Of a DNA stretch of 32,070 nucleotides, positions 1 through 32,070 are shown one piece after another; within the stretch, counting starts at the first letter, position 1; each line of letters starts with the position of its first letter. Source of the stretch: a virus. Taxonomy: Duplodnaviria; Heunggongvirae; Uroviricota; Caudoviricetes. The notes under the pieces were generated by a model. It searched no databases and was not told the origin of the DNA. It saw only the letters and a program-made list of their open reading frames with translations. The stretch is from the IMG/VR virus record IMGVR_UViG_3300034045_000104; one strand, given 5' to 3'. A program made the position numbers and the translations under genes.

Positions 1-413
1 TCAACAAAAGCCCATCTTTGGCGACAAGGTAAAGTCTTGACCTTTCTGTATTTCCCCTTAGTCTCAAACACAACACCAGTTGAAGTCAAAATAGAGAAAT
101 CAAATTCAGAAATATAACTTAAATCTGACACAACTCTGTCACAAGCATCAACACTAATATGTAGGCAAAAAGGTGATTGAGATTCATCTTCAAACATTAT
201 CTCATAAGCATCATTTCCATTTAGCAGGCCATGGGAGATCACTACATATTTACAATCTTTCATGTCCTCAAGATAATTGATTAAAGCATCTGGAATAAGC
301 AAACGTGCAGCCCCTGCATTCCATGATAAAAACGCTAAACCTTGTTGGGTCCATTCTGACTCAAAATAAGAAGTATTTATGAGTTTAGGACCATCACTTT
401 GAAACATTAACAT
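1..413 (-). CDS. Hypothetical protein, runs off the left edge (partial)
   Basis: Manual translation: ATG at 413, open to window edge (MLMFQSDGPKLINTSYFESEWTQQGLAFLSWNAGAARLLIPDAL...TLPCRQRWAFV). I recall the SWNAGAARLL motif from plasmid hypotheticals; not verified. Absent from the ORF track. Confidence 0.75.
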   Translation of the reverse strand, partial: MLMFQSDGPKLINTSYFESEWTQQGLAFLSWNAGAARLLIPDALINYLEDMKDCKYVVISHGLLNGNDAYEIMFEDESQSPFCLHISVDACDRVVSDLSYISEFDFSILTSTGVVFETKGKYRKVKTLPCRQRWAFV

Positions 414-554
414 AGCTCACCTATAATTAGTAATTATATAACATTGTAGTTATGCTCAACAATCAACCAAAAAGGCACAGCAACAGACACCCCATCAAAT
501 AAGAGATTAGAAAATAAAGAAATAAGTAAATACAAGAAAGGATATACAGGTCAT

Positions 555-577
555 ATAGCCACAAATACAGTGGCTAT
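555..577. terminator. 8-bp perfect hairpin closing the distal crRNA cassette
   Basis: ATAGCCAC-aaataca-GTGGCTAT, about 22 nt downstream (minus strand) of the last handle; no immediate U-tract. Confidence 0.4.
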
Positions 578-599
578 CAATACATGAACGAATACAACG

Positions 600-774
600 A
601 CCTACAGCAAGTAGGAATTATAGAAACATTAATCAGCATCTGCAAAAACCCTTTTATCCACTCATAGTAGAAATTAAAGAACATTCTGCGTGATATGATT
701 TGAAAACAATCTCGTTTTAACAGCAGCCAACCAATATCGGCAACTAAATAATAGATCCACTTTTAGTAGAAATT
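600..774 (-). CRISPR. Orphan Cas12a-type mini-array / crRNA-like cassette (3 handles)
   Basis: Minus-strand handles AATTTCTAC-TAAAA-GTGGAT (774-755), AATTTCTAC-TATGA-GTGGAT (675-656), AATTCCTAC-TTGCT-GTAGGT (619-600). All fit the Cas12a AAUU-UCUAC-loop-GUAGA-U handle with wobble or compensatory pairs. Spacing is irregular. Confidence 0.75.
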
Positions 775-830
775 AATATGTTAATTCAAGTTTAATAAAA
801 AGGTGCAAAATATTACCACCTAAGAAACCC

Positions 831-859
831 ATTTTAACTACAAAACACATTGTTTACAA
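831..859 (-). promoter_or_regulatory. Putative sigma70 promoter for the distal crRNA cassette
   Basis: TTGTAA-17 nt-TAAAAT on minus strand immediately after the MTase stop, pointing into the handles. Confidence 0.5.
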
Positions 860-860
860 C

Positions 861-2069
861 TTAAAGCCCGAATCTAAACTTTGCGCCTTCAAGATATTGA
901 CGAAACACCTCGCAACCTCCCCAAAAACGATTACAGTTTTCAGCAGCTAGCCCAACTGTTGCGCTACCCAAAAATGGATCAAACACAAAATCCCCTTCAT
1001 CGGTTAAAAATTTAATAAAGAACCCCGGTAAATCTGATGAAAACATTGCTGGGTGCCTGGGAAGGCCTGATTTTTTGCAATGTCGAGAATATGCCGAATT
1101 AGAACCTTCTGGTGAAGAAATTAAGATGTTATGGGGGATGGCTCCTCCATTATCGGCATAAAAACTAGCATCATCAACTCGATTACCCGAAGGCCTCCAA
1201 GATACAGCACCTTTGCGAGACATTTGGTTTTCAATCATTTTCTTCTGTTTATCTGAATACTCAACCTTAACCATTTGATTGTCAGACTTAACAATTTTAG
1301 GATTTGGTGACAACCACAAGAAATCCTCCATCGCATTAACGCAATGTTTTTTGGTTTTTGTTACATGATGACCTGTTGGCATTTTATTTGGAGACCACCA
1401 GGCAAACTTTTGAACCAAGTGCAAACCCAGCTGATCTTCTAAAGCAATTAATAATCGTTCAACATGCAAGCTTTGGTGTCCACAGCCTTTTTTATATGAA
1501 GGACCAATATTCAAAACAATAGACCCATCAGGTGTGAGCATGTCAATCCACGATGCTGCCAACTCTAGTAGATTAGCAACATAATCAACTTGTGTCGTTC
1601 CAATATTACCATATTGCCTATCTTTGGTTAGAAGATAAGGGGGAGACGTTATGATTAACGAAACTTCATTCTTAAACAATTTTCCAACATCTTGAGCATA
1701 ACCCCATATTGCAATCCCTTGCTTAGTAACAAAATAAACCCTGGCAGAACCTCGAACAATCTTAGTTAAATGAGACTTTCCTTTGATTGTTACATACCAT
1801 TGCCCTAGCTCATCACCTCTGGAAATCAAACCCTTTAATTTCAATGATTGTTGAATGAAACGAATTTTTCTTTTCCACTTACTAATGTATCCGCCTTTTC
1901 CAGCAAAGGTCAGCTCATCAAGCTGCTGTGCTGTTAGGCCAATTTCATCTGCAAAATAATCATAGGTGCCAGATGTCTGGCCACACTTATCTGTGGCCTT
2001 CAATACTACATCTTCAAACAATGTCATTTGTTCCATAGTATTACCATTCATGCACGGGCAAAGCTTCAA
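861..2069 (-). CDS. Site-specific DNA methyltransferase (N4-C/N6-A, beta-type motif order) with N-terminal winged-helix/Mrr_N-like region
   Basis: TSPPY catalytic motif precedes the FDPFLGS SAM-binding motif; RHPAMF motif. Probable start MEQMTLF at 2036. Confidence 0.9.
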   Translation of the reverse strand: MKLCPCMNGNTMEQMTLFEDVVLKATDKCGQTSGTYDYFADEIGLTAQQLDELTFAGKGGYISKWKRKIRFIQQSLKLKGLISRGDELGQWYVTIKGKSHLTKIVRGSARVYFVTKQGIAIWGYAQDVGKLFKNEVSLIITSPPYLLTKDRQYGNIGTTQVDYVANLLELAASWIDMLTPDGSIVLNIGPSYKKGCGHQSLHVERLLIALEDQLGLHLVQKFAWWSPNKMPTGHHVTKTKKHCVNAMEDFLWLSPNPKIVKSDNQMVKVEYSDKQKKMIENQMSRKGAVSWRPSGNRVDDASFYADNGGAIPHNILISSPEGSNSAYSRHCKKSGLPRHPAMFSSDLPGFFIKFLTDEGDFVFDPFLGSATVGLAAENCNRFWGGCEVFRQYLEGAKFRFGL

Positions 2070-2358
2070 TTATAGGCCCATCACTATCCAACAATAACCA
2101 CTTGCATCCGTTAAGCAATGCAATACCAACTAAAAAACAAACAAAAGGACTCAGGCCCTCAAAATCTAAACCATTATCAATTGTAGATTTAGAAACAAGC
2201 AATCTATAGCCATATTCATGACTATCAATACAATTATCATCACGCTTGGATAACCCGTCTAACAATAAATCATCTGCCCTGGTTATATGACATGTTGAAA
2301 AAACAATTTCTTTGTTAATTTCCAAATTTCCATTACTTAAATTCGCACTTTTTCCCAT
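2041..2358 (-). CDS. Hypothetical protein, DUF5983-like
   Basis: STCHIT...GY...GCKWLLLDSDGPIIEALPVHEW pattern recalled for this MGE family. Confidence 0.6.
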   Translation of the reverse strand: MGKSANLSNGNLEINKEIVFSTCHITRADDLLLDGLSKRDDNCIDSHEYGYRLLVSKSTIDNGLDFEGLSPFVCFLVGIALLNGCKWLLLDSDGPIIEALPVHEW

Positions 2359-2421
2359 AACAATCTCACTAAAATTAATTAAACATTACAATTTAAGCCC
2401 AATGATAAACACGCTATAAAA

Positions 2422-2925
2422 TCAGGCTCCATCCATACAATCAAATGCACGTATGCGATATTTAATGAAATCAGACATCTCACAACAGTTATAGGAGCCA
2501 GATACCTCATCAAGTGGTATGTTCTTTAATACATTTCTAACCTTTTTTACCAAATCAATCTTTAGCTTGTACCTTGATTCAATTAACGAAGCCTTTAACT
2601 TAAATTCCTTTGTTTCATAACCCTTCACATCCACAACAGACAGTGAATTATCATTATGAATTACCATAAAATCGCATTTATAGACCTTTTTTGTATCCTC
2701 ACTCAGATCAAAAGGCACTTGACGAAGAAACATGCGAATTGAGCCATTAAGCTTCTCCCCCAGCAAATACACATAATAATTGGCCTCGCTACGACTATCA
2801 AAAGATTTATTATTCACCATCACCCGTGAGTTGCGATACTTTGAATTACTCGTATCTTTAACCTCACTTGTTCGCATCTTTTTATATTCGGCAATAGAAA
2901 TACTACTTGTCACATTCACCTCCAC
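2422..2925 (-). CDS. DUF1064-like PD-(D/E)XK nuclease-fold protein
   Basis: SKYRN..FDSRSEA..Y, YKCDF, VDVKG..T..FKLK motifs typical of phage DUF1064. Confidence 0.75.
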   Translation of the reverse strand: MEVNVTSSISIAEYKKMRTSEVKDTSNSKYRNSRVMVNNKSFDSRSEANYYVYLLGEKLNGSIRMFLRQVPFDLSEDTKKVYKCDFMVIHNDNSLSVVDVKGYETKEFKLKASLIESRYKLKIDLVKKVRNVLKNIPLDEVSGSYNCCEMSDFIKYRIRAFDCMDGA

Positions 2926-3160
2926 GCAATATTTGGGCTATACTTATATCCTGCCATCCTTTGATGGCACCAACCAACATGGCCTCGATGATAAGTGGCG
3001 TTATGTTATATTCATCATTAAATGATTTAATATAATCATCTTTCATATCAAGCACTGGCACAAATCCTGCCACATTCTTTGTAATTAAAACAAAACTATC
3101 AATGCCCTTAAAATAAGCTATACACTTATTGGGCAATCTATTCAAATATGATTTAGTCAA
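2903..3160 (-). CDS. Hypothetical protein (85 aa)
   Basis: ORF co-oriented and closely packed with neighbours. Confidence 0.6.
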   Translation of the reverse strand: MTKSYLNRLPNKCIAYFKGIDSFVLITKNVAGFVPVLDMKDDYIKSFNDEYNITPLIIEAMLVGAIKGWQDISIAQILRGGECDK

Positions 3161-3224
3161 AATATCTCCAAATTATTATTATTATAAGAACCACATTCTC
3201 AAAATGGGAGAAAACACAAAACTG

Positions 3225-3533
3225 TTATTTAATTTTACGTGCAAAACCATCCAAGCGATTTCTGATTACCAATACATGCCTTTTAATAGTCTTATGAACA
3301 TCATGTAAATATTTAGCACTCTCTGGCTCATCTCCACATATAGCGTCACAACAATAGGCAACACCTGTTTTGATAAAGATCGGATTATCCAATGTACATT
3401 CATCCACTGGCCACAATTTCATCTCATCAGTCAAAACATATAACTTGTCACACCTCATGCCTTCAACCATGGTGCGTTCACCTTTGCGAGTTAAAGCATA
3501 TAATTTATTCATCATGTTCTCCAAAACAACCAA
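3225..3533 (-). CDS. Hypothetical protein (102 aa)
   Basis: Co-oriented ORF in the minus-strand block. Confidence 0.6.
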   Translation of the reverse strand: MVVLENMMNKLYALTRKGERTMVEGMRCDKLYVLTDEMKLWPVDECTLDNPIFIKTGVAYCCDAICGDEPESAKYLHDVHKTIKRHVLVIRNRLDGFARKIK

Positions 3534-3598
3534 ATATTAAAATACCAATTTAAACCAATATAACAAAGCGATAAATCACAAGCTTCAGCAATCCATTA

Positions 3599-4318
3599 TT
3601 ATACAAATGCTTCACAAGATTCACTGCAACCATTTATAGCATCCATGTCATATCCAAGTAGGTCATATTGCAATTCTGGCATATGATCCTTAAACTCTGT
3701 AAACTCACATTTAGACATTTCAATCAACTTATCAACTGTTAAATATTCTCTGAACCAATATCTTCTTTGCCCATCCTTTACACCAACCAGACTGTATTGC
3801 TCCTTGAACCAATAACGAATTTCGGCCTTAGTAGTTGGAACCATTGAGATAAGCGGGTATATTAACTTTTCCTTTTTTGAGTTTGGATTGATTCTATCAA
3901 TTTCGTCCACTCGAATTCCAACACAAGCCAATGCATCTGGGTCAATCGAACGTCTATATTTGTTCAAGGGAATGGATTTTAAACGCCCTGAACATCTTGG
4001 AATACCTGGTCCTGACAATCCTTCCTTTTTAATATGTTGCTCAAAAGGCTCCCCATCTCTAGAAGCACTTGCATAGTTTACAATTTTATAAGTTTGACCT
4101 ATACCCTTTTGCTGATGCGTAACAGACTCAATCCAAACAAGATTTAAACCCCAATGCTTGTCACACTTATTCACAAATTCAAGCGTTTTCTCATGCTCTA
4201 AACCGGTGTTAGCAAATACAAAATACAAATCATATTAGCCGCTTTTATTATCCAGCAACCATTTACACATAAATGCACTGGTCCTACCTCCTGAAAATGA
4301 CACTACGAGCTTTTGCAT
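3599..4318 (-). pseudogene. PAPS-reductase-like (PP-loop) protein with premature stop
   Basis: ATG at 4318 gives MQKLVVSFSGGRTSAFMCKWLLDNKSG*YDLYFVFANTG. In-frame TAA at 4235-4237 separates the SFSGG PP-loop from the rest (GIRVDE motif). Confidence 0.8.
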
Positions 4319-4325
4319 AAAACAC

Positions 4326-4664
4326 CTATTCAACAATCACTAAATTAAGTTCATCGATACCAATAATATGTTTTATTTCCGCTGTAGGGAAAAGGCACTT
4401 AGCCCTATCCAGAGAAGAAAATACACTACCTACCTGCATATGTGCATCACGCCATTGATTATCAGACAACATTGGTTGAAAATAGATCTGTCTATCCTCT
4501 ATACCCAACCCAGCTTCATCACAACTATTGCAATACTCCAAACCAGCGTTACAATCTCCTTCATCATTAAGCACCCAACGCTGGGTTTCAACATACCAAG
4601 ATACAGGACTCATATCGGTAACATCACTTGAGCCGCACTTTTTACAAACTTTCACTATTGCCAT
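4326..4664 (-). CDS. Hypothetical protein with zinc-ribbon (CKKC...CNSC)
   Basis: Two CxxC pairs; GAGG Shine-Dalgarno upstream. Confidence 0.65.
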   Translation of the reverse strand: MAIVKVCKKCGSSDVTDMSPVSWYVETQRWVLNDEGDCNAGLEYCNSCDEAGLGIEDRQIYFQPMLSDNQWRDAHMQVGSVFSSLDRAKCLFPTAEIKHIIGIDELNLVIVE

Positions 4665-4714
4665 TTATATAACCTCTAAGATAAGTTAATTTATGATATA
4701 TAATAAATAAACTA

Positions 4715-4743
4715 CAAAGCCAGCTGAATTCAACTGGCTTTTA
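4715..4743. terminator. Intrinsic terminator-like hairpin
   Basis: AAAGCCAG-ctgaattcaa-CTGGCTTTTT just downstream of parB. Confidence 0.55.
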
Positions 4744-4760
4744 TCTAACATAGATATAGA

Positions 4761-6455
4761 CTAACTTTTATTTATATCTAGCTTTACCTCGCCATACTGA
4801 CTAATCGGAAACTGGATATATGGGGGAATGAAATCAGCTTTTAAGTTACTGACAAGGATTTCCTTGCGCTTTGGAAGTGTAGCTTTGGCAAACCCACCCA
4901 TTTCATCATCTGTCAACAACTCTTGAGCTACTGCCCATGTTGCATCCTTTGATGATAGACCTTGAATCACTTCTTCATCAGCTTTCCAGTAATCAGCAGG
5001 ATTAATTCCCATATCAACGCCAAGTCGCTCAATTAAATCCGTATTCTTATGAAGCGTAGCTAACATAATTGTTGAACACATCTCGGTCAATTCATCCATC
5101 GTCTTATCTTTAAGCTCATCAAAAACCTTAACAAGAGAATTGCCAAACACGCGCCACGTACTACCAAGACCAAATCCCTCCTTAAAATCACCAATTCTTT
5201 TATATAAATCCATGGTAATATCGTGGTTGGCAAGCTGAGCGTTTCCCTCTTCATTGATATCACCAACCTCCATAAATGAAAACACAGACTTAGTAATTAA
5301 ATGAGCCACCATAACCCGCATAGACATGAGCTTATCACCTGATAATTTAGCTCTGACCATTTGATAATGCCAATCAGAATAATACACTTGAGAACCCGAT
5401 GACAATTCTTGTCTTTGCTTTGTAGCAGGCATTTCAACATCTTGCTCGCTACTGGCTGTCTCAACATCAGGCTTTTCAGAAGCATCTCGCATATCATAGC
5501 CTTCATTAATATCCACTTGACCATCAGCAGCAACTGTAATAACAACACTGCCGCCTTCGGCCTTATCTAATGAATCACAACTCCATTTGTTAAATGATAA
5601 AGTGCTGTCCTTGTCGATAACCACAACCTTCCACCCGTCTTTTTCAAAAGCTTTTTTCTTAGCCATTACAGCTTTCAATTGTAACTTCCAAAACAAATCA
5701 ACATCAGTAATATAGCCTTCATCGGTAAACAAATCCTTACTCATGAGCATTTTATGTTTCTTCACATCAAAAAGGGCATAACCAGGGTCAATTTCCACAT
5801 TACAAAAAAAGGTCTTTGCATACCATTCATGTTTTGATAAGCCATCGTTTAATGCCTGAACATAGGCATCTTGCTTGTCATGCTCATAACGAACCATTAA
5901 CTTTAGAATATCATCATCAGTAAACACATCATTACGATATGCCTCTTTTGCAAGTTCAGACAACCCACCTAAAGCGATATTTTCCTTAACCTGTTTAACA
6001 GTTAACCCAAAACGCTTGGCAATGCTCGTAAATGTAGCACCCTTTGCCTTAAGATGGGTAAATGCTGTACATCTATCCAAGGCATCCATCTGCTGAGTAT
6101 AAATGTTTTCAGATAAAGACTTTGCAACATCATCTTTAATATCGGACTGAAGAACCACGCAAGGAACTTCGGGGTAAATCCCATCTTGTTCTTGTAATAT
6201 CTCACAAGCCTTTAAACGTCTTTGGCCTGCTATAACATGATAATTGCCATCATCTGCAAGTCGCACACTTAAAGGATTAATTAAACCTACCTCGCCAATA
6301 TTAATAGCAAGCTCTTTAATGCCATCAAGACCATGCTTTCTAACATTGTCATCACTTACTGTTAACTTATCAATAGCTACCAACTGCGTAGCCAATACAT
6401 TTACTGATTCAGATTCATCAGTTAAAACACTTACTTTACCCATAAAACACTCCAA
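4761..6455 (-). CDS. parB: ParB/RepB/Spo0J-family protein (long MGE type)
   Basis: N-terminal ParB domain (GLINPLSV...IAGQRRLKAC, SENI) followed by HTH. Probable start MGKVS at 6443 with GGAG SD. Confidence 0.85.
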   Translation of the reverse strand: MECFMGKVSVLTDESESVNVLATQLVAIDKLTVSDDNVRKHGLDGIKELAINIGEVGLINPLSVRLADDGNYHVIAGQRRLKACEILQEQDGIYPEVPCVVLQSDIKDDVAKSLSENIYTQQMDALDRCTAFTHLKAKGATFTSIAKRFGLTVKQVKENIALGGLSELAKEAYRNDVFTDDDILKLMVRYEHDKQDAYVQALNDGLSKHEWYAKTFFCNVEIDPGYALFDVKKHKMLMSKDLFTDEGYITDVDLFWKLQLKAVMAKKKAFEKDGWKVVVIDKDSTLSFNKWSCDSLDKAEGGSVVITVAADGQVDINEGYDMRDASEKPDVETASSEQDVEMPATKQRQELSSGSQVYYSDWHYQMVRAKLSGDKLMSMRVMVAHLITKSVFSFMEVGDINEEGNAQLANHDITMDLYKRIGDFKEGFGLGSTWRVFGNSLVKVFDELKDKTMDELTEMCSTIMLATLHKNTDLIERLGVDMGINPADYWKADEEVIQGLSSKDATWAVAQELLTDDEMGGFAKATLPKRKEILVSNLKADFIPPYIQFPISQYGEVKLDINKS

Positions 6456-6498
6456 TAATTAAAATAAAAACAACAACACATCATAGAAACACTCAATA

Positions 6499-6674
6499 TT
6501 AAAACTATACCATCTTGCATCAGAGATTATGATACCCGCCGTGCTTTTTCAGTAGGCGAAGCCGAAAGAAAAAGCACGGCGAAAGAATCTCATTCCAACT
6601 GAGTTACTCATTAAGAGTGGGCGAAACGCCAACACCCAAAGCAACCCATAAGCCAAGAAGATATAAAGTTTTAA
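6499..6674 (-). ncRNA. Retron msr-msd-like ncRNA, copy 1 (downstream of RT)
   Basis: a1/a2 inverted repeats 6674-6654 / 6517-6499; candidate branching G at 6653; msr-like stem GGGUG..GGCG-UUU-CGCC.CACUC; msd-like hairpin GCCGTGCTTTTTC..GGC-GAA-GCC..GAAAAAGCACGGC (6538-6580). Confidence 0.7.
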
Positions 6675-6713
6675 ATCTAAGAATTAATAATAGAGCGACT
6701 AAAATATCTGCAA

Positions 6714-8021
6714 TTAAACATGGGCATATCTAACTTCAATATTTGTACCCTTACGCTTGCCTGTGCCACACTTAAGATTATCAAAATAGGGCTTATATCT
6801 TTTGACAACATTACCAACAACCCGTTGACCCGAATATTTTTGTTTAGCCTGTGCCACCGATATCACCCCATGCTTTTCTAACTCAGCTTTCAGGGCATCT
6901 GTATCATTTCCGTATAGTCGGTCATAGATGAGAACTCCATTTCGTAGTTCGTGAACTAACGCCCTGTTAATCATGGCTCTCCTAGTTACTTTTCCAAATG
7001 ATATTGTTGAATTTGACATTTGATAAGCACATCGAGTACCTGCCAAAGCAATCCAAAAGCCAACCCCTCGCTTATAAGAGCCAGTATTACTCATACAGCT
7101 AGTCCAGCCCGTTGTGAAAGTTGAAGCCCCCAGCATATCAATAGGGTCGCCAGATATAACACAATCATTACCTAGTACATCAGTTTGTTTTTTGGGAAAA
7201 TTGGCAATATCTTTCTGCCTTAAGCCCATTTTCCACAATGAGTTCAATGCATATAGATTATCTTCAACATTAATTCTTTGATTGTCCTTTCTAGGCTCCT
7301 TGCATTTTGACCATTCAGTTAGCCCTTGCAATGAATCTTTATTTCCTTGAAACTTAGCGGCTCGAATTTTACGCAAAGCTTTACGAGCAGGGTGAACGCC
7401 ATGTTCATCCACTCCAACACCTGTGATTAAAATCCTACCATTGCTTAATTTTTGTAATTTAGTCTTACTTTTATTAACTACAAAACCACCACGAGTTACC
7501 ACCTGATTTATTATTGCAATAATATCAGAGGTATAACTTTCATCATCAAAACTAATAGTTAAATCATCGGCATAGCGCGTATAGATACACTGCATTTTCT
7601 TTTTTTCAAAAGCTCTCAAAATTGCTAAATCACTTTTACGAAAAGCCAAATTAGAGATGGCTGGAGATGTAGGCAAACCTTGCCTTGCACTACCATCAAT
7701 AAAGCACAAATCAAGCTCTTGTTTGTTGAGATGACCCTTTACCGTCTTTGGGGTAATGCTATCAAAGAAGTCTTGTAAATCCATTGACAATGTGAATTGA
7801 TGCCCAACATGTTTTGTTGCATTGGTAACACAATTACGTGTTCGCATAAATGCATGACAAATCTCTGAATCTGCATCTAGTTTCATCATTTTACTAGCAA
7901 TATTAGCTACCGCATTTTTCAAAGCAACCTTATATTCACCACTAGCATCATATATTTTTCTAAACTTGCCATTGCCTTTCGCGAGCTGAAACACCCGATA
8001 TTGCTTTTCTACTACTGCCAT
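6714..8021 (-). CDS. Retron-type reverse transcriptase with about 190-aa unknown C-terminal extension
   Basis: RT motifs MDLQDFFDSI, QGLPTSP, YADD; retron region X NATKH and region Y ITG. Confidence 0.9.
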   Translation of the reverse strand: MAVVEKQYRVFQLAKGNGKFRKIYDASGEYKVALKNAVANIASKMMKLDADSEICHAFMRTRNCVTNATKHVGHQFTLSMDLQDFFDSITPKTVKGHLNKQELDLCFIDGSARQGLPTSPAISNLAFRKSDLAILRAFEKKKMQCIYTRYADDLTISFDDESYTSDIIAIINQVVTRGGFVVNKSKTKLQKLSNGRILITGVGVDEHGVHPARKALRKIRAAKFQGNKDSLQGLTEWSKCKEPRKDNQRINVEDNLYALNSLWKMGLRQKDIANFPKKQTDVLGNDCVISGDPIDMLGASTFTTGWTSCMSNTGSYKRGVGFWIALAGTRCAYQMSNSTISFGKVTRRAMINRALVHELRNGVLIYDRLYGNDTDALKAELEKHGVISVAQAKQKYSGQRVVGNVVKRYKPYFDNLKCGTGKRKGTNIEVRYAHV

Positions 8022-8072
8022 ATTAATTACCTATAAATATTTTAGTTAATACATAATACAATGGCTAAATAT

Positions 8073-8468
8073 TCACTCAGCAACACACATTAAATCAACA
8101 GCAAGTATTACATTAAATTTACATTCAAACCAGTGCCACACATCATACAGCTCACTACCTTTTGGAAAATGAAGAAAATCATCATCAATATATTCAGCAT
8201 CCACATCTACTGGAACATCACCCAAATCACTCCACAATTTAACTGCACGAATATAGCTTTCACAACGACTGATTAGACTTACATCAATAGCATCCTTCCC
8301 CATACCTTCAACATAAACAAACTTGAGCCAATTATTAACAATCCCGTCACCCAAAGGCCCCAACCCATTATTGCCTTCAACCCACACAACATGCTTAAGG
8401 TCATCGTTACTGTTTTTATTAGCATCCAACCAAGCTGCAACCACACTTAGAATATATGTTTTATCCAT
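8073..8468 (-). CDS. Hypothetical protein between retron ncRNA and RT (candidate accessory)
   Basis: ORF-track start 8519 overlaps the a2 repeat; MDKTYIL at 8468 has a GAGGT SD. C-terminal DDFLHFPKG..DVWHWFE motif. Confidence 0.7.
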   Translation of the reverse strand: MDKTYILSVVAAWLDANKNSNDDLKHVVWVEGNNGLGPLGDGIVNNWLKFVYVEGMGKDAIDVSLISRCESYIRAVKLWSDLGDVPVDVDAEYIDDDFLHFPKGSELYDVWHWFECKFNVILAVDLMCVAE

Positions 8469-8501
8469 CACAAATACCTCAAAATAGAATTTAAAATAAT
8501 A

Positions 8502-8672
8502 CAAAGCAACTCCTTGCAAGAAGAGACGAAGAGATCCTCAAGGTAAAAATTCGGAGGCGTAGCCGTAGAACCTTTTACCGTCTCGGATCTTGTCTCTGAC
8601 AATCTAGACTGTCAATAAAGAGTGGACGATACATCACACCCAAGCCAGCCTATAAGCCAAGAAGTTACTTTG
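8502..8672 (-). ncRNA. Retron msr-msd-like ncRNA, copy 2 (upstream of RT)
   Basis: 15-bp a1/a2 (CAAAGUAACUUCUUG / CAAGGAGUUGCUUUG, two G-U pairs); candidate branching G at 8657; long msd-like hairpin 8523-8596 tipped by GGC-GTA-GCC; shares AAGAGTGG..CACCCAA..ATAAGCCAAGAAG with copy 1. Confidence 0.78.
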
Positions 8673-8715
8673 ATTAAGAACAATTAATTATAAGAATGCT
8701 AAATTACGACAAGAG

Positions 8716-9255
8716 CTAGTCAAAACCAAATTCATAATGACCACCAACAGACGTGCTTTGCCAACACAACATCCAAAACATCGTATTTTGTTGTAATGCA
8801 GCTAAGATATGTTCATTCTCAGAAAATCCACCTGTTGATAATCTCCACACACTTTGATTATCAGCAAAATCCTTAAGCGGAACACTATCCCCACACCTTT
8901 TAATAAATGGCAATATCAATTCAAACAACTTACCCCAACCCAAAGTAATTGGCCAGACACGTATTGCCTCTAATGCCCAAGAAGGCACCTCAGAATCTTT
9001 TAACCCATCTGATAACAGTCTTTGCGTATACACGCAACTTACCAATTTGTCATATTCATCTTTTGTGATTTTCCAGAATCGCCCCCACCAATCAAAAGCT
9101 AATAACAACACATCACCAGAGGAGCTGTTTTCATGAACATATGCACAACCATCCAATGTCGGAATAGCAAGAATGGTTTTAATTAAATTATCAATACTTG
9201 ATTCCTCACCATAGGCCTCAACCCACCCACTACCAAATATATAATACTCTCTCAT
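8716..9255 (-). CDS. Hypothetical phage/MGE-type protein (179 aa)
   Basis: LSTGGFSENEHIL..FWMLCW..GGHYEF motif that I associate with phage hypotheticals; unverified. Confidence 0.7.
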   Translation of the reverse strand: MREYYIFGSGWVEAYGEESSIDNLIKTILAIPTLDGCAYVHENSSSGDVLLLAFDWWGRFWKITKDEYDKLVSCVYTQRLLSDGLKDSEVPSWALEAIRVWPITLGWGKLFELILPFIKRCGDSVPLKDFADNQSVWRLSTGGFSENEHILAALQQNTMFWMLCWQSTSVGGHYEFGFD

Positions 9256-9293
9256 ACATCACCAATTTATAAAAAACCATTATAGACAGGCAC

Positions 9294-9322
9294 AAAAAAG
9301 CCGCTTTAAAAAGCGGCTTTTT
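9294..9322. terminator. Bidirectional intrinsic terminator ending the crRNA cassettes
   Basis: AAAAAAGCCGC-tttaaaaa-GCGGCTTTTT. Confidence 0.8.
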
Positions 9323-9336
9323 GAATAGGAATATTA

Positions 9337-9467
9337 ACCAACACAAGTTGGGAGTAACAATTAACCCTAAGGTAATCGTCAGGAATTAACAAAGTCTATT
9401 AGACAACTGTGTTAGAACCTCTCCAAAACTTACCTACACAAGTAGAGATTTACGTAGTCTATTAAAC
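9337..9467 (-). CRISPR. Cas12a mini-array cassette 3
   Basis: Near-consensus repeat 9467-9432, 27-nt spacer 9431-9405 (AAGTTTTGGAGAGGTTCTAACACAGTT), half repeat ending 9404, variant handle ACTCCCAAC-TTGT-GTTGGT at 9355-9337. Confidence 0.75.
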
Positions 9468-9570
9468 AGCTAACTAAGAACAAAATACCCTATATGGTGC
9501 TTTTGAGTATCACAAGATTCAAAAAAACACTATATTCATGCTATTATACTCATTAGACCAGGGTTTGCAA
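9468..9570 (-). promoter_or_regulatory. Promoter + leader, copy C
   Basis: TTGCAA(9570-9565)-16 nt-TATAAT(9548-9543); 44-nt core 9487-9530 identical to copies A and B. Confidence 0.8.
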
Positions 9571-9594
9571 TTTTCTATAAAACAAATTAACTCA

Positions 9595-9785
9595 ATCTGC
9601 ATCAGCAAATTTACATAGCCCATTAGTCCAATAATATTTGTATTTCTCATAAGTTTACATAACCTATTAGACAGAAGTTATATTTATACTTATAGATGTA
9701 TCCGCAAAAGCGGAAGTTTTATAGTGTCATTGAGACTTATGAGTTAGGTATCCGCAAAAGCGGAAGTTTACAAAGTCTATTAAAC
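9595..9785 (-). CRISPR. Cas12a mini-array cassette 2 with variant TCCGC/GCGGA handles
   Basis: Repeats 9785-9750 and 9736-9700 with handle AACTTCCGC-TTTT-GCGGAT; 13-nt spacer 9749-9737; 27-nt spacer 9699-9673; degenerate repeats 9672-9654 and 9628-9595. Confidence 0.8.
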
Positions 9786-9867
9786 AGCTAACTAAGAACA
9801 AACTACCCTATATGGTGCTTTTGAGTATCACAAGATTCAAAAAAACACCTATATTCAAGCAATTATA
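9786..9867 (-). promoter_or_regulatory. Leader copy B with -10 box
   Basis: TATAAT at 9867-9862 with no consensus -35; 44-nt core 9805-9848. Confidence 0.7.
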
Positions 9868-9868
9868 G

Positions 9869-10031
9869 TCATTCACAAATTGGAATTAACGTAGCCTATT
9901 AGACCCGCTCAGACATAAGTTTCCTCAGCCAAATCTACACAAGTAGAAATTCTCCTAGTCTATTAAACGCAAGAGCTAGCCAACCCTGACCATGAATCTA
10001 CACAAGTAGAAATTCTCCTAGTCTATTAAAC
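9869..10031 (-). CRISPR. Cas12a mini-array cassette 1 (consensus repeats)
   Basis: Two identical 36-nt repeats GTTTAATAGACTAGGAGAATTTCTACTTGTGTAGAT (10031-9996, 9968-9933), 27- and 28-nt spacers, degenerate terminal repeat about 9904-9869. Confidence 0.93.
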
Positions 10032-10136
10032 AGCTAAATAAGGACAAACAACCCTATATGGTGCTTTTGAGTATCACAAGATTCAAAAAAACACCTATAT
10101 TCATGCTATTATAGTGATTAAGACCAGGGATTGCAA
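10032..10136 (-). promoter_or_regulatory. Promoter + leader, copy A
   Basis: TTGCAA(10136-10131, inside cas12a)-17 nt-TATAAT(10113-10108); 44-nt core 10051-10094. Confidence 0.85.
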
Positions 10137-13100
10137 TTATCTAACATATTTAAGAAATGCCCAAAATACTTTTCGTTTTCTAAAAACAAATCAACCTTGT
10201 CATCAACTGCAGTCTCATTGATTTGCTGTAAAGCCCATAACCCCTTCACCCCAATTAAATAAGCGCCCAACATATCAGTAGAGCAGGGCATATTACCTGC
10301 ATCCAAGGAATTGTAATAACTGCCATCAGAGCAACGAATGGGGGATAAAACATAATCCAAACCACCTCGCCCGTTAGATTGCCTCATTTTAAAAACCAGA
10401 TTCAATAAAAAGAATAAATCTCTAAAAAACGCAGCTGAATTAACCTCTAAGATCACTGGCAATATATCTTCACCATCCTTAAATTCAATATCAGCATTAA
10501 TCAACAACGACTGCAATTCTTCATTAACATTAATACATTCAAATTCTTTTTGGGTCTTGTCATAAAAATAACGCTCATCTCCATGAGTGGATGCCACCCA
10601 TTTTGTTTTATAACCAGTAAAATCCCGTTTAGAAAACATTGGCTCATAATCAAAACCAATATCAAAAACATTGAATTCTTTATTAAAACGAACACCTTCA
10701 AACTTACCTAAGAAAGACTTCGCATTTTTCATGTTTTTATATTGAAACCTGATCAAATTAACAAAACCTGATTTCGGACAAAGCGATGTTGTATAGCTTG
10801 GATTAGCAATAAACATGGCCCCCGCCTGTTTTCCTAGCATTTTAAGCGATTCAAATTTAGGTGCCAATTGATAAGCATTTAAAACATGACCCGCCTGGCC
10901 AATAGTCTTTTCTTTTAGTACCATAAAATTAAGCTTATTTGATAATGCAATCAAGAATCGGTCATATATTTGCGCCTCAAACTTCTGCCTAGCTTGCTTG
11001 AAACCAGCATCCAATCCATCCACACATAGTACCGCATTATGCTCAATCATTAATCTTGTAACCCTATGCAAGACGGTACCAAGAAAACCTTGTTTTAATT
11101 CTTTAATCCCATCAACAGCAGCCCATGCCTTTCTTGATGCGTTTCTTTTCAACTCTCTATCTTTCAAGATAACTTGATAATCAGTAACTATTTTGTTGGG
11201 GTCAACGACCTTATCAAGTGTATCATGATCGATAATTTTTCCTGATTGGTCCATTACAACATAGTAAAGAAGATTCTTTTCACCACGTTTTAAAGCCAGT
11301 ACATTTATTTTCTTTTTATTGGCTCGAATCACTTCATTATTGAAGTTGCGGTTAAAGTAAAAAGATTCTTTTGCGCCTTGATGGTTTAATGTGATGCTAA
11401 AATTAAATTGAAAATGTTCCTTAGTGTATTTCTTATCTTTAATAATATCATAAGCATAAGTTGCTGTTTTATTTTTTGCATTGGGATTTTTATTCTTAAT
11501 TGGAATCCCTGCTTTATGCACAATCATTTGTTCCTTGCTAATTAGTGCGGGTCGCCAAAAAAGCTCACCACCTCCATTTAATTTGATAATTGGCGCTTTC
11601 AAGTTCACTTGAGAGAACAAGTTTTTAATGTACATCGTGTGTATACTATCACGCCCTTTTGAATGGGGAGAAAAATCCATATTGTAGATTTGGAATAAGA
11701 ATAACTTACCACTTTCAACAGCCGCATCGATGTAATCATTTTTGATACAAGTAAAATCAACTTTATAAGCGGCCTTTTCAACTTCTACATAAAACTCACT
11801 GACATTGGTATAAGTCGATGTCTTACTGAAATTATAATTAAACTGGTTCCAAACAGGATGAATTTTAAGACAGCCCTTAAAGTAATCAATGACCTTATGA
11901 CAGTCATCTAAATTGAATTCAGCCTTATCAAAACCATCCTTTGGCAACCCACCTTTGGTATGTGAAGAGCGATTAGTAATATCGATAATTTCATCACTAG
12001 GATTAAAGAATTCACGTCTATTCAACGCTGAAATAAAAACTTTAGGACCCATTTTATTGAAGCCAGATACCATGGAGTAATCCATTTTATTGTAGCCAAC
12101 ACCATCTGGGCATTTGATTTCATTCAAAAATGCTTTTTTCTTCGCAGCTTTTACAGGGTTAAAATGCTCATCAAATTTAAGCGTGTAATCAAAGAGCTTT
12201 TTATTATCTTGATTAACTATCCCCAGGTAATACAAACCATCTTTTTCAAACATAACAGATGAGGATGCCTGTTCTTGACCTGATGACCAACCACTGAGTA
12301 ATTGATAATTATCAAAGTTTAACTTGATCTTCTTACTAGTTGATTTTTTCTTAGTTACATGATTTCTGACTTTGTTATAAAGCAAAAACATTAATTCATC
12401 TAGATGAGAATAAACATCCAGGAACCCAGAATAAAACAAAGAATCATGATTGAGGGCTTTAGTCATATCAATAGCAGCTTTATTTTCAACCAAATGAAGC
12501 GGCCTATAAGCTACAACGAACGCGTTCATGCACTCCAATAAGGACTGAATTATTTGAACTTGCTTAAATCCCTTGCCGCCTTCGTCTTCATCATTTCTTG
12601 TTTTTGGTAGCCTTCTATTGGCATCTAGAAAATCAAGGCATTCAATTGTCTTATATAACTCACGAGCCTTGTCATAAGACTCTTTTAATTTGATATAAGA
12701 ACCAACAATGCCAGATTGCACAGGCAATTGCGTTTTCAATTCTGATAAAATAGAATAAAAACCATCATCAGAATTCAGCGTATTAGCATATTTGATAATG
12801 AGCTCATCCATCTGACCGATACTGACAACCGACACATCATTTAGATTGTTCTCACTTAGCACGACATCAATTAATTTATAGTCACCAAATATAGCGTTAG
12901 ATAAGAATTTAATTTTGTTGGTTTTGATATAAATAGCAGTCGCGTCACGCTTGCTCAGCGATAATATTGTTTGACTCAAAGAATTAAAAATACCATCCTT
13001 TGACTCTAACATCTCAACAGCGGCATTAAGTGCGGCAATCATTTCCTTATCAGTATCGAAAAACGCAGGCACAAACGACAAAGAGCCCCCTTCACCAAAT

Positions 13101-13990
13101 ATTTGACGTTGAAGTTTTACAAAAACGCCAAACCTTGAGATGTCTTTATTGACTGCTAATAATTCATATATAAAGCTATTTATACCCTTGGTACGAGAGC
13201 CATCCTCATGACTAACACCTAGGAATTTTGCATTGTAATTATTTATATTGTTCTGAGCGACATAATCAAAAGCCTTGCTTAATTCAAACAACTCATCACT
13301 CTTATGTAACACATCCAATAAGCCATCAAATCTTTTGTCTTGCTCACCCAACCCAAGAACATTATTAAAGGCCAATTTATTTTTGAAAAACAATTCTAAA
13401 TTCACATCAACGATACGATAGGCCAGGGCATTAGATTTGGACTCAGATGAAAACAAGCTTTTCTTTAGCTTAAAGTAATCCATAAAATAACTGGTAAACT
13501 TATTAAATCCATGGACTATTTGAATGTCTTTATAGTCACAATCTTGCTCATCCATCCACTCAGGCAAAACCTTCACCAAAAATGCTGATTTCAAAAGAGC
13601 GCTTAAGCCAATAAAGCATTTAGCAACATGCTTTCTTAACTTGTCTTTACTAGAATCATAGGCTTTAAAAGCCTTTTGCATGCGCTTGGTCTTTACTTCT
13701 TTTGACTCATCACCTTCATCAGATGTACCAATCACAGACCGATACAACTCATAGTGGGACTCAATCAATGCGGCATCAACCTTAAGGCCTGCAAGACAAC
13801 GCTTGATGTAATCACGATAGTAAGCATCAGCAAATCCTTTTACAGCCAAAAAATCCTTAGCTCTTTGCTTATCTTGTTCAACAAATCCCTTTTCTTTAAT
13901 GTGTTCCAGAGTTTTACCGACCGGAATTAGTTTTTGGCGAATAGTTTTTGTCACTTGGTATACACCGGTGCTTTCATCAAAGACACTCAT
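10118..13990 (-). CDS. cas12a: Type V-A Cas12a (Cpf1) homolog, predicted nuclease-dead
   Basis: 1290 aa; N-terminal KTIRQKLIPVGKT, KLNFDN..LSGW, NKMGPKVF, KLNGGGELF. RuvC-I LALKRGEKNLLY (D>K), RuvC-II LCVDGL (E>D), RuvC-III TDMLGAY. Adjacent Cas12a-type repeats. Confidence 0.95.
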   Translation of the reverse strand: MSVFDESTGVYQVTKTIRQKLIPVGKTLEHIKEKGFVEQDKQRAKDFLAVKGFADAYYRDYIKRCLAGLKVDAALIESHYELYRSVIGTSDEGDESKEVKTKRMQKAFKAYDSSKDKLRKHVAKCFIGLSALLKSAFLVKVLPEWMDEQDCDYKDIQIVHGFNKFTSYFMDYFKLKKSLFSSESKSNALAYRIVDVNLELFFKNKLAFNNVLGLGEQDKRFDGLLDVLHKSDELFELSKAFDYVAQNNINNYNAKFLGVSHEDGSRTKGINSFIYELLAVNKDISRFGVFVKLQRQIFGEGGSLSFVPAFFDTDKEMIAALNAAVEMLESKDGIFNSLSQTILSLSKRDATAIYIKTNKIKFLSNAIFGDYKLIDVVLSENNLNDVSVVSIGQMDELIIKYANTLNSDDGFYSILSELKTQLPVQSGIVGSYIKLKESYDKARELYKTIECLDFLDANRRLPKTRNDEDEGGKGFKQVQIIQSLLECMNAFVVAYRPLHLVENKAAIDMTKALNHDSLFYSGFLDVYSHLDELMFLLYNKVRNHVTKKKSTSKKIKLNFDNYQLLSGWSSGQEQASSSVMFEKDGLYYLGIVNQDNKKLFDYTLKFDEHFNPVKAAKKKAFLNEIKCPDGVGYNKMDYSMVSGFNKMGPKVFISALNRREFFNPSDEIIDITNRSSHTKGGLPKDGFDKAEFNLDDCHKVIDYFKGCLKIHPVWNQFNYNFSKTSTYTNVSEFYVEVEKAAYKVDFTCIKNDYIDAAVESGKLFLFQIYNMDFSPHSKGRDSIHTMYIKNLFSQVNLKAPIIKLNGGGELFWRPALISKEQMIVHKAGIPIKNKNPNAKNKTATYAYDIIKDKKYTKEHFQFNFSITLNHQGAKESFYFNRNFNNEVIRANKKKINVLALKRGEKNLLYYVVMDQSGKIIDHDTLDKVVDPNKIVTDYQVILKDRELKRNASRKAWAAVDGIKELKQGFLGTVLHRVTRLMIEHNAVLCVDGLDAGFKQARQKFEAQIYDRFLIALSNKLNFMVLKEKTIGQAGHVLNAYQLAPKFESLKMLGKQAGAMFIANPSYTTSLCPKSGFVNLIRFQYKNMKNAKSFLGKFEGVRFNKEFNVFDIGFDYEPMFSKRDFTGYKTKWVASTHGDERYFYDKTQKEFECINVNEELQSLLINADIEFKDGEDILPVILEVNSAAFFRDLFFLLNLVFKMRQSNGRGGLDYVLSPIRCSDGSYYNSLDAGNMPCSTDMLGAYLIGVKGLWALQQINETAVDDKVDLFLENEKYFGHFLNMLDNCNPWS

Positions 13991-14135
13991 AAACCAGCCC
14001 CACGCCCTTCACGCACATTCTCAATCAACTCATAAAAATCATCACTTGCATTCATACCCGTACCCTTATTAGTTATTTGAATTATATTATAGAAAGGCAC
14101 ATATTACACGCGCCACCTTACTTACTCATCTACTT

Positions 14136-14864
14136 TTATTGTTCGGCTAGAAATTGACTAAATTTAGCATATTCATCAGCTGTAATATTAACAAACTTAT
14201 TCCACCCTGTATACGCATCTAGCAACTCACTAGCCATGTGCTTATTAGAGGCATCAAAAACCTCACACGTTCCATTAAATAAAATATCACCAGACCTTAA
14301 TGCATTTATCAAGTCATTAATTCCGTAATTGTCATAATGATTAACATAATCAGAGCCAAGCAAAAAATATTGTTTATTATCAATTTCAAGCTGCTCATCT
14401 ACAAAGCCACTGACCGTCTCATACCAATCTTTTTCATCCCAGTTATCATTTCCATACTTCTCTTGAAAGGCCATGGTGATTTCAACACAAATTCCCATCA
14501 AACCAGCCTGACCCTCATGGCGCTTTATTTTTATAAGTTTAGGATTAACATCTGCCAAACCAACAATTTGCTCACAAACCAGCCAATTAACCTCCAAATA
14601 CCCAAGCAATCTTTTTTTGAGCGTCTTACAGCCAACCTTAAGAATATTTTGTATTGACTCAACTACCATTGCACAATTTCTATACGCATTATCAACATAG
14701 AATACTGTATTTGTACTCATACAGATAATCGCAACAGTCAAGCCTTGGCTATTTGCATTATTATCAAAATAGACATCGATATGCATAAAATTATCATCAT
14801 CTATAAAATCATTCTTAACTTCAGTTACATTCTTCTGATTACTATTAGTCATATTTACCACCAC
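14136..14864 (-). CDS. Hypothetical protein (242 aa)
   Basis: Long co-oriented ORF; no motif recognised. Confidence 0.75.
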   Translation of the reverse strand: MVVNMTNSNQKNVTEVKNDFIDDDNFMHIDVYFDNNANSQGLTVAIICMSTNTVFYVDNAYRNCAMVVESIQNILKVGCKTLKKRLLGYLEVNWLVCEQIVGLADVNPKLIKIKRHEGQAGLMGICVEITMAFQEKYGNDNWDEKDWYETVSGFVDEQLEIDNKQYFLLGSDYVNHYDNYGINDLINALRSGDILFNGTCEVFDASNKHMASELLDAYTGWNKFVNITADEYAKFSQFLAEQ

Positions 14865-14921
14865 TGTTATTTATATATACAATCATAGCCCTGCGAGATA
14901 ATCAAAAACCATTCCAACAAA

Positions 14922-15992
14922 TTAAGCCGCTTTCTTAAATATTGGATTTCTTCCCATCTGAAACTCCAAATTACTTTTGGCATATTTATTAACATACACA
15001 AGAATTTGATTCATTTCACTACTTGGAAATAGCAAAGTGTAGTGTGACTTAAACACTTTCAGCTTAATACCATTGATAATACATTCATCTCCTGCATTCA
15101 ATTTCTTTGCCAAAAACCCATCAAGTGCTTCAAGTCCTTTATAGTTATTAAAATACTTAAACATTCTTTTCACCGCACCCCAAAGCTCCTCACAATAACG
15201 ACCATATCGATGCTCAGAACCAAAATAATCACCATCACTACATCCCAAAACCCAAGACTCACTCAACTGTAAGCCATCTTTTATTTTTTTACAGTCTCTA
15301 AAGGTGCCTGCTATCCTAATACCTGCCTTGGCATGATAGGCGCCGTTAATAGCATCAGGGTCAAACACATTTATAAAGTCATCTAAAGCCTCATCTAATT
15401 TAAAAACCTCATCAAAAGCCTTAAAATCCCATTTATCAACATTGACAAAAGACCCACCAATGATATTGCTACACGTATAATGACAATCGATCATATGTTT
15501 AACTCTTGTCTGGAAAGCTTGTTTTAATTCATCATAGGCATTGTTGGCCAGTGATTTCATATCAAAGGACATATCAAAGCTCCCTTTAAGCCACTCAACA
15601 TCCTTATGGGCATAGATGTCTTTATATGCAGCTATCGCCTTCTTTAATTTAAGCCTGACACCATCAACCGTTCTTTGATAGCCATATCCCATGATATTTC
15701 TAAATACATTGGTATCGCCATAACAAGCCAAACCAATACCCACAAAACACATTTTCACACCATTAAAATAAAAATAATCAGATGTCTCACCCTTATTCAA
15801 AGCATAAACAGCATTAGAAAGCCCATCATCAACACACAACATCCCACAATAAGCATTGGCTTTATCGTAATCACCATTAATCCTCTCAGTTTTACTGAAA
15901 TCAACATTGGCCAACAAGTCAGCTCTAAAATCTTCATATTTAATAATTTTCATGTATTCACCAATTTCTAAAATTCCATTATAATTTGACAC
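14922..15992 (-). CDS. Hypothetical protein (356 aa)
   Basis: Long co-oriented ORF ending KKAA; no confident family. Confidence 0.75.
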   Translation of the reverse strand: MSNYNGILEIGEYMKIIKYEDFRADLLANVDFSKTERINGDYDKANAYCGMLCVDDGLSNAVYALNKGETSDYFYFNGVKMCFVGIGLACYGDTNVFRNIMGYGYQRTVDGVRLKLKKAIAAYKDIYAHKDVEWLKGSFDMSFDMKSLANNAYDELKQAFQTRVKHMIDCHYTCSNIIGGSFVNVDKWDFKAFDEVFKLDEALDDFINVFDPDAINGAYHAKAGIRIAGTFRDCKKIKDGLQLSESWVLGCSDGDYFGSEHRYGRYCEELWGAVKRMFKYFNNYKGLEALDGFLAKKLNAGDECIINGIKLKVFKSHYTLLFPSSEMNQILVYVNKYAKSNLEFQMGRNPIFKKAA

Positions 15993-16018
15993 AAAAAAGC
16001 ACCGCTTAAAACGGCGCT
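15993..16018 (-). terminator. Intrinsic terminator
   Basis: Minus strand AGCGCCG-ttttaag-CGGTGCT-TTTTT. Confidence 0.6.
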
Positions 16019-16067
16019 ATTCACTATTGAATATTAAGCTGCAGCTCGCTTGTGTTTTAATTGTTCA

Positions 16068-17431
16068 TTGACATCCTCACCGCCCTAAAGGACGATGATT
16101 CCTAAAAGAATTAGGCAACTAACGATCGCTCGTACAGTTGAGGTTCCTGCTTCATAGAGACTGCCAACGCACTCTCTCCACAGGCTATCGCGACAAGCCC
16201 TGCCGCTAAAATATTTAATGCAGCGTTTAAGTCTGCATTTAGTTCTAATCCACATACCAGGCACTTAAACAACTCTTGGGTTTTTCTGTTGTCTTTGTGT
16301 GTAAATCCACAACCACTACATTTTTGAGAAGTGTATTTTGGGTCTATCTTGATTACATCATTGCCCTGCCATTGGCACTTATACTCAAGCTGGCGAACAA
16401 ACTCGCCCCAAGCTTGCTCAAGGATCACTCGATTCAACCCAGATTTTGCCTTAATGTTTTTACCAGGGCTTTCCATATCGCCTTTAGCTGATTTACTCAT
16501 GTTTATGATTTTCAAATCTTCAACAAAAATGATAGCGTGGTTTTTGCTCAATTGTGTTGAGGTTTTATGAAGAAAATCGTGACGAGTATTTTTAATCAAA
16601 GTATGCAGCTTTGAAACCTTAAGTTTTTGTTTTCTCCAATTATTAGAGAACTTGACCTTACGCGCTAAGTTGCGTTGCAGCTTAGCTAGTTTGGTTTTAT
16701 TAATTTTGCCAGAGTTAACTGGTGCCACTACCAGCCCATCAGAACAAGTCACAAACTGTTTGACTCCCAAATCAATACCAATAGCAGAGGTAGCTTTTGA
16801 TTCAGCATTGACAGCAGTTTCAACCTGAACTGACATGTACCAACCATTGGCACCTTTGGATATGGTTATATTCTTTGGTGTACCAACAATCTCTTGAGAT
16901 TTAAAGAAACCAACCCAACCAATTTTAGGCAAGTACACCCTGCGGTTATCGAACTTAAAGCCCTGAACATACCTGAAAGCATTGGATTGGTGCTTTTTCT
17001 TAAATCGTGGCAATCTTTTGAGTGGTTGTTTCTTATCGAAACAATCCTTAAAAGCCTTTTCCAAATCTTTGAGTTTTTGTTGTAGAACCTGGCTATGACA
17101 TTCTTTCAAGAACCCATATTCTTCTGATTGTTTCCACAAGGTCAACCAGTAGGCGGATTCATTGTACCAGTAGATATTTTGTTTTTGCTCAAGCCTAGAG
17201 ACACACATTGCCAATACTTTATTCCAAGCAAACCGAGCATGACCACTAAAGACATTGAGCTTGCGCTCAATATTAACATCGGTCTTTAACTTGAATTTAT
17301 AGGCTTTGCGTATATTCATAGTTGGGAGTTTACCAAATCCTATTCTCAAAACTTGAGAATGGAATTAAATTAAACATTAAAAAAAGGCTTATATCCCCGC
17401 CATGAATGACGGGGTTTTACGCCTAAAAGTG
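16068..17431 (-). mobile_element. IS200/IS605-family non-autonomous element (tnpB only)
   Basis: Left end TTAT|CAC...CCCCGTCA-TTCA-TGGCGGGG hairpin (17414-17395); right end TCATCGTCC-TTTA-GGGCGGTGA hairpin finishing GGATGTCAA at 16068; no tnpA. Confidence 0.85.
16111..17349 (-). CDS. tnpB: TnpB RNA-guided endonuclease
   Basis: KAYKFKL N-terminus; Ruv[17 protein letters not shown] all intact; CSGC/CLVC zinc finger. Confidence 0.95.
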
Positions 17432-17464
17432 ATAATTAACAAGATATTATAGTTTCACTGCAAT

Positions 17465-17678
17465 TCAAGCAGCGACTTTAAATGTACGCGGTTGATTCAC
17501 CTCAACCACTTTAAACTCAGCACCATATTTCTTATTTACCCCACCACAAAAGACACATGCCTTAGATTCATCCATAAAACCCTTAATTTTGAAATAGGGC
17601 TCATATGAATATTTATAACCACGCTTGATGCCCCTAATGAAATAACCGTCCTTTACTGATCGCAGGGCATAATACATA
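17465..17678 (-). pseudogene. 3' fragment of IS3-interrupted gene
   Basis: Removing the IS and one TAT copy joins ...ITVD to MYYALR... in frame. Confidence 0.8.
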
Positions 17679-17708
17679 TGTAATGGTCAAGTTTTATCGG
17701 AGACATTT

Positions 17709-18548
17709 TTAGCCACATTTCCTTAATTCATTAAATTTCTGATTTGGAGTTAAATAATCAATAGCAGAATGTAATCTTTTGTAATTATAGAAATAAATAT
17801 AACTTTCAACTTCTGTAATAACTGCTTCATGATTAATAAACCTCAAATGGTTTAATCGTTCTGTTTTTAAATTTCTAAAAAATCTTTCCATAACAGCATT
17901 ATCCCAACAATTACCTCTGCGACTCATACTCCGAGTTATTTTTAAACCTTCACAATACACGGCAAACATGTTTGCCGTGTATTGTGTGCCTTGGTCAGAG
18001 TGAAACAATAGATTACTTGTGTCTGGTTGCTTTCTATTAATAGCATTGCTTAATGCCGCTTTTGCTAATGTGGCATCGGGTGTTTTTGACAAAGCCCAAC
18101 CAACTATTTCTTTTGTGCCTAAATCAAGTACACTTGCTAGATAACTCCAGCCTTGGTGGTTACGAATATAAGTTATGTCACCAACCCAATGTGTATTGAT
18201 TCTTGATTGTTTAAACTGTCTATCTAGAACATTCTCAATCTTCATATCACATATACCGCTATTGGGGTAATAATGCTTTTTCTTTGGCTTAATCGCCACT
18301 ATTTTAGCCATTTTCATCATGCTGGCTGTTTTATGAAGGCCAATATTGATCCCTTCAAGTTTTAATTGTTGTTGCATACGCCTTTTACCATATGAATGCT
18401 TAGTTTCAATGGCTGTTTGCTTGAGAATTGAGATTATCTTATTCTTTTCCCCTGCAAGTGGCTTTTCCTTTGATTGGTCGTAATAGGTGCTTTGATTTAA
18501 ATCAAAAACATCGCATAATTCCGTGATTGTATATTTAGGATTTGCCAT
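17709..18548 (-). CDS. IS3 transposase OrfB (DDE/rve)
   Basis: WVGDITY, HSDQGTQY, DNAVMERFF motifs; the -1 frame is open from the A6G site to this ATG. Confidence 0.93.
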   Translation of the reverse strand: MANPKYTITELCDVFDLNQSTYYDQSKEKPLAGEKNKIISILKQTAIETKHSYGKRRMQQQLKLEGINIGLHKTASMMKMAKIVAIKPKKKHYYPNSGICDMKIENVLDRQFKQSRINTHWVGDITYIRNHQGWSYLASVLDLGTKEIVGWALSKTPDATLAKAALSNAINRKQPDTSNLLFHSDQGTQYTANMFAVYCEGLKITRSMSRRGNCWDNAVMERFFRNLKTERLNHLRFINHEAVITEVESYIYFYNYKRLHSAIDYLTPNQKFNELRKCG

Positions 18549-18574
18549 CTTAAGTTCTTTGATTTTAATTGCTT

Positions 18575-18880
18575 TTAATCTTCTCGAATAAAGATGGCTG
18601 CAGCCTTTTTTAAGATTTCATTATCTCTTTTAGCTCTCCATAATTGATTTTTTAAACCCTGTATTTCTTGTTGTTCTGCAGTTAATGCTTTCTTACCTTC
18701 AGGGGTATTACCAACAAGTTCATCAAGATATTGTTTCTTCCAACGTGAAACTGCGGTAGAACCAGCTCCTGAAATATCAACAATTTGTTGATTTGTATAA
18801 CTTTCATTAACCATTAATTTGGCATAATCTAATCTTTGTTCAACTGTAAATGACAACCTTTGTTTTCTTTGCTTTGACAT
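18575..18880 (-). CDS. IS3 transposase OrfA (HTH)
   Basis: HTH plus leucine-zipper-like end ...ENEILKKAAA-type (RDNEILKKAAAIF). Confidence 0.9.
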   Translation of the reverse strand: MSKQRKQRLSFTVEQRLDYAKLMVNESYTNQQIVDISGAGSTAVSRWKKQYLDELVGNTPEGKKALTAEQQEIQGLKNQLWRAKRDNEILKKAAAIFIRED

Positions 18881-18943
18881 TTTCTTACCTCGTTTTGTCT
18901 ATTATAAGGCTAAAAATGTCTCCGAGTTTATTAAACCATTACA

Positions 18944-19485
18944 ATATCCACCGTAATATCTTTAGTAGGTTTCTTTATTCTGGGGAAATACTCTTTGCGC
19001 ACTTTAGCTATTTTTGACTCATCAGCACTTAATGTTAACTTGACAGTGTTATCGTCATTACAGCCATCGAGCAACTCAATTAATTGACCTGTTGATTTGA
19101 CCCCAACATCAAAAGGCTCTTTAACATCATGCTCAGCACGGGCAAAAGCCCTAACCGTAACACCAACTTGTGCCAACTGCTCAACTGTTAATGCTTGCTT
19201 GCACCCAACATTAAACAAGTTGCAGTATTGCTTAAAAGACAAGCCCTTACCGTTTTTAGTAAATGTATCACCAACGTCAATATGTGATTTTAAATTGCTT
19301 TTCATCTCTTCATATGTGCCGTATGATTTGTTATTGTCAAATATATAGCGATACACCCACCAATCACGACATCTCTTGCCTGATGCCTCCCATGTATTAT
19401 TAGAACCAGACATTAATAAAGGAATGAACCTACCATCACCTAAATCTATAAACTGCTTTTCATACAAGATTTCAAAACACATCAC
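18944..19485 (-). pseudogene. 5' fragment of IS3-interrupted hypothetical gene (about 250 aa originally)
   Basis: ORF reads into the IS end (last residues IVMV come from the IR). Confidence 0.8.
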
Positions 19486-19533
19486 ATCACCAATATTCTA
19501 TTATTCACAATAATGAATTATAAAAATGCTCAA

Positions 19534-22500
19534 TTATGCCGCTTTGTTTTTATTTGAAACAAATTGATTCATATCCTCCAAATCCCGAACAAATTGATAG
19601 ATGATTGTATCCATATGTAAGAACTCAGTATCAGATAATAGCGGATCACCAAAATCTAAACCCTCGTTAGCTACTTCTCGCTTAAATGCCACCATCTGCT
19701 CTTGATAAATATCAATAGAACCTTCAAGCATTACATATTCGATAGTTACCTTTTTAAGTTGGCCAGGCCTTAATAACCGTGAATAACATTGAGCCTCATT
19801 TTTGTTCAGCCAATCCCTGCCGTAAAAGCAAGCATAGCTTGCTACCTCGACATTTTCCCCCTCGGCCAAGCATTTTTTAGTGGCCAGTAATATATCAATA
19901 TTCCCATTCTTATACTCATCATTAAGCAATTGGGCTCGTTTTGGCGCAGTTATAGCACCAGTATAAACCAATGACTTAAAACCACGTAAAGCTAACATGT
20001 CGTGTAATCTGTTAATCGTATCAGGTGAATCGGCAAATAAAATACATTTCTCCCCATCACCAACCCTTTTTATCAAGCTATCAACACAGTAGCGGTCTTT
20101 AGATGTGGGCTCTGTATGAATGCCAATAACACCACTGTCCTTATTTAATACAAAAGGCTTGTTACAAGCTGCTAATACCGCATTGATGCGAGGCAATATA
20201 CTGTGCATAGATGTAACCTCACCATCTTTTACCTTTTTCATTCTCTCCATCCATACATGCTTAAATTCAGTACATACTTTAAGATAATGCTCTAAATGCT
20301 CATCGTCCCAAGACAAATAAGTATTAATTACCTCAGGTTTTGGCAAATCAACATGCTTAACGCAATCAGGCTCACTTGTAACCCTGCGCTTCATAAATGG
20401 AGCCAATAACTGTCTATATTCACCAACATTACGAATCTGGGGGATCTCTCTTTTTGCCCCTTCATCCATGGTATCTGAAAACATATTTGTAACCCATTTC
20501 ATAGTTACAAACATATCCATAAACTCTTTATTCGAGCTAAATGAGTCATTCATGTTATTAACATGATGAGGCATTAAATGCCCATGTAAACCCCAGGGCA
20601 TATGCGAGCACCCGTCACCCGCACAGGCAATTAACAATGGCAATATATTGCGTGCTTGATTGGGAATAGGGGTGCCAGTCATAAGAATTAATTTCTTAGC
20701 ACTTAATTGTCTTACCGCCCTTGATTGTAAGGTTGACGTGTTACTCAATAAATGCGCTTCATCGGCCAACACAAGCCCACAACGGCGCCTTAAATGATTG
20801 GCATACGTCTTGTTAGGCTTTGTTCTATCAGGCAAGCAAGAAAGACGTGAATAACTTACAATGTTGATCTTTTTTAAGTTGTTTACCGTTTCCAATGAGT
20901 CAATAACATTAACATCATTAATATCAATATAATCTGACAAATCCTCTTTTATTTGTCTTATAAACTCGAACACTAATTTTGACATAACAACGATCAAGCC
21001 ATGCTTTACATTAGCTAGCAATATAGAGGCTAATATTTGCCTAGTCTTACCCAAGCCCATTTGAGCACCTAATATTGAACCTACTGGACTAAGCGTCAAC
21101 TCACAAATGTCATCCAATTGAAATTTCCAAAGCCATTTTTGAAGCAGAAGTTTTTTAGCCCGGGCATTTATCTCATGATGCAGCTCAGGGAATGCAGCAC
21201 TCTTGCCTTCATACTTGGCAATCCATTTACCACCTTCACCTTTTTGAACCATTTCAAAGTTATCATAAATATATTTTTCAGATAATTTATATTCAGCACC
21301 TTCACAGCTACAATAAAAAATCCCTTGGCGCTCAACCACGTCTATAAACTCACCTTTGTTTATAACTGGCGATATAAAAGAATCCTCCTCAATTAAAACA
21401 TCAACTTTAGCTCTGTACTTGGATTCAGAAATTGTGTTTTCATCAACATAGACAATATGACGCATAGGCTCCACAATCCTTGCCATCTTCCTTGCTCTTT
21501 TCTTAATGTAGTTTATAAGCCCATCATCAACAGTAACAACAGCTCCCGTACTTGAAATTATATTAACTAAATTCTGATAAATAGACATCACAGGATCAGT
21601 TTGCATTAAATGTAACTCACAGTCCAAACGGCCTTGGCCAACATACTTAACATGTTTAGCTAATTTCATTTTGTCATCACATGACTTTGCTGACTTAACA
21701 TAAACGGCATTTAAAACTTTAGCTTGCATTAATCCACATTTAAAACCTAAAATTATTTTACGTCCATTATGCGCCACCCTTACTGATTTATCACCAGTTA
21801 CAGGCATCGTTATTATTGGCTTTGAGAAACTTAATCCACGCTTAGAAATTGAGCAACTACCCATATACTCAGACAACTTTAAGACAGGGTAATTAGATAC
21901 CTTAAAATCTGCATTAACTTTCTCACGAATCATCCCGTCAGTAAATCTATTAAATACACACACAGATGTTTTAACCAAGGCGCCTTGTTCACTAAAGGCA
22001 TTAACTGGCAAGTCATAAATAGCACGTAGATTTTTATCTGTTAACTCAAGCTTGTTGGCAAAATTGGTTGGCAGAACTGCTATAACAATATTTGAAACAC
22101 TCTTTGCCTGTGCTAAAGCATACTCATGGCTTAGCGCACTGGAATTTGGGCCATATTCGCCATAATGATTACAACCAAGATTTTTTAAATGTGGCGATTC
22201 AAGGCTCAAGCTAAATGGTGGATTAATTAGCGAAAAATCAAATCTATCTTTTGAAAACGAAATATTTTCCATGCCAGAATTTATAATATCATAATCAAAA
22301 TCAGCAGCGCTTAAAGCGTCACATAAAGCATCCACGGACTCACCGTGAATATCACATCCAAATAAATGATGTTTTTGAGGGTCAGCCAACCAAAACAGCG
22401 AGCCAACCGCGCAGCTATTGTCCATCAAGGATATCTTACTTCTCTGTGCGTAGCCTTCACTTGATTCAATAATATCCCAGCACAAACGCTGAATATCATT

Positions 22501-22620
22501 TGTTGTAAAAAACTGAGATAAAGTTTTCTTTCGCACCTTATGCAAATTACCAAGACTACCAGGACGTTCAGCTTGTGAACCAAGCGACTTTATATTTGTT
22601 AGATTTTCATACCAAGACAT
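19534..22620 (-). CDS. N6-adenine methyltransferase-SNF2 helicase fusion
   Basis: QFFT, MDNSCAVG, NPPF MTase motifs; GAQMGLGKT, DEAH, MTGTP and QCYSRLLRPGQ helicase motifs. Confidence 0.85.
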   Translation of the reverse strand: MSWYENLTNIKSLGSQAERPGSLGNLHKVRKKTLSQFFTTNDIQRLCWDIIESSEGYAQRSKISLMDNSCAVGSLFWLADPQKHHLFGCDIHGESVDALCDALSAADFDYDIINSGMENISFSKDRFDFSLINPPFSLSLESPHLKNLGCNHYGEYGPNSSALSHEYALAQAKSVSNIVIAVLPTNFANKLELTDKNLRAIYDLPVNAFSEQGALVKTSVCVFNRFTDGMIREKVNADFKVSNYPVLKLSEYMGSCSISKRGLSFSKPIITMPVTGDKSVRVAHNGRKIILGFKCGLMQAKVLNAVYVKSAKSCDDKMKLAKHVKYVGQGRLDCELHLMQTDPVMSIYQNLVNIISSTGAVVTVDDGLINYIKKRARKMARIVEPMRHIVYVDENTISESKYRAKVDVLIEEDSFISPVINKGEFIDVVERQGIFYCSCEGAEYKLSEKYIYDNFEMVQKGEGGKWIAKYEGKSAAFPELHHEINARAKKLLLQKWLWKFQLDDICELTLSPVGSILGAQMGLGKTRQILASILLANVKHGLIVVMSKLVFEFIRQIKEDLSDYIDINDVNVIDSLETVNNLKKINIVSYSRLSCLPDRTKPNKTYANHLRRRCGLVLADEAHLLSNTSTLQSRAVRQLSAKKLILMTGTPIPNQARNILPLLIACAGDGCSHMPWGLHGHLMPHHVNNMNDSFSSNKEFMDMFVTMKWVTNMFSDTMDEGAKREIPQIRNVGEYRQLLAPFMKRRVTSEPDCVKHVDLPKPEVINTYLSWDDEHLEHYLKVCTEFKHVWMERMKKVKDGEVTSMHSILPRINAVLAACNKPFVLNKDSGVIGIHTEPTSKDRYCVDSLIKRVGDGEKCILFADSPDTINRLHDMLALRGFKSLVYTGAITAPKRAQLLNDEYKNGNIDILLATKKCLAEGENVEVASYACFYGRDWLNKNEAQCYSRLLRPGQLKKVTIEYVMLEGSIDIYQEQMVAFKREVANEGLDFGDPLLSDTEFLHMDTIIYQFVRDLEDMNQFVSNKNKAA

Positions 22621-22701
22621 TTTTAAATTCCAATATATTTAATATTAAATAATTATAGATTGGCACTAAAACCAAGCAATAACCCACAATTCTAGGACCT
22701 A

Positions 22702-23199
22702 TTAAATTATGACAACCCGAACATCAAACTCCTCATGCACTTCATTAACATCCACCTCAGACAAAACCACCTTTACTTTCAATTCTCTTTGAAGTTCAAA
22801 CAATGCAGTTTCTTCATTTCCATATTTTTCAATTGCCATGTTCCAATCAATAGCATCAACCTCATAATGAATGACCTCATCTGCTGATGCATTGAAATTG
22901 CGTGATTTTTGAATTACTACTTTAGATGGTTCCGAACACCGACTATCAGACCCATCTAAATTATTCGCTATTGACAGATATGCAACCTCAATACCCTCAA
23001 GATAAGCAGAATCAGAAACATCAATACCCGCACAGAAATGAGCCAATATAATAGATTCAAGCCCATCAACAGCGGCATTAAATTCCAAATTATCAGCAAT
23101 ATCAGACTCTTTCATATCTGATGATATACAAGCACCTCCAATATCTGATTTATCAAAGTCTAGCTCGATGCCAAAACAACCAAGTTTTAAATTATTCAT
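22702..23199 (-). CDS. Hypothetical protein (165 aa)
   Basis: Co-oriented ORF with GAGG SD. Confidence 0.7.
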   Translation of the reverse strand: MNNLKLGCFGIELDFDKSDIGGACISSDMKESDIADNLEFNAAVDGLESIILAHFCAGIDVSDSAYLEGIEVAYLSIANNLDGSDSRCSEPSKVVIQKSRNFNASADEVIHYEVDAIDWNMAIEKYGNEETALFELQRELKVKVVLSEVDVNEVHEEFDVRVVII

Positions 23200-23257
23200 A
23201 AATTATCCTCATAAAATCTCAATAGAATCAATAATAAGAACGCGTGAAAATCAAAAA

Positions 23258-23644
23258 TCACAATACTCCGTGAAGATCTTCACCAGGCTCAAAATATGCC
23301 CAATTAAAATAAACATCCAAATCATTTTCATCAATCAACTCCTTAATTCTGGACACGATACCAGTTGGCGGGCTCCAAGGTGTATCGAAATCAAACTCCA
23401 TACTTTCATCAGAATGGTGCAATTCTCTATAATCACTTACATCACTAACAGAACATTTAACACCCCAAGCCTCAACAACATGGCTATACAGCTCCGAATT
23501 CTCTTTACCTGACACATCGCCAAGCGGAACAATTTTATGGAAATCAAGCACGCCACCCTTACCACAAATTAGCTTTTTTAAAACTCCAATATCGGTATTG
23601 TTTCTACATCTAAAAATAACTTTGTTTTCGCACATATTAGCCAT
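23258..23644 (-). CDS. YubB/DUF1281-like ferredoxin-fold plasmid protein
   Basis: MANMCEN..LDFHKIVP..WGVK..FDTPWSPP pattern. Confidence 0.7.
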   Translation of the reverse strand: MANMCENKVIFRCRNNTDIGVLKKLICGKGGVLDFHKIVPLGDVSGKENSELYSHVVEAWGVKCSVSDVSDYRELHHSDESMEFDFDTPWSPPTGIVSRIKELIDENDLDVYFNWAYFEPGEDLHGVL

Positions 23645-23654
23645 TTATATACTC

Positions 23655-24353
23655 CTATAGCATCAATAATTTTAAAATAGATTTAAGATGTGAATTAAAT
23701 TTCCCATCAATAAGACCCTTCATGAAGTCTACAAAATACCCCGAAACAGCATCACTGGACTTATCTTTAATACCTGCTCCAACAGAATTAAATACTCGGC
23801 CCATTAACCCTGAAAAAGAACTATCTTTTAACCCATGCTTGCGCAGAAACAACACAACACTCTCTTGTTCGGACTCACTCAAGACCGCCTTAAGCAATCC
23901 CACTGCACCAACATGAGACAACTTAACAACATTGGGAGAAAAGCTTCCATCTGAATAATGACCTGATTCTCTTAACTTGTGTTTTATGTGATCTAAAAGT
24001 AGGGGACTTGCGATATCAAAAGCAAATGTAGACCCGTGATTAATAACAATAGGTTTCTTTAGTTCTTTTCTCAATAAATCATCAAGCTGTCTTGAAGTAG
24101 TGTTACGTACTTCAAGTGCATAAATCAAATTTCGAGCCTTGGCATTGGTCATCTTTAATTTTCTAACCAACTCATATACATCTAAATGCTCACTCAATAG
24201 GCCAATCTTTTGCATGAGAACAACCACCATTAGATCAACTTCTGATTTCGGCAAAGATGAAAATGCAGGTGTTGTGTAAGATTCTAGAAAGTCACTAATT
24301 CCATCTGCTAACTTCAACTTACCCATTTTAAAAACTTTATCTCTAATACTCAT
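23655..24353 (-). CDS. Hypothetical protein (232 aa), possible HTH
   Basis: Long ORF; FSSLPKSEVDL..YELVRKLKMT..KARNLIY segment. Confidence 0.7.
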   Translation of the reverse strand: MSIRDKVFKMGKLKLADGISDFLESYTTPAFSSLPKSEVDLMVVVLMQKIGLLSEHLDVYELVRKLKMTNAKARNLIYALEVRNTTSRQLDDLLRKELKKPIVINHGSTFAFDIASPLLLDHIKHKLRESGHYSDGSFSPNVVKLSHVGAVGLLKAVLSESEQESVVLFLRKHGLKDSSFSGLMGRVFNSVGAGIKDKSSDAVSGYFVDFMKGLIDGKFNSHLKSILKLLML

Positions 24354-24574
24354 ATCATCACCATTTTTATTAAAACATTATAAAAAAACTATAAACTCAC
24401 AATTTACGAATTAAACACCAGCTTCATAAAAATGAATTATTGAATTTAACCACCCCATCGCTTAGAATCAAGGCAGGCAACGAGCCACGGTATTAAAATA
24501 ATAGATCGCATAGGTCATATTCATCAAAAAAAGAATAACAAATTGAGCTATGCGTAATAATAAAAAGCACAATT

Positions 24575-27500
24575 ATGCATATTACAGAATTACAGATTAG
24601 CAAAGCTCTGGGAGAATCAACGTATTCTATTGGAAAATTAATTTATGAGGCTAAACCAATATTCGAACACGAAATTGAAAAAGGAAATGGTGGGAAATTA
24701 GTATTTACATCCAAGCTTTCACAAGAGGATCAGACAACAGAACAACGAATCGAGATTACCCCCCATAATAATGAAATTATAATAAATGGCGAATGCTCCT
24801 GTTTAGATATGTTTGATTGCAAACATGTGGCCGCTGCTTGCATCGCTCTTAGCAACGTAGAAAAAAAACCATCTATTGAGAAAAAAACGAATCCAGTTAA
24901 GCCCAAAGATGCTGTGAATTCATGGTTAAAGACACTAACACCAAATACCAAACCCCCAGACCCACAATTATCATTAAGCTTTGCTCAAGAAAGAATTATA
25001 TATCGCATTTGTGAAGATGGGATGAAGCAAGACATATGTATTTATCACATAGGTTCAAATCAACGCTGCCAACTACAAAGCACTAACCAGCTCAATTCAT
25101 TAAACAATATAAACCAAATATTAAATACAGATGACGCAAATACTTTGGCAATACTGCACAATGCGAATCATGAGGCGCAATCTATACTAAACGGAGAGTT
25201 TGGATATTTACTCGCTACATCATTACTGAAAACAGAAAAATGTTATTATAAATCATCTCCCAAACCATTAACGCTTAGCAAAATACCGCTTCCTTTAATG
25301 TTTCAATGGAAAAAAGGAACCGATAAAACGCTATGGCTTGTTTCAAATATAAAACTAGCCCGTTACCACATATTACAAACCACTCCTTTGCTTATAATAG
25401 ACTCAACCACAAATGTTATATCGCAACTTAGTGGCCAATATGATTATGCTACCATTCAAAAACTAATAAACATACCACCAATACCAGAGGCCCAAGCCAA
25501 AGGAGTATATGATACCCTTCTCGATAATTTCCCAAAAATTAAAATCCAACTTCCTGAAATCCAAACTACCGATACTATTAAGCAACTGCCAACTCCTCAC
25601 TTGAAGCTTTATAGTACGAAATCCAACAAAAGCCATAAATTCATTCAGTATGAAATTTATTATGACAAGCACAGAGTTGAACCGTACAAAAGAAATGAAA
25701 CCGAAATTATAGAGAATAAAGATAATAAAACAATAATAATTAGAAGTCTTGAGAGTGAAGATAAATCACTAGACATCATTAAAAACTGTGGCTTTATAGA
25801 AATAATAGACACCGATAAACCATTAGAATCACATATGATTGACTTAACAATATCATATGACATGCCACCACAAAAAGCTCTTGGAATATGGAGCCAATTT
25901 ATGCAATCCACCATACCACACCTTAAAGCATTGGGATGGGTAATTGAGATTGACGAAAGTTTTAATATGGAATTTACTGAAACATGCCAGATGATGGTAG
26001 ACAGCAGTAAAGATGATGATGGCTGGTTTTCACTTACATTTGATATCGAGATAAACGGCAATAGAATTCAATTAGTGCCGTTATTGACCAGTATATTTTC
26101 AGAATATGATAGCATTAAGGCACTACCTGAGACATTGATACTAGAGCACGAACCAAATAAGTATATTGAGATAAAAACAAAAGAAATTACACCTATTATT
26201 AATACTATTTATGAGCTTTTAGATAAAACCCAAAAAGACGGCAGCTTTAAAATCAAAGCATTTGATGCGCTTCTTGTAGACGCAGAATTATTACAATACA
26301 CATCATGGACAGGCACTAAAGAAATTATAAAACTTTCTGAAAAGCTTTCAAATCATAAAAAAATAGAAACTGTTAAGCCCCCAAAATCATTATCTCTACC
26401 GTTAAGAGATTATCAGCACACAGGATTTAACTGGATGCACTTTTTGAACGACTACGGGTTTTCTGGGATTTTAGCTGATGATATGGGCCTTGGAAAAACA
26501 TTTCAAGTGCTCTCGTTATTGTTAAAATTAAAGGAAGAGGGCAAGCTTAACAAGCCAGCCATTATAATTGTACCAACATCACTTGTAACAAATTGGGAGA
26601 TGGAAAACCAAAAATTCACACCTACATTAAAATTGCTCGTTCTTTATGGCAAAGATAGAAATAGTGACTTTGATAAAATTAACGAATATGACATAATTAT
26701 TACTACATATGGCCTGATAACAAGAGATCAAGATACGCATCAGACTATCCAATATTCATACGCCATATTAGATGAAGCCCAAGCGATAAAAAATCACAAA
26801 GCCATAACTACAAGAAATATCTGTAAGATAAATAGCGTGCATCGCATCGCCATGAGTGGCACTCCAATAGAAAACCACTTGGGAGAACTGTGGTCGCTCT
26901 TTAATTTTTTAATGCCAGGCTACCTTGGCACAATTCAAGGGTTCAATACAACATTTAGAAAACCAATTGAAGATAATGAAGATGTTAAAAAACAACAATT
27001 ACTCAATAAAAAAATAAATCCATTTGTTTTACGAAGAGATAAAAAAGAGGTACTAAAAGAAATGCCAGAAAAAACTATAAAAACGACTTATATTGAATTT
27101 GGTCCAGAACAGGCAAAACTTTATGAATCAATTAAACTAACCACGCAGCAAGAAGTCATTAAGCTAATTAAAAATAAGGGTAACAAAGCATCAATACAAG
27201 TTCTAACTGCAATTATGCAACTAAGACAAACCTGTTGTGATCCTAGACTTTTAAACCTGAAGAGAAACAAATTAAAATCTAAAAAATCAGCTAAAACAGA
27301 AGCCATTCTTCTACTAATCAAAGAAATACAAGAACAAAAAGGCAAGGTGATTATTTATTCATCATTTAAATCAATGCTCTTACTTCTTGAACCGTATCTT
27401 AAAAAAAACAAAATAAGGTATTCAATGATTACCGGTGGTACAATTGACCGAGGAAAACAAATATCTGATTTCCAAAATGGAAAAACTGACATAATACTCA

Positions 27501-27805
27501 TTACAAAAGCTGCCAGCAGTGGTGTAAACCTTACTGAAGCTAATCATGTGATAATAATTGAACCCTGGTGGAATCCAGCCGTTGAATCACAAACAATCGA
27601 CAGAGCGCATAGAATGGGGCAAAAAAGGCATGTTACAGTTCACAAACTCATCGTTAAAAACACAATTGAAGAAAATATCCTGGTGATGCAACAAAAAAAG
27701 CAATCACTACTAGATAATATGTATGAAGGAAACAAACAAGCTCAAAAAATGAAATTGACAGGCAATGATTTGAAGGAATTGCTAGGAATAAGTCAGGCAT
27801 CATGA
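24575..27805 (+). CDS. SWIM zinc-finger SNF2/SWI2 helicase
   Basis: CSC..DCKH SWIM; LADDMGLGKT, DEAQ, SGTPIEN, QTIDRAHRMGQ. Confidence 0.93.
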   Translation: MHITELQISKALGESTYSIGKLIYEAKPIFEHEIEKGNGGKLVFTSKLSQEDQTTEQRIEITPHNNEIIINGECSCLDMFDCKHVAAACIALSNVEKKPSIEKKTNPVKPKDAVNSWLKTLTPNTKPPDPQLSLSFAQERIIYRICEDGMKQDICIYHIGSNQRCQLQSTNQLNSLNNINQILNTDDANTLAILHNANHEAQSILNGEFGYLLATSLLKTEKCYYKSSPKPLTLSKIPLPLMFQWKKGTDKTLWLVSNIKLARYHILQTTPLLIIDSTTNVISQLSGQYDYATIQKLINIPPIPEAQAKGVYDTLLDNFPKIKIQLPEIQTTDTIKQLPTPHLKLYSTKSNKSHKFIQYEIYYDKHRVEPYKRNETEIIENKDNKTIIIRSLESEDKSLDIIKNCGFIEIIDTDKPLESHMIDLTISYDMPPQKALGIWSQFMQSTIPHLKALGWVIEIDESFNMEFTETCQMMVDSSKDDDGWFSLTFDIEINGNRIQLVPLLTSIFSEYDSIKALPETLILEHEPNKYIEIKTKEITPIINTIYELLDKTQKDGSFKIKAFDALLVDAELLQYTSWTGTKEIIKLSEKLSNHKKIETVKPPKSLSLPLRDYQHTGFNWMHFLNDYGFSGILADDMGLGKTFQVLSLLLKLKEEGKLNKPAIIIVPTSLVTNWEMENQKFTPTLKLLVLYGKDRNSDFDKINEYDIIITTYGLITRDQDTHQTIQYSYAILDEAQAIKNHKAITTRNICKINSVHRIAMSGTPIENHLGELWSLFNFLMPGYLGTIQGFNTTFRKPIEDNEDVKKQQLLNKKINPFVLRRDKKEVLKEMPEKTIKTTYIEFGPEQAKLYESIKLTTQQEVIKLIKNKGNKASIQVLTAIMQLRQTCCDPRLLNLKRNKLKSKKSAKTEAILLLIKEIQEQKGKVIIYSSFKSMLLLLEPYLKKNKIRYSMITGGTIDRGKQISDFQNGKTDIILITKAASSGVNLTEANHVIIIEPWWNPAVESQTIDRAHRMGQKRHVTVHKLIVKNTIEENILVMQQKKQSLLDNMYEGNKQAQKMKLTGNDLKELLGISQAS

Positions 27806-28218
27806 CATCAATTGATAAATACAATGTAAAAAAGCATCAAATAGCTCTGCCACTGCTTGATGGACTTCTTTGTGGGACCAGTACAATGGCCTTTATTGCC
27901 AGTAGTGACTTAGATATAAATGAATATGTAATAGACAATTCAATTGCATCATTTTATGCAAAAGTATCAGGTGACTCCATGCAAAATGCGGGTATATATG
28001 ATGGAGACATGGTTTTAGTTGACAGGGCTAAAGCACCCAAAACCAATGACATTGTAATAGCTGTTGTAGATCAAGAATTTACGATTAAGCGATTAATGAT
28101 AAACGGGCCTAAAATACAACTCAACCCAGAAAACGATAAATACAAACCAATTAAAATTAATAATAGAAATTCTCTTACGATTTGGGGAGTTGTTAGTGCT
28201 GTAATTAAAAGACTCTAA
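27802..28218 (+). CDS. umuD: UmuD-like S24 peptidase
   Basis: SGDSM (Ser) and FTIKRL (Lys) catalytic motifs; Cys-Gly putative autocleavage site; ATGA overlap with helicase stop. Confidence 0.8.
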   Translation: MTSIDKYNVKKHQIALPLLDGLLCGTSTMAFIASSDLDINEYVIDNSIASFYAKVSGDSMQNAGIYDGDMVLVDRAKAPKTNDIVIAVVDQEFTIKRLMINGPKIQLNPENDKYKPIKINNRNSLTIWGVVSAVIKRL

Positions 28219-28287
28219 TCCCGCACTTAAGTAGTAAGTAAGTTAGCTGCAACGCCATAACCCTCAGGGATTGTTTCATAAATGCTC

Positions 28288-28887
28288 TTAATTTAATGTC
28301 ATTTTATCAACAACAAACAATTCATTCTTCTTTATTGACTCAGCCATTCTTTCAAGAAAAAACAACAATCCATCATTTGAAATGGTTTTAACAGAGTAAT
28401 CTTTTGAAAAAACACTAACTATATTACCTTCAACATATCGCTTAATAGCATCCTCAGCAGACTCTATAACACTCAACTTATCAGGTGGTCGCACAAGATA
28501 AAAACACTCTGATTTATTATATTTATCAAAATGAATTAAAACATGTAACGAGTCTTTTGTTTTAGACAGCTCCCCTTCAAACTTAGTAAATACATTTCGG
28601 TCATTATTACTGGCCAATATATTTGTTTTATATTTAAGCATATCCGAAACTAAATCACTACAGTCATTACAGTCCGAAAACATCGAGTTAAATATTTCCA
28701 GGGAAACAACGCTTCTGCAGAGAATAGGGGAGCACAAAACAAACTCACAATCACTTAATTCATCTTTAATTATATATATAACTAAGCCATTCATTACATT
28801 AACTAACCGAACATTCCAAAAAGGAATTAATAAAATAATTATTAAAGTAATAAAATTAATTAGTATAACAAGTAAAACATAACGCAT
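28288..28887 (-). CDS. Hypothetical protein
   Basis: ORF; true start may be the internal MNGLV. Confidence 0.6.
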   Translation of the reverse strand: MRYVLLVILINFITLIIILLIPFWNVRLVNVMNGLVIYIIKDELSDCEFVLCSPILCRSVVSLEIFNSMFSDCNDCSDLVSDMLKYKTNILASNNDRNVFTKFEGELSKTKDSLHVLIHFDKYNKSECFYLVRPPDKLSVIESAEDAIKRYVEGNIVSVFSKDYSVKTISNDGLLFFLERMAESIKKNELFVVDKMTLN

Positions 28888-29067
28888 TACAATATAAAAA
28901 AAACAATTTACAACTTTTAATACAGCGCCTCTAGATAGGCTTAGTTAAAGTATAACAAAGCATTATCAATTAGTCAAAAATATGTATTGAATATGTATAA
29001 GACAATCAAAAATGGCACGCTATAAATAGCATGCCTTTCTCTATGTGGTAATTAATTATTATATTAA

Positions 29068-29342
29068 CTAAATTGACGGTGTTGTATTCGGCGAGCATAA
29101 TAGAATGTATTCTATTTTTGTGCCAGTACCAGAGCTTTCACCCTTAACATTTGGCTGCATTCCTGTTCCAGAACTTTCTCCTTTGGTTGATATTGGCTGG
29201 ATTGAGCAAGATTGAGATATTTGAGAAGCTTGAGATGAACTTGAAGCTGGCTCCATGCCAGTACCAGAGCCTTCTCCCGCATAACAGTTAAATGCGGTTA
29301 AAAAAAAATTGAAGCGAATTTTAGAGTATTTAATGTTTTCAT
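29068..29342 (-). pseudogene. Small secreted GE(G/S)SGTG-repeat peptide, frameshifted in a T9 tract
   Basis: ATG at 29342: MKTLNTLKFASIFF* with T9. One extra T gives the signal peptide ...IFFLTAFNCYA joined to three GE(G/S)SGTG repeats. Confidence 0.7.
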
Positions 29343-29354
29343 GGAATTTACCTT

Positions 29355-30284
29355 TTAGTTAGTTTTAAAATTATTAAACGAGAAAAAAGAAACCCCTATT
29401 TCTGTTGACTTAGATGCGGTTAATTTCTTCAAGAATGGATCACTTTCTTCGTGCTCATCTATAATGCTGATACACTCATTGAAGCACTCTCTTTGTTTTT
29501 CACGCAAAAGCTTTGCTACAAGTGAATGCTTAGATGGTTCAATGATTGTTGAAAAATAAGATGCTTGAAACAACGTGTCTTCATTATTATCTTTTTTTAA
29601 ATTATGATTTATTGTATGAGCCATACGGTGTATTGTACACGCAAATTCTTTCATAGCCGTGTGCATGTTTGCACATCCAACCCTTTGCTTTGAGCTTAAA
29701 AACCGAACCCTGCCATCCACATCCTCAAGTATGCCTACCTTTATCAACCTCTTGCACACAGAAGCTCCACTTATTTCTTTATAATTAACCTTGCCTTCAC
29801 CCTCTGAACAATTATTATAGACACTTAAAAAAGAATTAAACTTACCCTTAATGGGAAAGGGTTCTCCTTTTAGTTTTACTGATAAATCTTTCAGGCCTTG
29901 TACTAAAGAACGATAATATAGTTTCTTTTTTTTGGATGGCTTTAATTCAGATTCTTGTATGAATTTATTTACAACATGCTTTGAGAACCCGGTATTCGTA
30001 CATATATTTGCAAGCGTTTCAGAATCTTCACGAGCTCTTTGAATGTAGTATTTTATGAATTGATTTATAACGTCATTGCCATCAACACCCATTTCATAAA
30101 AAAGCAAACTAAGCCCAACTGTAATTTCGTTCGGTATTTGAACAGTAGCAGGTAATTCAGAAATTTGTAATTTATGGTTATTCATAATAATAATTGACCC
30201 TAAAAATTTAAGGTAGTTTATCACAATAATAAATGTTTTAATGTGACACATGCTACAAATATAACTAAAAACACAATAATACAT
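29355..30284 (-). CDS. DUF6502-like protein
   Basis: QFIKYYIQRA..ICTNTGFSKHVV HTH-like segment and downstream F..V motifs; probable start MNNHK at 30185. Confidence 0.55.
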   Translation of the reverse strand: MYYCVFSYICSMCHIKTFIIVINYLKFLGSIIIMNNHKLQISELPATVQIPNEITVGLSLLFYEMGVDGNDVINQFIKYYIQRAREDSETLANICTNTGFSKHVVNKFIQESELKPSKKKKLYYRSLVQGLKDLSVKLKGEPFPIKGKFNSFLSVYNNCSEGEGKVNYKEISGASVCKRLIKVGILEDVDGRVRFLSSKQRVGCANMHTAMKEFACTIHRMAHTINHNLKKDNNEDTLFQASYFSTIIEPSKHSLVAKLLREKQRECFNECISIIDEHEESDPFLKKLTASKSTEIGVSFFSFNNFKTN

Positions 30285-30332
30285 ATGTGCTTAAAGACCT
30301 ATTAAAATATATTTATAAAATTTACGCGGAAA

Positions 30333-30761
30333 ATGACCATGACCAATATAATTCTAAACTCCTCTCTTGTTGAAAATAAACGAGCCTGTGGTAAAGAAAA
30401 TTTTAGAAACATACAGATTATTAACATCTCTAAATTACTCCAAAATGATAACACAACCGTGTATATAAACGACATCATGAAAGAACCAAGCAAAATCACC
30501 TGTAATATTAATATAACAACAAGCCGAGAAACTATAGAGTTTTTAGCAAAAAACATTGCGTCCAACTATACAAGCGCTGAATATCTTCAGTTGCTAATCG
30601 AACACGAAAGCAATATTGACTTTATTGAAAAATATATTATTGCTCCAACACATAGCATTATATTAACATTTTTACATGCGGAACAACATTCACCTTATTT
30701 TTGTAAAACTGCCAATGGACAAACACCAGAAGATTTATTCAATCTTCCTTTGTTGAATTAA
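30333..30761 (+). CDS. Hypothetical protein (142 aa)
   Basis: ORF; ends with ankyrin-like NGQTPEDL (weak). Confidence 0.5.
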   Translation: MTMTNIILNSSLVENKRACGKENFRNIQIINISKLLQNDNTTVYINDIMKEPSKITCNINITTSRETIEFLAKNIASNYTSAEYLQLLIEHESNIDFIEKYIIAPTHSIILTFLHAEQHSPYFCKTANGQTPEDLFNLPLLN

Positions 30762-30873
30762 CGCCTTAAGATCATAATATAGAAATATGTAACTATTAGC
30801 TTATTCAGAACAAGATAGCTATGATAAAATGAAAACCGTAGAATGGAACTGATTACTCTATTTTATATTCTAA

Positions 30874-30901
30874 GATACCGATTGCAATTGTAGTCGGTAT
30901 C
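30874..30901. repeat. 28-bp near-perfect palindrome between convergent genes
   Basis: GATACCGATTGCAA|TTGTAGTCGGTATC, 2 mismatches that form G-T pairs. Confidence 0.7.
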
Positions 30902-30945
30902 AACTCACGAACAACACTAAATACAACTTGTACATTCGTGTAGCT

Positions 30946-31170
30946 TTAATAAACTTTAACCCAGCTACTACCTGCGTTCACACTCTTAAATACTCCATTA
31001 CCATTAGCAATATACACTATTGCCCCATCAGAGCTTGTTGCTATGCCAATTGCAGCAGTCGGCCCAACTCTTACATCAGTTGGCTTGCTTGGTTTTGCAA
31101 TAACTTGAGCACTTAACCCTAGAATAACCCCAGCCGCTAAAATTAATACACTTTTTAAATATGATTTCAT
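30946..31170 (-). CDS. Small secreted protein with one Asp-box/BNR-like motif
   Basis: Signal peptide MKSYLKSVLILAAGVILGLSAQVIA; SVNAGSSW motif; GGAG SD. Confidence 0.75.
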   Translation of the reverse strand: MKSYLKSVLILAAGVILGLSAQVIAKPSKPTDVRVGPTAAIGIATSSDGAIVYIANGNGVFKSVNAGSSWVKVY

Positions 31171-31315
31171 TATAAACTCCTTATGTTATATTTCTTTATT
31201 ACCTATTATTTACAAAATGAAACGACCATAATCTCAACTTTATGTGGCAACGAGCTACAATCATGTGACGCTCTACGGCACTTACCATGTTAAGTTATAC
31301 ACAATCTTACCTTTG

Positions 31316-31519
31316 TTAGTTTAAATCATTGTTTTTCTTTTTATCATAACGAAAAGAAAACCCTGCTAATATGCCTATAATAAATATTATGGATATAAAC
31401 ACATACCCTGATAAATCCATTACTCTACTATCGGCTTTTAGAGCAAACAGTAGTATTAATGGAACAAATACCCCATCTACGCACAATGTACCACCAATTA
31501 TAAATATCAATATTGTCAT
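31316..31519 (-). CDS. Small membrane protein (67 aa)
   Basis: Two hydrophobic segments, basic tail. Confidence 0.5.
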   Translation of the reverse strand: MTILIFIIGGTLCVDGVFVPLILLFALKADSRVMDLSGYVFISIIFIIGILAGFSFRYDKKKNNDLN

Positions 31520-31539
31520 TTTATTCCCCTATAATTAAT

Positions 31540-31866
31540 CTATTGGATTGGGTCAATATCGTTATCAGGGTCACACTTCTTAATCAATTTATTAAATTCT
31601 TCATTAGTTGGATTAAATGTTCGACTAAATATCGTTATGAAACTCAAGAGCATGATCGAAGTGTTTTTTACAGTAACGATTGTTCTAACAACCCATATCA
31701 TCAATCTCATTAAAAACATTAAGAATATAGAAGATAATACGAAATGGAAAATCTCTTTTGCCAACCCTGTAGAATATTCATTTATTAAGAAGCCAATTAT
31801 CAGCCCTAAAGAAAAGACACTAATAGATTTATAGTTAACGTTAATATATTTCATATTTATTCTCAT
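31540..31866 (-). CDS. Small membrane protein (108 aa)
   Basis: Three hydrophobic segments. Confidence 0.5.
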   Translation of the reverse strand: MRINMKYINVNYKSISVFSLGLIIGFLINEYSTGLAKEIFHFVLSSIFLMFLMRLMIWVVRTIVTVKNTSIMLLSFITIFSRTFNPTNEEFNKLIKKCDPDNDIDPIQ

Positions 31867-31899
31867 TTCATGTCTTTTGGGTCAAAATCCCATAGACTA

Positions 31900-32070
31900 T
31901 CAATTTAATTCATTCAAAAGGTTATCTTTTTTTAATCTTTCATAATCTTTTTTTAATCTTTCATAATCCTTTATGAATTCTAAGTAAGCATAAACAGTGA
32001 CTTTTTCACCTTGTAAACTCTCCTTAAGTTCAGGATATTCCTTCACTTTATTAGCAATATCCTCATATTC
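31900..32070 (-). CDS. 3' end of a gene running in from the right edge (partial)
   Basis: Open frame EYEDIANKVKEYPELKESLQG...DYERLKKDYERLKKDNLLNELN*. Confidence 0.65.
   Translation of the reverse strand, partial: EYEDIANKVKEYPELKESLQGEKVTVYAYLEFIKDYERLKKDYERLKKDNLLNELN
31924..31965. repeat. 21-bp perfect tandem duplication (DYERLKK x2)
   Basis: ATCTTTTTTTAATCTTTCATA twice, in frame. Confidence 0.9.

Follow-up and report, generated by a model that had tools for sequence, protein, structure and literature searches.

The window analysed here, a stretch of DNA of 32,070 nucleotides, carries three solitary Cas12a-type handles in a single intergenic gap, on the same strand as a cas12a gene and 9.3 kb downstream of its stop codon. 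Judged from its sequence, this cassette is best described as a mini-array of handle-only crRNA-like RNAs (crlRNAs) and not as a CRISPR array, because it has neither full repeats nor a regular period. In the reading that we favour, and that we hold to be about as likely as not, a separate transcription unit would supply the element's own, probably nuclease-dead Cas12a with three additional guides.

Results

Three Cas12a-type handles in one intergenic gap

A search of the 32-kb window with the pattern AATTYCTAC-N3-6-GTRGRT returned five matches. Two are canonical repeats (10014-9996 and 9951-9933), and the other three are orphan Cas12a-type 5' handles on the minus strand, at 774-755, 675-656 and 619-600. 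The same pattern matched nothing in 100 dinucleotide-preserving shuffles, which places the orphans far beyond chance. They lie on the minus strand in a 447-nt gap that holds no ORF longer than 35 aa, between the stop codon (863-861) of a DNA methylase gene (861-2069, minus strand) and the start of a 148-aa gene, which runs from 413 downwards on the minus strand and is downstream of the cassette. These results bear out the claim of the earlier note that three handles of this type occupy an intergenic region on the cas12a strand, about 9 kb from the effector.

Handle 1 (755..774) is AATTTCTACTAAAAGTGGAT, or AAUUUCUAC-UAAAA-GUGGAU when written as RNA, with a G-U wobble at stem pair 3; handle 2 (656..675) is AATTTCTACTATGAGTGGAT, or AAUUUCUAC-UAUGA-GUGGAU; and handle 3 (600..619) is AATTCCTACTTGCTGTAGGT, all three on the minus strand. 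Handles 1 and 2 form a 22-nt direct repeat with 91% identity. Similarity among the orphan units is confined to the 20-22-nt handle and stops at its end, and the spacing from one handle to the next is irregular (99 and 56 nt). Units 2 and 3 also have in common a weak AATGTT(T)CT(T/A)T in their 5' flanks, just upstream of the handle. The orphan loops are 5 nt long (TAAAA, TATGA and TTGCT), as against TTGT or TTTT in the main arrays beside cas12a. In the stems, units 1 and 2 have a U-G wobble at pair 3, and in unit 3 the U-A pair at the base has become C-G. Alignment of the handles and a check of their pairing confirmed the compensatory C-G pair, the U-G wobble and the 5-nt versus 4-nt loops that had been described before.

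Near-identical repeats of ~36 nt, a regular period and uniform spacers, which define a canonical array, are all missing from the cassette; a type V-A array in G023, used as a control, has 36 identical handles at a ~63-nt period. The earlier note expected array finders to miss the cassette, and rightly so, as only 20-22 nt are repeated and Tandem Repeats Finder reports nothing at this location. A search of Rfam gave no match for the cassette. A fourth, degenerate handle at 727-700, inside the tail of guide 1, was considered and rejected, since it did no better than shuffles.

The element around the cassette, 143 kb in full, is plasmid-like in its content, with a ParB-N protein, the methylase, a DUF1064 protein, a reverse transcriptase, IS elements and SNF2 helicases. 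The immediate neighbours of the cassette are the orphan DNA methylase, DUF1064 and DUF5983, and distant relatives of the downstream gene sit in InPase/LPD1 polyvalent-protein operons. No cas1, cas2 or cas4 was found in the 32 kb.

The resident Cas12a and its arrays

The cas12a gene (10118..13990, minus strand) encodes a protein of 1290 aa in which Pfam recognises all five Cas12a domains and which can be aligned over its whole length to Cas12a proteins of solved structure. The RuvC-I motif IGIDRGE has become LALKRGE (LALKRGEK), with the Asp replaced by Lys; the RuvC-II Glu has changed to Asp, and the RuvC-III Asp is kept. Alignments to PDB entries place the His/Lys/Lys of the WED RNase site in HKA...IKNKNP...IIKDKKY, where all three are kept; the aligned histidine is H825. 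The states of these RuvC and WED residues are invariant between this protein and its 74%-identical relative, P0002. A cognate Cas12a with an intact pre-crRNA RNase site is thereby encoded on the same replicon as the orphan handles, and its product would probably be nuclease-dead and still able to process crRNA. The earlier note had named a dCas12a as the partner of the cassette. Such a partner would agree with the loss of the RuvC-I Asp, which is common to the 74% relative, and with the processing residues that are kept.

Three promoter-led mini-arrays beside cas12a (9337..10014, minus strand) served as the reference set for the orphan handles. Their handle variants have the stems UCUAC/GUAGA, UCCGC/GCGGA, UCUAC/GUAGG and CCAAC/GUUGG; the main arrays, like the cassette, carry diversified handles, and one of their units is closed by a terminator. 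The cassette differs from these arrays in the 5' part of the repeat, in spacing and in its loops, and no unit beside cas12a has a 5-nt loop.

Structural constraint on the handles

Seven distinct handle variants occur in the window, four in the arrays beside cas12a and three among the orphans, and these make up our handle alignment. Standard pairs are formed in 35/35 stem cells, and three of the five stem pairs carry double-sided changes. In a control in which the 3' arm was slid by 1-3 columns, pairing fell to 29-55%. A1 and T10 are invariant (7/7 variants), while A2, T4 and the terminal T are kept in all three orphans and lost in some main-array variants. We take the columns A1, T10, A2, T4 and the final T to be A(-19), U(-10), A(-18), U(-16) and U(-1) in AsCas12a crRNA numbering, and presumably these are the bases that make the U-U and reverse-Hoogsteen contacts of the pseudoknot in the AsCas12a structure. 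In the fold of the Cas12a crRNA handle, five Watson-Crick pairs are joined by a single U-U and a single reverse-Hoogsteen A-U pair (reviewed in PMC6507119).

Each orphan has the AAUU, a 5-bp stem with its pairing maintained, a loop within the 4-5-nt range and the closing U, and the single-stranded and tertiary-contact bases (5' AA, the U before the stem, the first loop U and the terminal U) are present in 3/3. Conservation is limited to the handle and the changes within it preserve pairing, as would be predicted if the handle of the mature crRNA were under selection; a 36-nt repeat that erodes at random should look different. The alignment thus supports the view that the orphans are genuine Cas12a-type handles under structural constraint.

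A covariance model, R1, was built from the seven variants. It gives the nine units of the window 23-29 bits (23.3, 23.8 and 27.5 bits for handles 1, 2 and 3), high scores that are to be expected where the sequences scored are the same as those in the model. The informative part of the result is that nothing else approaches the scores of the units: the rest of the window stays at or below 16 bits, and a scan of 86 kb of related elements gave nothing above 13 bits.

Published screens speak to how well such variants would be accepted. [quoted passage not shown] With LbCas12a, each loop position could hold any of the four bases (PMC12508434). Unit 3 looks fully competent by this standard, because both its C-G swap and its loop changes are of the kind tolerated in the screens. 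By the same analogy, loading of units 1 and 2 may be weakened by their wobble at pair 3. The UCCGC/GCGGA and CCAAC/GUUGG stems of the main arrays suggest either that this protein is more permissive or that its units are graded on purpose.

The putative transcription unit

A consensus scan picked out a -35-like hexamer, TTGTAA (854..859, minus strand), 2 nt after the methylase stop codon, and a -10-like hexamer, TAAAAT (831..836, minus strand), the latter as a candidate only. The TTGTAA-17-TAAAAT promoter that the earlier note placed ahead of the handles is therefore present as a sequence; as a promoter it is weak, agreeing with the consensus at only 9/12 positions, and sites of this kind occur at near chance density in the region (4 found versus 2.1 expected). 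Between the proposed promoter and handle 1, a few bases past the predicted transcription start, lies a hairpin, AGGUG..CACCU followed by UUUUAUU (794..821, minus strand; RNA fold -5.9 kcal/mol, z -1.6). This weak terminator-like leader hairpin (821-794) was absent from the earlier note. It looks like a terminator of the methylase operon or an attenuator. The cassette leader has no homology to the leaders of the three arrays beside cas12a, which are conserved among themselves.

Folded in full at minimum energy, the 287-nt RNA forms all three handle stems (z -2.5). The cassette is closed by a 3' hairpin, AUAGCCAC-UGUAUUU-GUGGCUAU (555..577, minus strand), with a folding energy of -12.2 kcal/mol and a z of -4.5; 0/200 shuffles fold as well. 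The hairpin that had been reported to follow guide 3 is real in this sense. It has no U tract, the terminator scan does not call it, and it is not a canonical terminator.

Guide-like sequences and the search for targets

The guide starts predicted in the earlier note are the bases directly 3' of each handle. Guide-like sequence 1 (676..754, minus strand) opens with the 24 nt CTATTATTTAGTTGCCGATATTGG (754-731) and continues as a 55-nt tail up to handle 2. Guide-like sequence 2 (620..655, minus strand) begins AAAAGGGTTTTTGCAGATGC and closes with ~11 nt, AATGTTTCTAT, that are similar to the sequence just 5' of handle 2, AATGTTCTTT. Guide-like sequence 3 (578..599, minus strand) is the 22-nt CGTTGTATTCGTTCATGTATTG. 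According to the fold prediction, guide 2 and its own 5' flank would form an imperfect helix of 21 bp (-17.9 kcal/mol, z -2.3). From engineered crRNAs and the literature on Cas12a guide design, lower activity is expected of a crRNA whose guide is sequestered in such a structure.

The earlier note had proposed searching the guides for targets beside a T-rich PAM; none appeared, with or without such a PAM, in the window, the cas12a promoters, PLSDB, INPHARED or IMG/VR. Within the window, no search rose above chance, whether by 24-mers with up to 8 mismatches, by seeds of at least 8 nt, by 30-mers or by PAM-flanked 10/12 matches. Among the 30-mers, the best self-match, 20/30 at 24504, was reached in 76% of shuffles. 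We rejected this site as a target; it lies within a block conserved with the relative L001, but its seed is not conserved there. Guide 2 matches 10/12 of its first nucleotides beside GTTA at 834-811, where the -10 box and start of the promoter proposed for the cassette itself lie, with a mismatch at seed position 4. PAM-flanked 10/12 matches in the window number 2, with 1.6 expected from the shuffled window.

The region of 220 nt upstream of cas12a and its L001 counterpart contained no run of 7 or more nucleotides and no 10/12 match to the guides (O1-O3), and the cas12a promoter of a stand-in Cas12a-bearing genome (from the order of a Hydrogenovibrio MAG) contained no PAM-flanked seed match. 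Searching PLSDB and INPHARED with the cassette by blastn (E up to 10) returned chance matches only, at E of about 2-8. An 18-mer search of IMG/VR gave 0 matches for O1, 5 contigs in 3 contexts for O2 and 24 contigs in about 7 contexts for O3. The O3 matches were rejected as targets: they fall in ORFs, where they mostly encode the peptide MNEYN with common codons in proteins not otherwise related, and a T-rich 5' flank is not a consistent feature of them. We read the guide matches in IMG/VR as codon-driven chance or background.

Relatives of the element

The only cas12a relative found, 74% identical, comes from sample SRR29593758. Its contig, 9 kb long, breaks off where cas12a stops, which leaves its arrays and any cassette out of view. 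No other relative appeared in the genome, viral or JGI metagenome collections, and the main repeat gave two chance matches only in the JGI metagenomes. This Cas12a system is rare.

The closest syntenic backbone is a MAG contig, L027, whose methylase is 81-82% identical and which has the same DUF1064-DUF5983-methylase order. Over the 21 kb read, it is without cas12a, arrays, reverse transcriptase and the ParB-like block, and its methylase is followed by a 78-aa gene and no handle. By the earlier note, a homologous element without handles at this position would speak against the cassette. Such an element does exist in L027, but it is also without cas12a, and the joint absence would fit a link between the two, in what is a single comparison. 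The methylase relatives L027-L031 carry no handles, and relatives of the downstream 148-aa gene have at most 45% identity and are embedded in operons without an upstream gap. A handle of the orphan type, with a GUGGAU arm and a 5-nt loop, is not an array repeat in any of the 25 viral and at least 120 genome matches listed; all of these are single, most fall within coding sequence, and their number is what chance would give.

Discussion

In the reading that we favour, 555-859 would be a small non-coding transcription unit encoding three crRNA-like RNAs. The transcript would start at the weak TTGTAA-17-TAAAAT promoter, or arise by read-through from the methylase operon, and would fold three Cas12a pseudoknot handles. 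The element's Cas12a, with its WED RNase residues kept, may then cut just 5' of each AAUU, keeping the handle and a guide of ~20-24 nt. Host nucleases would trim the 3' ends, and the 3' hairpin would protect the last unit. The change of the RuvC-I Asp to Lys would lead loaded complexes to bind DNA rather than cut it, and the cassette would in this way add three addresses to a CRISPRi-like binding and repression system of a plasmid-like element. We infer each of these steps, from transcription through processing and loading to DNA binding without cutting, as we do the existence of targets. In favour of this reading we have counted the handles themselves, which are far beyond chance, their stem covariation and conserved single-stranded bases, the end of similarity at the handle, and the separation of the units by R1. 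We have added to these the joint absence of cas12a and handles from L027, the tolerance of the unit 3 swap and of loop changes in the screens, and the diversified handles of the main arrays. The cognate effector, moreover, is encoded on the same strand, 9.3 kb away, and its processing site is conserved. Against it we have counted the lack of a target in the sequences searched, the weak promoter, the leader hairpin, the guide 2 helix and the pair-3 wobble. We have also counted the 5-nt loops, the irregular spacing and the lack of a close relative carrying the cassette.

It is also conceivable, though in our judgement unlikely, that the cassette encodes anti-CRISPR crRNA-like RNAs, which would switch off the type V-A immunity of a host against the incoming element. 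The handles might soak up active host Cas12a, as a Racr does, or, in the manner of a Cracr, redirect it onto its own promoter or that of a CRISPR-guarding toxin. The architecture fits published Cracr and Racr units equally well, and the earlier note did not weigh these classes. The orphan methylase, DUF1064, DUF5983 and the polyvalent-operon-type gene beside the cassette form a neighbourhood that we take to be anti-defence-like, and the 5-nt orphan loops are unlike every handle beside the element's own cas12a. Several findings nevertheless weigh against a host Cas12a as the partner. Among the viral and genome matches listed, no array has the orphan-type handle as its repeat; neither the promoter of the stand-in Cas12a genome nor the two dead-cas12a promoters have a PAM-flanked seed match; and decoys with such a handle would titrate the element's own Cas12a too. 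Moreover, the three handles differ from one another, whereas described Cracrs copy the host repeat exactly. The own-Cas12a and host-Cas12a readings are not exclusive, because any compatible Cas12a in the cell would bind such handles.

A different possibility is that the cassette has no function. It would then be what is left of a type V-A array, older or foreign, that landed downstream of the methylase gene and is eroding, with handles that survive because they are short and recently acquired. Spacings of 99 and 56 nt, where the working array in G023 keeps to a ~63-nt period, would suit a remnant, as would the weak promoter with its internal terminator-like hairpin, the lack of a target in the searched sequences and the absence of the cassette from the nearest backbone relative, L027. 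The AATGTT(T)CT(T/A)T flank may even be the trace of a repeat that used to be longer and was not the main-array repeat GTTTAATAGACT. Yet decay should strike the handle as often as the rest, and it is only the 20-nt handle that is kept, in 3/3 units; every stem change preserves pairing, one of them by a true double substitution, the single-stranded handle bases are intact, and a stable 3' hairpin (z -4.5) closes the unit. We regard a remnant as improbable for these reasons. Very unlikely, in our view, is an autoregulatory unit of the CreR kind, whose RNA would guide the dead Cas12a to one of the system's own promoters (cas12a, an array leader or the cassette). CreR RNAs are established for type V-A (bioRxiv 10.1101/2023.03.10.532045), and the 10/12 match of guide 2 beside GTTA on the cassette's own putative promoter (834-811) is kept as a lead only. 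That match has its mismatch at seed position 4, and matches of this kind occur at chance rate (2 versus 1.6). Neither in the window nor in L001 does the cas12a promoter contain a seed match, and the cassette is 9.3 kb from cas12a, whereas CreR is directly upstream.

If the cassette does serve the element's own Cas12a, it is tempting to speculate further, although we hold the following idea to be rather doubtful. The element might run a multiplexed natural CRISPRi network, in which a dead Cas12a is fed from four separate promoters by at least 11 guide units, eight of them beside cas12a. Their non-identical handles would guard against recombination and rank the units for loading. Such a network could silence genes of the host or of rival elements, for example host defence, while the plasmid establishes itself, and the remote cassette would be the arm expressed with anti-restriction-type neighbours.

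Handle-only crRNA-like RNAs have known settings as regulators in bacterial CRISPR loci (CreR, CreA) and as anti-Cas weapons of phages and plasmids (Racr, Cracr). If our favoured reading is right, the cassette would represent a third arrangement, a mobile element with a probably dead Cas12a and dispersed, promoter-separated guide genes, and thus a self-contained natural CRISPRi device. [quoted passage not shown] Were it instead an anti-CRISPR acting on a host Cas12a, it would be the first type V-A multi-unit array of the Cracr type that we have found described. Either way, array finders miss elements such as this one.

Comparison with known systems

Canonical type V-A crRNAs (FnCas12a, AsCas12a, LbCas12a) have the same AAUU-stem-loop-stem-U organisation as the orphan units, with a 5-bp stem, the conserved single-stranded bases and a guide at the 3' side, and their processing is intrinsic to the effector, as is proposed for the cassette. 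A 5-nt loop is also present in the LbCas12a repeat. The cassette differs in having no identical 36-nt repeat, no regular spacers of 27-32 nt, no leader like that of the main arrays and no cas1, cas2 or cas4, and its cognate effector is without the RuvC-I Asp. The engineered variant-repeat Cas12a arrays of DeWeirdt et al. [quoted passage not shown] Those arrays are a laboratory design for AsCas12a, whereas the diversity seen here is natural and its purpose is inferred.

CreR, for example that of Moraxella bovoculi, resembles the cassette in being a degenerate mini-CRISPR with a pseudo-repeat that has decayed except for the 20-nt handle. Its RNA, as would be that of the cassette, is crRNA-like and has the effector bind and not cut. 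In type V-A, CreR combines an intact 20-nt handle with partial PAM-proximal complementarity to P_cas12a (bioRxiv 10.1101/2023.03.10.532045). The solitary repeat units reported by Shmakov et al. 2023 (PMC10120712) may be grouped with CreR in this comparison. The cassette has neither the position directly upstream of cas12a nor the ~10 PAM-proximal nucleotides matching P_cas12a that mark a CreR: CreR sits directly upstream with a partial P_cas12a match beside a TTTA PAM, whereas the cassette is 9.3 kb downstream and has no match.

As a rule, Racrs consist of one lone repeat unit and need no working guide to act. They are carried by mobile genetic elements as decoys, and three type V-A examples inhibit MbCas12a (PMC10651486). 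RacrVA1-3 (Camara-Wilpert et al. 2023, PMC10651486) are repeat mimics on mobile elements, outside any CRISPR-cas locus; the cassette too stands apart from an array, with a cas12a locus 9 kb away on the same element. Both have a promoter-like site of their own, and in both cases Cas12a is predicted to bind through the handle. Racrs often lie next to acr genes, and the neighbours of the cassette are a methylase, DUF5983 and DUF1064. The cassette differs in its three units, in the guide-length sequences 3' of the handles and in having a cognate cas12a in cis.

In architecture, the cassette is closest to a Cracr array. A Cracr is borne on a mobile element and consists of a handle, a short pseudo-spacer and a terminator, by which the host Cas12a is turned against its own promoter; both phages and plasmids carry Cracrs, in some cases as arrays of several units (bioRxiv 10.1101/2024.10.29.618823). 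A Cracr also has at least 9 PAM-proximal nucleotides in common with a host cas or creT promoter or with a host CreR/CreA spacer. The cassette shares with Cracrs, including CracrVA1 (Liu et al.), its place on a mobile element, the ~20-nt handle as the only repeated part, spacer-like sequence, an end hairpin, stackable units and predicted processing by Cas12a into ~40-nt RNAs. Published multi-unit Cracr arrays are of types I-C, I-E and I-F, not V-A (bioRxiv 10.1101/2024.10.29.618823). The cassette is unlike described Cracrs in that no guide matches a cas promoter among the promoters searched, and its handles differ both from one another and from the element's own repeats. Its distinguishing feature is an element that encodes its own, apparently nuclease-dead, Cas12a, at a locus 9 kb away and with similarly diversified arrays beside it. 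It is this pairing of solitary handles with a resident, apparently dead Cas12a that is new here.

Folding and surroundings of the cassette

In the predicted fold of the cassette of three Cas12a-type handles, a long, imperfectly paired hairpin (625-705, minus strand; -17.9 kcal/mol; z -2.3) carries handle 2 (656-675, minus strand) at its tip. This hairpin has 21 additional pairs, and in it the tail of unit 1 pairs with guide 2. Shorter flank-to-guide pairings are predicted around each of handles 1 and 3. The first 12 nt of guide 2 also find a 10/12 match (811-834, minus strand) that adjoins GTTA and falls on the -10/start region of the promoter proposed for the cassette itself. Matches of this type occur in the window at chance level (2 observed versus 1.6 expected); the place of this one nonetheless hints at feedback.

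The 148-aa gene after the cassette (3-413, minus strand) has distant relatives in L160 and L162, at 38-45% identity. In their operons these relatives are flanked by an InPase-domain protein on one side and by an LPD1 polyvalent protein of very large size on the other, with a 77-aa gene intervening. This setting suggests that the cassette adjoins a conjugative element's polyvalent-protein operon.

Shared backbone and accessory genes

Backbone genes between 3225 and 22620 of the window recur, with their order kept, in a Pseudomonadota MAG contig (L027; JASFZH010000165.1). The common genes are an SNF2-like gene (1028 aa), a ligase-like gene, genes of 102 aa and 85 aa, DUF1064, DUF5983 and a methylase. 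Several genes of the window lack a counterpart in the part of this contig that was read and so look like accessory insertions: cas12a and the arrays beside it, the genes for the reverse transcriptase and the ParB-N protein, and the IS3-type and TnpB genes.

A second contig, L001, which encodes the 74% identical Cas12a relative, shares with the window a conserved block, ATTTTAATAC(C/T)GTGGCTC(G/T)TTGCCT, in the intergenic region from which the SNF2 helicase gene and a 232-aa gene diverge (window 24354-24574; L001 2585-2801). This block is likely to be an operator or promoter element common to both elements.

Handle-like sequences around cas12a

In the middle mini-array, guide 2 and the final 3 nt of the handle before it (9673-9702, minus strand) match 26 of 28 nt in a gene of Cellulophaga phages for a structural or tail protein (E 0.2; phage phi4:1_13, KT962245.1 63923-63950). 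The matching sequence is AT-rich, and the 5' flank of the phage site is TGAT, not T-rich. This match is probably due to chance.

On the other side of cas12a, our covariance model of the window's handle variants weakly detects a sequence that resembles a handle in degenerate form, AATTTCTAG-(13 nt)-GTAGAT (14128-14155, minus strand; 11.5 bits, E about 2), with one pair of its stem broken. It overlaps the stop codon of an ORF (14136-14864), and the -10 box of cas12a follows about 45 nt downstream; no counterpart is present upstream of cas12a in L001. In type V-A loci this position is occupied by the Cas-regulating RNA CreR or by solitary repeat units. At the end of the third mini-array (9290-9355, minus strand), the last unit, with an unusual CCAAC/GUUGG stem, is followed after about 16 nt by a strong stem-loop and U run, AAAAAGCCGCTTTTTAAAGCGGCTTTTTT. 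Such a succession of handle, short pseudo-spacer and terminator is the architecture of CreR or of Cracr, the Cas-repressing anti-CRISPR RNA.

Follow-up and report, generated by a model that had tools for sequence, protein, structure and literature searches.

Two minus-strand elements of ~170 nt each, at 6499-6674 and 8497-8676, bracket the gene for a 435-aa retron-clade reverse transcriptase (RT) in the window, the 32,070-nt stretch of DNA analysed here. The retron model pairs one RT with a single template RNA and a single effector. We favour, with moderate confidence, the reading that the locus belongs to an unclassified retron family borne by mobile elements, and that a single polypeptide, which joins the RT to a C-terminal domain, is served here by two functional msr-msd template genes. 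Judging from the sequence, we infer that the one RT most likely reverse-transcribes both RNAs into two different msDNAs, and that RTs of this family probably produce more than a single species of small single-stranded DNA. If a second template is indeed kept by one RT in nature, retrons would extend beyond the one-RNA-per-RT description.

The RT gene (6714..8021, minus strand) was identified by Pfam (RVT_1), PADLOC, NCBIfam, structural comparison and sequence motifs. Translation and alignment place the RT domain at approximately residues 1-235, with NATKH at 67-71, YADD at 150-153 and ITG at 199-201; N67, A68 and H71 are invariant in 24 homologues, as is YADD, and region Y reads V/I-T-G in the family. 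These correspond to the motifs that mark retron RTs, namely NAxxH (region X), VTG (region Y) and the catalytic YxDD (PMC7736814). The top 25 PADLOC matches are all retron RT models (best 5.8e-42), the NCBIfam model retron_St85_RT matches at 4e-40, though below its curated cutoff, and 14/14 PDB sequence matches are retron RTs. The top Foldseek matches in the PDB are the retron Eco2, Ec86, Ec78, Ec83 and Eco7 RTs, and the Eco2 RT is the best structural match for the whole RT model; compared with Ec86, ~40 residues are missing at the N-terminus of the RT. PADLOC, NCBIfam, motifs and folds therefore agree on a retron-clade RT, as had been proposed from the sequence. Its PADLOC type scores are nearly tied (III-A 141.7, XIII 141.5, II-A 135.8, I-C 131 and XI 130 bits) and, judged by these scores together with the fused domain, the RT appears to fit none of the retron types I-XIII cleanly.

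The conserved C-terminal domain fused to the RT (residues 236-435), with D292, C309 and H357 among its conserved residues, returned no Pfam family, no PHROG family and no PDB match at E <= 0.001 with Foldseek. Comparison with GNAT enzymes using VIA-align gave a best Z of 5.5 over ~91 residues, below the level of kinship, and matches in the ESM Atlas (TM 0.66-0.71) are only to viral proteins of 444-502 aa. The fused domains in Table 1 of PMC7736814 (Toprim, DUF3800, protease and TIR) were also considered, and none matches. The locus suggests a family of RT fusions, carried by mobile elements and so far unclassified, with an effector domain of unassigned fold.

Copy 2 of the RNA element (8497..8676, minus strand; called by fold, covariance model R2 and a1/a2 pairing) lies 481 nt upstream of the RT. 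Between the two sits ORF131 (8073..8468, minus strand, from translation), a small acidic orphan (pI 4.3) that ends 51 nt before the RT start. Copy 1 (6499..6674, minus strand; called by fold, models R2 and R3, and a1/a2 pairing) begins 48 nt past the RT stop. The first gene after copy 1 encodes a ParB_N-domain protein (4761..6455, minus strand; 564 aa from TTG) with a Pfam ParB_N match and ParB-like matches in NCBIfam and PHROG; it has an alternative ATG at 6443 with GGAG upstream, and a terminator scan places a terminator-like hairpin after the gene at 4716-4741. Copy 1 precedes the ParB-like gene and copy 2 the 131-aa ORF, the order originally described. Unlike the standard retron organisation, with one msr-msd immediately upstream of ret, this locus has two elements and neither abuts the RT start. 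All genes here are co-directional and, from copy 2 through to the end of the ParB-like gene, the sole terminator-like site is the msr hairpin of copy 2 itself, which matches such a pattern in the terminator scan; a single transcript is therefore possible. A putative promoter, TTGACT-16-TAGCAT (8696..8723, minus strand), was picked out just upstream of copy 2 by a consensus scan alone, and the sole promoter candidate of copy 1, with a 15-nt spacer, is weak and did not come up in that scan.

Both elements are built on a common plan, in which an a1/a2 closing stem with G-C-U directly after a1 encloses a nested msr hairpin and a long msd hairpin. In copy 1, the a1 core (6654-6666) pairs with the a2 core (6505-6517) in 12/13 pairs, the putative branching G is 6653, the msr P2 hairpin lies at ~6607-6641 and the msd hairpin, with a 16-bp stem, at ~6520-6600; the fold reaches -67.5 kcal/mol (z = -6.7; 0/200 shuffles as good). 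In copy 2, a1 (8658-8672) pairs with a2 (8502-8516) in 15/15 pairs, the putative branching G is 8657, and the P2 and msd hairpins lie at ~8612-8646 and ~8519-8588, with a fold of -64.8 kcal/mol (z = -5.3; 0/200 shuffles as good). The core CTTCTTGGCTTAT...TTGGGTG...CCACTCTT is common to both copies, as is the P2 outer stem GGGUG/CACUC, and the inner hairpin covaries between GGCG/CGCC in copy 1 and GATG/CGTC in copy 2. The msr of copy 2 is the nearest relative of the copy 1 msr and, folded alone, each takes on the family P1-plus-P2 shape. On the plus strand, the msd tips read GGC-TTC-GCC in copy 1 (6556-6564) and GGC-TAC-GCC in copy 2 (8557-8565), on stems that are otherwise unrelated. Overall, the msr parts are 74% identical and the msd parts 57% identical against a shuffled mean of 55%; for neither msd did the rest of the window give a meaningful match. 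Every sequence feature that the earlier note had listed is thus present on the minus strand, at the same positions: the a1/a2 repeats, with G6653 and G8657 directly after a1, the covarying msr stems (GGCG/CGCC versus GAUG/CGUC in RNA letters), and the msd hairpins with like tips and different stems. Its contrast between a conserved msr, the putative RT-recognition part, and a variable msd likewise holds.

The same two sites were recovered independently. Model R2, a covariance model built from three relatives' elements only, has two significant matches in the window, at 8596-8667 (E 7e-8) and 6591-6665 (E 2e-6), and the next match is at E 0.36. Model R3, a family-wide hairpin model from 20 non-window elements, ranks these sites first and second (copy 1 at E 6e-4, the other at E 0.022), with modest scores of 19.4 and 14.6 bits. 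Model R1, a covariance model from four close elements, detected none of the distant relatives' RNAs, as was also the case for simple sequence patterns; MAFFT with RNAalifold misaligned 13 msr regions and gave no structure, and an ungapped hairpin-anchored alignment was used instead. Across 21 elements the P2 hairpin is 95.9% paired, with a covariation score of 0.733 against 0.256 for shuffled alignments (0/500 reach 0.733) and 0.10-0.26 when the partners are slid. Similarly, a1 and a2 are 97.9% paired across 18 elements, compared with 45.6% for a1 and a2 taken from different loci, and G-C-U follows a1 in 18/18. Of the checks raised in the earlier note, covariation across homologues came out in its favour, in the msr hairpin and in a1/a2, and covariance models recovered both window copies. 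A same-strand ncRNA next to the RT, with a1/a2, a G after a1 and a long msd hairpin, is what characterises a retron, and we identify both elements as retron-type msr-msd RNAs of the family that accompanies this RT clade. Rfam 15 gave nothing at gathering thresholds anywhere in the window.

The RT has roughly 260 homologues, and the family was sampled as 19 loci with a recognised RNA; the small sample and the shortness of most contigs make the copy numbers lower bounds. In most related loci the RNA motif stands directly upstream of the RT, mostly in one copy. The msr hairpin motif precedes the RT start by ~135-210 nt in L082, L083, L088, L091, L092, L095, L096, L097, L105, L110-L114 and L100, and a2 usually ends 3-46 nt before the RT start, a placement that neither window copy has. 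Two copies, flanking or tandem, are found in 5/19 family loci, and in the RT tree these fall on four or more distinct, well-supported branches. More than one RNA per RT is thus recurrent among relatives, which argues for function over accident. L081 (77% RT identity) shares the flanking layout of the window and has no second RT; its upstream copy is truncated and is 92% identical to the 3' end of copy 2, and in its downstream copy the msr is conserved and the msd replaced by a different intact hairpin. The downstream copy of L109, in the same position as that of L081 and copy 1 of the window, lies behind TTGACT-17-TATAAT. In L088, which again lacks a second RT, one copy precedes the RT and the other lies 7 nt past the RT stop, with a peptidase-like ORF behind it; L097 and L113 have two tandem upstream copies each. 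Copies within one locus are 74-81% identical in the msr and at the shuffled level in the msd in 3/4 pairs, a pattern that fits co-evolution with one RT; the msr likeness could instead come from recent duplication or gene conversion.

The deepest RT branch (L101, L102 and L106-L108) has a1/a2-like candidates and no recognisable msr motif, and these loci were left out of the family RNA counts. A contig scan with the RT alignment gave generic retron RTs, through the pattern YTRYADDL, and no true family member; the RNA pattern had no match in viral contigs. A scan of viral contigs with the C-terminal domain found one locus, on the same contig as L106.

Since most family loci manage with a single copy directly before the RT, only one of the two window RNAs might be a working template, the other being a decaying duplicate or merely a recent survivor. 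The close single-copy sisters L091 of L088 and L112 of L113 differ in copy number from their two-copy relatives, so copies are readily lost. We nevertheless consider this account unlikely. In the window, compensatory differences preserve every helix of the two copies, and each copy is matched by independent models. At 77% RT identity, L081 keeps its downstream copy in place, with a conserved msr and an msd that is intact but different, which points to selection rather than decay, and the downstream copy of L109 is preceded by a consensus promoter.

The genes that follow the elements bear on a second alternative, in which one or both elements are chiefly cis-acting structured leaders, governing how the next gene (ORF131 or the ParB-like gene) is translated or transcribed. 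Each copy is followed by a same-strand ORF with a Shine-Dalgarno-like sequence ~30-60 nt past a2, the msr hairpin of copy 2 fits a terminator-like pattern as noted above, and a type VI retron RNA, whose reverse-transcribed DNA is reported to derepress translation of a retron protein, offers a precedent (10.1101/2025.10.22.683967). However, the RT is constant, and the following genes are not. ORF131 has no homologue besides itself among 5.8 billion proteins, with no ESM Atlas lead and no encoding contig on record, and its slot is variable, being occupied in L081 (49-342) by 294 nt of unrelated DNA with no similarity to ORF131. The downstream copy of L109 has no co-directional called gene within ~200 nt, that of L088 is followed by the peptidase-like ORF, and the ParB-like gene is absent beside the RT in every other family locus. 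More generally, ORF131, ORF179, the ParB-like protein, ORF112, the PAPS-reductase-like protein and ORF102 have no match in other family loci, across which there are no conserved partner genes and the neighbours differ from locus to locus. A role as cis-acting leaders therefore seems improbable to us. For the suggestion in the earlier note that the two msDNAs could be decoys for different DNA-binding proteins or partners of different effectors, these loci thus offer no conserved partner gene. The RT-fused domain is the only constant protein part besides the RT, and we list the ParB-like gene as a neighbour, at most a candidate part of the retron system.

Marginally less credible still is the idea that copy 1 is what remains of a second, tandem retron, a template that has lost its RT, or that it serves an RT elsewhere on the element. 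If an msr-msd-RT unit had been duplicated in tandem and one RT then lost, this layout would result, and the search for RTs covered the 32-kb window of a ~143-kb record. No second RT or RT remnant lies within that window, however; the msr of copy 1 has its closest counterpart, down to the P2 outer stem, in copy 2; and L081 and L088 show the same layout without a second RT.

The window contains co-directional small acidic ORFs, a methylase, and DUF1064 and ParB-like genes, and from this gene content it looks like mobile-element DNA, of a plasmid-like element; a blastn search of a plasmid database, sensitive to ~65-70% identity, gave no match for 6400-8800. That the elements, which bracket variable cargo in this mobile-element-like DNA, are structured signals (conjugative leading-region single-strand promoters, terminators or recombination sites) rather than RT templates is very improbable, given that they bear the retron hallmarks (a1/a2, G after a1, msr hairpin and msd hairpin) and that the RNA family accompanies the RT clade on the same strand, with a fixed spacing, in contexts that are otherwise unrelated.

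Under the favoured reading of one RT with two templates, both RNAs would come from one transcript (copy 2, ORF131, RT, copy 1 and ParB-like gene) and/or from their own promoters. Because copy 2 lies so far upstream of the RT and copy 1 downstream of it, we assume the expression and processing of copies outside the usual family position. Both RNAs appear to retain the features recognised by the RT, namely the a1/a2 stem, G-C-U after a1 and the nested msr hairpin with its GYG-UWU-CGY tip, so that the single RT should prime on each, with the 2'-OH of G6653 or G8657 as the primer, and copy each msd hairpin. The products would be two msDNAs with a common RNA handle and different DNA hairpins of ~70-85 nt. 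Related retron RTs reverse-transcribe each other's msr-msd at ~60-75% msr identity (reviewed in PMC6868368), and a single Eco1 RT works from an engineered array of tandem msr-msd units (10.1101/2023.07.17.549397). By analogy with single-protein retrons, we infer that each msDNA-RT complex would restrain or direct the fused C-terminal domain, and that having two different hairpins would broaden the system's range of sensing or binding.

We extend this more tentatively to the family as a whole, which occurs on plasmid-like elements and in phage-like regions and may naturally multiplex. One RT-effector fusion would be served by a small, fast-changing set of msr-msd units, with a shared RT handle and swapped msd, whose msDNA repertoire sets what is sensed or bound, the units being repeatedly gained, lost and moved between flanking and tandem positions. 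If so, the msd would be an exchangeable module and one retron could hold more than one msDNA species, which would bear on how retrons sense phages or other invaders. In genome engineering, a natural RT able to use two msd hairpins on one handle would show which RNA parts are fixed and which changeable, and the locus would be a natural counterpart of engineered retron arrays.

Among known systems, the locus resembles the RT-effector-fusion retrons (I-C, for example Retron-Eco2/Ec67, VII-A1, XI and XII; PMC7736814) in its retron-clade RT with NAxxH, VTG-like and YADD motifs, its same-strand msr-msd, its extra C-terminal domain and its lack of a conserved accessory gene, but differs from them in that this domain is not Toprim, DUF3800, protease or TIR and in having two template RNAs. 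The order of copy 2, ORF131 and RT is that of Retron-Sen2/St85-type cassettes (msr-msd, ORF, ret; PMC6868368), although the middle ORF is here an orphan that even the 77%-identical relative does not share. The RNA architecture is classical, as in the Retron-Eco1/Ec86 cassette with its msr-msd immediately upstream of ret; unlike both cassettes, the window has a second complete msr-msd, with a different msd, after the RT gene.

Our literature search found no description of retrons with two ncRNAs or two msDNAs, and the nearest precedents are the ncRNA arrays of UG27 and engineered retron arrays. In UG27 (preprint 10.64898/2026.09.22.753630), one RT likewise goes with several structurally alike, sequence-diverse ncRNA units, the central hairpin of each being copied into a short cDNA hairpin, and close loci gain or lose units. 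UG27, however, has a class 2 UG RT with YSDD, requires the accessory bORF and sORF, and has units that carry an AUCN7UANAG motif and a pseudoknot, whereas the RT here is of the retron clade, with YADD, no conserved accessory genes and 1-2 units rather than long arrays. We rejected UG27 identity on the best matches to retron models, YADD in place of YSDD, the lack of conserved neighbours and the absence of the motif from the elements; AUCN7UANAG occurs twice in the window, where chance would give 4.9 matches, and neither occurrence is in the elements. Multitrons (10.1101/2023.07.17.549397) also combine several msr-msd, with a common msr and different msd, and one RT, in tandem on one transcript, but those are laboratory Retron-Eco1 constructs, whereas the arrangement described here is a natural one, known from sequence.

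Every called gene between about 14 kb and 0.4 kb of the window lies on the minus strand and, in transcription order, the stretch around the retron comprises ORF179 (9255..8716), the upstream msr-msd RNA (element 2, 8676..8497), ORF131 (8468..8073), the reverse transcriptase (RT) gene (8021..6714), the downstream msr-msd RNA (element 1, 6674..6499) and a gene for a ParB_N-domain protein (6455..4761), just after which comes a terminator-like hairpin (4741..4716). Read on this strand, the two elements follow one common fold plan: a closing stem formed by the a1/a2 inverted repeats joins the 5' and 3' ends, the msr, or RT-recognition part, makes up a nested hairpin in the 5' half, and the msd, or copied part, forms a long hairpin in the 3' half. 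Fold z-scores were -6.7 for element 1 and -5.3 for element 2, with no shuffled sequence equally stable. Alignment revealed a common core spanning the end of a1, which directly precedes G6653 (element 1) and G8657 (element 2), through the msr hairpin, whose inner stem reads GGCG/CGCC in one element and GAUG/CGUC in the other. The msr parts are 74% identical, whereas the msd stems are unrelated except for a GGC-UWC-GCC tip (msd identity 57%, compared with a shuffled mean of 55%). These folds and the alignment bear out all the sequence statements of the earlier note, which had described the a1/a2 repeats, the G after a1, the msr core, its covarying stems and the msd tip.

The 435-aa protein encoded between the elements contains an RVT_1 domain, and its best PADLOC matches are without exception retron RT models, as are its best NCBIfam match (retron_St85_RT) and, among PDB sequences, 14 of 14 matches, all of them retron RTs. 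The predicted structure (mean pLDDT 90) most closely matches the RTs of retrons Eco2, Ec86, Ec78, Ec83, Eco7 and Eco8, and the motifs NATKH, YADD and ITG, conserved in 24 homologues, occupy the positions of the retron NAxxH, YxDD and VTG motifs. Since the PADLOC retron type models are nearly tied, the RT, judged by these models, fits none of types I-XIII cleanly. Its N-terminus (window 8021) begins about 40 residues later than that of the Ec86 RT, residue 6 aligning to Ec86 residue 46, and this short N-terminus is common to the whole RT family.

Metagenomes commonly contain full-length homologues of about 430 aa, and we examined a sample of 30 loci holding RTs of this kind, most relatives being short metagenome contigs. 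The loci of the closest relatives contain recognisable copies of the window RNA, while more distant, GC-rich loci have an RNA that shares its plan, for which the msr hairpin tip, [GA][CT]G-N[ACT]U-CG[CT]C, served as anchor. In most loci the a2 end lies 3-46 nt ahead of the RT start codon, the classical retron position. Covariation across homologues, whose absence the earlier note had taken to speak against one RT making two msDNAs, is present: in 21 elements the msr hairpin P2 is 95.9% paired, with changes on both sides in 5 of 7 pairs and a covariation score of 0.733, compared with 0.256 for shuffled sequences (none of 500 reached 0.733) and 0.10-0.26 for slid partners. Likewise, pairing reaches 97.9% at the eight a1/a2 positions adjoining the G, as against 45.6% when a1 and a2 are taken from different loci. 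G-C-U directly follows a1 in all 18 of 18 elements and U-Y-G mostly precedes a2; when the msr is folded alone, P2 is enclosed by an outer stem, P1, that differs in sequence between elements. No msr motif is recognisable in the deepest RT branch. Two of its loci carry retron-like a1/a2-closed structures directly after the RT stop (L102, 2442-2600; L108, 4103-4275), which, lacking the family msr motif, were excluded from copy counts.

Covariance models, which the earlier note had suggested building in order to search for loci with several such RNAs, recovered both window elements when built without them. Model R2, trained only on the elements of three related loci (L081, L082 and L109), matched the window at 8596-8667 (E 7e-8) and 6591-6665 (E 2e-6), with no further match in the window below E 0.36. 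A second model, R3, trained on 20 non-window hairpins, placed the same two sites first and second in the window, and across all family loci it also detected an untrained element before the L100 RT.

Two copies are present in 5 of the 19 loci with recognised RNA. In L081, whose RT is 77% identical to that of the window, similarity to the window extends from the RT start across the downstream msr and is then lost entirely; the downstream msd differs from the window's, yet is still a hairpin. The L081 contig starts inside an upstream copy, the last 47 nt of which are 92% identical to element 2, and the 294-nt interval separating this copy from the RT shows no relation to ORF131. At L088 (45%), one copy precedes the RT and a second begins 7 nt past the RT stop; at L097, and likewise at L113, two tandem copies lie upstream of the RT, and L082 (61%) has a single copy directly upstream, with none within 107 nt after the RT. 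The downstream copy of L109 (58%) is preceded by a consensus promoter, TTGACT-17-TATAAT; copy number is uncertain at this locus, as the contig holds only 62 nt upstream. Immediately after this copy, two direct copies of TTCCGAATAATCCATATATGGAGATATT occur (1618-1673). In a maximum-likelihood RT tree, two-copy loci are spread over four or more distinct, well-supported branches, with single-copy sisters (L091 beside L088, L112 beside L113). Within each two-copy locus msr identity is 74-81%; of the four msd pairs compared, that of L088 reaches 69% identity, and in the other three the msds resemble each other no more than shuffled sequences do. Unusually long non-coding stretches precede the RT in L083 (4373-5000, about 630 nt), where one RNA unit was recognised, and in L113 (1270-2000, about 730 nt), where two were; further elements may be present.

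Based on their anatomy, covariation and recurrence, both window elements are very likely genuine msr-msd genes kept by selection. We infer that a single RT would use both RNAs, because the msr is shared within each locus, no second RT is encoded in the 32-kb window, no conserved partner genes were found at the family loci, and there is published precedent: related retron RTs accept one another's msr-msd at about 60-75% msr identity (PMC6868368), and engineered tandem msr-msd units in a single transcript are used by one Eco1 RT (10.1101/2023.07.17.549397). Standard descriptions give a retron a single msr-msd, placed upstream of the RT (PMC6868368, PMC7736814), and our literature searches turned up no retron reported to have two native template RNAs. 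Among natural systems, the UG27 group comes closest: there, the hairpins of a variable ncRNA array are copied by one RT that works with two accessory proteins (10.64898/2026.09.22.753630); the window RT and locus, however, do not share the UG27 features tested. The proposal that each RNA serves a different effector found no support, neither ORF131 nor the ParB-like gene being conserved next to family RTs. With one RT using both RNAs, the most parsimonious proposal is that each complex of msDNA and RT would control or direct the C-terminal domain fused to the RT, since this is the only constant protein part across family loci; two msDNA hairpins could then allow for more triggers or targets.

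This conserved domain (RT residues 236-435, window 6714-7421) carries the motif GDPxxMLGMSTFTTGWTSCM, and its invariant residues include C309, H357, D292, D414 and several Trp; a Cys-His-Asp arrangement would be a guess. Neither Pfam nor PHROG assigns the domain to a family, and no solved fold in the PDB clearly matches it; it weakly resembles GNAT enzymes (Z 5.5), and its ESM Atlas matches (TM 0.66-0.71) are confined to unnamed viral proteins 444-502 aa long. Family members are found within mobile elements and phage-like regions (DUF932, DUF2201, methylases, SNF2, RusA and a Gp3-like directionality factor), so they may take part in conflict between mobile elements and hosts, acting for either side; one family member lies on an IMG/VR contig.

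Among the neighbouring genes, ORF131 lacks homologues among 5.8 billion proteins, the contigs on which its protein is recorded reach at most 143 kb, and its sole PHROG match is a weak one of unknown function (phrog_24588). Three small acidic proteins surround the retron (8073-8468, 8716-9255 and 4326-4664; pI 4.3, 4.7 and 4.5), none with a Pfam family, and a weak match to ORF179 occurs elsewhere in the window, at 14160-14375. Downstream, the ParB_N-domain protein is accompanied by a PAPS-reductase-like protein (3599-4228) that is short, at 209 aa, and possibly truncated, a pairing reminiscent of such gene pairs in mobile elements; downstream in L081 lies a PAPS_reduct gene encoding 290 aa (2756-3628), and the L081 contig carries no ParB-like gene. 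The rest of the window encodes SNF2 helicases, TnpB, an IS3 transposase, a methylase, DUF1064 and DUF5983. Finally, two segments upstream of the retron (9337-10136 and 10118-13990) hold a Cas12a gene and, following it, small, degenerate repeat arrays with duplicated leader-like units, whose direct repeats fall into families D1-D5.

Follow-up and report, generated by a model that had tools for sequence, protein, structure and literature searches.

Virus-borne mini-CRISPR arrays, which Medvedeva et al. are said to have described in 2019, reportedly hold one or two spacers behind one leader, have no adaptation genes and borrow the Cas proteins of the host. Such arrays have been modelled (PMC7099407). 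Plasmid-borne, interference-deficient Cas12m (type V-M) and the type IV systems have been reviewed together (PMC11656645). In the type II-C arrays of Neisseria meningitidis and Campylobacter jejuni a promoter lies inside every repeat (PMC5965381; PMC13187072). Type V-A systems have crRNA-like regulators, CreR and the viral CracrVA1 (10.1101/2024.10.29.618823; 10.1101/2023.03.03.530964), which rely on partial complementarity and an active nuclease, and whose genes lie ahead of cas12a or belong to a phage that has no cas gene. A terminal repeat without a hairpin is a known type V-A device against extraneous crRNAs (PMC13187072, citing Liao et al. 2019).

The window analysed here, the whole stretch of 32,070 nt, contains a cas12a gene followed on the minus strand by a guide-RNA locus that extends from the cas12a stop codon (10118) to a single terminator (9320-9293). 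The locus resembles canonical type V-A systems (FnCas12a, LbCas12a, AsCas12a and the fetched locus L002) in the domain set and RNase residues of its Cas12a, in its degenerate terminal repeats, in 36-nt repeats whose 3' 19 nt form a AAUUUCUAC-loop-GUAGAU handle, a pseudoknot or hairpin with a 5-bp stem, a loop of 4-5 nt and a trailing U, in the position of the guide 3' of the repeat and in the leader-start motif TGCAAACC..GT..T.AT. As in those systems, no tracrRNA was found, here by a repeat search of the window. The well-known Cas12a handle, AATTTCTAC-TTGT-GTAGAT, forms the 3' end of the repeats, which identifies them as type V-A repeats and sets the direction of transcription from 10136 down to 9337. 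Unlike the canonical systems, the window has the RuvC Asp and Glu replaced and no adaptation genes nearby. Whereas a canonical array has one leader and near-identical repeats, as in the active locus L002 with its order cas12a-cas4-cas1-cas2-leader-array, the window has three leaders, heterogeneous repeats and one or two spacers per leader.

The other systems are matched in part. Like the virus-borne mini-CRISPR arrays, the locus combines a mobile-element setting with arrays of one or two spacers and a lack of adaptation genes, but here three leader-headed mini-arrays stand in tandem beside their own effector. The likeness to Cas12m and type IV systems consists of the mobile-element location, the loss of target cleavage (here predicted), the missing adaptation module and the silencing that is presumed to take place when elements are in conflict. 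The window effector is, however, a Cas12a by Pfam and PDB similarity, not Cas12m or Csf, its array is split by promoter-leader copies, and no plasmid-matching spacers were found in PLSDB. As in type II-C arrays, several transcription starts (here predicted) serve one CRISPR locus, and the guides are not all left to one promoter at its head. In type II-C, by contrast, the promoter sits in each repeat and Cas9 is active, while the TATAAT boxes of the window lie in the leader copies, one per one or two guides, next to a dead-looking Cas12a. CreR and CracrVA1 offer a parallel in their stand-alone units of promoter, handle and guide and in the binding of Cas12a without cutting, which is predicted for the window; they differ in that the window protein looks dead and its guides are full length and lie downstream of cas12a. 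RNA anti-CRISPRs (Racr/Cracr) are repeat mimics carried by mobile elements and directed at the Cas protein of a host, usually with no cognate cas gene and with guides that are short or match only in part. The adjoining cognate cas12a and the full-length spacers argue against membership in this group.

The locus consists of three paralogous mini-arrays placed in tandem downstream of cas12a (Table 1). Each cassette comprises a perfect TATAAT box, a leader of 75-76 nt with an invariant 44-nt core, one or two well-formed repeat-spacer units and a terminal repeat with a disrupted hairpin. The original prediction had described three tandem units with a TATAAT box, a shared 44-nt leader core and a repeat; we recovered them at the positions it gave, but on the minus strand.

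Table 1. Positions of the cas12a gene, the three cassettes and associated features in the window (R, repeat; S, spacer).
Feature	Position	Strand	Details
cas12a, 1290 aa	10118..13990	-	all five Cpf1 Pfam domains
Cassette 1 promoter (predicted)	10108..10136	-	TTGCAA 10136-10131, 17 nt, TATAAT 10113-10108
Cassette 1 leader, 76 nt	10032..10107	-	contains the invariant 44-nt core
Cassette 1 mini-array	9868..10031	-	R1.1 10031-9996; S1.1 9995-9969 (27 nt); R1.2 9968-9933; S1.2 9932-9905 (28 nt); R1.3 9904-9868
Cassette 2 TATAAT and leader	9786..9867	-	TATAAT 9867-9862; leader 9861-9786; no recognisable -35 box
Cassette 2 mini-array	9640..9785	-	R2.1 9785-9750; S2.1 9749-9737; R2.2 9736-9700; S2.2 9699-9673 (27 nt); R2.3 9672-9640
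Doubtful extra unit	9571..9629	-	R2.4 9629-9595, repeat-like, third stem variant TTTGC/GCAGA; guide-like 24 nt running into the cassette 3 promoter
cas12a 3'-end relic (about 33-40 nt) and cassette 3 promoter (predicted)	9543..9610	-	TTGCAA 9570-9565, 16 nt, TATAAT 9548-9543
Cassette 3 leader, 75 nt	9468..9542	-	one-base deletion
Cassette 3 mini-array	9337..9467	-	R3.1 9467-9432; S3.1 9431-9405 (27 nt); R3.2 9404-9372; R3.3 9366-9337
Intrinsic terminator, the sole one of the locus	9293..9320	-	GC stem followed by a T run; read from the sequence; the consensus scan did not call it
Remote transcription unit	600..790	-	three handle-only crRNA-like units with their own terminator-like hairpin

The cassettes differ in their repeats. 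In cassette 1, whose -35 box overlaps the final cas12a codons, R1.2 is identical to R1.1 and the hairpin of the terminal R1.3 is disrupted. The handles of R2.1 and R2.2 have the stem TCCGC/GCGGA in place of TCTAC/GTAGA: two compensated pairs. The 5' part of R2.2 is degenerate or truncated, and S2.1 measures 13 nt, a length that rises to 27 nt when R2.2 is taken to be 5'-truncated. R2.3, the terminal repeat of cassette 2, has lost its hairpin by deletion. The handle of R3.1 is near-canonical with one G-U pair, R3.2 is a terminal repeat without a hairpin, and R3.3 is a doubtful hairpin relic with the stem CCAAC/GTTGG and the loop TTGT. Each cassette thus ends in the hairpin-less kind of repeat known from other type V-A arrays (R1.3, R2.3 and R3.2). 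The predicted number of two to three guides per cassette has to be corrected to two in cassette 1 (canonical handle), two and the doubtful R2.4 in cassette 2 (compensated handle), and one and the doubtful R3.3 in cassette 3. Neither the reading of the sequence nor the terminator scan revealed a terminator between the cassettes. The proposal of independent, separately tuned promoters is weakened by this, by the one terminator at the very end and by the absence of a -35 box in cassette 2. The remote transcription unit at the other end of Table 1 probably serves the same Cas12a as the main locus.

The repeat search of the window recovered a 124-nt unit three times (9432-9555, 9750-9873 and 9996-10119), with pairwise identities of 85-90% among the copies. 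A 25-nt word of the leader occurs exactly three times in the window and never in the shuffles, and the hairpin pattern TCNNCTTNTGNNGRT was found five times against an expectation of 0.14. We aligned the three cassettes from the TATAAT box to the end of the first repeat: 19 of 118 columns are variable, and the longest invariant run covers 44 columns (permutation p about 0.001). The variable columns amount to 7/82 in the leader, 4/17 in the 5' part of the repeat and 8/19 in the handle (12/36 for the whole repeat). The distribution of variable columns and the permutation test together indicate that the 44-nt core is real and that the leader has changed less than the repeats that follow it. The cassettes do not differ at the leader-repeat junction or in the opening 12 nt of their first repeats. 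R1.1 and R1.2 are the sole identical pair of repeats; between handles, up to 6 of the 19 positions are different.

Covariation supports the stem of the handle. In a set of twelve handles from the window, L003 and L004, four of the five stem pairs have changed on both sides and all stem cells (100%) are paired, far above shuffled and slid controls; the rows were picked for forming hairpins, so the complete pairing is partly circular. The double changes of the stem at homologous positions, unlike the complete pairing, are not circular.

The leader itself also contains a hairpin, which folds in all three copies with weak z-scores (-2.1, -2.6 and +0.5). It found no support as a conserved RNA element, being absent from L003 and weak in its fold statistics, and was rejected as an intrinsic terminator between the cassettes, having no U-run behind it. 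Rfam had no family match in the window. A peptide gene in the leader was likewise discarded: a sense frame of 16 codons and antisense frames of 18-20 codons are broken by the 1-nt deletion of cassette 3, and no ribosome-binding site is evident. The start of the leader carries the motif TGCAAACCnnnGTnnTnAT, which is found at the leader start in 8 of the 11 fetched V-A loci, including a canonical locus with cas4-cas1-cas2, and occurs twice in L003. In the window it has one mismatch at cassette 1 and, as read from the sequence, a 1-nt deletion relative to the pattern in cassette 3. This wide occurrence identifies the window copies as genuine V-A leaders.

The effector is unmistakably a Cas12a. 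The REC1, REC2, PI, RuvC and Nuc domains were recognised with Pfam E-values from 1e-20 to 1e-60, and the best PDB matches are Cas12a structures (E = 1e-224 to 1e-120). In the alignments, the catalytic RuvC triad Asp/Glu/Asp of type V-A is incomplete: the Asp of RuvC-I is replaced by Lys (K901; GIDRGE reads ALKRGE) and the Glu of RuvC-II by Asp (LEDLN reads VDGLD), and the Asp of RuvC-III is kept. These motifs suggest that the protein can no longer cut DNA. The residues of the pre-crRNA RNase are retained: H825/K834/K851 align to H843/K852/K869 of FnCas12a and are invariant in the three-member clade. Identical RuvC changes are present in two homologs, P0002 (74% identity) and P0009 (52%), and close active relatives keep the consensus. 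A residue other than Asp at RuvC-I was seen in about 12 of the 150 best cluster representatives, indicating that dead-looking Cas12a proteins are recurrent. The cluster P0123 (Asp>Ser) is accompanied by cas4-cas1-cas2, and the loss of the RuvC-I Asp is thus not always tied to the loss of adaptation. For two other dead-looking clusters, P0149 and P0069, the contigs end shortly after the gene.

A similar arrangement is found in a distant relative. L003, an independent ENA assembly whose Cas12a is 52% identical and has the same RuvC changes, contains two cassettes of promoter, leader and mini-array. Its leader copies (8544-8651 and 8880-8987) are 90% identical, each is headed by TTGCAA-17-TAAAAT, and they are followed by three and four repeats; one of these repeats has a stem pair compensated from C:G to A:U. 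Leaders are 85-90% identical within a locus and 56-62% identical between loci, which suggests that the duplications were independent or that the copies are kept alike by gene conversion. L001, the only contig for the 74% homolog, ends one base after the gene, inside the leader-start motif; the break is what a de Bruijn assembler would produce on meeting a repeat, and may hint at one there.

The remaining dead-looking relatives show other layouts. In L004-L006 (Asp>His) a single leader precedes eight mutually diverged repeats. Comparing cassettes among related elements, as had been proposed, therefore yielded two cassettes in L003 and one leader with eight repeats in L004; cas1, cas2 and cas4 are absent nearby in both. 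In a separate Asp>Lys lineage, L007/L008, the units are about 107 nt long and every handle is immediately preceded by TATAAT; this lineage approaches the logic of type II-C more closely than the window does. Multi-promoter layouts were seen in only two to three lineages.

Beyond these loci, searches confirmed no further relatives. No near-identical DNA was found among plasmids and phages, and a protein-based search of genome, viral and JGI metagenome contigs, with a single sequence or an alignment, confirmed none. The repeat and leader patterns had no matches in viral, metagenome and genome contigs, nor had the cassette 2 handle in viral contigs. The block of cas12a and array lies within a variable region of a backbone common to L001, among genes for a retron-type reverse transcriptase, a ParB-like protein, methylases, SNF2 helicases, an IS3 element and TnpB. 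For the IS3 transposase, the nearest copies are those of plasmids from Gammaproteobacteria (54-56% identity).

The extent of the duplicated unit can be read from its remnants. A copy of about 33-40 nt from the 3' end of cas12a stands ahead of cassette 3, and some of its codons match the C-terminal NC(N/K)PWS: a pseudo-ORF of 43 aa reads ENCKPWS, compared with NCNPWS in the gene and NCKPWS in the 74% homolog. This relic shows a segmental duplication. The three degenerate terminal repeats share derived features as well, a C at position 3 in all and AATTCC in two. Together, the relic and the terminal repeats show that the duplicated unit began in the 3' end of cas12a and took in the leader and the whole mini-array.

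The spacers probably have a different history. Those of the three cassettes are mutually unrelated, and four of them have a uniform length of 27-28 nt, the signature of measured integration, which suggests past acquisition. More probably an integrase, working in an ancestor or in trans, once put the spacers in place, and the set has since been frozen. Repeats as heterogeneous as these are not at all what an array under continuing extension would show. A Pfam scan detected no Cas1, Cas2 or Cas4 domain in the 28 ORFs of the 32-kb window, in agreement with the original prediction. Its idea that guide content grew by duplication of cassettes is supported by the cas12a relic and the shared features of the terminal repeats; the addition that this happened instead of adaptation is weakened by the unrelated spacers of uniform length.

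No protospacers were found in PLSDB, INPHARED, IMG/VR (queried with the first 22 nt of S1.1, S1.2 and S3.1), the window or the fetched loci, and whole-locus blastn against plasmids gave none either. The only match to a phage in the whole-locus blastn against phages, between S2.2 and Cellulophaga phages (26/28, E = 0.2), was taken as chance because it includes 3 nt of the repeat and the PAM position reads GAT, not TTTV. Self-targets were also sought: neither the window nor any fetched locus contains a full or seed-only match to a guide, whether or not a TTTV PAM is required.

The triple layout could have arisen or persisted for other reasons. Unequal recombination between repeats might have duplicated the leader as a neutral by-product, leaving only the first promoter to matter and cassettes 2 and 3 as decaying passengers. 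Signs of decay are present: the 13-nt spacer, the 5'-degenerate R2.2, the deleted R2.3, distances of only 5-10 nt between some repeat relics and the missing -35 box of cassette 2; a recent duplication would also give high leader identity. Passengers would not be expected, however, to preserve the leader and all three TATAAT boxes better than the adjoining repeats, or to keep diverged handles paired through double changes. The 52%-identical relative retains two full promoter-leader copies, and in a third dead lineage every guide has its own promoter; we regard the neutral account as rather unlikely. That the triplication is an assembly artefact, one leader-array expanded into three, had been raised as a possible refutation. 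Assembly is difficult in repeats, and it is here that the contigs of relatives break, but copies that differ by 10-15%, have different handles and unrelated spacers, and recur as two copies in the independent assembly of L003 make an artefact extremely improbable.

Two further explanations give the leaders or the handles another function. Leader copies could be kept as entry points for adaptation, with a Cas1-Cas2(-Cas4) integrase acting in trans, from the host or from elsewhere on the element, and inserting spacers at each leader-repeat junction. The invariance of that junction and of the first 12 nt of the first repeats, the identity of R1.1 and R1.2, as after a recent insertion, the uniform spacers of 27-28 nt and the leader-start motif common to a canonical cas4-cas1-cas2 locus all accord with such a role. 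Yet there is no cas1, cas2 or cas4 in the 32-kb window and each cassette has only one or two spacers; in cassettes 2 and 3 the first and the next repeat differ strongly, so nothing was inserted there recently, and continued adaptation at these sites seems very unlikely. Less probable still are counter-defence decoys, crRNA-like RNAs with several handle variants that would load the Cas12a of the host and neutralise or redirect it, like Racr/Cracr RNAs. Mobile elements do make such RNAs, also for type V-A (10.1101/2024.10.29.618823; PMC10651486), the handle variants could fit different host proteins, and the element has the remote handle-only unit. A decoy, though, is hard to reconcile with the immediate upstream neighbour on that strand, a full-length cognate Cas12a whose RNase site is intact, or with spacers of full length (27-28 nt) that are not shortened, and the window and fetched loci provided no guide complementarity to any cas promoter.

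We consider it fairly probable that the locus supplies guide RNAs to a mobile-element Cas12a that is unable to cut DNA, and that its three paralogous leader-headed mini-arrays, of tandem-duplication origin, use the leader copies as internal promoters and serve silencing. Since a distant relative has kept the layout, it looks like a real, selected way to express a fixed set of guides. As the relics show, the three cassettes were made by tandem duplication of a stretch that starts in the 3' end of cas12a and takes in the leader and the mini-array. All three leaders would fire, the extra copies restarting transcription inside a terminator-free unit, and the transcripts would read through to the common terminator. 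Nested, cumulative expression, not three insulated units, is expected because there is no terminator between the cassettes. Distal guides would then be at least as abundant as proximal ones, which would build up a dosage gradient along the locus and guard against polarity on untranslated RNA. Cas12a would cut upstream of every hairpin, those with compensated stems included, and release five, perhaps seven, guides; once loaded, it would bind DNA without cleavage and thereby silence it. The array would no longer adapt, and its repeats would drift while keeping their hairpins. The promoter activity of the leader copies is predicted from motifs, of which cassette 2 has no -35 box, and the similarity of the leaders could come from recent duplication or gene conversion and not from selection.

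More tentatively, dead Cas12a lineages of mobile elements that have no adaptation genes may have repeatedly rebuilt their arrays as multi-promoter guide operons, with a leader per one or two guides in the window and L003 and a promoter per guide in L007/L008. This would be a natural form of multiplexed CRISPR interference with dosage set by the number and position of promoters. The 44-nt core may, as part of the same tentative proposal, be a handle-like hairpin with a fixed 19-nt guide, a regulatory crRNA-like RNA made three times.

We found no paper in the open-access literature on leader duplication in type V-A or on naturally dead Cas12a. The locus would represent a stage that links adaptive CRISPR arrays with hard-wired guide-RNA genes: a stage with a dead effector, adaptation gone, repeats drifting under selection for structure only and a multiplied promoter-leader. 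It would offer a naturally occurring way of driving several Cas12a guides with internal promoters, and it supplies stem-compensated handles that are presumably tolerated by Cas12a. The dead Cas12a of mobile elements may, as a working hypothesis, be a programmable repressor in which guide dosage is set by the architecture of the array.

A motif of ~19 nt, TGCAAACCnnnGTnnTnAT, lies at the leader's 5' edge, immediately 3' of the last cas gene. We found it in the window and in type V-A loci whose Cas12a proteins share just 30-50% identity, one of which has cas4-cas1-cas2. The motif contains a -35-like hexamer, and may represent a conserved promoter or protein-binding site.

Positions of the features in the window and in related loci
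Feature	Sequence	Position	Strand
TGCAAACCnnnGTnnTnAT	window	10117-10135, 9552-9570	
TGCAAACCnnnGTnnTnAT	L001 (contig of 74% homolog)	9043-9061	
TGCAAACCnnnGTnnTnAT	L002 (canonical active V-A locus)	12043-12061	
TGCAAACCnnnGTnnTnAT, two copies	L003 (locus of 52% homolog)	8547-8565, 8883-8901	
TGCAAACCnnnGTnnTnAT	L004 (Asp>His Cas12a lineage)	13864-13882	
TGCAAACCnnnGTnnTnAT	L007 (separate Asp>Lys lineage)	4201-4219	
Antisense promoter-like site, one per leader copy	window	9509-9536, 9827-9855, 10073-10101	plus
Leader hairpin apex with trailing invariant nucleotides	window	9487-9530, 9805-9848, 10051-10094	minus
Three handle-only crRNA-like elements	window	600-790	minus
Cas12a, RuvC-I Asp>Lys and RuvC-II Glu>Asp	window	10118-13990	minus
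22-codon ORF	window	13987-14055	minus
Array	L004	13966-14442	
Repeated units of ~107 nt	L007	4240-4401	
Repeated units of ~107 nt	L008 (same lineage as L007)	4236-4397	

The leader copies of the window contain two further features. At its apex, the leader hairpin reads GAATC-TTGT-GATAC-T and resembles a Cas12a handle in geometry and loop, with one A-A mismatch; 19 invariant nucleotides follow on the 3' side, so this stretch could give rise to a crRNA-like RNA. A search of the window gave no target, and the locus of the 52% homolog lacks the feature. Within the invariant leader core, an antisense promoter-like site (ATCACA, a spacing of 16-17 nt, TATATT) is directed back to the preceding cassette or the 3' end of cas12a.

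A unit of handle-only elements is found ~9 kb from cas12a, separate from the cas12a block and without a leader copy. Two of its stems are TCTAC/GTGGA and one is CCTAC/GTAGG, all with loops of 5 nt; downstream of the handle elements come guide-like sequence and a hairpin resembling a terminator.

Both RuvC substitutions of the window Cas12a are common to a clade of three members, the other two being its homologs P0002 (74%) and P0009 (52%). Among the best 150 Cas12a cluster representatives, ~12 carry a residue other than Asp at RuvC-I. The short ORF ahead of cas12a is preceded by a ATAATATAAT box, and its closing ATGA overlaps the start codon of cas12a; translational coupling of the two is possible. 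Window positions 13996-23282 and L001 positions 3872-5182 are flanked by common backbone genes, but the former hold ~9.3 kb of sequence (a methylase/SNF2 fusion, IS3, TnpB and unknown genes) and the latter only a DNA-ligase-like gene. This difference in gene content indicates that the cas12a block is located at a variable cargo spot.

The eight repeats of the L004 array all differ from each other in loop and flank, with the stem mostly kept; this array, too, appears frozen and non-homogenised. The 100-190 kb element bearing it carries genes for a sigma factor, RecA and ribonucleotide reductase as well. The L007 and L008 contigs, which come from two different runs, both end within the second of the ~107-nt units downstream of the Asp>Lys Cas12a P0093. 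In each unit TATAAT stands immediately 5' of the AATTTCTAC handle, and these loci may therefore have one promoter per guide.

Follow-up and report, generated by a model that had tools for sequence, protein, structure and literature searches.

The locus described here raises the question of why the copies of a Cas12a guide-RNA handle that stand in it side by side differ in sequence and yet fold into the same hairpin. It lies in a stretch of 32,070 nucleotides of viral DNA (IMG/VR record IMGVR_UViG_3300034045_000104), which we refer to as the window, and which is part of a 143-kb element. In many respects the locus resembles a canonical V-A array with its repeat and handle (AAUUUCUACU..GUAGAU): it follows cas12a in the same orientation, its repeat is 36 nt long with a handle of 19 nt, a 5-bp stem, a loop of 4–5 nt starting with U, and U-1, its spacers measure about 27 nt, its terminal repeat is disrupted, and two of its repeats are fully canonical. 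In contrast to canonical arrays, 8 of its 10 paired handles carry changes in the stem (five of the eight have a pair changed on both sides), it has no adaptation module, it is organised in three promoter–leader units, and its effector is substituted in the RuvC domain. The conserved V-A stem UCUAC/GUAGA occurs only in handles H1 and H2; the other eight differ from it at pairs 1–4. Several stem types within one locus are what makes the window stand out among the Cas12a loci that we compared on the basis of their sequences.

The cas12a gene (10118..13990, minus strand) encodes a protein of 1290 aa with the Pfam domains REC1, REC2, PI, RuvC_1 and NUC. Alignments to solved Cas12a structures revealed that the RuvC-I Asp is replaced by Lys (LALKRGE versus IDRGE) and the RuvC-II Glu by Asp (CVDGLD), while the RuvC-III Asp and the Nuc Arg are retained. 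The His/Lys/Lys residues of the pre-crRNA RNase are intact, as the motifs IVHKAG, IKNKNP and IIKDKKYT align to the catalytic residues of solved Cas12a. Of the relatives obtained from protein searches, P0002 (74% identity) and P0010 (51%) have identical RuvC substitutions, and their RNase triad is intact. In P0003 and P0011, the nearest canonical relatives, both of which adjoin cas4-cas1-cas2, the RuvC substitutions are absent, which indicates that the RuvC-inactivating pattern is old and has been maintained. Substitutions at RuvC catalytic positions occur also in 16 others among the 150 nearest cluster representatives. Judging from these residues, the window Cas12a is very probably DNase-dead; with its RuvC-I and RuvC-II residues substituted but its crRNA-processing site kept, it would most likely act by binding DNA and not by cutting it. 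In this it would be similar to the natural binding-only type V effectors Cas12c, Cas12m and Cas12k, RNA-guided Cas12 proteins that also keep crRNA processing. It differs from them in being a full-length member of the Cas12a lineage with substituted RuvC residues, whose activity is predicted from its sequence.

No cas1, cas2 or cas4 domains were detected among the 38 ORFs of the window, or in the 17-kb locus L123, which encodes P0010. The absence of adaptation genes together with a very probably dead Cas12a, neither of which had been mentioned in the initial annotation of this DNA, changes what the handles can be for. The element that carries the window Cas12a is plasmid-like. Searches with back-translated patterns revealed no close relatives of this Cas12a in viral contigs, genome contigs or JGI metagenomes (best 36%).

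The main guide locus, which is on the minus strand and begins at the cas12a stop codon, is not one array but three tandem units, each consisting of a promoter, a leader of about 77 nt and a short run of repeats and spacers, with about 85 nt between the promoter and the first repeat. Units 1 and 3 have both promoter boxes (TTGCAA-17/16-TATAAT), whereas unit 2 has the -10 box only. Promoter P1 (TTGCAA-17-TATAAT, 10108..10136; 10/12 matches in a promoter scan) overlaps the last codons of cas12a, and its sequence also ends the contig of the 74% relative (L001) and recurs in L123. The leader of unit 1 (10032..10107) contains a 9-bp hairpin (GGUGUUUUU / AAAAGCACC), as identified by alignment and folding. 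It is followed by repeat 1, with the canonical handle AAUUUCUACUUGUGUAGAU (H1, 9996..10031; stem UCUAC-uugu-GUAGA at 10010-9997), by repeat 2, which is 100% identical to repeat 1 (H2, 9933..9968; the same stem at 9947-9934), and by a terminal repeat (R3, 9868..9904), whose broken stem CCAAU/GAAUG forms two of five pairs and which overlaps the -35 region of unit 2.

In unit 2 (TATAAT box and leader at 9787..9867, lacking a good -35 box), the first repeat (9750..9785) ends in the handle AACUUCCGCUUUUGCGGAU (H4), the stem of which, UCCGC-uuuu-GCGGA (9764-9751), is changed on both sides at pairs 3 and 4, and in which U-17 is replaced by C. A second handle with the stem UCCGC-uuuu-GCGGA (H5, 9698..9719; stem at 9714-9701) is the same as H4 over a block of 22 nt. 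The flanks of this block cannot be aligned and a different guide follows each copy. We considered whether the two spacers are diverged duplicates of each other, which would give an age for the conservation of the handle, but 353 of 2000 shuffles scored as high, which is not significant. A terminal repeat without a stem (R6, approximately 9635..9672) is followed by a repeat with the stem UUUGC-ugau-GCAGA (H7, 9595..9628; stem at 9609-9596), in which pair 4 is changed from A-U to G-C, pair 2 from C-G to U-G, and the AAUU motif to UAAA. Promoter P3 (TTGCAA-16-TATAAT, 9543..9570) lies inside a copy of the 3′ end of cas12a and precedes the unit 3 repeat with the handle AAUCUCUACUUGUGUAGGU (H8, 9432..9467; UCUAC-uugu-GUAGG at 9446-9433, with U-G as pair 1) and a terminal repeat that has lost the stem (R9, 9367..9404). 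The last handle-like hairpin, CCAAC-uugu-GUUGG (H10, 9337..9355; stem at 9351-9338), has pairs 1 and 3 changed on both sides and has lost A-18 and U-16. A 17-nt stretch separates it from a putative intrinsic terminator that closes the guide locus (9292..9324), a GC-rich hairpin with a T run that we read from the sequence and that the terminator scan did not list.

Nine kilobases from the main locus, also on the minus strand, we found a distal cassette of three handle-only units, D1–D3 (599..776), with 5-nt loops (UCUAC-uaaaa-GUGGA at 770-756, UCUAC-uauga-GUGGA at 671-657 and CCUAC-uugcu-GUAGG at 615-601). Thus, the variant stems listed in the initial annotation (UCCGC/GCGGA in two copies, CCAAC/GUUGG and UCUAC/GUAGG, and the distal CCUAC/GUAGG and UCUAC/GUGGA) are all where it had placed them, on the minus strand, which is that of cas12a. 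The compensated handle UUUGC-ugau-GCAGA and the three stemless repeats are additional to that list. The stemless repeats, R3, R6 and R9, retain the 5′ half of the repeat, and one of them closes each mini-array. A terminal repeat with disruptive mutations, which prevents the formation of extraneous crRNA, is also known from V-A arrays (PMC13187072).

No Rfam family scored above threshold in the window, and no similar DNA was found in phage or plasmid collections. No recorded homologue exists for the gene that follows the array, and a 29-mer of the leader is absent from viral contigs. Small ORFs in the leader on either strand were considered and rejected, as the one on the minus strand carries a frameshift in unit 3 and a ribosome-binding site is missing from all of them. 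The UCCGC hairpin does not qualify as a minus-strand terminator, as no U-tract follows it.

Seven hairpins of the main locus have a 5-bp stem, two of them the canonical UCUAC/GUAGA and five a variant one. As the handles were partly picked for pairing, this number should be read against all 10 repeat units of the main locus, R3, R6 and R9 included, 7 of which keep the stem. In an alignment of the 10 handles, every one of the 45 pair cells holds a standard pair, and two-sided changes occur at three of the five pairs. None of 500 shuffles matched the observed pairing or covariation score, and sliding the 3′ partner by 1–3 columns reduced pairing to 28–59%. For the four stems with several substitutions, the probability that all five pairs survive when as many changes fall at random on the ten stem positions was 0.016 for UCCGC, 0.027 for UUUGC, 0.016 for CCAAC and 0.075 for CCUAC. 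A motif composed of the paired stem and the invariant bases has nine matches in the window, all of them on the minus strand and in the two loci, compared with 0.44 expected for that strand from a first-order Markov simulation.

The variation is confined to pairs 1, 3 and 4, plus one wobble at pair 2. Pair 1 occurs as U-A, U-G or C-G, pair 3 likewise as U-A, U-G or C-G, and pair 4 as A-U or G-C. There are six replacements of both sides of a pair, distributed over four handle types, five of the six being transition pairs. The G-U wobble intermediates for pairs 1 and 3 are present in other copies, so that the substitutions may have followed a wobble route, as in classical compensatory evolution. 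C-11, U-10, G-6, G-3 and U-1 are invariant across the handles, and A-19, A-18 and C-14 nearly so. All 10 handles have the stem, a loop of 4–5 nt starting with U, and U-1. In the pseudoknot of the Cas12a handle, U-10 forms a reverse-Hoogsteen pair with A-18 and is additionally bonded to A-19 (PMC8789034). In AsCas12a, U-17 contacts A-12 and U-13 (PMC8789034); the replacement of U-17 by C in the UCCGC handle coincides with a change of precisely these contact bases, which is suggestive but a single case. AAUU or a close variant of it, a motif linked to crRNA processing (PMC6507119), is found in 8 of 10 handles and is lost in H7 and H10. Clearly, changes on one side of the stem that are matched on the other indicate that the hairpin is still under selection, and the continued selection for a Cas12a-binding hairpin is a sound conclusion. 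This part of the interpretation in the initial annotation, which was based on double substitutions, holds and is strengthened by the contact bases U-10, which is invariant, and A-18/A-19, which nearly are; of the motives that it offered for the divergence, the avoidance of repeat identity is contradicted, and the decoy and regulator functions are unsupported.

These observations bear directly on whether the hairpins could be decaying relics that no longer serve Cas12a, their pairing being residual or needed for transcript stability only. The complete loss of the stem in three repeats, the missing AAUU in H7 and H10, the guides without a detected target and the poor -35 region of unit 2 would fit such decay. 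However, decay hardly accounts for six both-sides replacements in four independent handle types with 0 of 45 cells unpaired, the joint probability of which is about 1e-8 under random placement of substitutions, nor for the invariance of the bases that contact Cas12a. We regard this possibility as the least probable of those considered, with a very slight chance of being true.

The arrangement of the locus is not unique to the window. In L123, the promoter overlaps the cas12a stop codon, as in the window, and a second copy of the promoter and leader is present about 340 nt further on. L123 has seven handles, two of them as handle-only units; five are fully canonical, one has a change in the loop, and in one the closing pair is changed on both sides. 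The latter (UCUAA/UUAGA) is the terminal repeat of the first unit; six of the seven stems are canonical. The L001 contig ends inside the promoter after cas12a, before any guide, which fits an assembly break induced by repeats. In the arrays of 17 Cas12a loci that are more distant, UCUAC/GUAGA is the stem of 274 out of 275 paired handles, and the remaining one differs by a single wobble. Among the five RuvC-substituted lineages that we examined, four had readable handles. The stem UCUGC/GCAGA is used throughout in two of these loci, L131 and L133, the latter of which adjoins cas4-cas1-cas2; being a fixed state there, G-C at pair 4 is viable. In L127 and L131, with no adaptation genes in the flanks examined, the 5′ repeat halves or the loops have drifted and the stem is constant.

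We propose that the hairpins are fixed guide scaffolds of an adaptation-less, binding-only Cas12a, which evolve under selection for the hairpin, and we consider the chances of this proposal to be about even. According to it, each hairpin would form the 5′ handle of a fixed guide RNA that is transcribed from a promoter and serves the neighbouring Cas12a. With no spacer-acquisition genes in view, the first repeat would not be re-copied along the array, so that each handle would evolve as a small gene of its own. Selection would retain a 5-bp stem closed by C-11/G-6, together with U-10, G-3, U-1 and mostly A-18/A-19, and the remaining stem pairs would be free to change as long as they stayed paired, mostly through G-U wobble intermediates. 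The repeats that close each mini-array would lose the stem, as they do in ordinary V-A arrays. The variant handles would then be bound and processed by Cas12a, their guides would direct silencing by binding only, and the divergence of the handles would itself be non-adaptive.

In support of the fixed-scaffold proposal, besides the covariation, the invariant bases, the restriction of the motif to one strand and two loci, the RuvC substitutions and the missing adaptation genes, L123 has the same design of promoter–leader mini-arrays and handle-only units, and the repeats of the RuvC-substituted loci L127 and L131 have drifted individually with constant stems. The viability of G-C at pair 4 in L131 and L133 also speaks for it, as does the identity of the two UCCGC copies over 22 nt in spite of their unalignable flanks and different guides. 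Moreover, AsCas12a tolerates C-G at pair 1 and a change at pair 4 (bioRxiv 10.1101/747170), and in targeting by FnCas12a the hairpin suffices and the full pseudoknot is not needed (PMC8789034). Several observations count against it. For AsCas12a, base pairing alone is insufficient, and any change at pairs 2, 3 and 5 is rejected (bioRxiv 10.1101/747170); in the window, four handles are changed at pair 3. The processing-linked AAUU is lost in H7 and H10, and none of the guides yielded a target in the searches described below. Finally, plain drift does not predict fast handles beside homogenised leaders, which is what a comparison of the leaders revealed.

The leader bodies of the three window units are 93–96% identical to one another and only 38–41% identical to those of L123, which indicates that leaders evolve in concert within an element. 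For the linker and handle (22 nt) the pattern is reversed: unit 1 is 59% identical to unit 2 and 77% identical to unit 3, whereas its identity to L123 is 86–91%, and the 19-nt canonical handle is identical at 19 of 19 positions. The difference in divergence between leader and handle within the window is significant (Fisher P about 1e-4). The match of all 19 positions despite 51% Cas12a identity, which also weighs against the fixed-scaffold proposal, indicates that purifying selection acts strongly, throughout the clade, on the sequence of the canonical handle as well as on its fold. The variant handles are derived in the window lineage, beside leaders that were homogenised. This contrast leaves room for a functional difference between the handle classes but does not prove it.

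One explanation of the derived handles, put forward in the initial annotation, is that they diverged since identical repeats cause the deletion of guides by recombination. Variant direct repeats have been built into engineered AsCas12a arrays to prevent just this (bioRxiv 10.1101/747170), and most neighbouring handles of the window do differ. However, exact direct repeats of 53, 45, 37, 29 and 22 nt persist within the 800-nt locus, the leaders are kept at the high identity given above, and it is the closest handles that are identical (H1 and H2, 63 nt apart, and the UCCGC pair H4 and H5, 50 nt apart). The long repeats and the identity of the closest handle pairs contradict the avoidance of repeat identity, which we therefore consider very unlikely. 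Non-identical, pairing-preserving handles in one array are a feature that the window has in common with the engineered variant direct repeats of AsCas12a (DeWeirdt et al., bioRxiv 10.1101/747170), whose tolerated set includes the change of pair 1 from U-A to C-G and a change of pair 4, both of them types seen in the window. Unlike the window, which retains long identical repeats and also changes pairs 2 and 3, which AsCas12a does not tolerate, those repeats were designed against recombination in lentiviral vectors.

A different explanation is that the variant handles were selected to differ, either as private guides for the dead Cas12a or to provide graded affinity. It accounts for the conservation of the canonical handle across the clade and the presence of derived handles beside homogenised leaders, and for the occurrence of the UCCGC handle in two identical copies with different guides. 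The changes at pair 3 are of the kind that AsCas12a rejects (bioRxiv 10.1101/747170), so that pair-3 variants may be poorly used by an ordinary Cas12a, and the stem-loop free energies of the handles spread from -2.5 to -7.5 kcal/mol. In addition, the atypical repeats of I-F3 transposons, which are nuclease-deficient, serve the element and not canonical interference (bioRxiv 10.1101/2020.07.02.184150). On the other hand, the sister element L123 gets by with handles most of which are canonical. The window carries an IS3 transposase with 88% identity to that of a MAG deposited under Lysobacterales, by which the host can be loosely placed among marine or environmental Gammaproteobacteria, and in the order of this best IS-matching MAG a Cas12a fragment was present in just 1 of 301 genomes. 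Moreover, no targets were found, so that sites where a cut directed by a variant-handle guide would be harmful are not visible. On balance we consider selection for difference unlikely, though with more in its favour than the idea of avoided recombination. A particular form of it, in which the dead Cas12a would sort guides by their handle, the canonical one being open to any Cas12a and UCCGC, UUUGC and CCAAC readable by its own Cas12a only, is somewhat more doubtful still.

The likeness to I-F3 transposons (Petassi et al., bioRxiv 10.1101/2020.07.02.184150) extends to a nuclease-deficient effector, a mobile element and the presence of typical and diverged repeats in one locus; in the transposons the diverged ones are still functional. 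The I-F3 system, however, is of another CRISPR type with another RNA fold (a Cas6 hairpin), and it differs also in that its atypical guide is known to target a chromosomal site and has been shown not to be used by the canonical system.

The search for targets that bears on the preceding explanation was negative throughout. There are no guide matches of at least 17/24 nt in the window. Neither the region upstream of cas12a nor the rest of the 32 kb contains a PAM-flanked seed match; the best hits in the window were at chance level and had no TTTV PAM. Exact 20-mers of three spacers are absent from viral contigs, guide matches in three gammaproteobacterial MAGs sharing the IS3 transposase did not rise above noise, and no cross-targeting was found among the window, L123 and L001.

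The same results bear on whether the hairpins are decoys or hijackers, RNAs that would sequester a host Cas12a, as Racrs do, or redirect it onto its own promoter in the manner of Cracr or CreR. V-A Racrs and CracrVA1 do exist (PMC10651486; bioRxiv 10.1101/2024.10.29.618823), and the distal cassette is not beside a cas gene. Like CreR/CreA, CracrVA1 and RacrVA1-3, the window has degenerate repeat-like hairpins on a mobile element, and the layout of H10 matches theirs. The succession of pseudo-repeat, pseudo-spacer and terminator that characterises CreR, CreA and Cracr was, however, found at H10 only, a hairpin without A-18 and U-16. CreR and Cracr have a PAM-flanked match of about 10 nt to a cas or toxin promoter, whereas none was found in the window or, for promoters, in the three candidate-host MAGs. 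Cracr, CreR and Racr RNAs keep the handle sequence of the host, whereas the variant stems of the window depart from the UCUAC/GUAGA that a mimic should copy. Furthermore, a Racr is a solitary repeat directly behind a promoter with no cas gene nearby, whereas the handles of the main locus are co-oriented with, and directly 3′ of, the element's own cas12a, with promoters about 85 nt away. The suggestions of the initial annotation that the hairpins compete for a host Cas12a or act as crRNA-like regulators are weak in view of these differences, and we find a decoy function improbable.

Why the handle copies differ is thus not settled. The scaffold type, V-A, is already known; what this locus does is to sample handle sequences beyond those known to work, together with a natural dead Cas12a. 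The Cas12a handle is among the most conserved guide-RNA scaffolds, and engineers have screened tens of thousands of variants of it for few alternatives; here, a natural set of alternative stems lies beside an apparently binding-only Cas12a. If the variant handles are loaded, they would show the range of the scaffold, including a pair 3 that AsCas12a rejects, and they could supply orthogonal handle–protein pairs for multiplexed repression. If the differences are plain drift under structural constraint, the locus would be a natural mutational scan of what Cas12a requires of its handle. If, instead, the handles are loaded differently, the locus would provide the first example from nature of a type V system sorting its guides, a counterpart of the private atypical guides of CRISPR-associated transposons, by which the element may silence genes of the host or its own without lethal cuts being made by an active Cas12a of the host.

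The last codons of the cas12a gene (...N C N/K P W S stop) double as the -35 box and spacer of the array promoter. Such sites are located at 10108-10140 and 9543-9580 in the window, at 8536-8565 and 8880-8905 in L123, the locus of a 51%-identity Cas12a relative, and in the last 30 bases of L001, the contig of a 74%-identity relative, which ends exactly at this site. As the later leader units contain a copy of the cas12a 3' end, the origin of the leader units, judging by the sequence, is a segmental duplication that took in the end of the gene. The three leaders of the window share a 45-nt core without a single difference, and a short motif, AATCTTGTG, is common to the window and L123 leaders. 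The fold of each leader RNA of the window (10045-10095, 9799-9849 and 9481-9531, all on the minus strand) contains the same predicted 9-bp hairpin (GGUGUUUUU / AAAAGCACC; 18-nt loop).

A promoter-like sequence, TTTGCA-18-TATAAT, was also observed on the minus strand at 617-646, where the UAAUU stretch in the third distal handle forms its -10 box. A transcript from this site would begin within the hairpin of that handle, and therefore either the site is fortuitous or the third distal handle is not transcribed from it.

Upstream of cas12a, the gene order in the window differs from that in L001. In L001, genes for 232-aa, 128-aa and ligase-like proteins (2800-5190) directly precede cas12a, whereas in the window the ORFs of matching sizes (14900-23650) are separated by about 7.5 kb. 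The intervening DNA encodes a TnpB (16111-17349), an IS3 transposase (17709-18880) and a 1028-aa SNF2/methylase-like protein. Judged by ORF size and order alone, this separation suggests insertions.

At L131, which encodes a Cas12a with Asn at the RuvC-I position, the gene is followed by six handle-only units (4700-5050) with the stem UCUGC/GCAGA, loops alternating between uauu and uguu, and a non-conserved 5' repeat half; adaptation genes are absent within the 8.6 kb of this locus that the analysis covered. The L127 Cas12a, with His at the RuvC-I position, is encoded on a 104-kb contig next to helicase, RecA and ribonucleotide reductase genes, and the 5' halves and loops of its six repeats (7980-8380) vary from copy to copy around a constant UCUAC/GUAGA stem. 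At L021, a distant Cas12a locus, 12 handles with the canonical stem and four different loops flank the gene on both sides (586-5278).

Among the 150 cluster representatives nearest to this Cas12a, 16 that lie outside the window's clade (P0020, P0074, P0080, P0087, P0090, P0094, P0109, P0116, P0124, P0127, P0138 and P0154, among others) have a non-catalytic residue at the RuvC-I or RuvC-III position and retain the RNase His. From these sequences, Cas12a lineages with RuvC substitutions seem to be common in nature and to have arisen several times independently.

Follow-up and report, generated by a model that had tools for sequence, protein, structure and literature searches.

The 32,070-nt stretch of DNA analysed here (the window) carries, at positions 10118..13990 on the minus strand, a gene for a Cas12a homologue of 1290 aa with the RuvC triad K901/D991/D1239. 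This gene, dcas12a, probably encodes a naturally nuclease-dead type V-A effector (dCas12a), which with its own guide genes makes up a self-contained module on a conjugative-plasmid-like element and serves as an RNA-guided DNA binder. The protein most likely binds DNA without cutting it, because the cutting site appears dismantled while the guide-RNA site and the guide units are intact.

The reading frame is uninterrupted over its full length of 1290 aa, as the first-pass annotation of this DNA had stated. The derivation from type V-A that it proposed is borne out by the NCBI equivalog model for Cas12a (TIGR04330), which gives 852 bits over residues 5-1277 against a cutoff of 300, by five Pfam domains and by the position of the protein within Cas12a trees. 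The domains REC1, REC2, PI, RuvC_1 and NUC (PF18501, PF21918, PF22222, PF18516 and PF18510) all match, and the NUC domain is normal (E 6e-32). Solved Cas12a chains match with E values from 1e-224 to 1e-120, the closest structures being ReChb (1e-224) and FnCas12a (1e-180). An AF2 model of the RuvC-Nuc half (residues 860-1290) has a pLDDT of 86 and superposes on solved Cas12a structures with TM 0.85-0.87. The protein nests among 156 full-length Cas12a proteins in both FastTree and IQ-TREE, its exact deep placement depending on the method. Because an equivalog score of 852 bits makes standard annotation say plain Cas12a, dead variants of this kind are hidden in databases.

The RuvC motifs of the protein read LALKRGE, CVDGLD and STDMLGAY, where canonical Cas12a has GIDRGE, xxEDLN and DADANGAY. 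Lys901 (codon AAA, 11288..11290, minus strand) replaces the RuvC-I aspartate and lies at the end of a modelled strand (896-901). A phmmer alignment, counted residue by residue, pairs it with D917 of the FnCas12a chain 5mga_A. Asp991 (GAT, 11018..11020, minus strand) replaces the RuvC-II glutamate and is followed by glycine instead of aspartate. Asp1239 (GAT, 10274..10276, minus strand), the RuvC-III aspartate, is retained in a flank that reads TDMLG instead of ADANG, with Leu1241 at the position of a 99%-conserved asparagine. The offsets of the alignment ranges place D991 at Fn E1006 and D1239 at Fn D1255. The first-pass annotation had named the same three residues, the Lys901 codon, the motifs and the FnCas12a equivalents, and all of them were reproduced. 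In the AF2 model, K901, D991 and D1239 sit at the canonical strand and helix ends. The mutation D917A or E1006A reportedly abolishes DNA cleavage by FnCas12a, in work of Zetsche from 2015. From the triad, cleavage of target dsDNA and collateral cleavage of ssDNA are both predicted to be absent.

The altered triad is not confined to the window. The D-E-D catalytic triad of Cas12a is missing from the window's protein (P0001) and from two metagenomic relatives, P0002 (74% identity) and P0003 (53-57% identity, C-terminal regions compared), all three of which have K-D-D. Because two independent metagenomic proteins carry the same triad, K-D-D goes beyond chance or sequencing error. A deeper sister, P0036 (~36% identity), has the triad H-E-D. 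The clade of P0036, P0003, P0001 and P0002 is supported at 99-100 in FastTree and IQ-TREE. No stop interrupts the reading frame over 1290 aa in P0001 and P0002 or over 1288 aa in P0003, at 26-47% divergence. P0001 and P0002 align without gaps over 1290 aa (pN 0.145, pS 0.70), giving a dN/dS of ~0.08 for the whole protein and 0.06 for its RuvC segment. Whether the Asp-to-Lys change is common to a clade, and whether dN/dS falls below 1, were checks that the first-pass annotation had proposed, and both turn out in its favour. Its remark that no family like this one was known needs amending, as the protein is less isolated than was thought: 19 of the 156 Cas12a proteins in the tree lack the D-E-D triad, through at least eight independent changes. 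The available portion of the 2025 CRISPR classification describes a trend towards RuvC loss in type V and names no dead V-A. Purifying selection has preserved the scaffold of dcas12a together with its WED RNase site, one PAM lysine and the crRNA handles.

Such strong constraint on the RuvC segment could also mean that the nuclease is rewired and not dead, with Asp926, Asp994 and Asp1010 joining Asp991 and Asp1239 in a rebuilt metal site that cuts or nicks DNA, or cuts RNA. The alignment of 137 D-E-D Cas12a proteins has 168 columns with a conservation of 85% or more. The three K-D-D proteins keep 113 of these columns, and their changes include G899A, D901K, N926D, E991D, N994D, Q1010D, E1013L and N1241L. 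Three of the altered Asn/Gln positions near the pocket have become acidic in the K-D-D clade (N926D, N994D/E, Q1010D), P0001 and P0003 retain the Nuc arginine (R1203), and relocated RuvC-II carboxylates are discussed for Fanzor in the accessible part of a preprint. However, two-metal catalysis is difficult to envisage with a lysine at the β1 position, where both metals are normally bound, and E1013 and N1241, each 99% conserved, have both become leucine. The Nuc arginine is lysine in P0002 and P0036, which suggests a relaxed need for it. The sister P0036 has replaced the same RuvC-I aspartate with histidine, without the acidic gains. We thus regard a rewired nuclease as unlikely.

The site for guide-RNA maturation is intact. 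The pre-crRNA RNase residues H825 (CAT), K834 (AAA) and K851 (AAA), within 11438..11518 on the minus strand, are all kept and align with Fn H843/K852/K869 in the phmmer alignment, as had been read from the DNA earlier; the same triad is present in all four clade members (P0001, P0002, P0003 and P0036). Processing itself is predicted from these residues. The equivalent of the PAM lysine K548 of AsCas12a is Gln572 in P0001 and P0002, and with this replacement the protein may depart from canonical Cas12a in its PAM and even in duplex binding.

The element that carries dcas12a looks like a conjugative plasmid. Neighbours of the gene include a YubM-like ParB, an orphan methylase, a retron RT, SNF2 helicases and IS elements. 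Conjugative plasmids account for most tblastn matches of the YubM-like ParB protein (2527 of 3514 records). Among the ORFs scanned in the 32 kb we found no Cas1, Cas2 or Cas4 family, and adaptation genes (cas1/cas2/cas4) are likewise lacking within 4-10 kb in the loci L001 and L090 and the P0003 contig. The mobile element without adaptation genes that the first-pass annotation had described thus agrees with both the gene content and the plasmid-like neighbourhood.

One of these neighbours raises the question of whether the dead Cas12a is an RNA-guided recruiter that brings a partner enzyme to its target, as Cas12k does for Tn7 and dCas12f for a sigma factor. One candidate partner is a methylase-like/SNF2 protein of 1028 aa (19534-22620, minus strand), which shares 42% identity along its whole length with the gene lying immediately upstream of the H-E-D sister in L090. 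A second SNF2 protein is common to the window and L090 at 30% identity. Against this, an IS3 element, TnpB and two ORFs lie between the methylase-like/SNF2 gene and dcas12a in the window, no such helicase is present between the SNF2/SWIM gene and dcas12a in L001, and only small ORFs lie upstream of dcas12a in the P0003 contig. The immediate flanking genes are not conserved across loci, and the synteny is equally explained by shared backbone ancestry. Recruitment of this partner therefore seems improbable.

Eight crRNA handles lie on the same strand as dcas12a, five adjoining the gene and three at 600-774. They are arranged as three mini-arrays with promoter-like sites beside dcas12a and one orphan cassette 9 kb away, and all coordinates that follow are on the minus strand. 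Upstream of dcas12a, a 17-nt block with a TATAAT box (14078..14094) is identical in the sister locus L001, though the upstream genes differ. The promoter-like sites of the guide cassettes match 10 of 12 consensus positions. That of cassette 1 (TTGCAA-17-TATAAT, 10108..10136, 10/12) overlaps the dcas12a stop codon. Cassette 1 itself (9869..10031) consists of a repeat (9996-10031), spacer S1 (9969-9995), a second repeat (9933-9968), spacer S2 (9905-9932) and a degenerate end repeat (9869-9904); when folded, the repeats form the handle hairpin but the end repeat does not. Cassette 2 (9640..9785) carries the variant handle UCCGC/GCGGA in both of its units (9750-9768 and 9700-9718) along with two guides, and it closes with a degenerate end repeat (9640-9673). 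The promoter-like site of cassette 3 (TTGCAA-16-TATAAT, 9543..9570) lies within a duplicated copy of the dcas12a 3' end (family D7), and the cassette (9372..9467) comprises a repeat (9432-9467), spacer S5 (9405-9431) and a degenerate end repeat. A GC-rich hairpin followed by a T run (9290..9325) is a likely terminator after the last of these cassettes; it was read from the sequence and is not listed by the consensus scan. The orphan cassette (556..859) has the site TTGTAA-17-TAAAAT and three bare 20-nt Cas12a handles (755-774, 656-675 and 600-619), each followed by a guide, and then a hairpin. A Cas12a-type handle hairpin (AAUUUCUAC-loop-GUAGAU) ends the repeats by the gene. The 5-bp handle stem is kept in all eight handles, with 100% of stem cells pairing and compensatory changes at three of the five pairs. 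The guides look hard-wired rather than acquired, because some units are bare handles or have diverged repeats and there are no adaptation genes.

These guide units also bear on a third reading, in which the dead Cas12a is an anti-CRISPR decoy that protects the incoming plasmid by soaking up host V-A crRNAs or by covering protospacers on the plasmid itself. The gene does share its orientation with a surrounding block of genes of the kinds found in plasmid establishment and anti-restriction regions (the YubM-like ParB, the orphan methylase and methylase/helicase fusions). Anti-defence genes are enriched in leading regions according to the accessible part of PMC11541004, and a phage Cas9 with a dead RuvC is proposed as an anti-CRISPR in the part of PMC12669027 available to us. 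However, a pure sponge would have no need of the eight guide units that the element carries, nor of their promoters and selected handle stems, and no guide matches the 32-kb window itself. We find a decoy role quite unlikely.

For none of the eight guides was a protospacer found above chance level in PLSDB, INPHARED, IMG/VR, JGI metagenomes and 807 genomes, nor was a promoter target found in the 32 kb of the window, which is part of a 143-kb contig. The region of the dcas12a promoter (13941-14260) contains no seed of at least 8 nt for any guide on either strand, and autoregulation of the CreR type, through a guide to the cas promoter, was rejected on this ground. The CreR/CreA mini-CRISPRs of type V-A loci (bioRxiv 10.1101/2023.03.10.532045) are similar in that degenerate, non-growing mini-arrays beside cas12a guide binding and not cutting, binding here being predicted. 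CreR, however, pairs in part with the cas promoter of an active Cas12a (same preprint), whereas the effector here is dead and the 8-nt seed is lacking. In order of likelihood, we would expect the targets of dcas12a to be rival plasmids or phages and then host or plasmid genes silenced during establishment.

That the locus is what is left of a decaying Cas12a system and no longer has a function, as the missing adaptation genes, degenerate end repeats, heterogeneous repeats and nearby IS elements might suggest, is already disfavoured and has very little chance of being true, given the long open frames in P0001, P0002 and P0003 despite their divergence, the low dN/dS, the handle stems conserved through compensatory change, the conserved promoter block and a dead state that extends to a sister at ~36% identity.

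The preferred reading, RNA-guided binding of DNA without cleavage, would work as follows. Pre-crRNAs would be transcribed from at least three sigma-70-like promoters. The dcas12a protein would cut them upstream of each handle through H825/K834/K851 and load the guides. The complex would then locate complementary dsDNA flanked by a PAM and form an R-loop. It would stay on the uncut DNA, and a block of transcription or replication of the target would therefore come from the bound state. By analogy, we infer a mode of action as in engineered dCas12a and the natural Cas12c and Cas12m. The in silico checks came out as the RNA-guided DNA binder or repressor of the first-pass annotation predicts; its function is still an inference, no guide target having been found.

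Cas12a is one of the two workhorse CRISPR enzymes, and laboratory dCas12a is made by mutating exactly these residues. A dead state kept under selection across deep divergence would show evolution making the same tool inside V-A, which would join the type V subtypes that lost cutting (V-C, V-M, V-K, V-O, V-P and Cas12b3). We tentatively suggest, as a possibility still short of an even chance, that nuclease-dead Cas12a is a recurrent, selection-maintained V-A class on plasmids and large phage-like elements, and that the hard-wired CRISPRi module which it forms here, with its several promoters, is expressed from a conjugative element's establishment region and silences resident rivals or host defence genes on entry. 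If so, it would be a natural counterpart to laboratory multiplex repression by dCas12a. For tool design, it would offer a scaffold that selection has shaped to bind and not to cut, possibly with an altered PAM, and a natural design for multiplexed guide expression with bare 20-nt handles, separate promoters and variant handles that keep the repeats from being identical. For plasmid biology, if the lineage is a natural binder, RNA-guided silencing would be a weapon or regulator of conjugative elements beyond type IV systems.

Several known systems resemble this one in part. TldR and dCas12f-sigmaE (PMC10705468, PMC13472631) are likewise nuclease-dead RuvC proteins with fixed guides beside the gene, often borne on mobile elements; they are RNA-guided transcription factors derived from TnpB or Cas12f. 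They are small, each works with one long guide RNA, and their promoter targets are identified, whereas dcas12a is full-size with eight guides and no target found. With canonical Cas12a (Cpf1; FnCas12a, LbCas12a, AsCas12a, MbCas12a), dcas12a shares the five-domain architecture, the length, the WED RNase triad and the 5' handle hairpin of 19-20 nt, with no sign of a tracrRNA. It differs in its K-D-D instead of D-E-D triad, a remodelled pocket, one replaced PAM lysine, a locus without cas4-cas1-cas2, and guides spread over several separately promoted mini-cassettes, some with bare handles. Cas12a2 (V-A2) is related to Cas12a and has Cas12a-like repeats, but a zinc finger replaces its Nuc domain, an insertion replaces the bridge helix and its RuvC is active, whereas dcas12a has a normal NUC domain and, as predicted, a dead RuvC. 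V-B systems depend on a tracrRNA, Cas12c uses one, and Cas12m is miniature. Cas12b3, from an Actinomyces conjugative plasmid, is described in the available part of PMC12669027 as an inactivated V-B variant; like dcas12a it is a large, plasmid-borne Cas12 with substituted RuvC-I and RuvC-II residues, but its subtype is V-B and not V-A. The same part of that source describes binding-only interference for Cas12c (V-C) and Cas12m (V-M), and the predicted action of dcas12a is alike, namely crRNA processing with silencing through DNA binding without cutting. These two belong to other Cas12 lineages and are of other sizes, whereas the inactivation of dcas12a arose inside the Cas12a family.

The minus-strand ORF at 10118-13990 (dcas12a, encoding protein P0001) is open over 1290 codons. 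Its product contains the Pfam domains REC1, REC2, PI, RuvC_1 and NUC, all five of Cas12a, and scores 852 bits over residues 5-1277 against TIGR04330, the NCBI equivalog model for Cas12a (cutoff 300). All solved Cas12a proteins were matched, from the reconstructed ReChb (E 1e-224) to FnCas12a (E 1e-180), including Lb2, Mb, Lb and As. The domains, the TIGR04330 score and the structural matches together place dcas12a in the Cas12a family. Cas12a2 was ruled out by domain content: in that enzyme, a zinc finger replaces Nuc and an insertion replaces the bridge helix, whereas the NUC domain is present in dcas12a.

The RuvC motifs of the protein read LALKRGE, CVDGLD and STDMLGAY, in place of the GIDRGE, xxEDLN and DADANGAY of Cas12a. 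Counting residues along the phmmer alignment to the FnCas12a chain 5mga_A puts K901 opposite D917, and the offsets of the alignment ranges put D991 and D1239 opposite E1006 and D1255, respectively. It is established that in FnCas12a D917A or E1006A abolishes DNA cleavage and that H843, K852 and K869 carry out pre-crRNA processing. The first-pass annotation had described a natural nuclease-dead Cas12a with its crRNA-processing site intact. The triad codons AAA, GAT and GAT indeed lie where it had placed them, and the RNase residues are kept as H825, K834 and K851, aligned with FnCas12a H843, K852 and K869. The PAM lysine K650 is also retained. Because the position of AsCas12a K548 is occupied by Gln572, the PAM of P0001 may differ from that of canonical Cas12a.

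Among 5.8 billion proteins searched, two close relatives of P0001 were found. P0002, from a Logan contig of SRR29593758 (gene at locus L001), has 1290 residues and aligns without gaps at 74% identity; P0003, from an ENA contig of ERZ26222911, has 1288 residues and is 53-57% identical. In the 1.84 billion cluster representatives, P0003 was the sole close match at 57%, the next being at 42%; 1276 representatives matched at E up to 0.001. JGI metagenomes and IMG/VR yielded no further clade members with flanking DNA. Both relatives carry ALKRGE and V/IDGL and retain the third Asp, giving the triad K-D-D. The tree covers 156 full-length proteins, sampled as the 150 representatives closest to the dead query together with the first 26 hits. 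With the motif columns left out, FastTree joined P0001, P0002 and P0003 as a monophyletic group (support 100), so the D>K change, which had been raised as a possible clade character, is common to the clade. The sister of the K-D-D clade is P0036 (support 99), whose motifs AIHRGE/IEDLN/IDALN make it H-E-D. A 40-taxon IQ-TREE analysis (LG+C20) recovered the same four-member clade with an SH-aLRT of 99. The branch of P0036 is long, making attraction possible, and FastTree and IQ-TREE disagree on where the clade sits in the deeper part of the tree.

We aligned the 156 full-length proteins and used as reference the 168 columns with a conservation of 85% or more among the 137 D-E-D proteins. All three K-D-D proteins retain 113 of these. 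The changes near the active site include G899A, D901K, N926D, E991D, N994D, Q1010D, E1013L, S1068T and N1241L; elsewhere N926 is 100% Asn, E1013 is 99% Glu and N1241 is 99% Asn. K771M and H863N are changes in conserved columns away from the active site. The Nuc arginine is retained in P0001 (R1203) and P0003, but P0002 and P0036 have Lys there. Residues 860-1290 were modelled with AlphaFold2 (pLDDT 86, pTM 0.86), and the model superposed on solved Cas12a structures with TM scores of 0.85-0.87 and an rmsd of 2.2-2.7 Å. In the model, K901 ends the first RuvC strand, D991 ends the strand 986-991 and D1239 starts a helix. The RuvC-Nuc scaffold is thus predicted to be whole, with the chemistry alone lost. 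The clade did gain Asp926, Asp994 and Asp1010, which could speak for a RuvC site that has been rewired and is not dead; we regard this as improbable.

In the stretch that runs from 24353 to base 3, nearly all genes lie on the minus strand. Two small ORFs come first, then a helicase of 1028 residues (19534-22620(-)) that fuses an N-terminal methylase-like part with an NPPF motif to a C-terminal SNF2 helicase, then IS3 and TnpB, two ORFs without family, and dcas12a with its cassettes. Beyond the cassettes lie a retron-type RT, a 564-residue ParB_N protein, DUF1064 and DUF5983 proteins, and an N6/N4 methylase with an Mrr_N domain. The insertion between the helicase and dcas12a (16111-18880(-)) comprises IS3 orfA/orfB and a TnpB of 412 residues (OrfB_IS605, with a Cas12f-like TNB domain). 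The best model for the RT (6714-8021(-)) is the retron St85 RT at 138 bits, below the cutoff, and its approximately 190 extra C-terminal residues match no family. The IS3 transposase (OrfB) shares 88% identity with a copy from a MAG labelled Lysobacterales and 56-66% with its counterparts in marine Gammaproteobacteria. The ParB-like protein matched 3514 PLSDB records, 2527 of them conjugative, with one match annotated as yubM; the DNA of the window matched no PLSDB plasmid. The leading regions of conjugative plasmids are described as rich in anti-defence genes (PMC11541004). The dcas12a neighbourhood resembles such an establishment or leading region; as the 32-kb window contains neither an oriT nor a relaxase, this placement is an inference.

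The loci of the relatives share part of this setting. L001 has an SNF2/SWIM gene and two small ORFs in common with the window, places a ligase-like gene upstream of dcas12a, and ends at the dcas12a stop codon. In the P0003 contig, small ORFs alone lie upstream, and a 793-nt gap downstream is followed by an S24 peptidase, 3' of the presumed array. The window has an S24 peptidase as well, the start of its gene being overlapped by 4 nt by the SNF2/SWIM helicase gene; the two genes together span 24575-28218(+). P0036 is found on contigs of 104-190 kb with sigma-70, RecA, ribonucleotide reductase, ankyrin proteins and an LPD1 polyvalent-protein fragment, and its locus (L090) has an array of eight heterogeneous repeats. 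The gene directly upstream of P0036 (L090:6768-9833) shares 42% full-length identity with the window helicase, and the identity between the second SNF2/SWIM protein (24575-27805(+)) and L090:595-3447 is 30%. The two elements thus have a common backbone synteny, a pattern that fits a dead Cas12a passed down vertically in a single family of large elements. The helicase is also a candidate if dCas12a acts by recruiting a partner, an explanation that we hold to be improbable to the same degree as a rewired site. A conserved neighbour as partner gene was rejected, as the genes directly flanking dcas12a are unrelated from one locus to another.

Three tandem cassettes lie directly 3' of the dcas12a stop codon on the same strand, each opened by a TATAAT box. 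In cassette 1, a 36-nt repeat occurs in two perfect copies, the spacers being 27 and 28 nt long, and the promoter-like site of this cassette (10136-10108(-), TTGCAA-17-TATAAT, 10/12 consensus) overlaps the end of the gene. Both units of cassette 2 (minus strand, downstream of dcas12a) have the handle stem UCCGC/GCGGA in place of UCUAC/GUAGA. Cassette 3 has one unit with the stem UCUAC/GUAGG, and its promoter-like site (9570-9543(-), TTGCAA-16-TATAAT, 10/12 consensus) is inside a duplicate of the last 25 nt of dcas12a. The end repeat of each of these cassettes is degenerate and has lost the hairpin fold. An orphan cassette 9 kb from dcas12a (556-859(-)) has a promoter-like site of its own, TTGTAA-17-TAAAAT. 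Three bare 20-nt handles (the crRNA 5' hairpin) follow, each with a guide behind it, and a hairpin closes the cassette; the handle loops are 5 nt, and the handles are spaced by 79 and 36 nt. Across the eight handles and two from the sister array, the stem is paired in 40/40 cells, with changes on both sides in three of the five pairs; 8 of 500 shuffles did as well, and slid registers paired at 25-51%. An Rfam scan gave no family reaching the gathering score.

Upstream of dcas12a, a 17-nt block containing a TATAAT box recurs unchanged in L001 despite unrelated upstream genes. Together with the features of the cassettes, this block indicates that gene, promoter and guide cassettes behave as one module. 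An upstream ORF of approximately 22 codons (14000-14070(-)), whose end overlaps the dcas12a start in an ATGA, has no conserved counterpart in L001. Integration by Cas1-Cas2 does not yield bare handles or diverged repeats; their presence, along with the lack of adaptation genes in the window, argues for guides that were inherited rather than acquired.

We consider it likely that P0001 is an RNA-guided DNA binder. The pre-crRNAs of the module would be processed by dCas12a itself, which would then form a PAM-dependent R-loop without cleavage, and DNA binding itself would be the output. That dCas12a instead serves as an anti-CRISPR decoy seems to us quite unlikely. Decay of the gene is very unlikely: between the window gene and L001:5188-9060, the Nei-Gojobori pN is 0.145 and pS is 0.70, so that dN/dS is below 1, as anticipated, at approximately 0.08 (0.06 over residues 880-1070), a rough value because synonymous sites are near saturation. 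The dead RuvC of dcas12a is neither a sequencing error nor the mark of a dying gene.

The eight guides matched nothing in the window, whether as 20 nt allowing 5 mismatches at most or as seeds of 10-14 nt, and nothing in the 92 retrieved loci. CreR-type autoregulation was rejected, as the dcas12a promoter region has no 8-nt seed match to any guide. Against PLSDB and INPHARED (blastn, E up to 5), nothing rose above chance; the sole matches, of the AT-rich spacer S4 to Cellulophaga phages (26/28, E 0.2), were attributed to chance. Exact 20-mers of S1 and S2 (cassette 1) and S5 (cassette 3) had no match in IMG/VR, nor did a 22-mer of S1 in the JGI metagenomes. In 807 genomes (five sharing the IS3, 401 of the order and 401 of the class), no target was found, and the sole matches were in the leader or the DNA between cassettes. 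Spacer 2 of L090 matches L098 (IMGVR_UViG_3300008267_000267) at 29-48 exactly over its first 20 nt, probably by chance. The match stops exactly at nucleotide 20, has GCAG as its 5' flank and lies in an ORF without PHROG family; 20 nt is the length that a hard-wired guide would need. The other L090 spacers gave no match or E values of approximately 0.5. As to the role, our first guess is that rival plasmids or phages are silenced, and our second that genes of the host or the element are regulated during establishment. Plasmid CRISPR systems such as type IV-A often aim at other plasmids.

Loss of the triad extends beyond this clade. Among the 156 Cas12a proteins, 19 lack D-E-D, approximately 14 of them with cleanly aligned motifs; this 12% is not a family-wide rate, because the sample was chosen around a dead query, as given above. 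Examples of altered motifs are GINRGE, GIHRGE, GITRGE, GLKRGE and NAAANGAY. The altered lineages, among them P0009, P0065, P0090, P0103, P0132, P0140, P0143, P0154, P0160 and P0170, have Asn, His, Thr, Lys, Ser or Ala in RuvC-I and Ala in RuvC-III. The tree of 156 requires 11 triad changes, at least eight of which are forced by well-supported branches. In P0013 (GIARGP, RuvC-I Asp to Ala), cas4-cas1-cas2 lie directly downstream (L096, GCA_963611335.1, CAVDRW010000062.1). This putatively dead Cas12a keeps an adaptation module, so that not all such variants are without adaptation genes.

RuvC inactivation is described as having many independent origins in type V, and the inactive forms named are V-C, V-M, V-O, V-P, Cas12b3 (on a conjugative plasmid) and the CAST effectors; the main text and two supplement files of that source name no inactivated V-A (PMC12669027). 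The full-text literature searched, which leaves most subscription journals outside, gave no report of a natural RuvC-inactive Cas12a, and this is not proof of absence. We judge dcas12a to be real and maintained, a new variant within a known kind of system.
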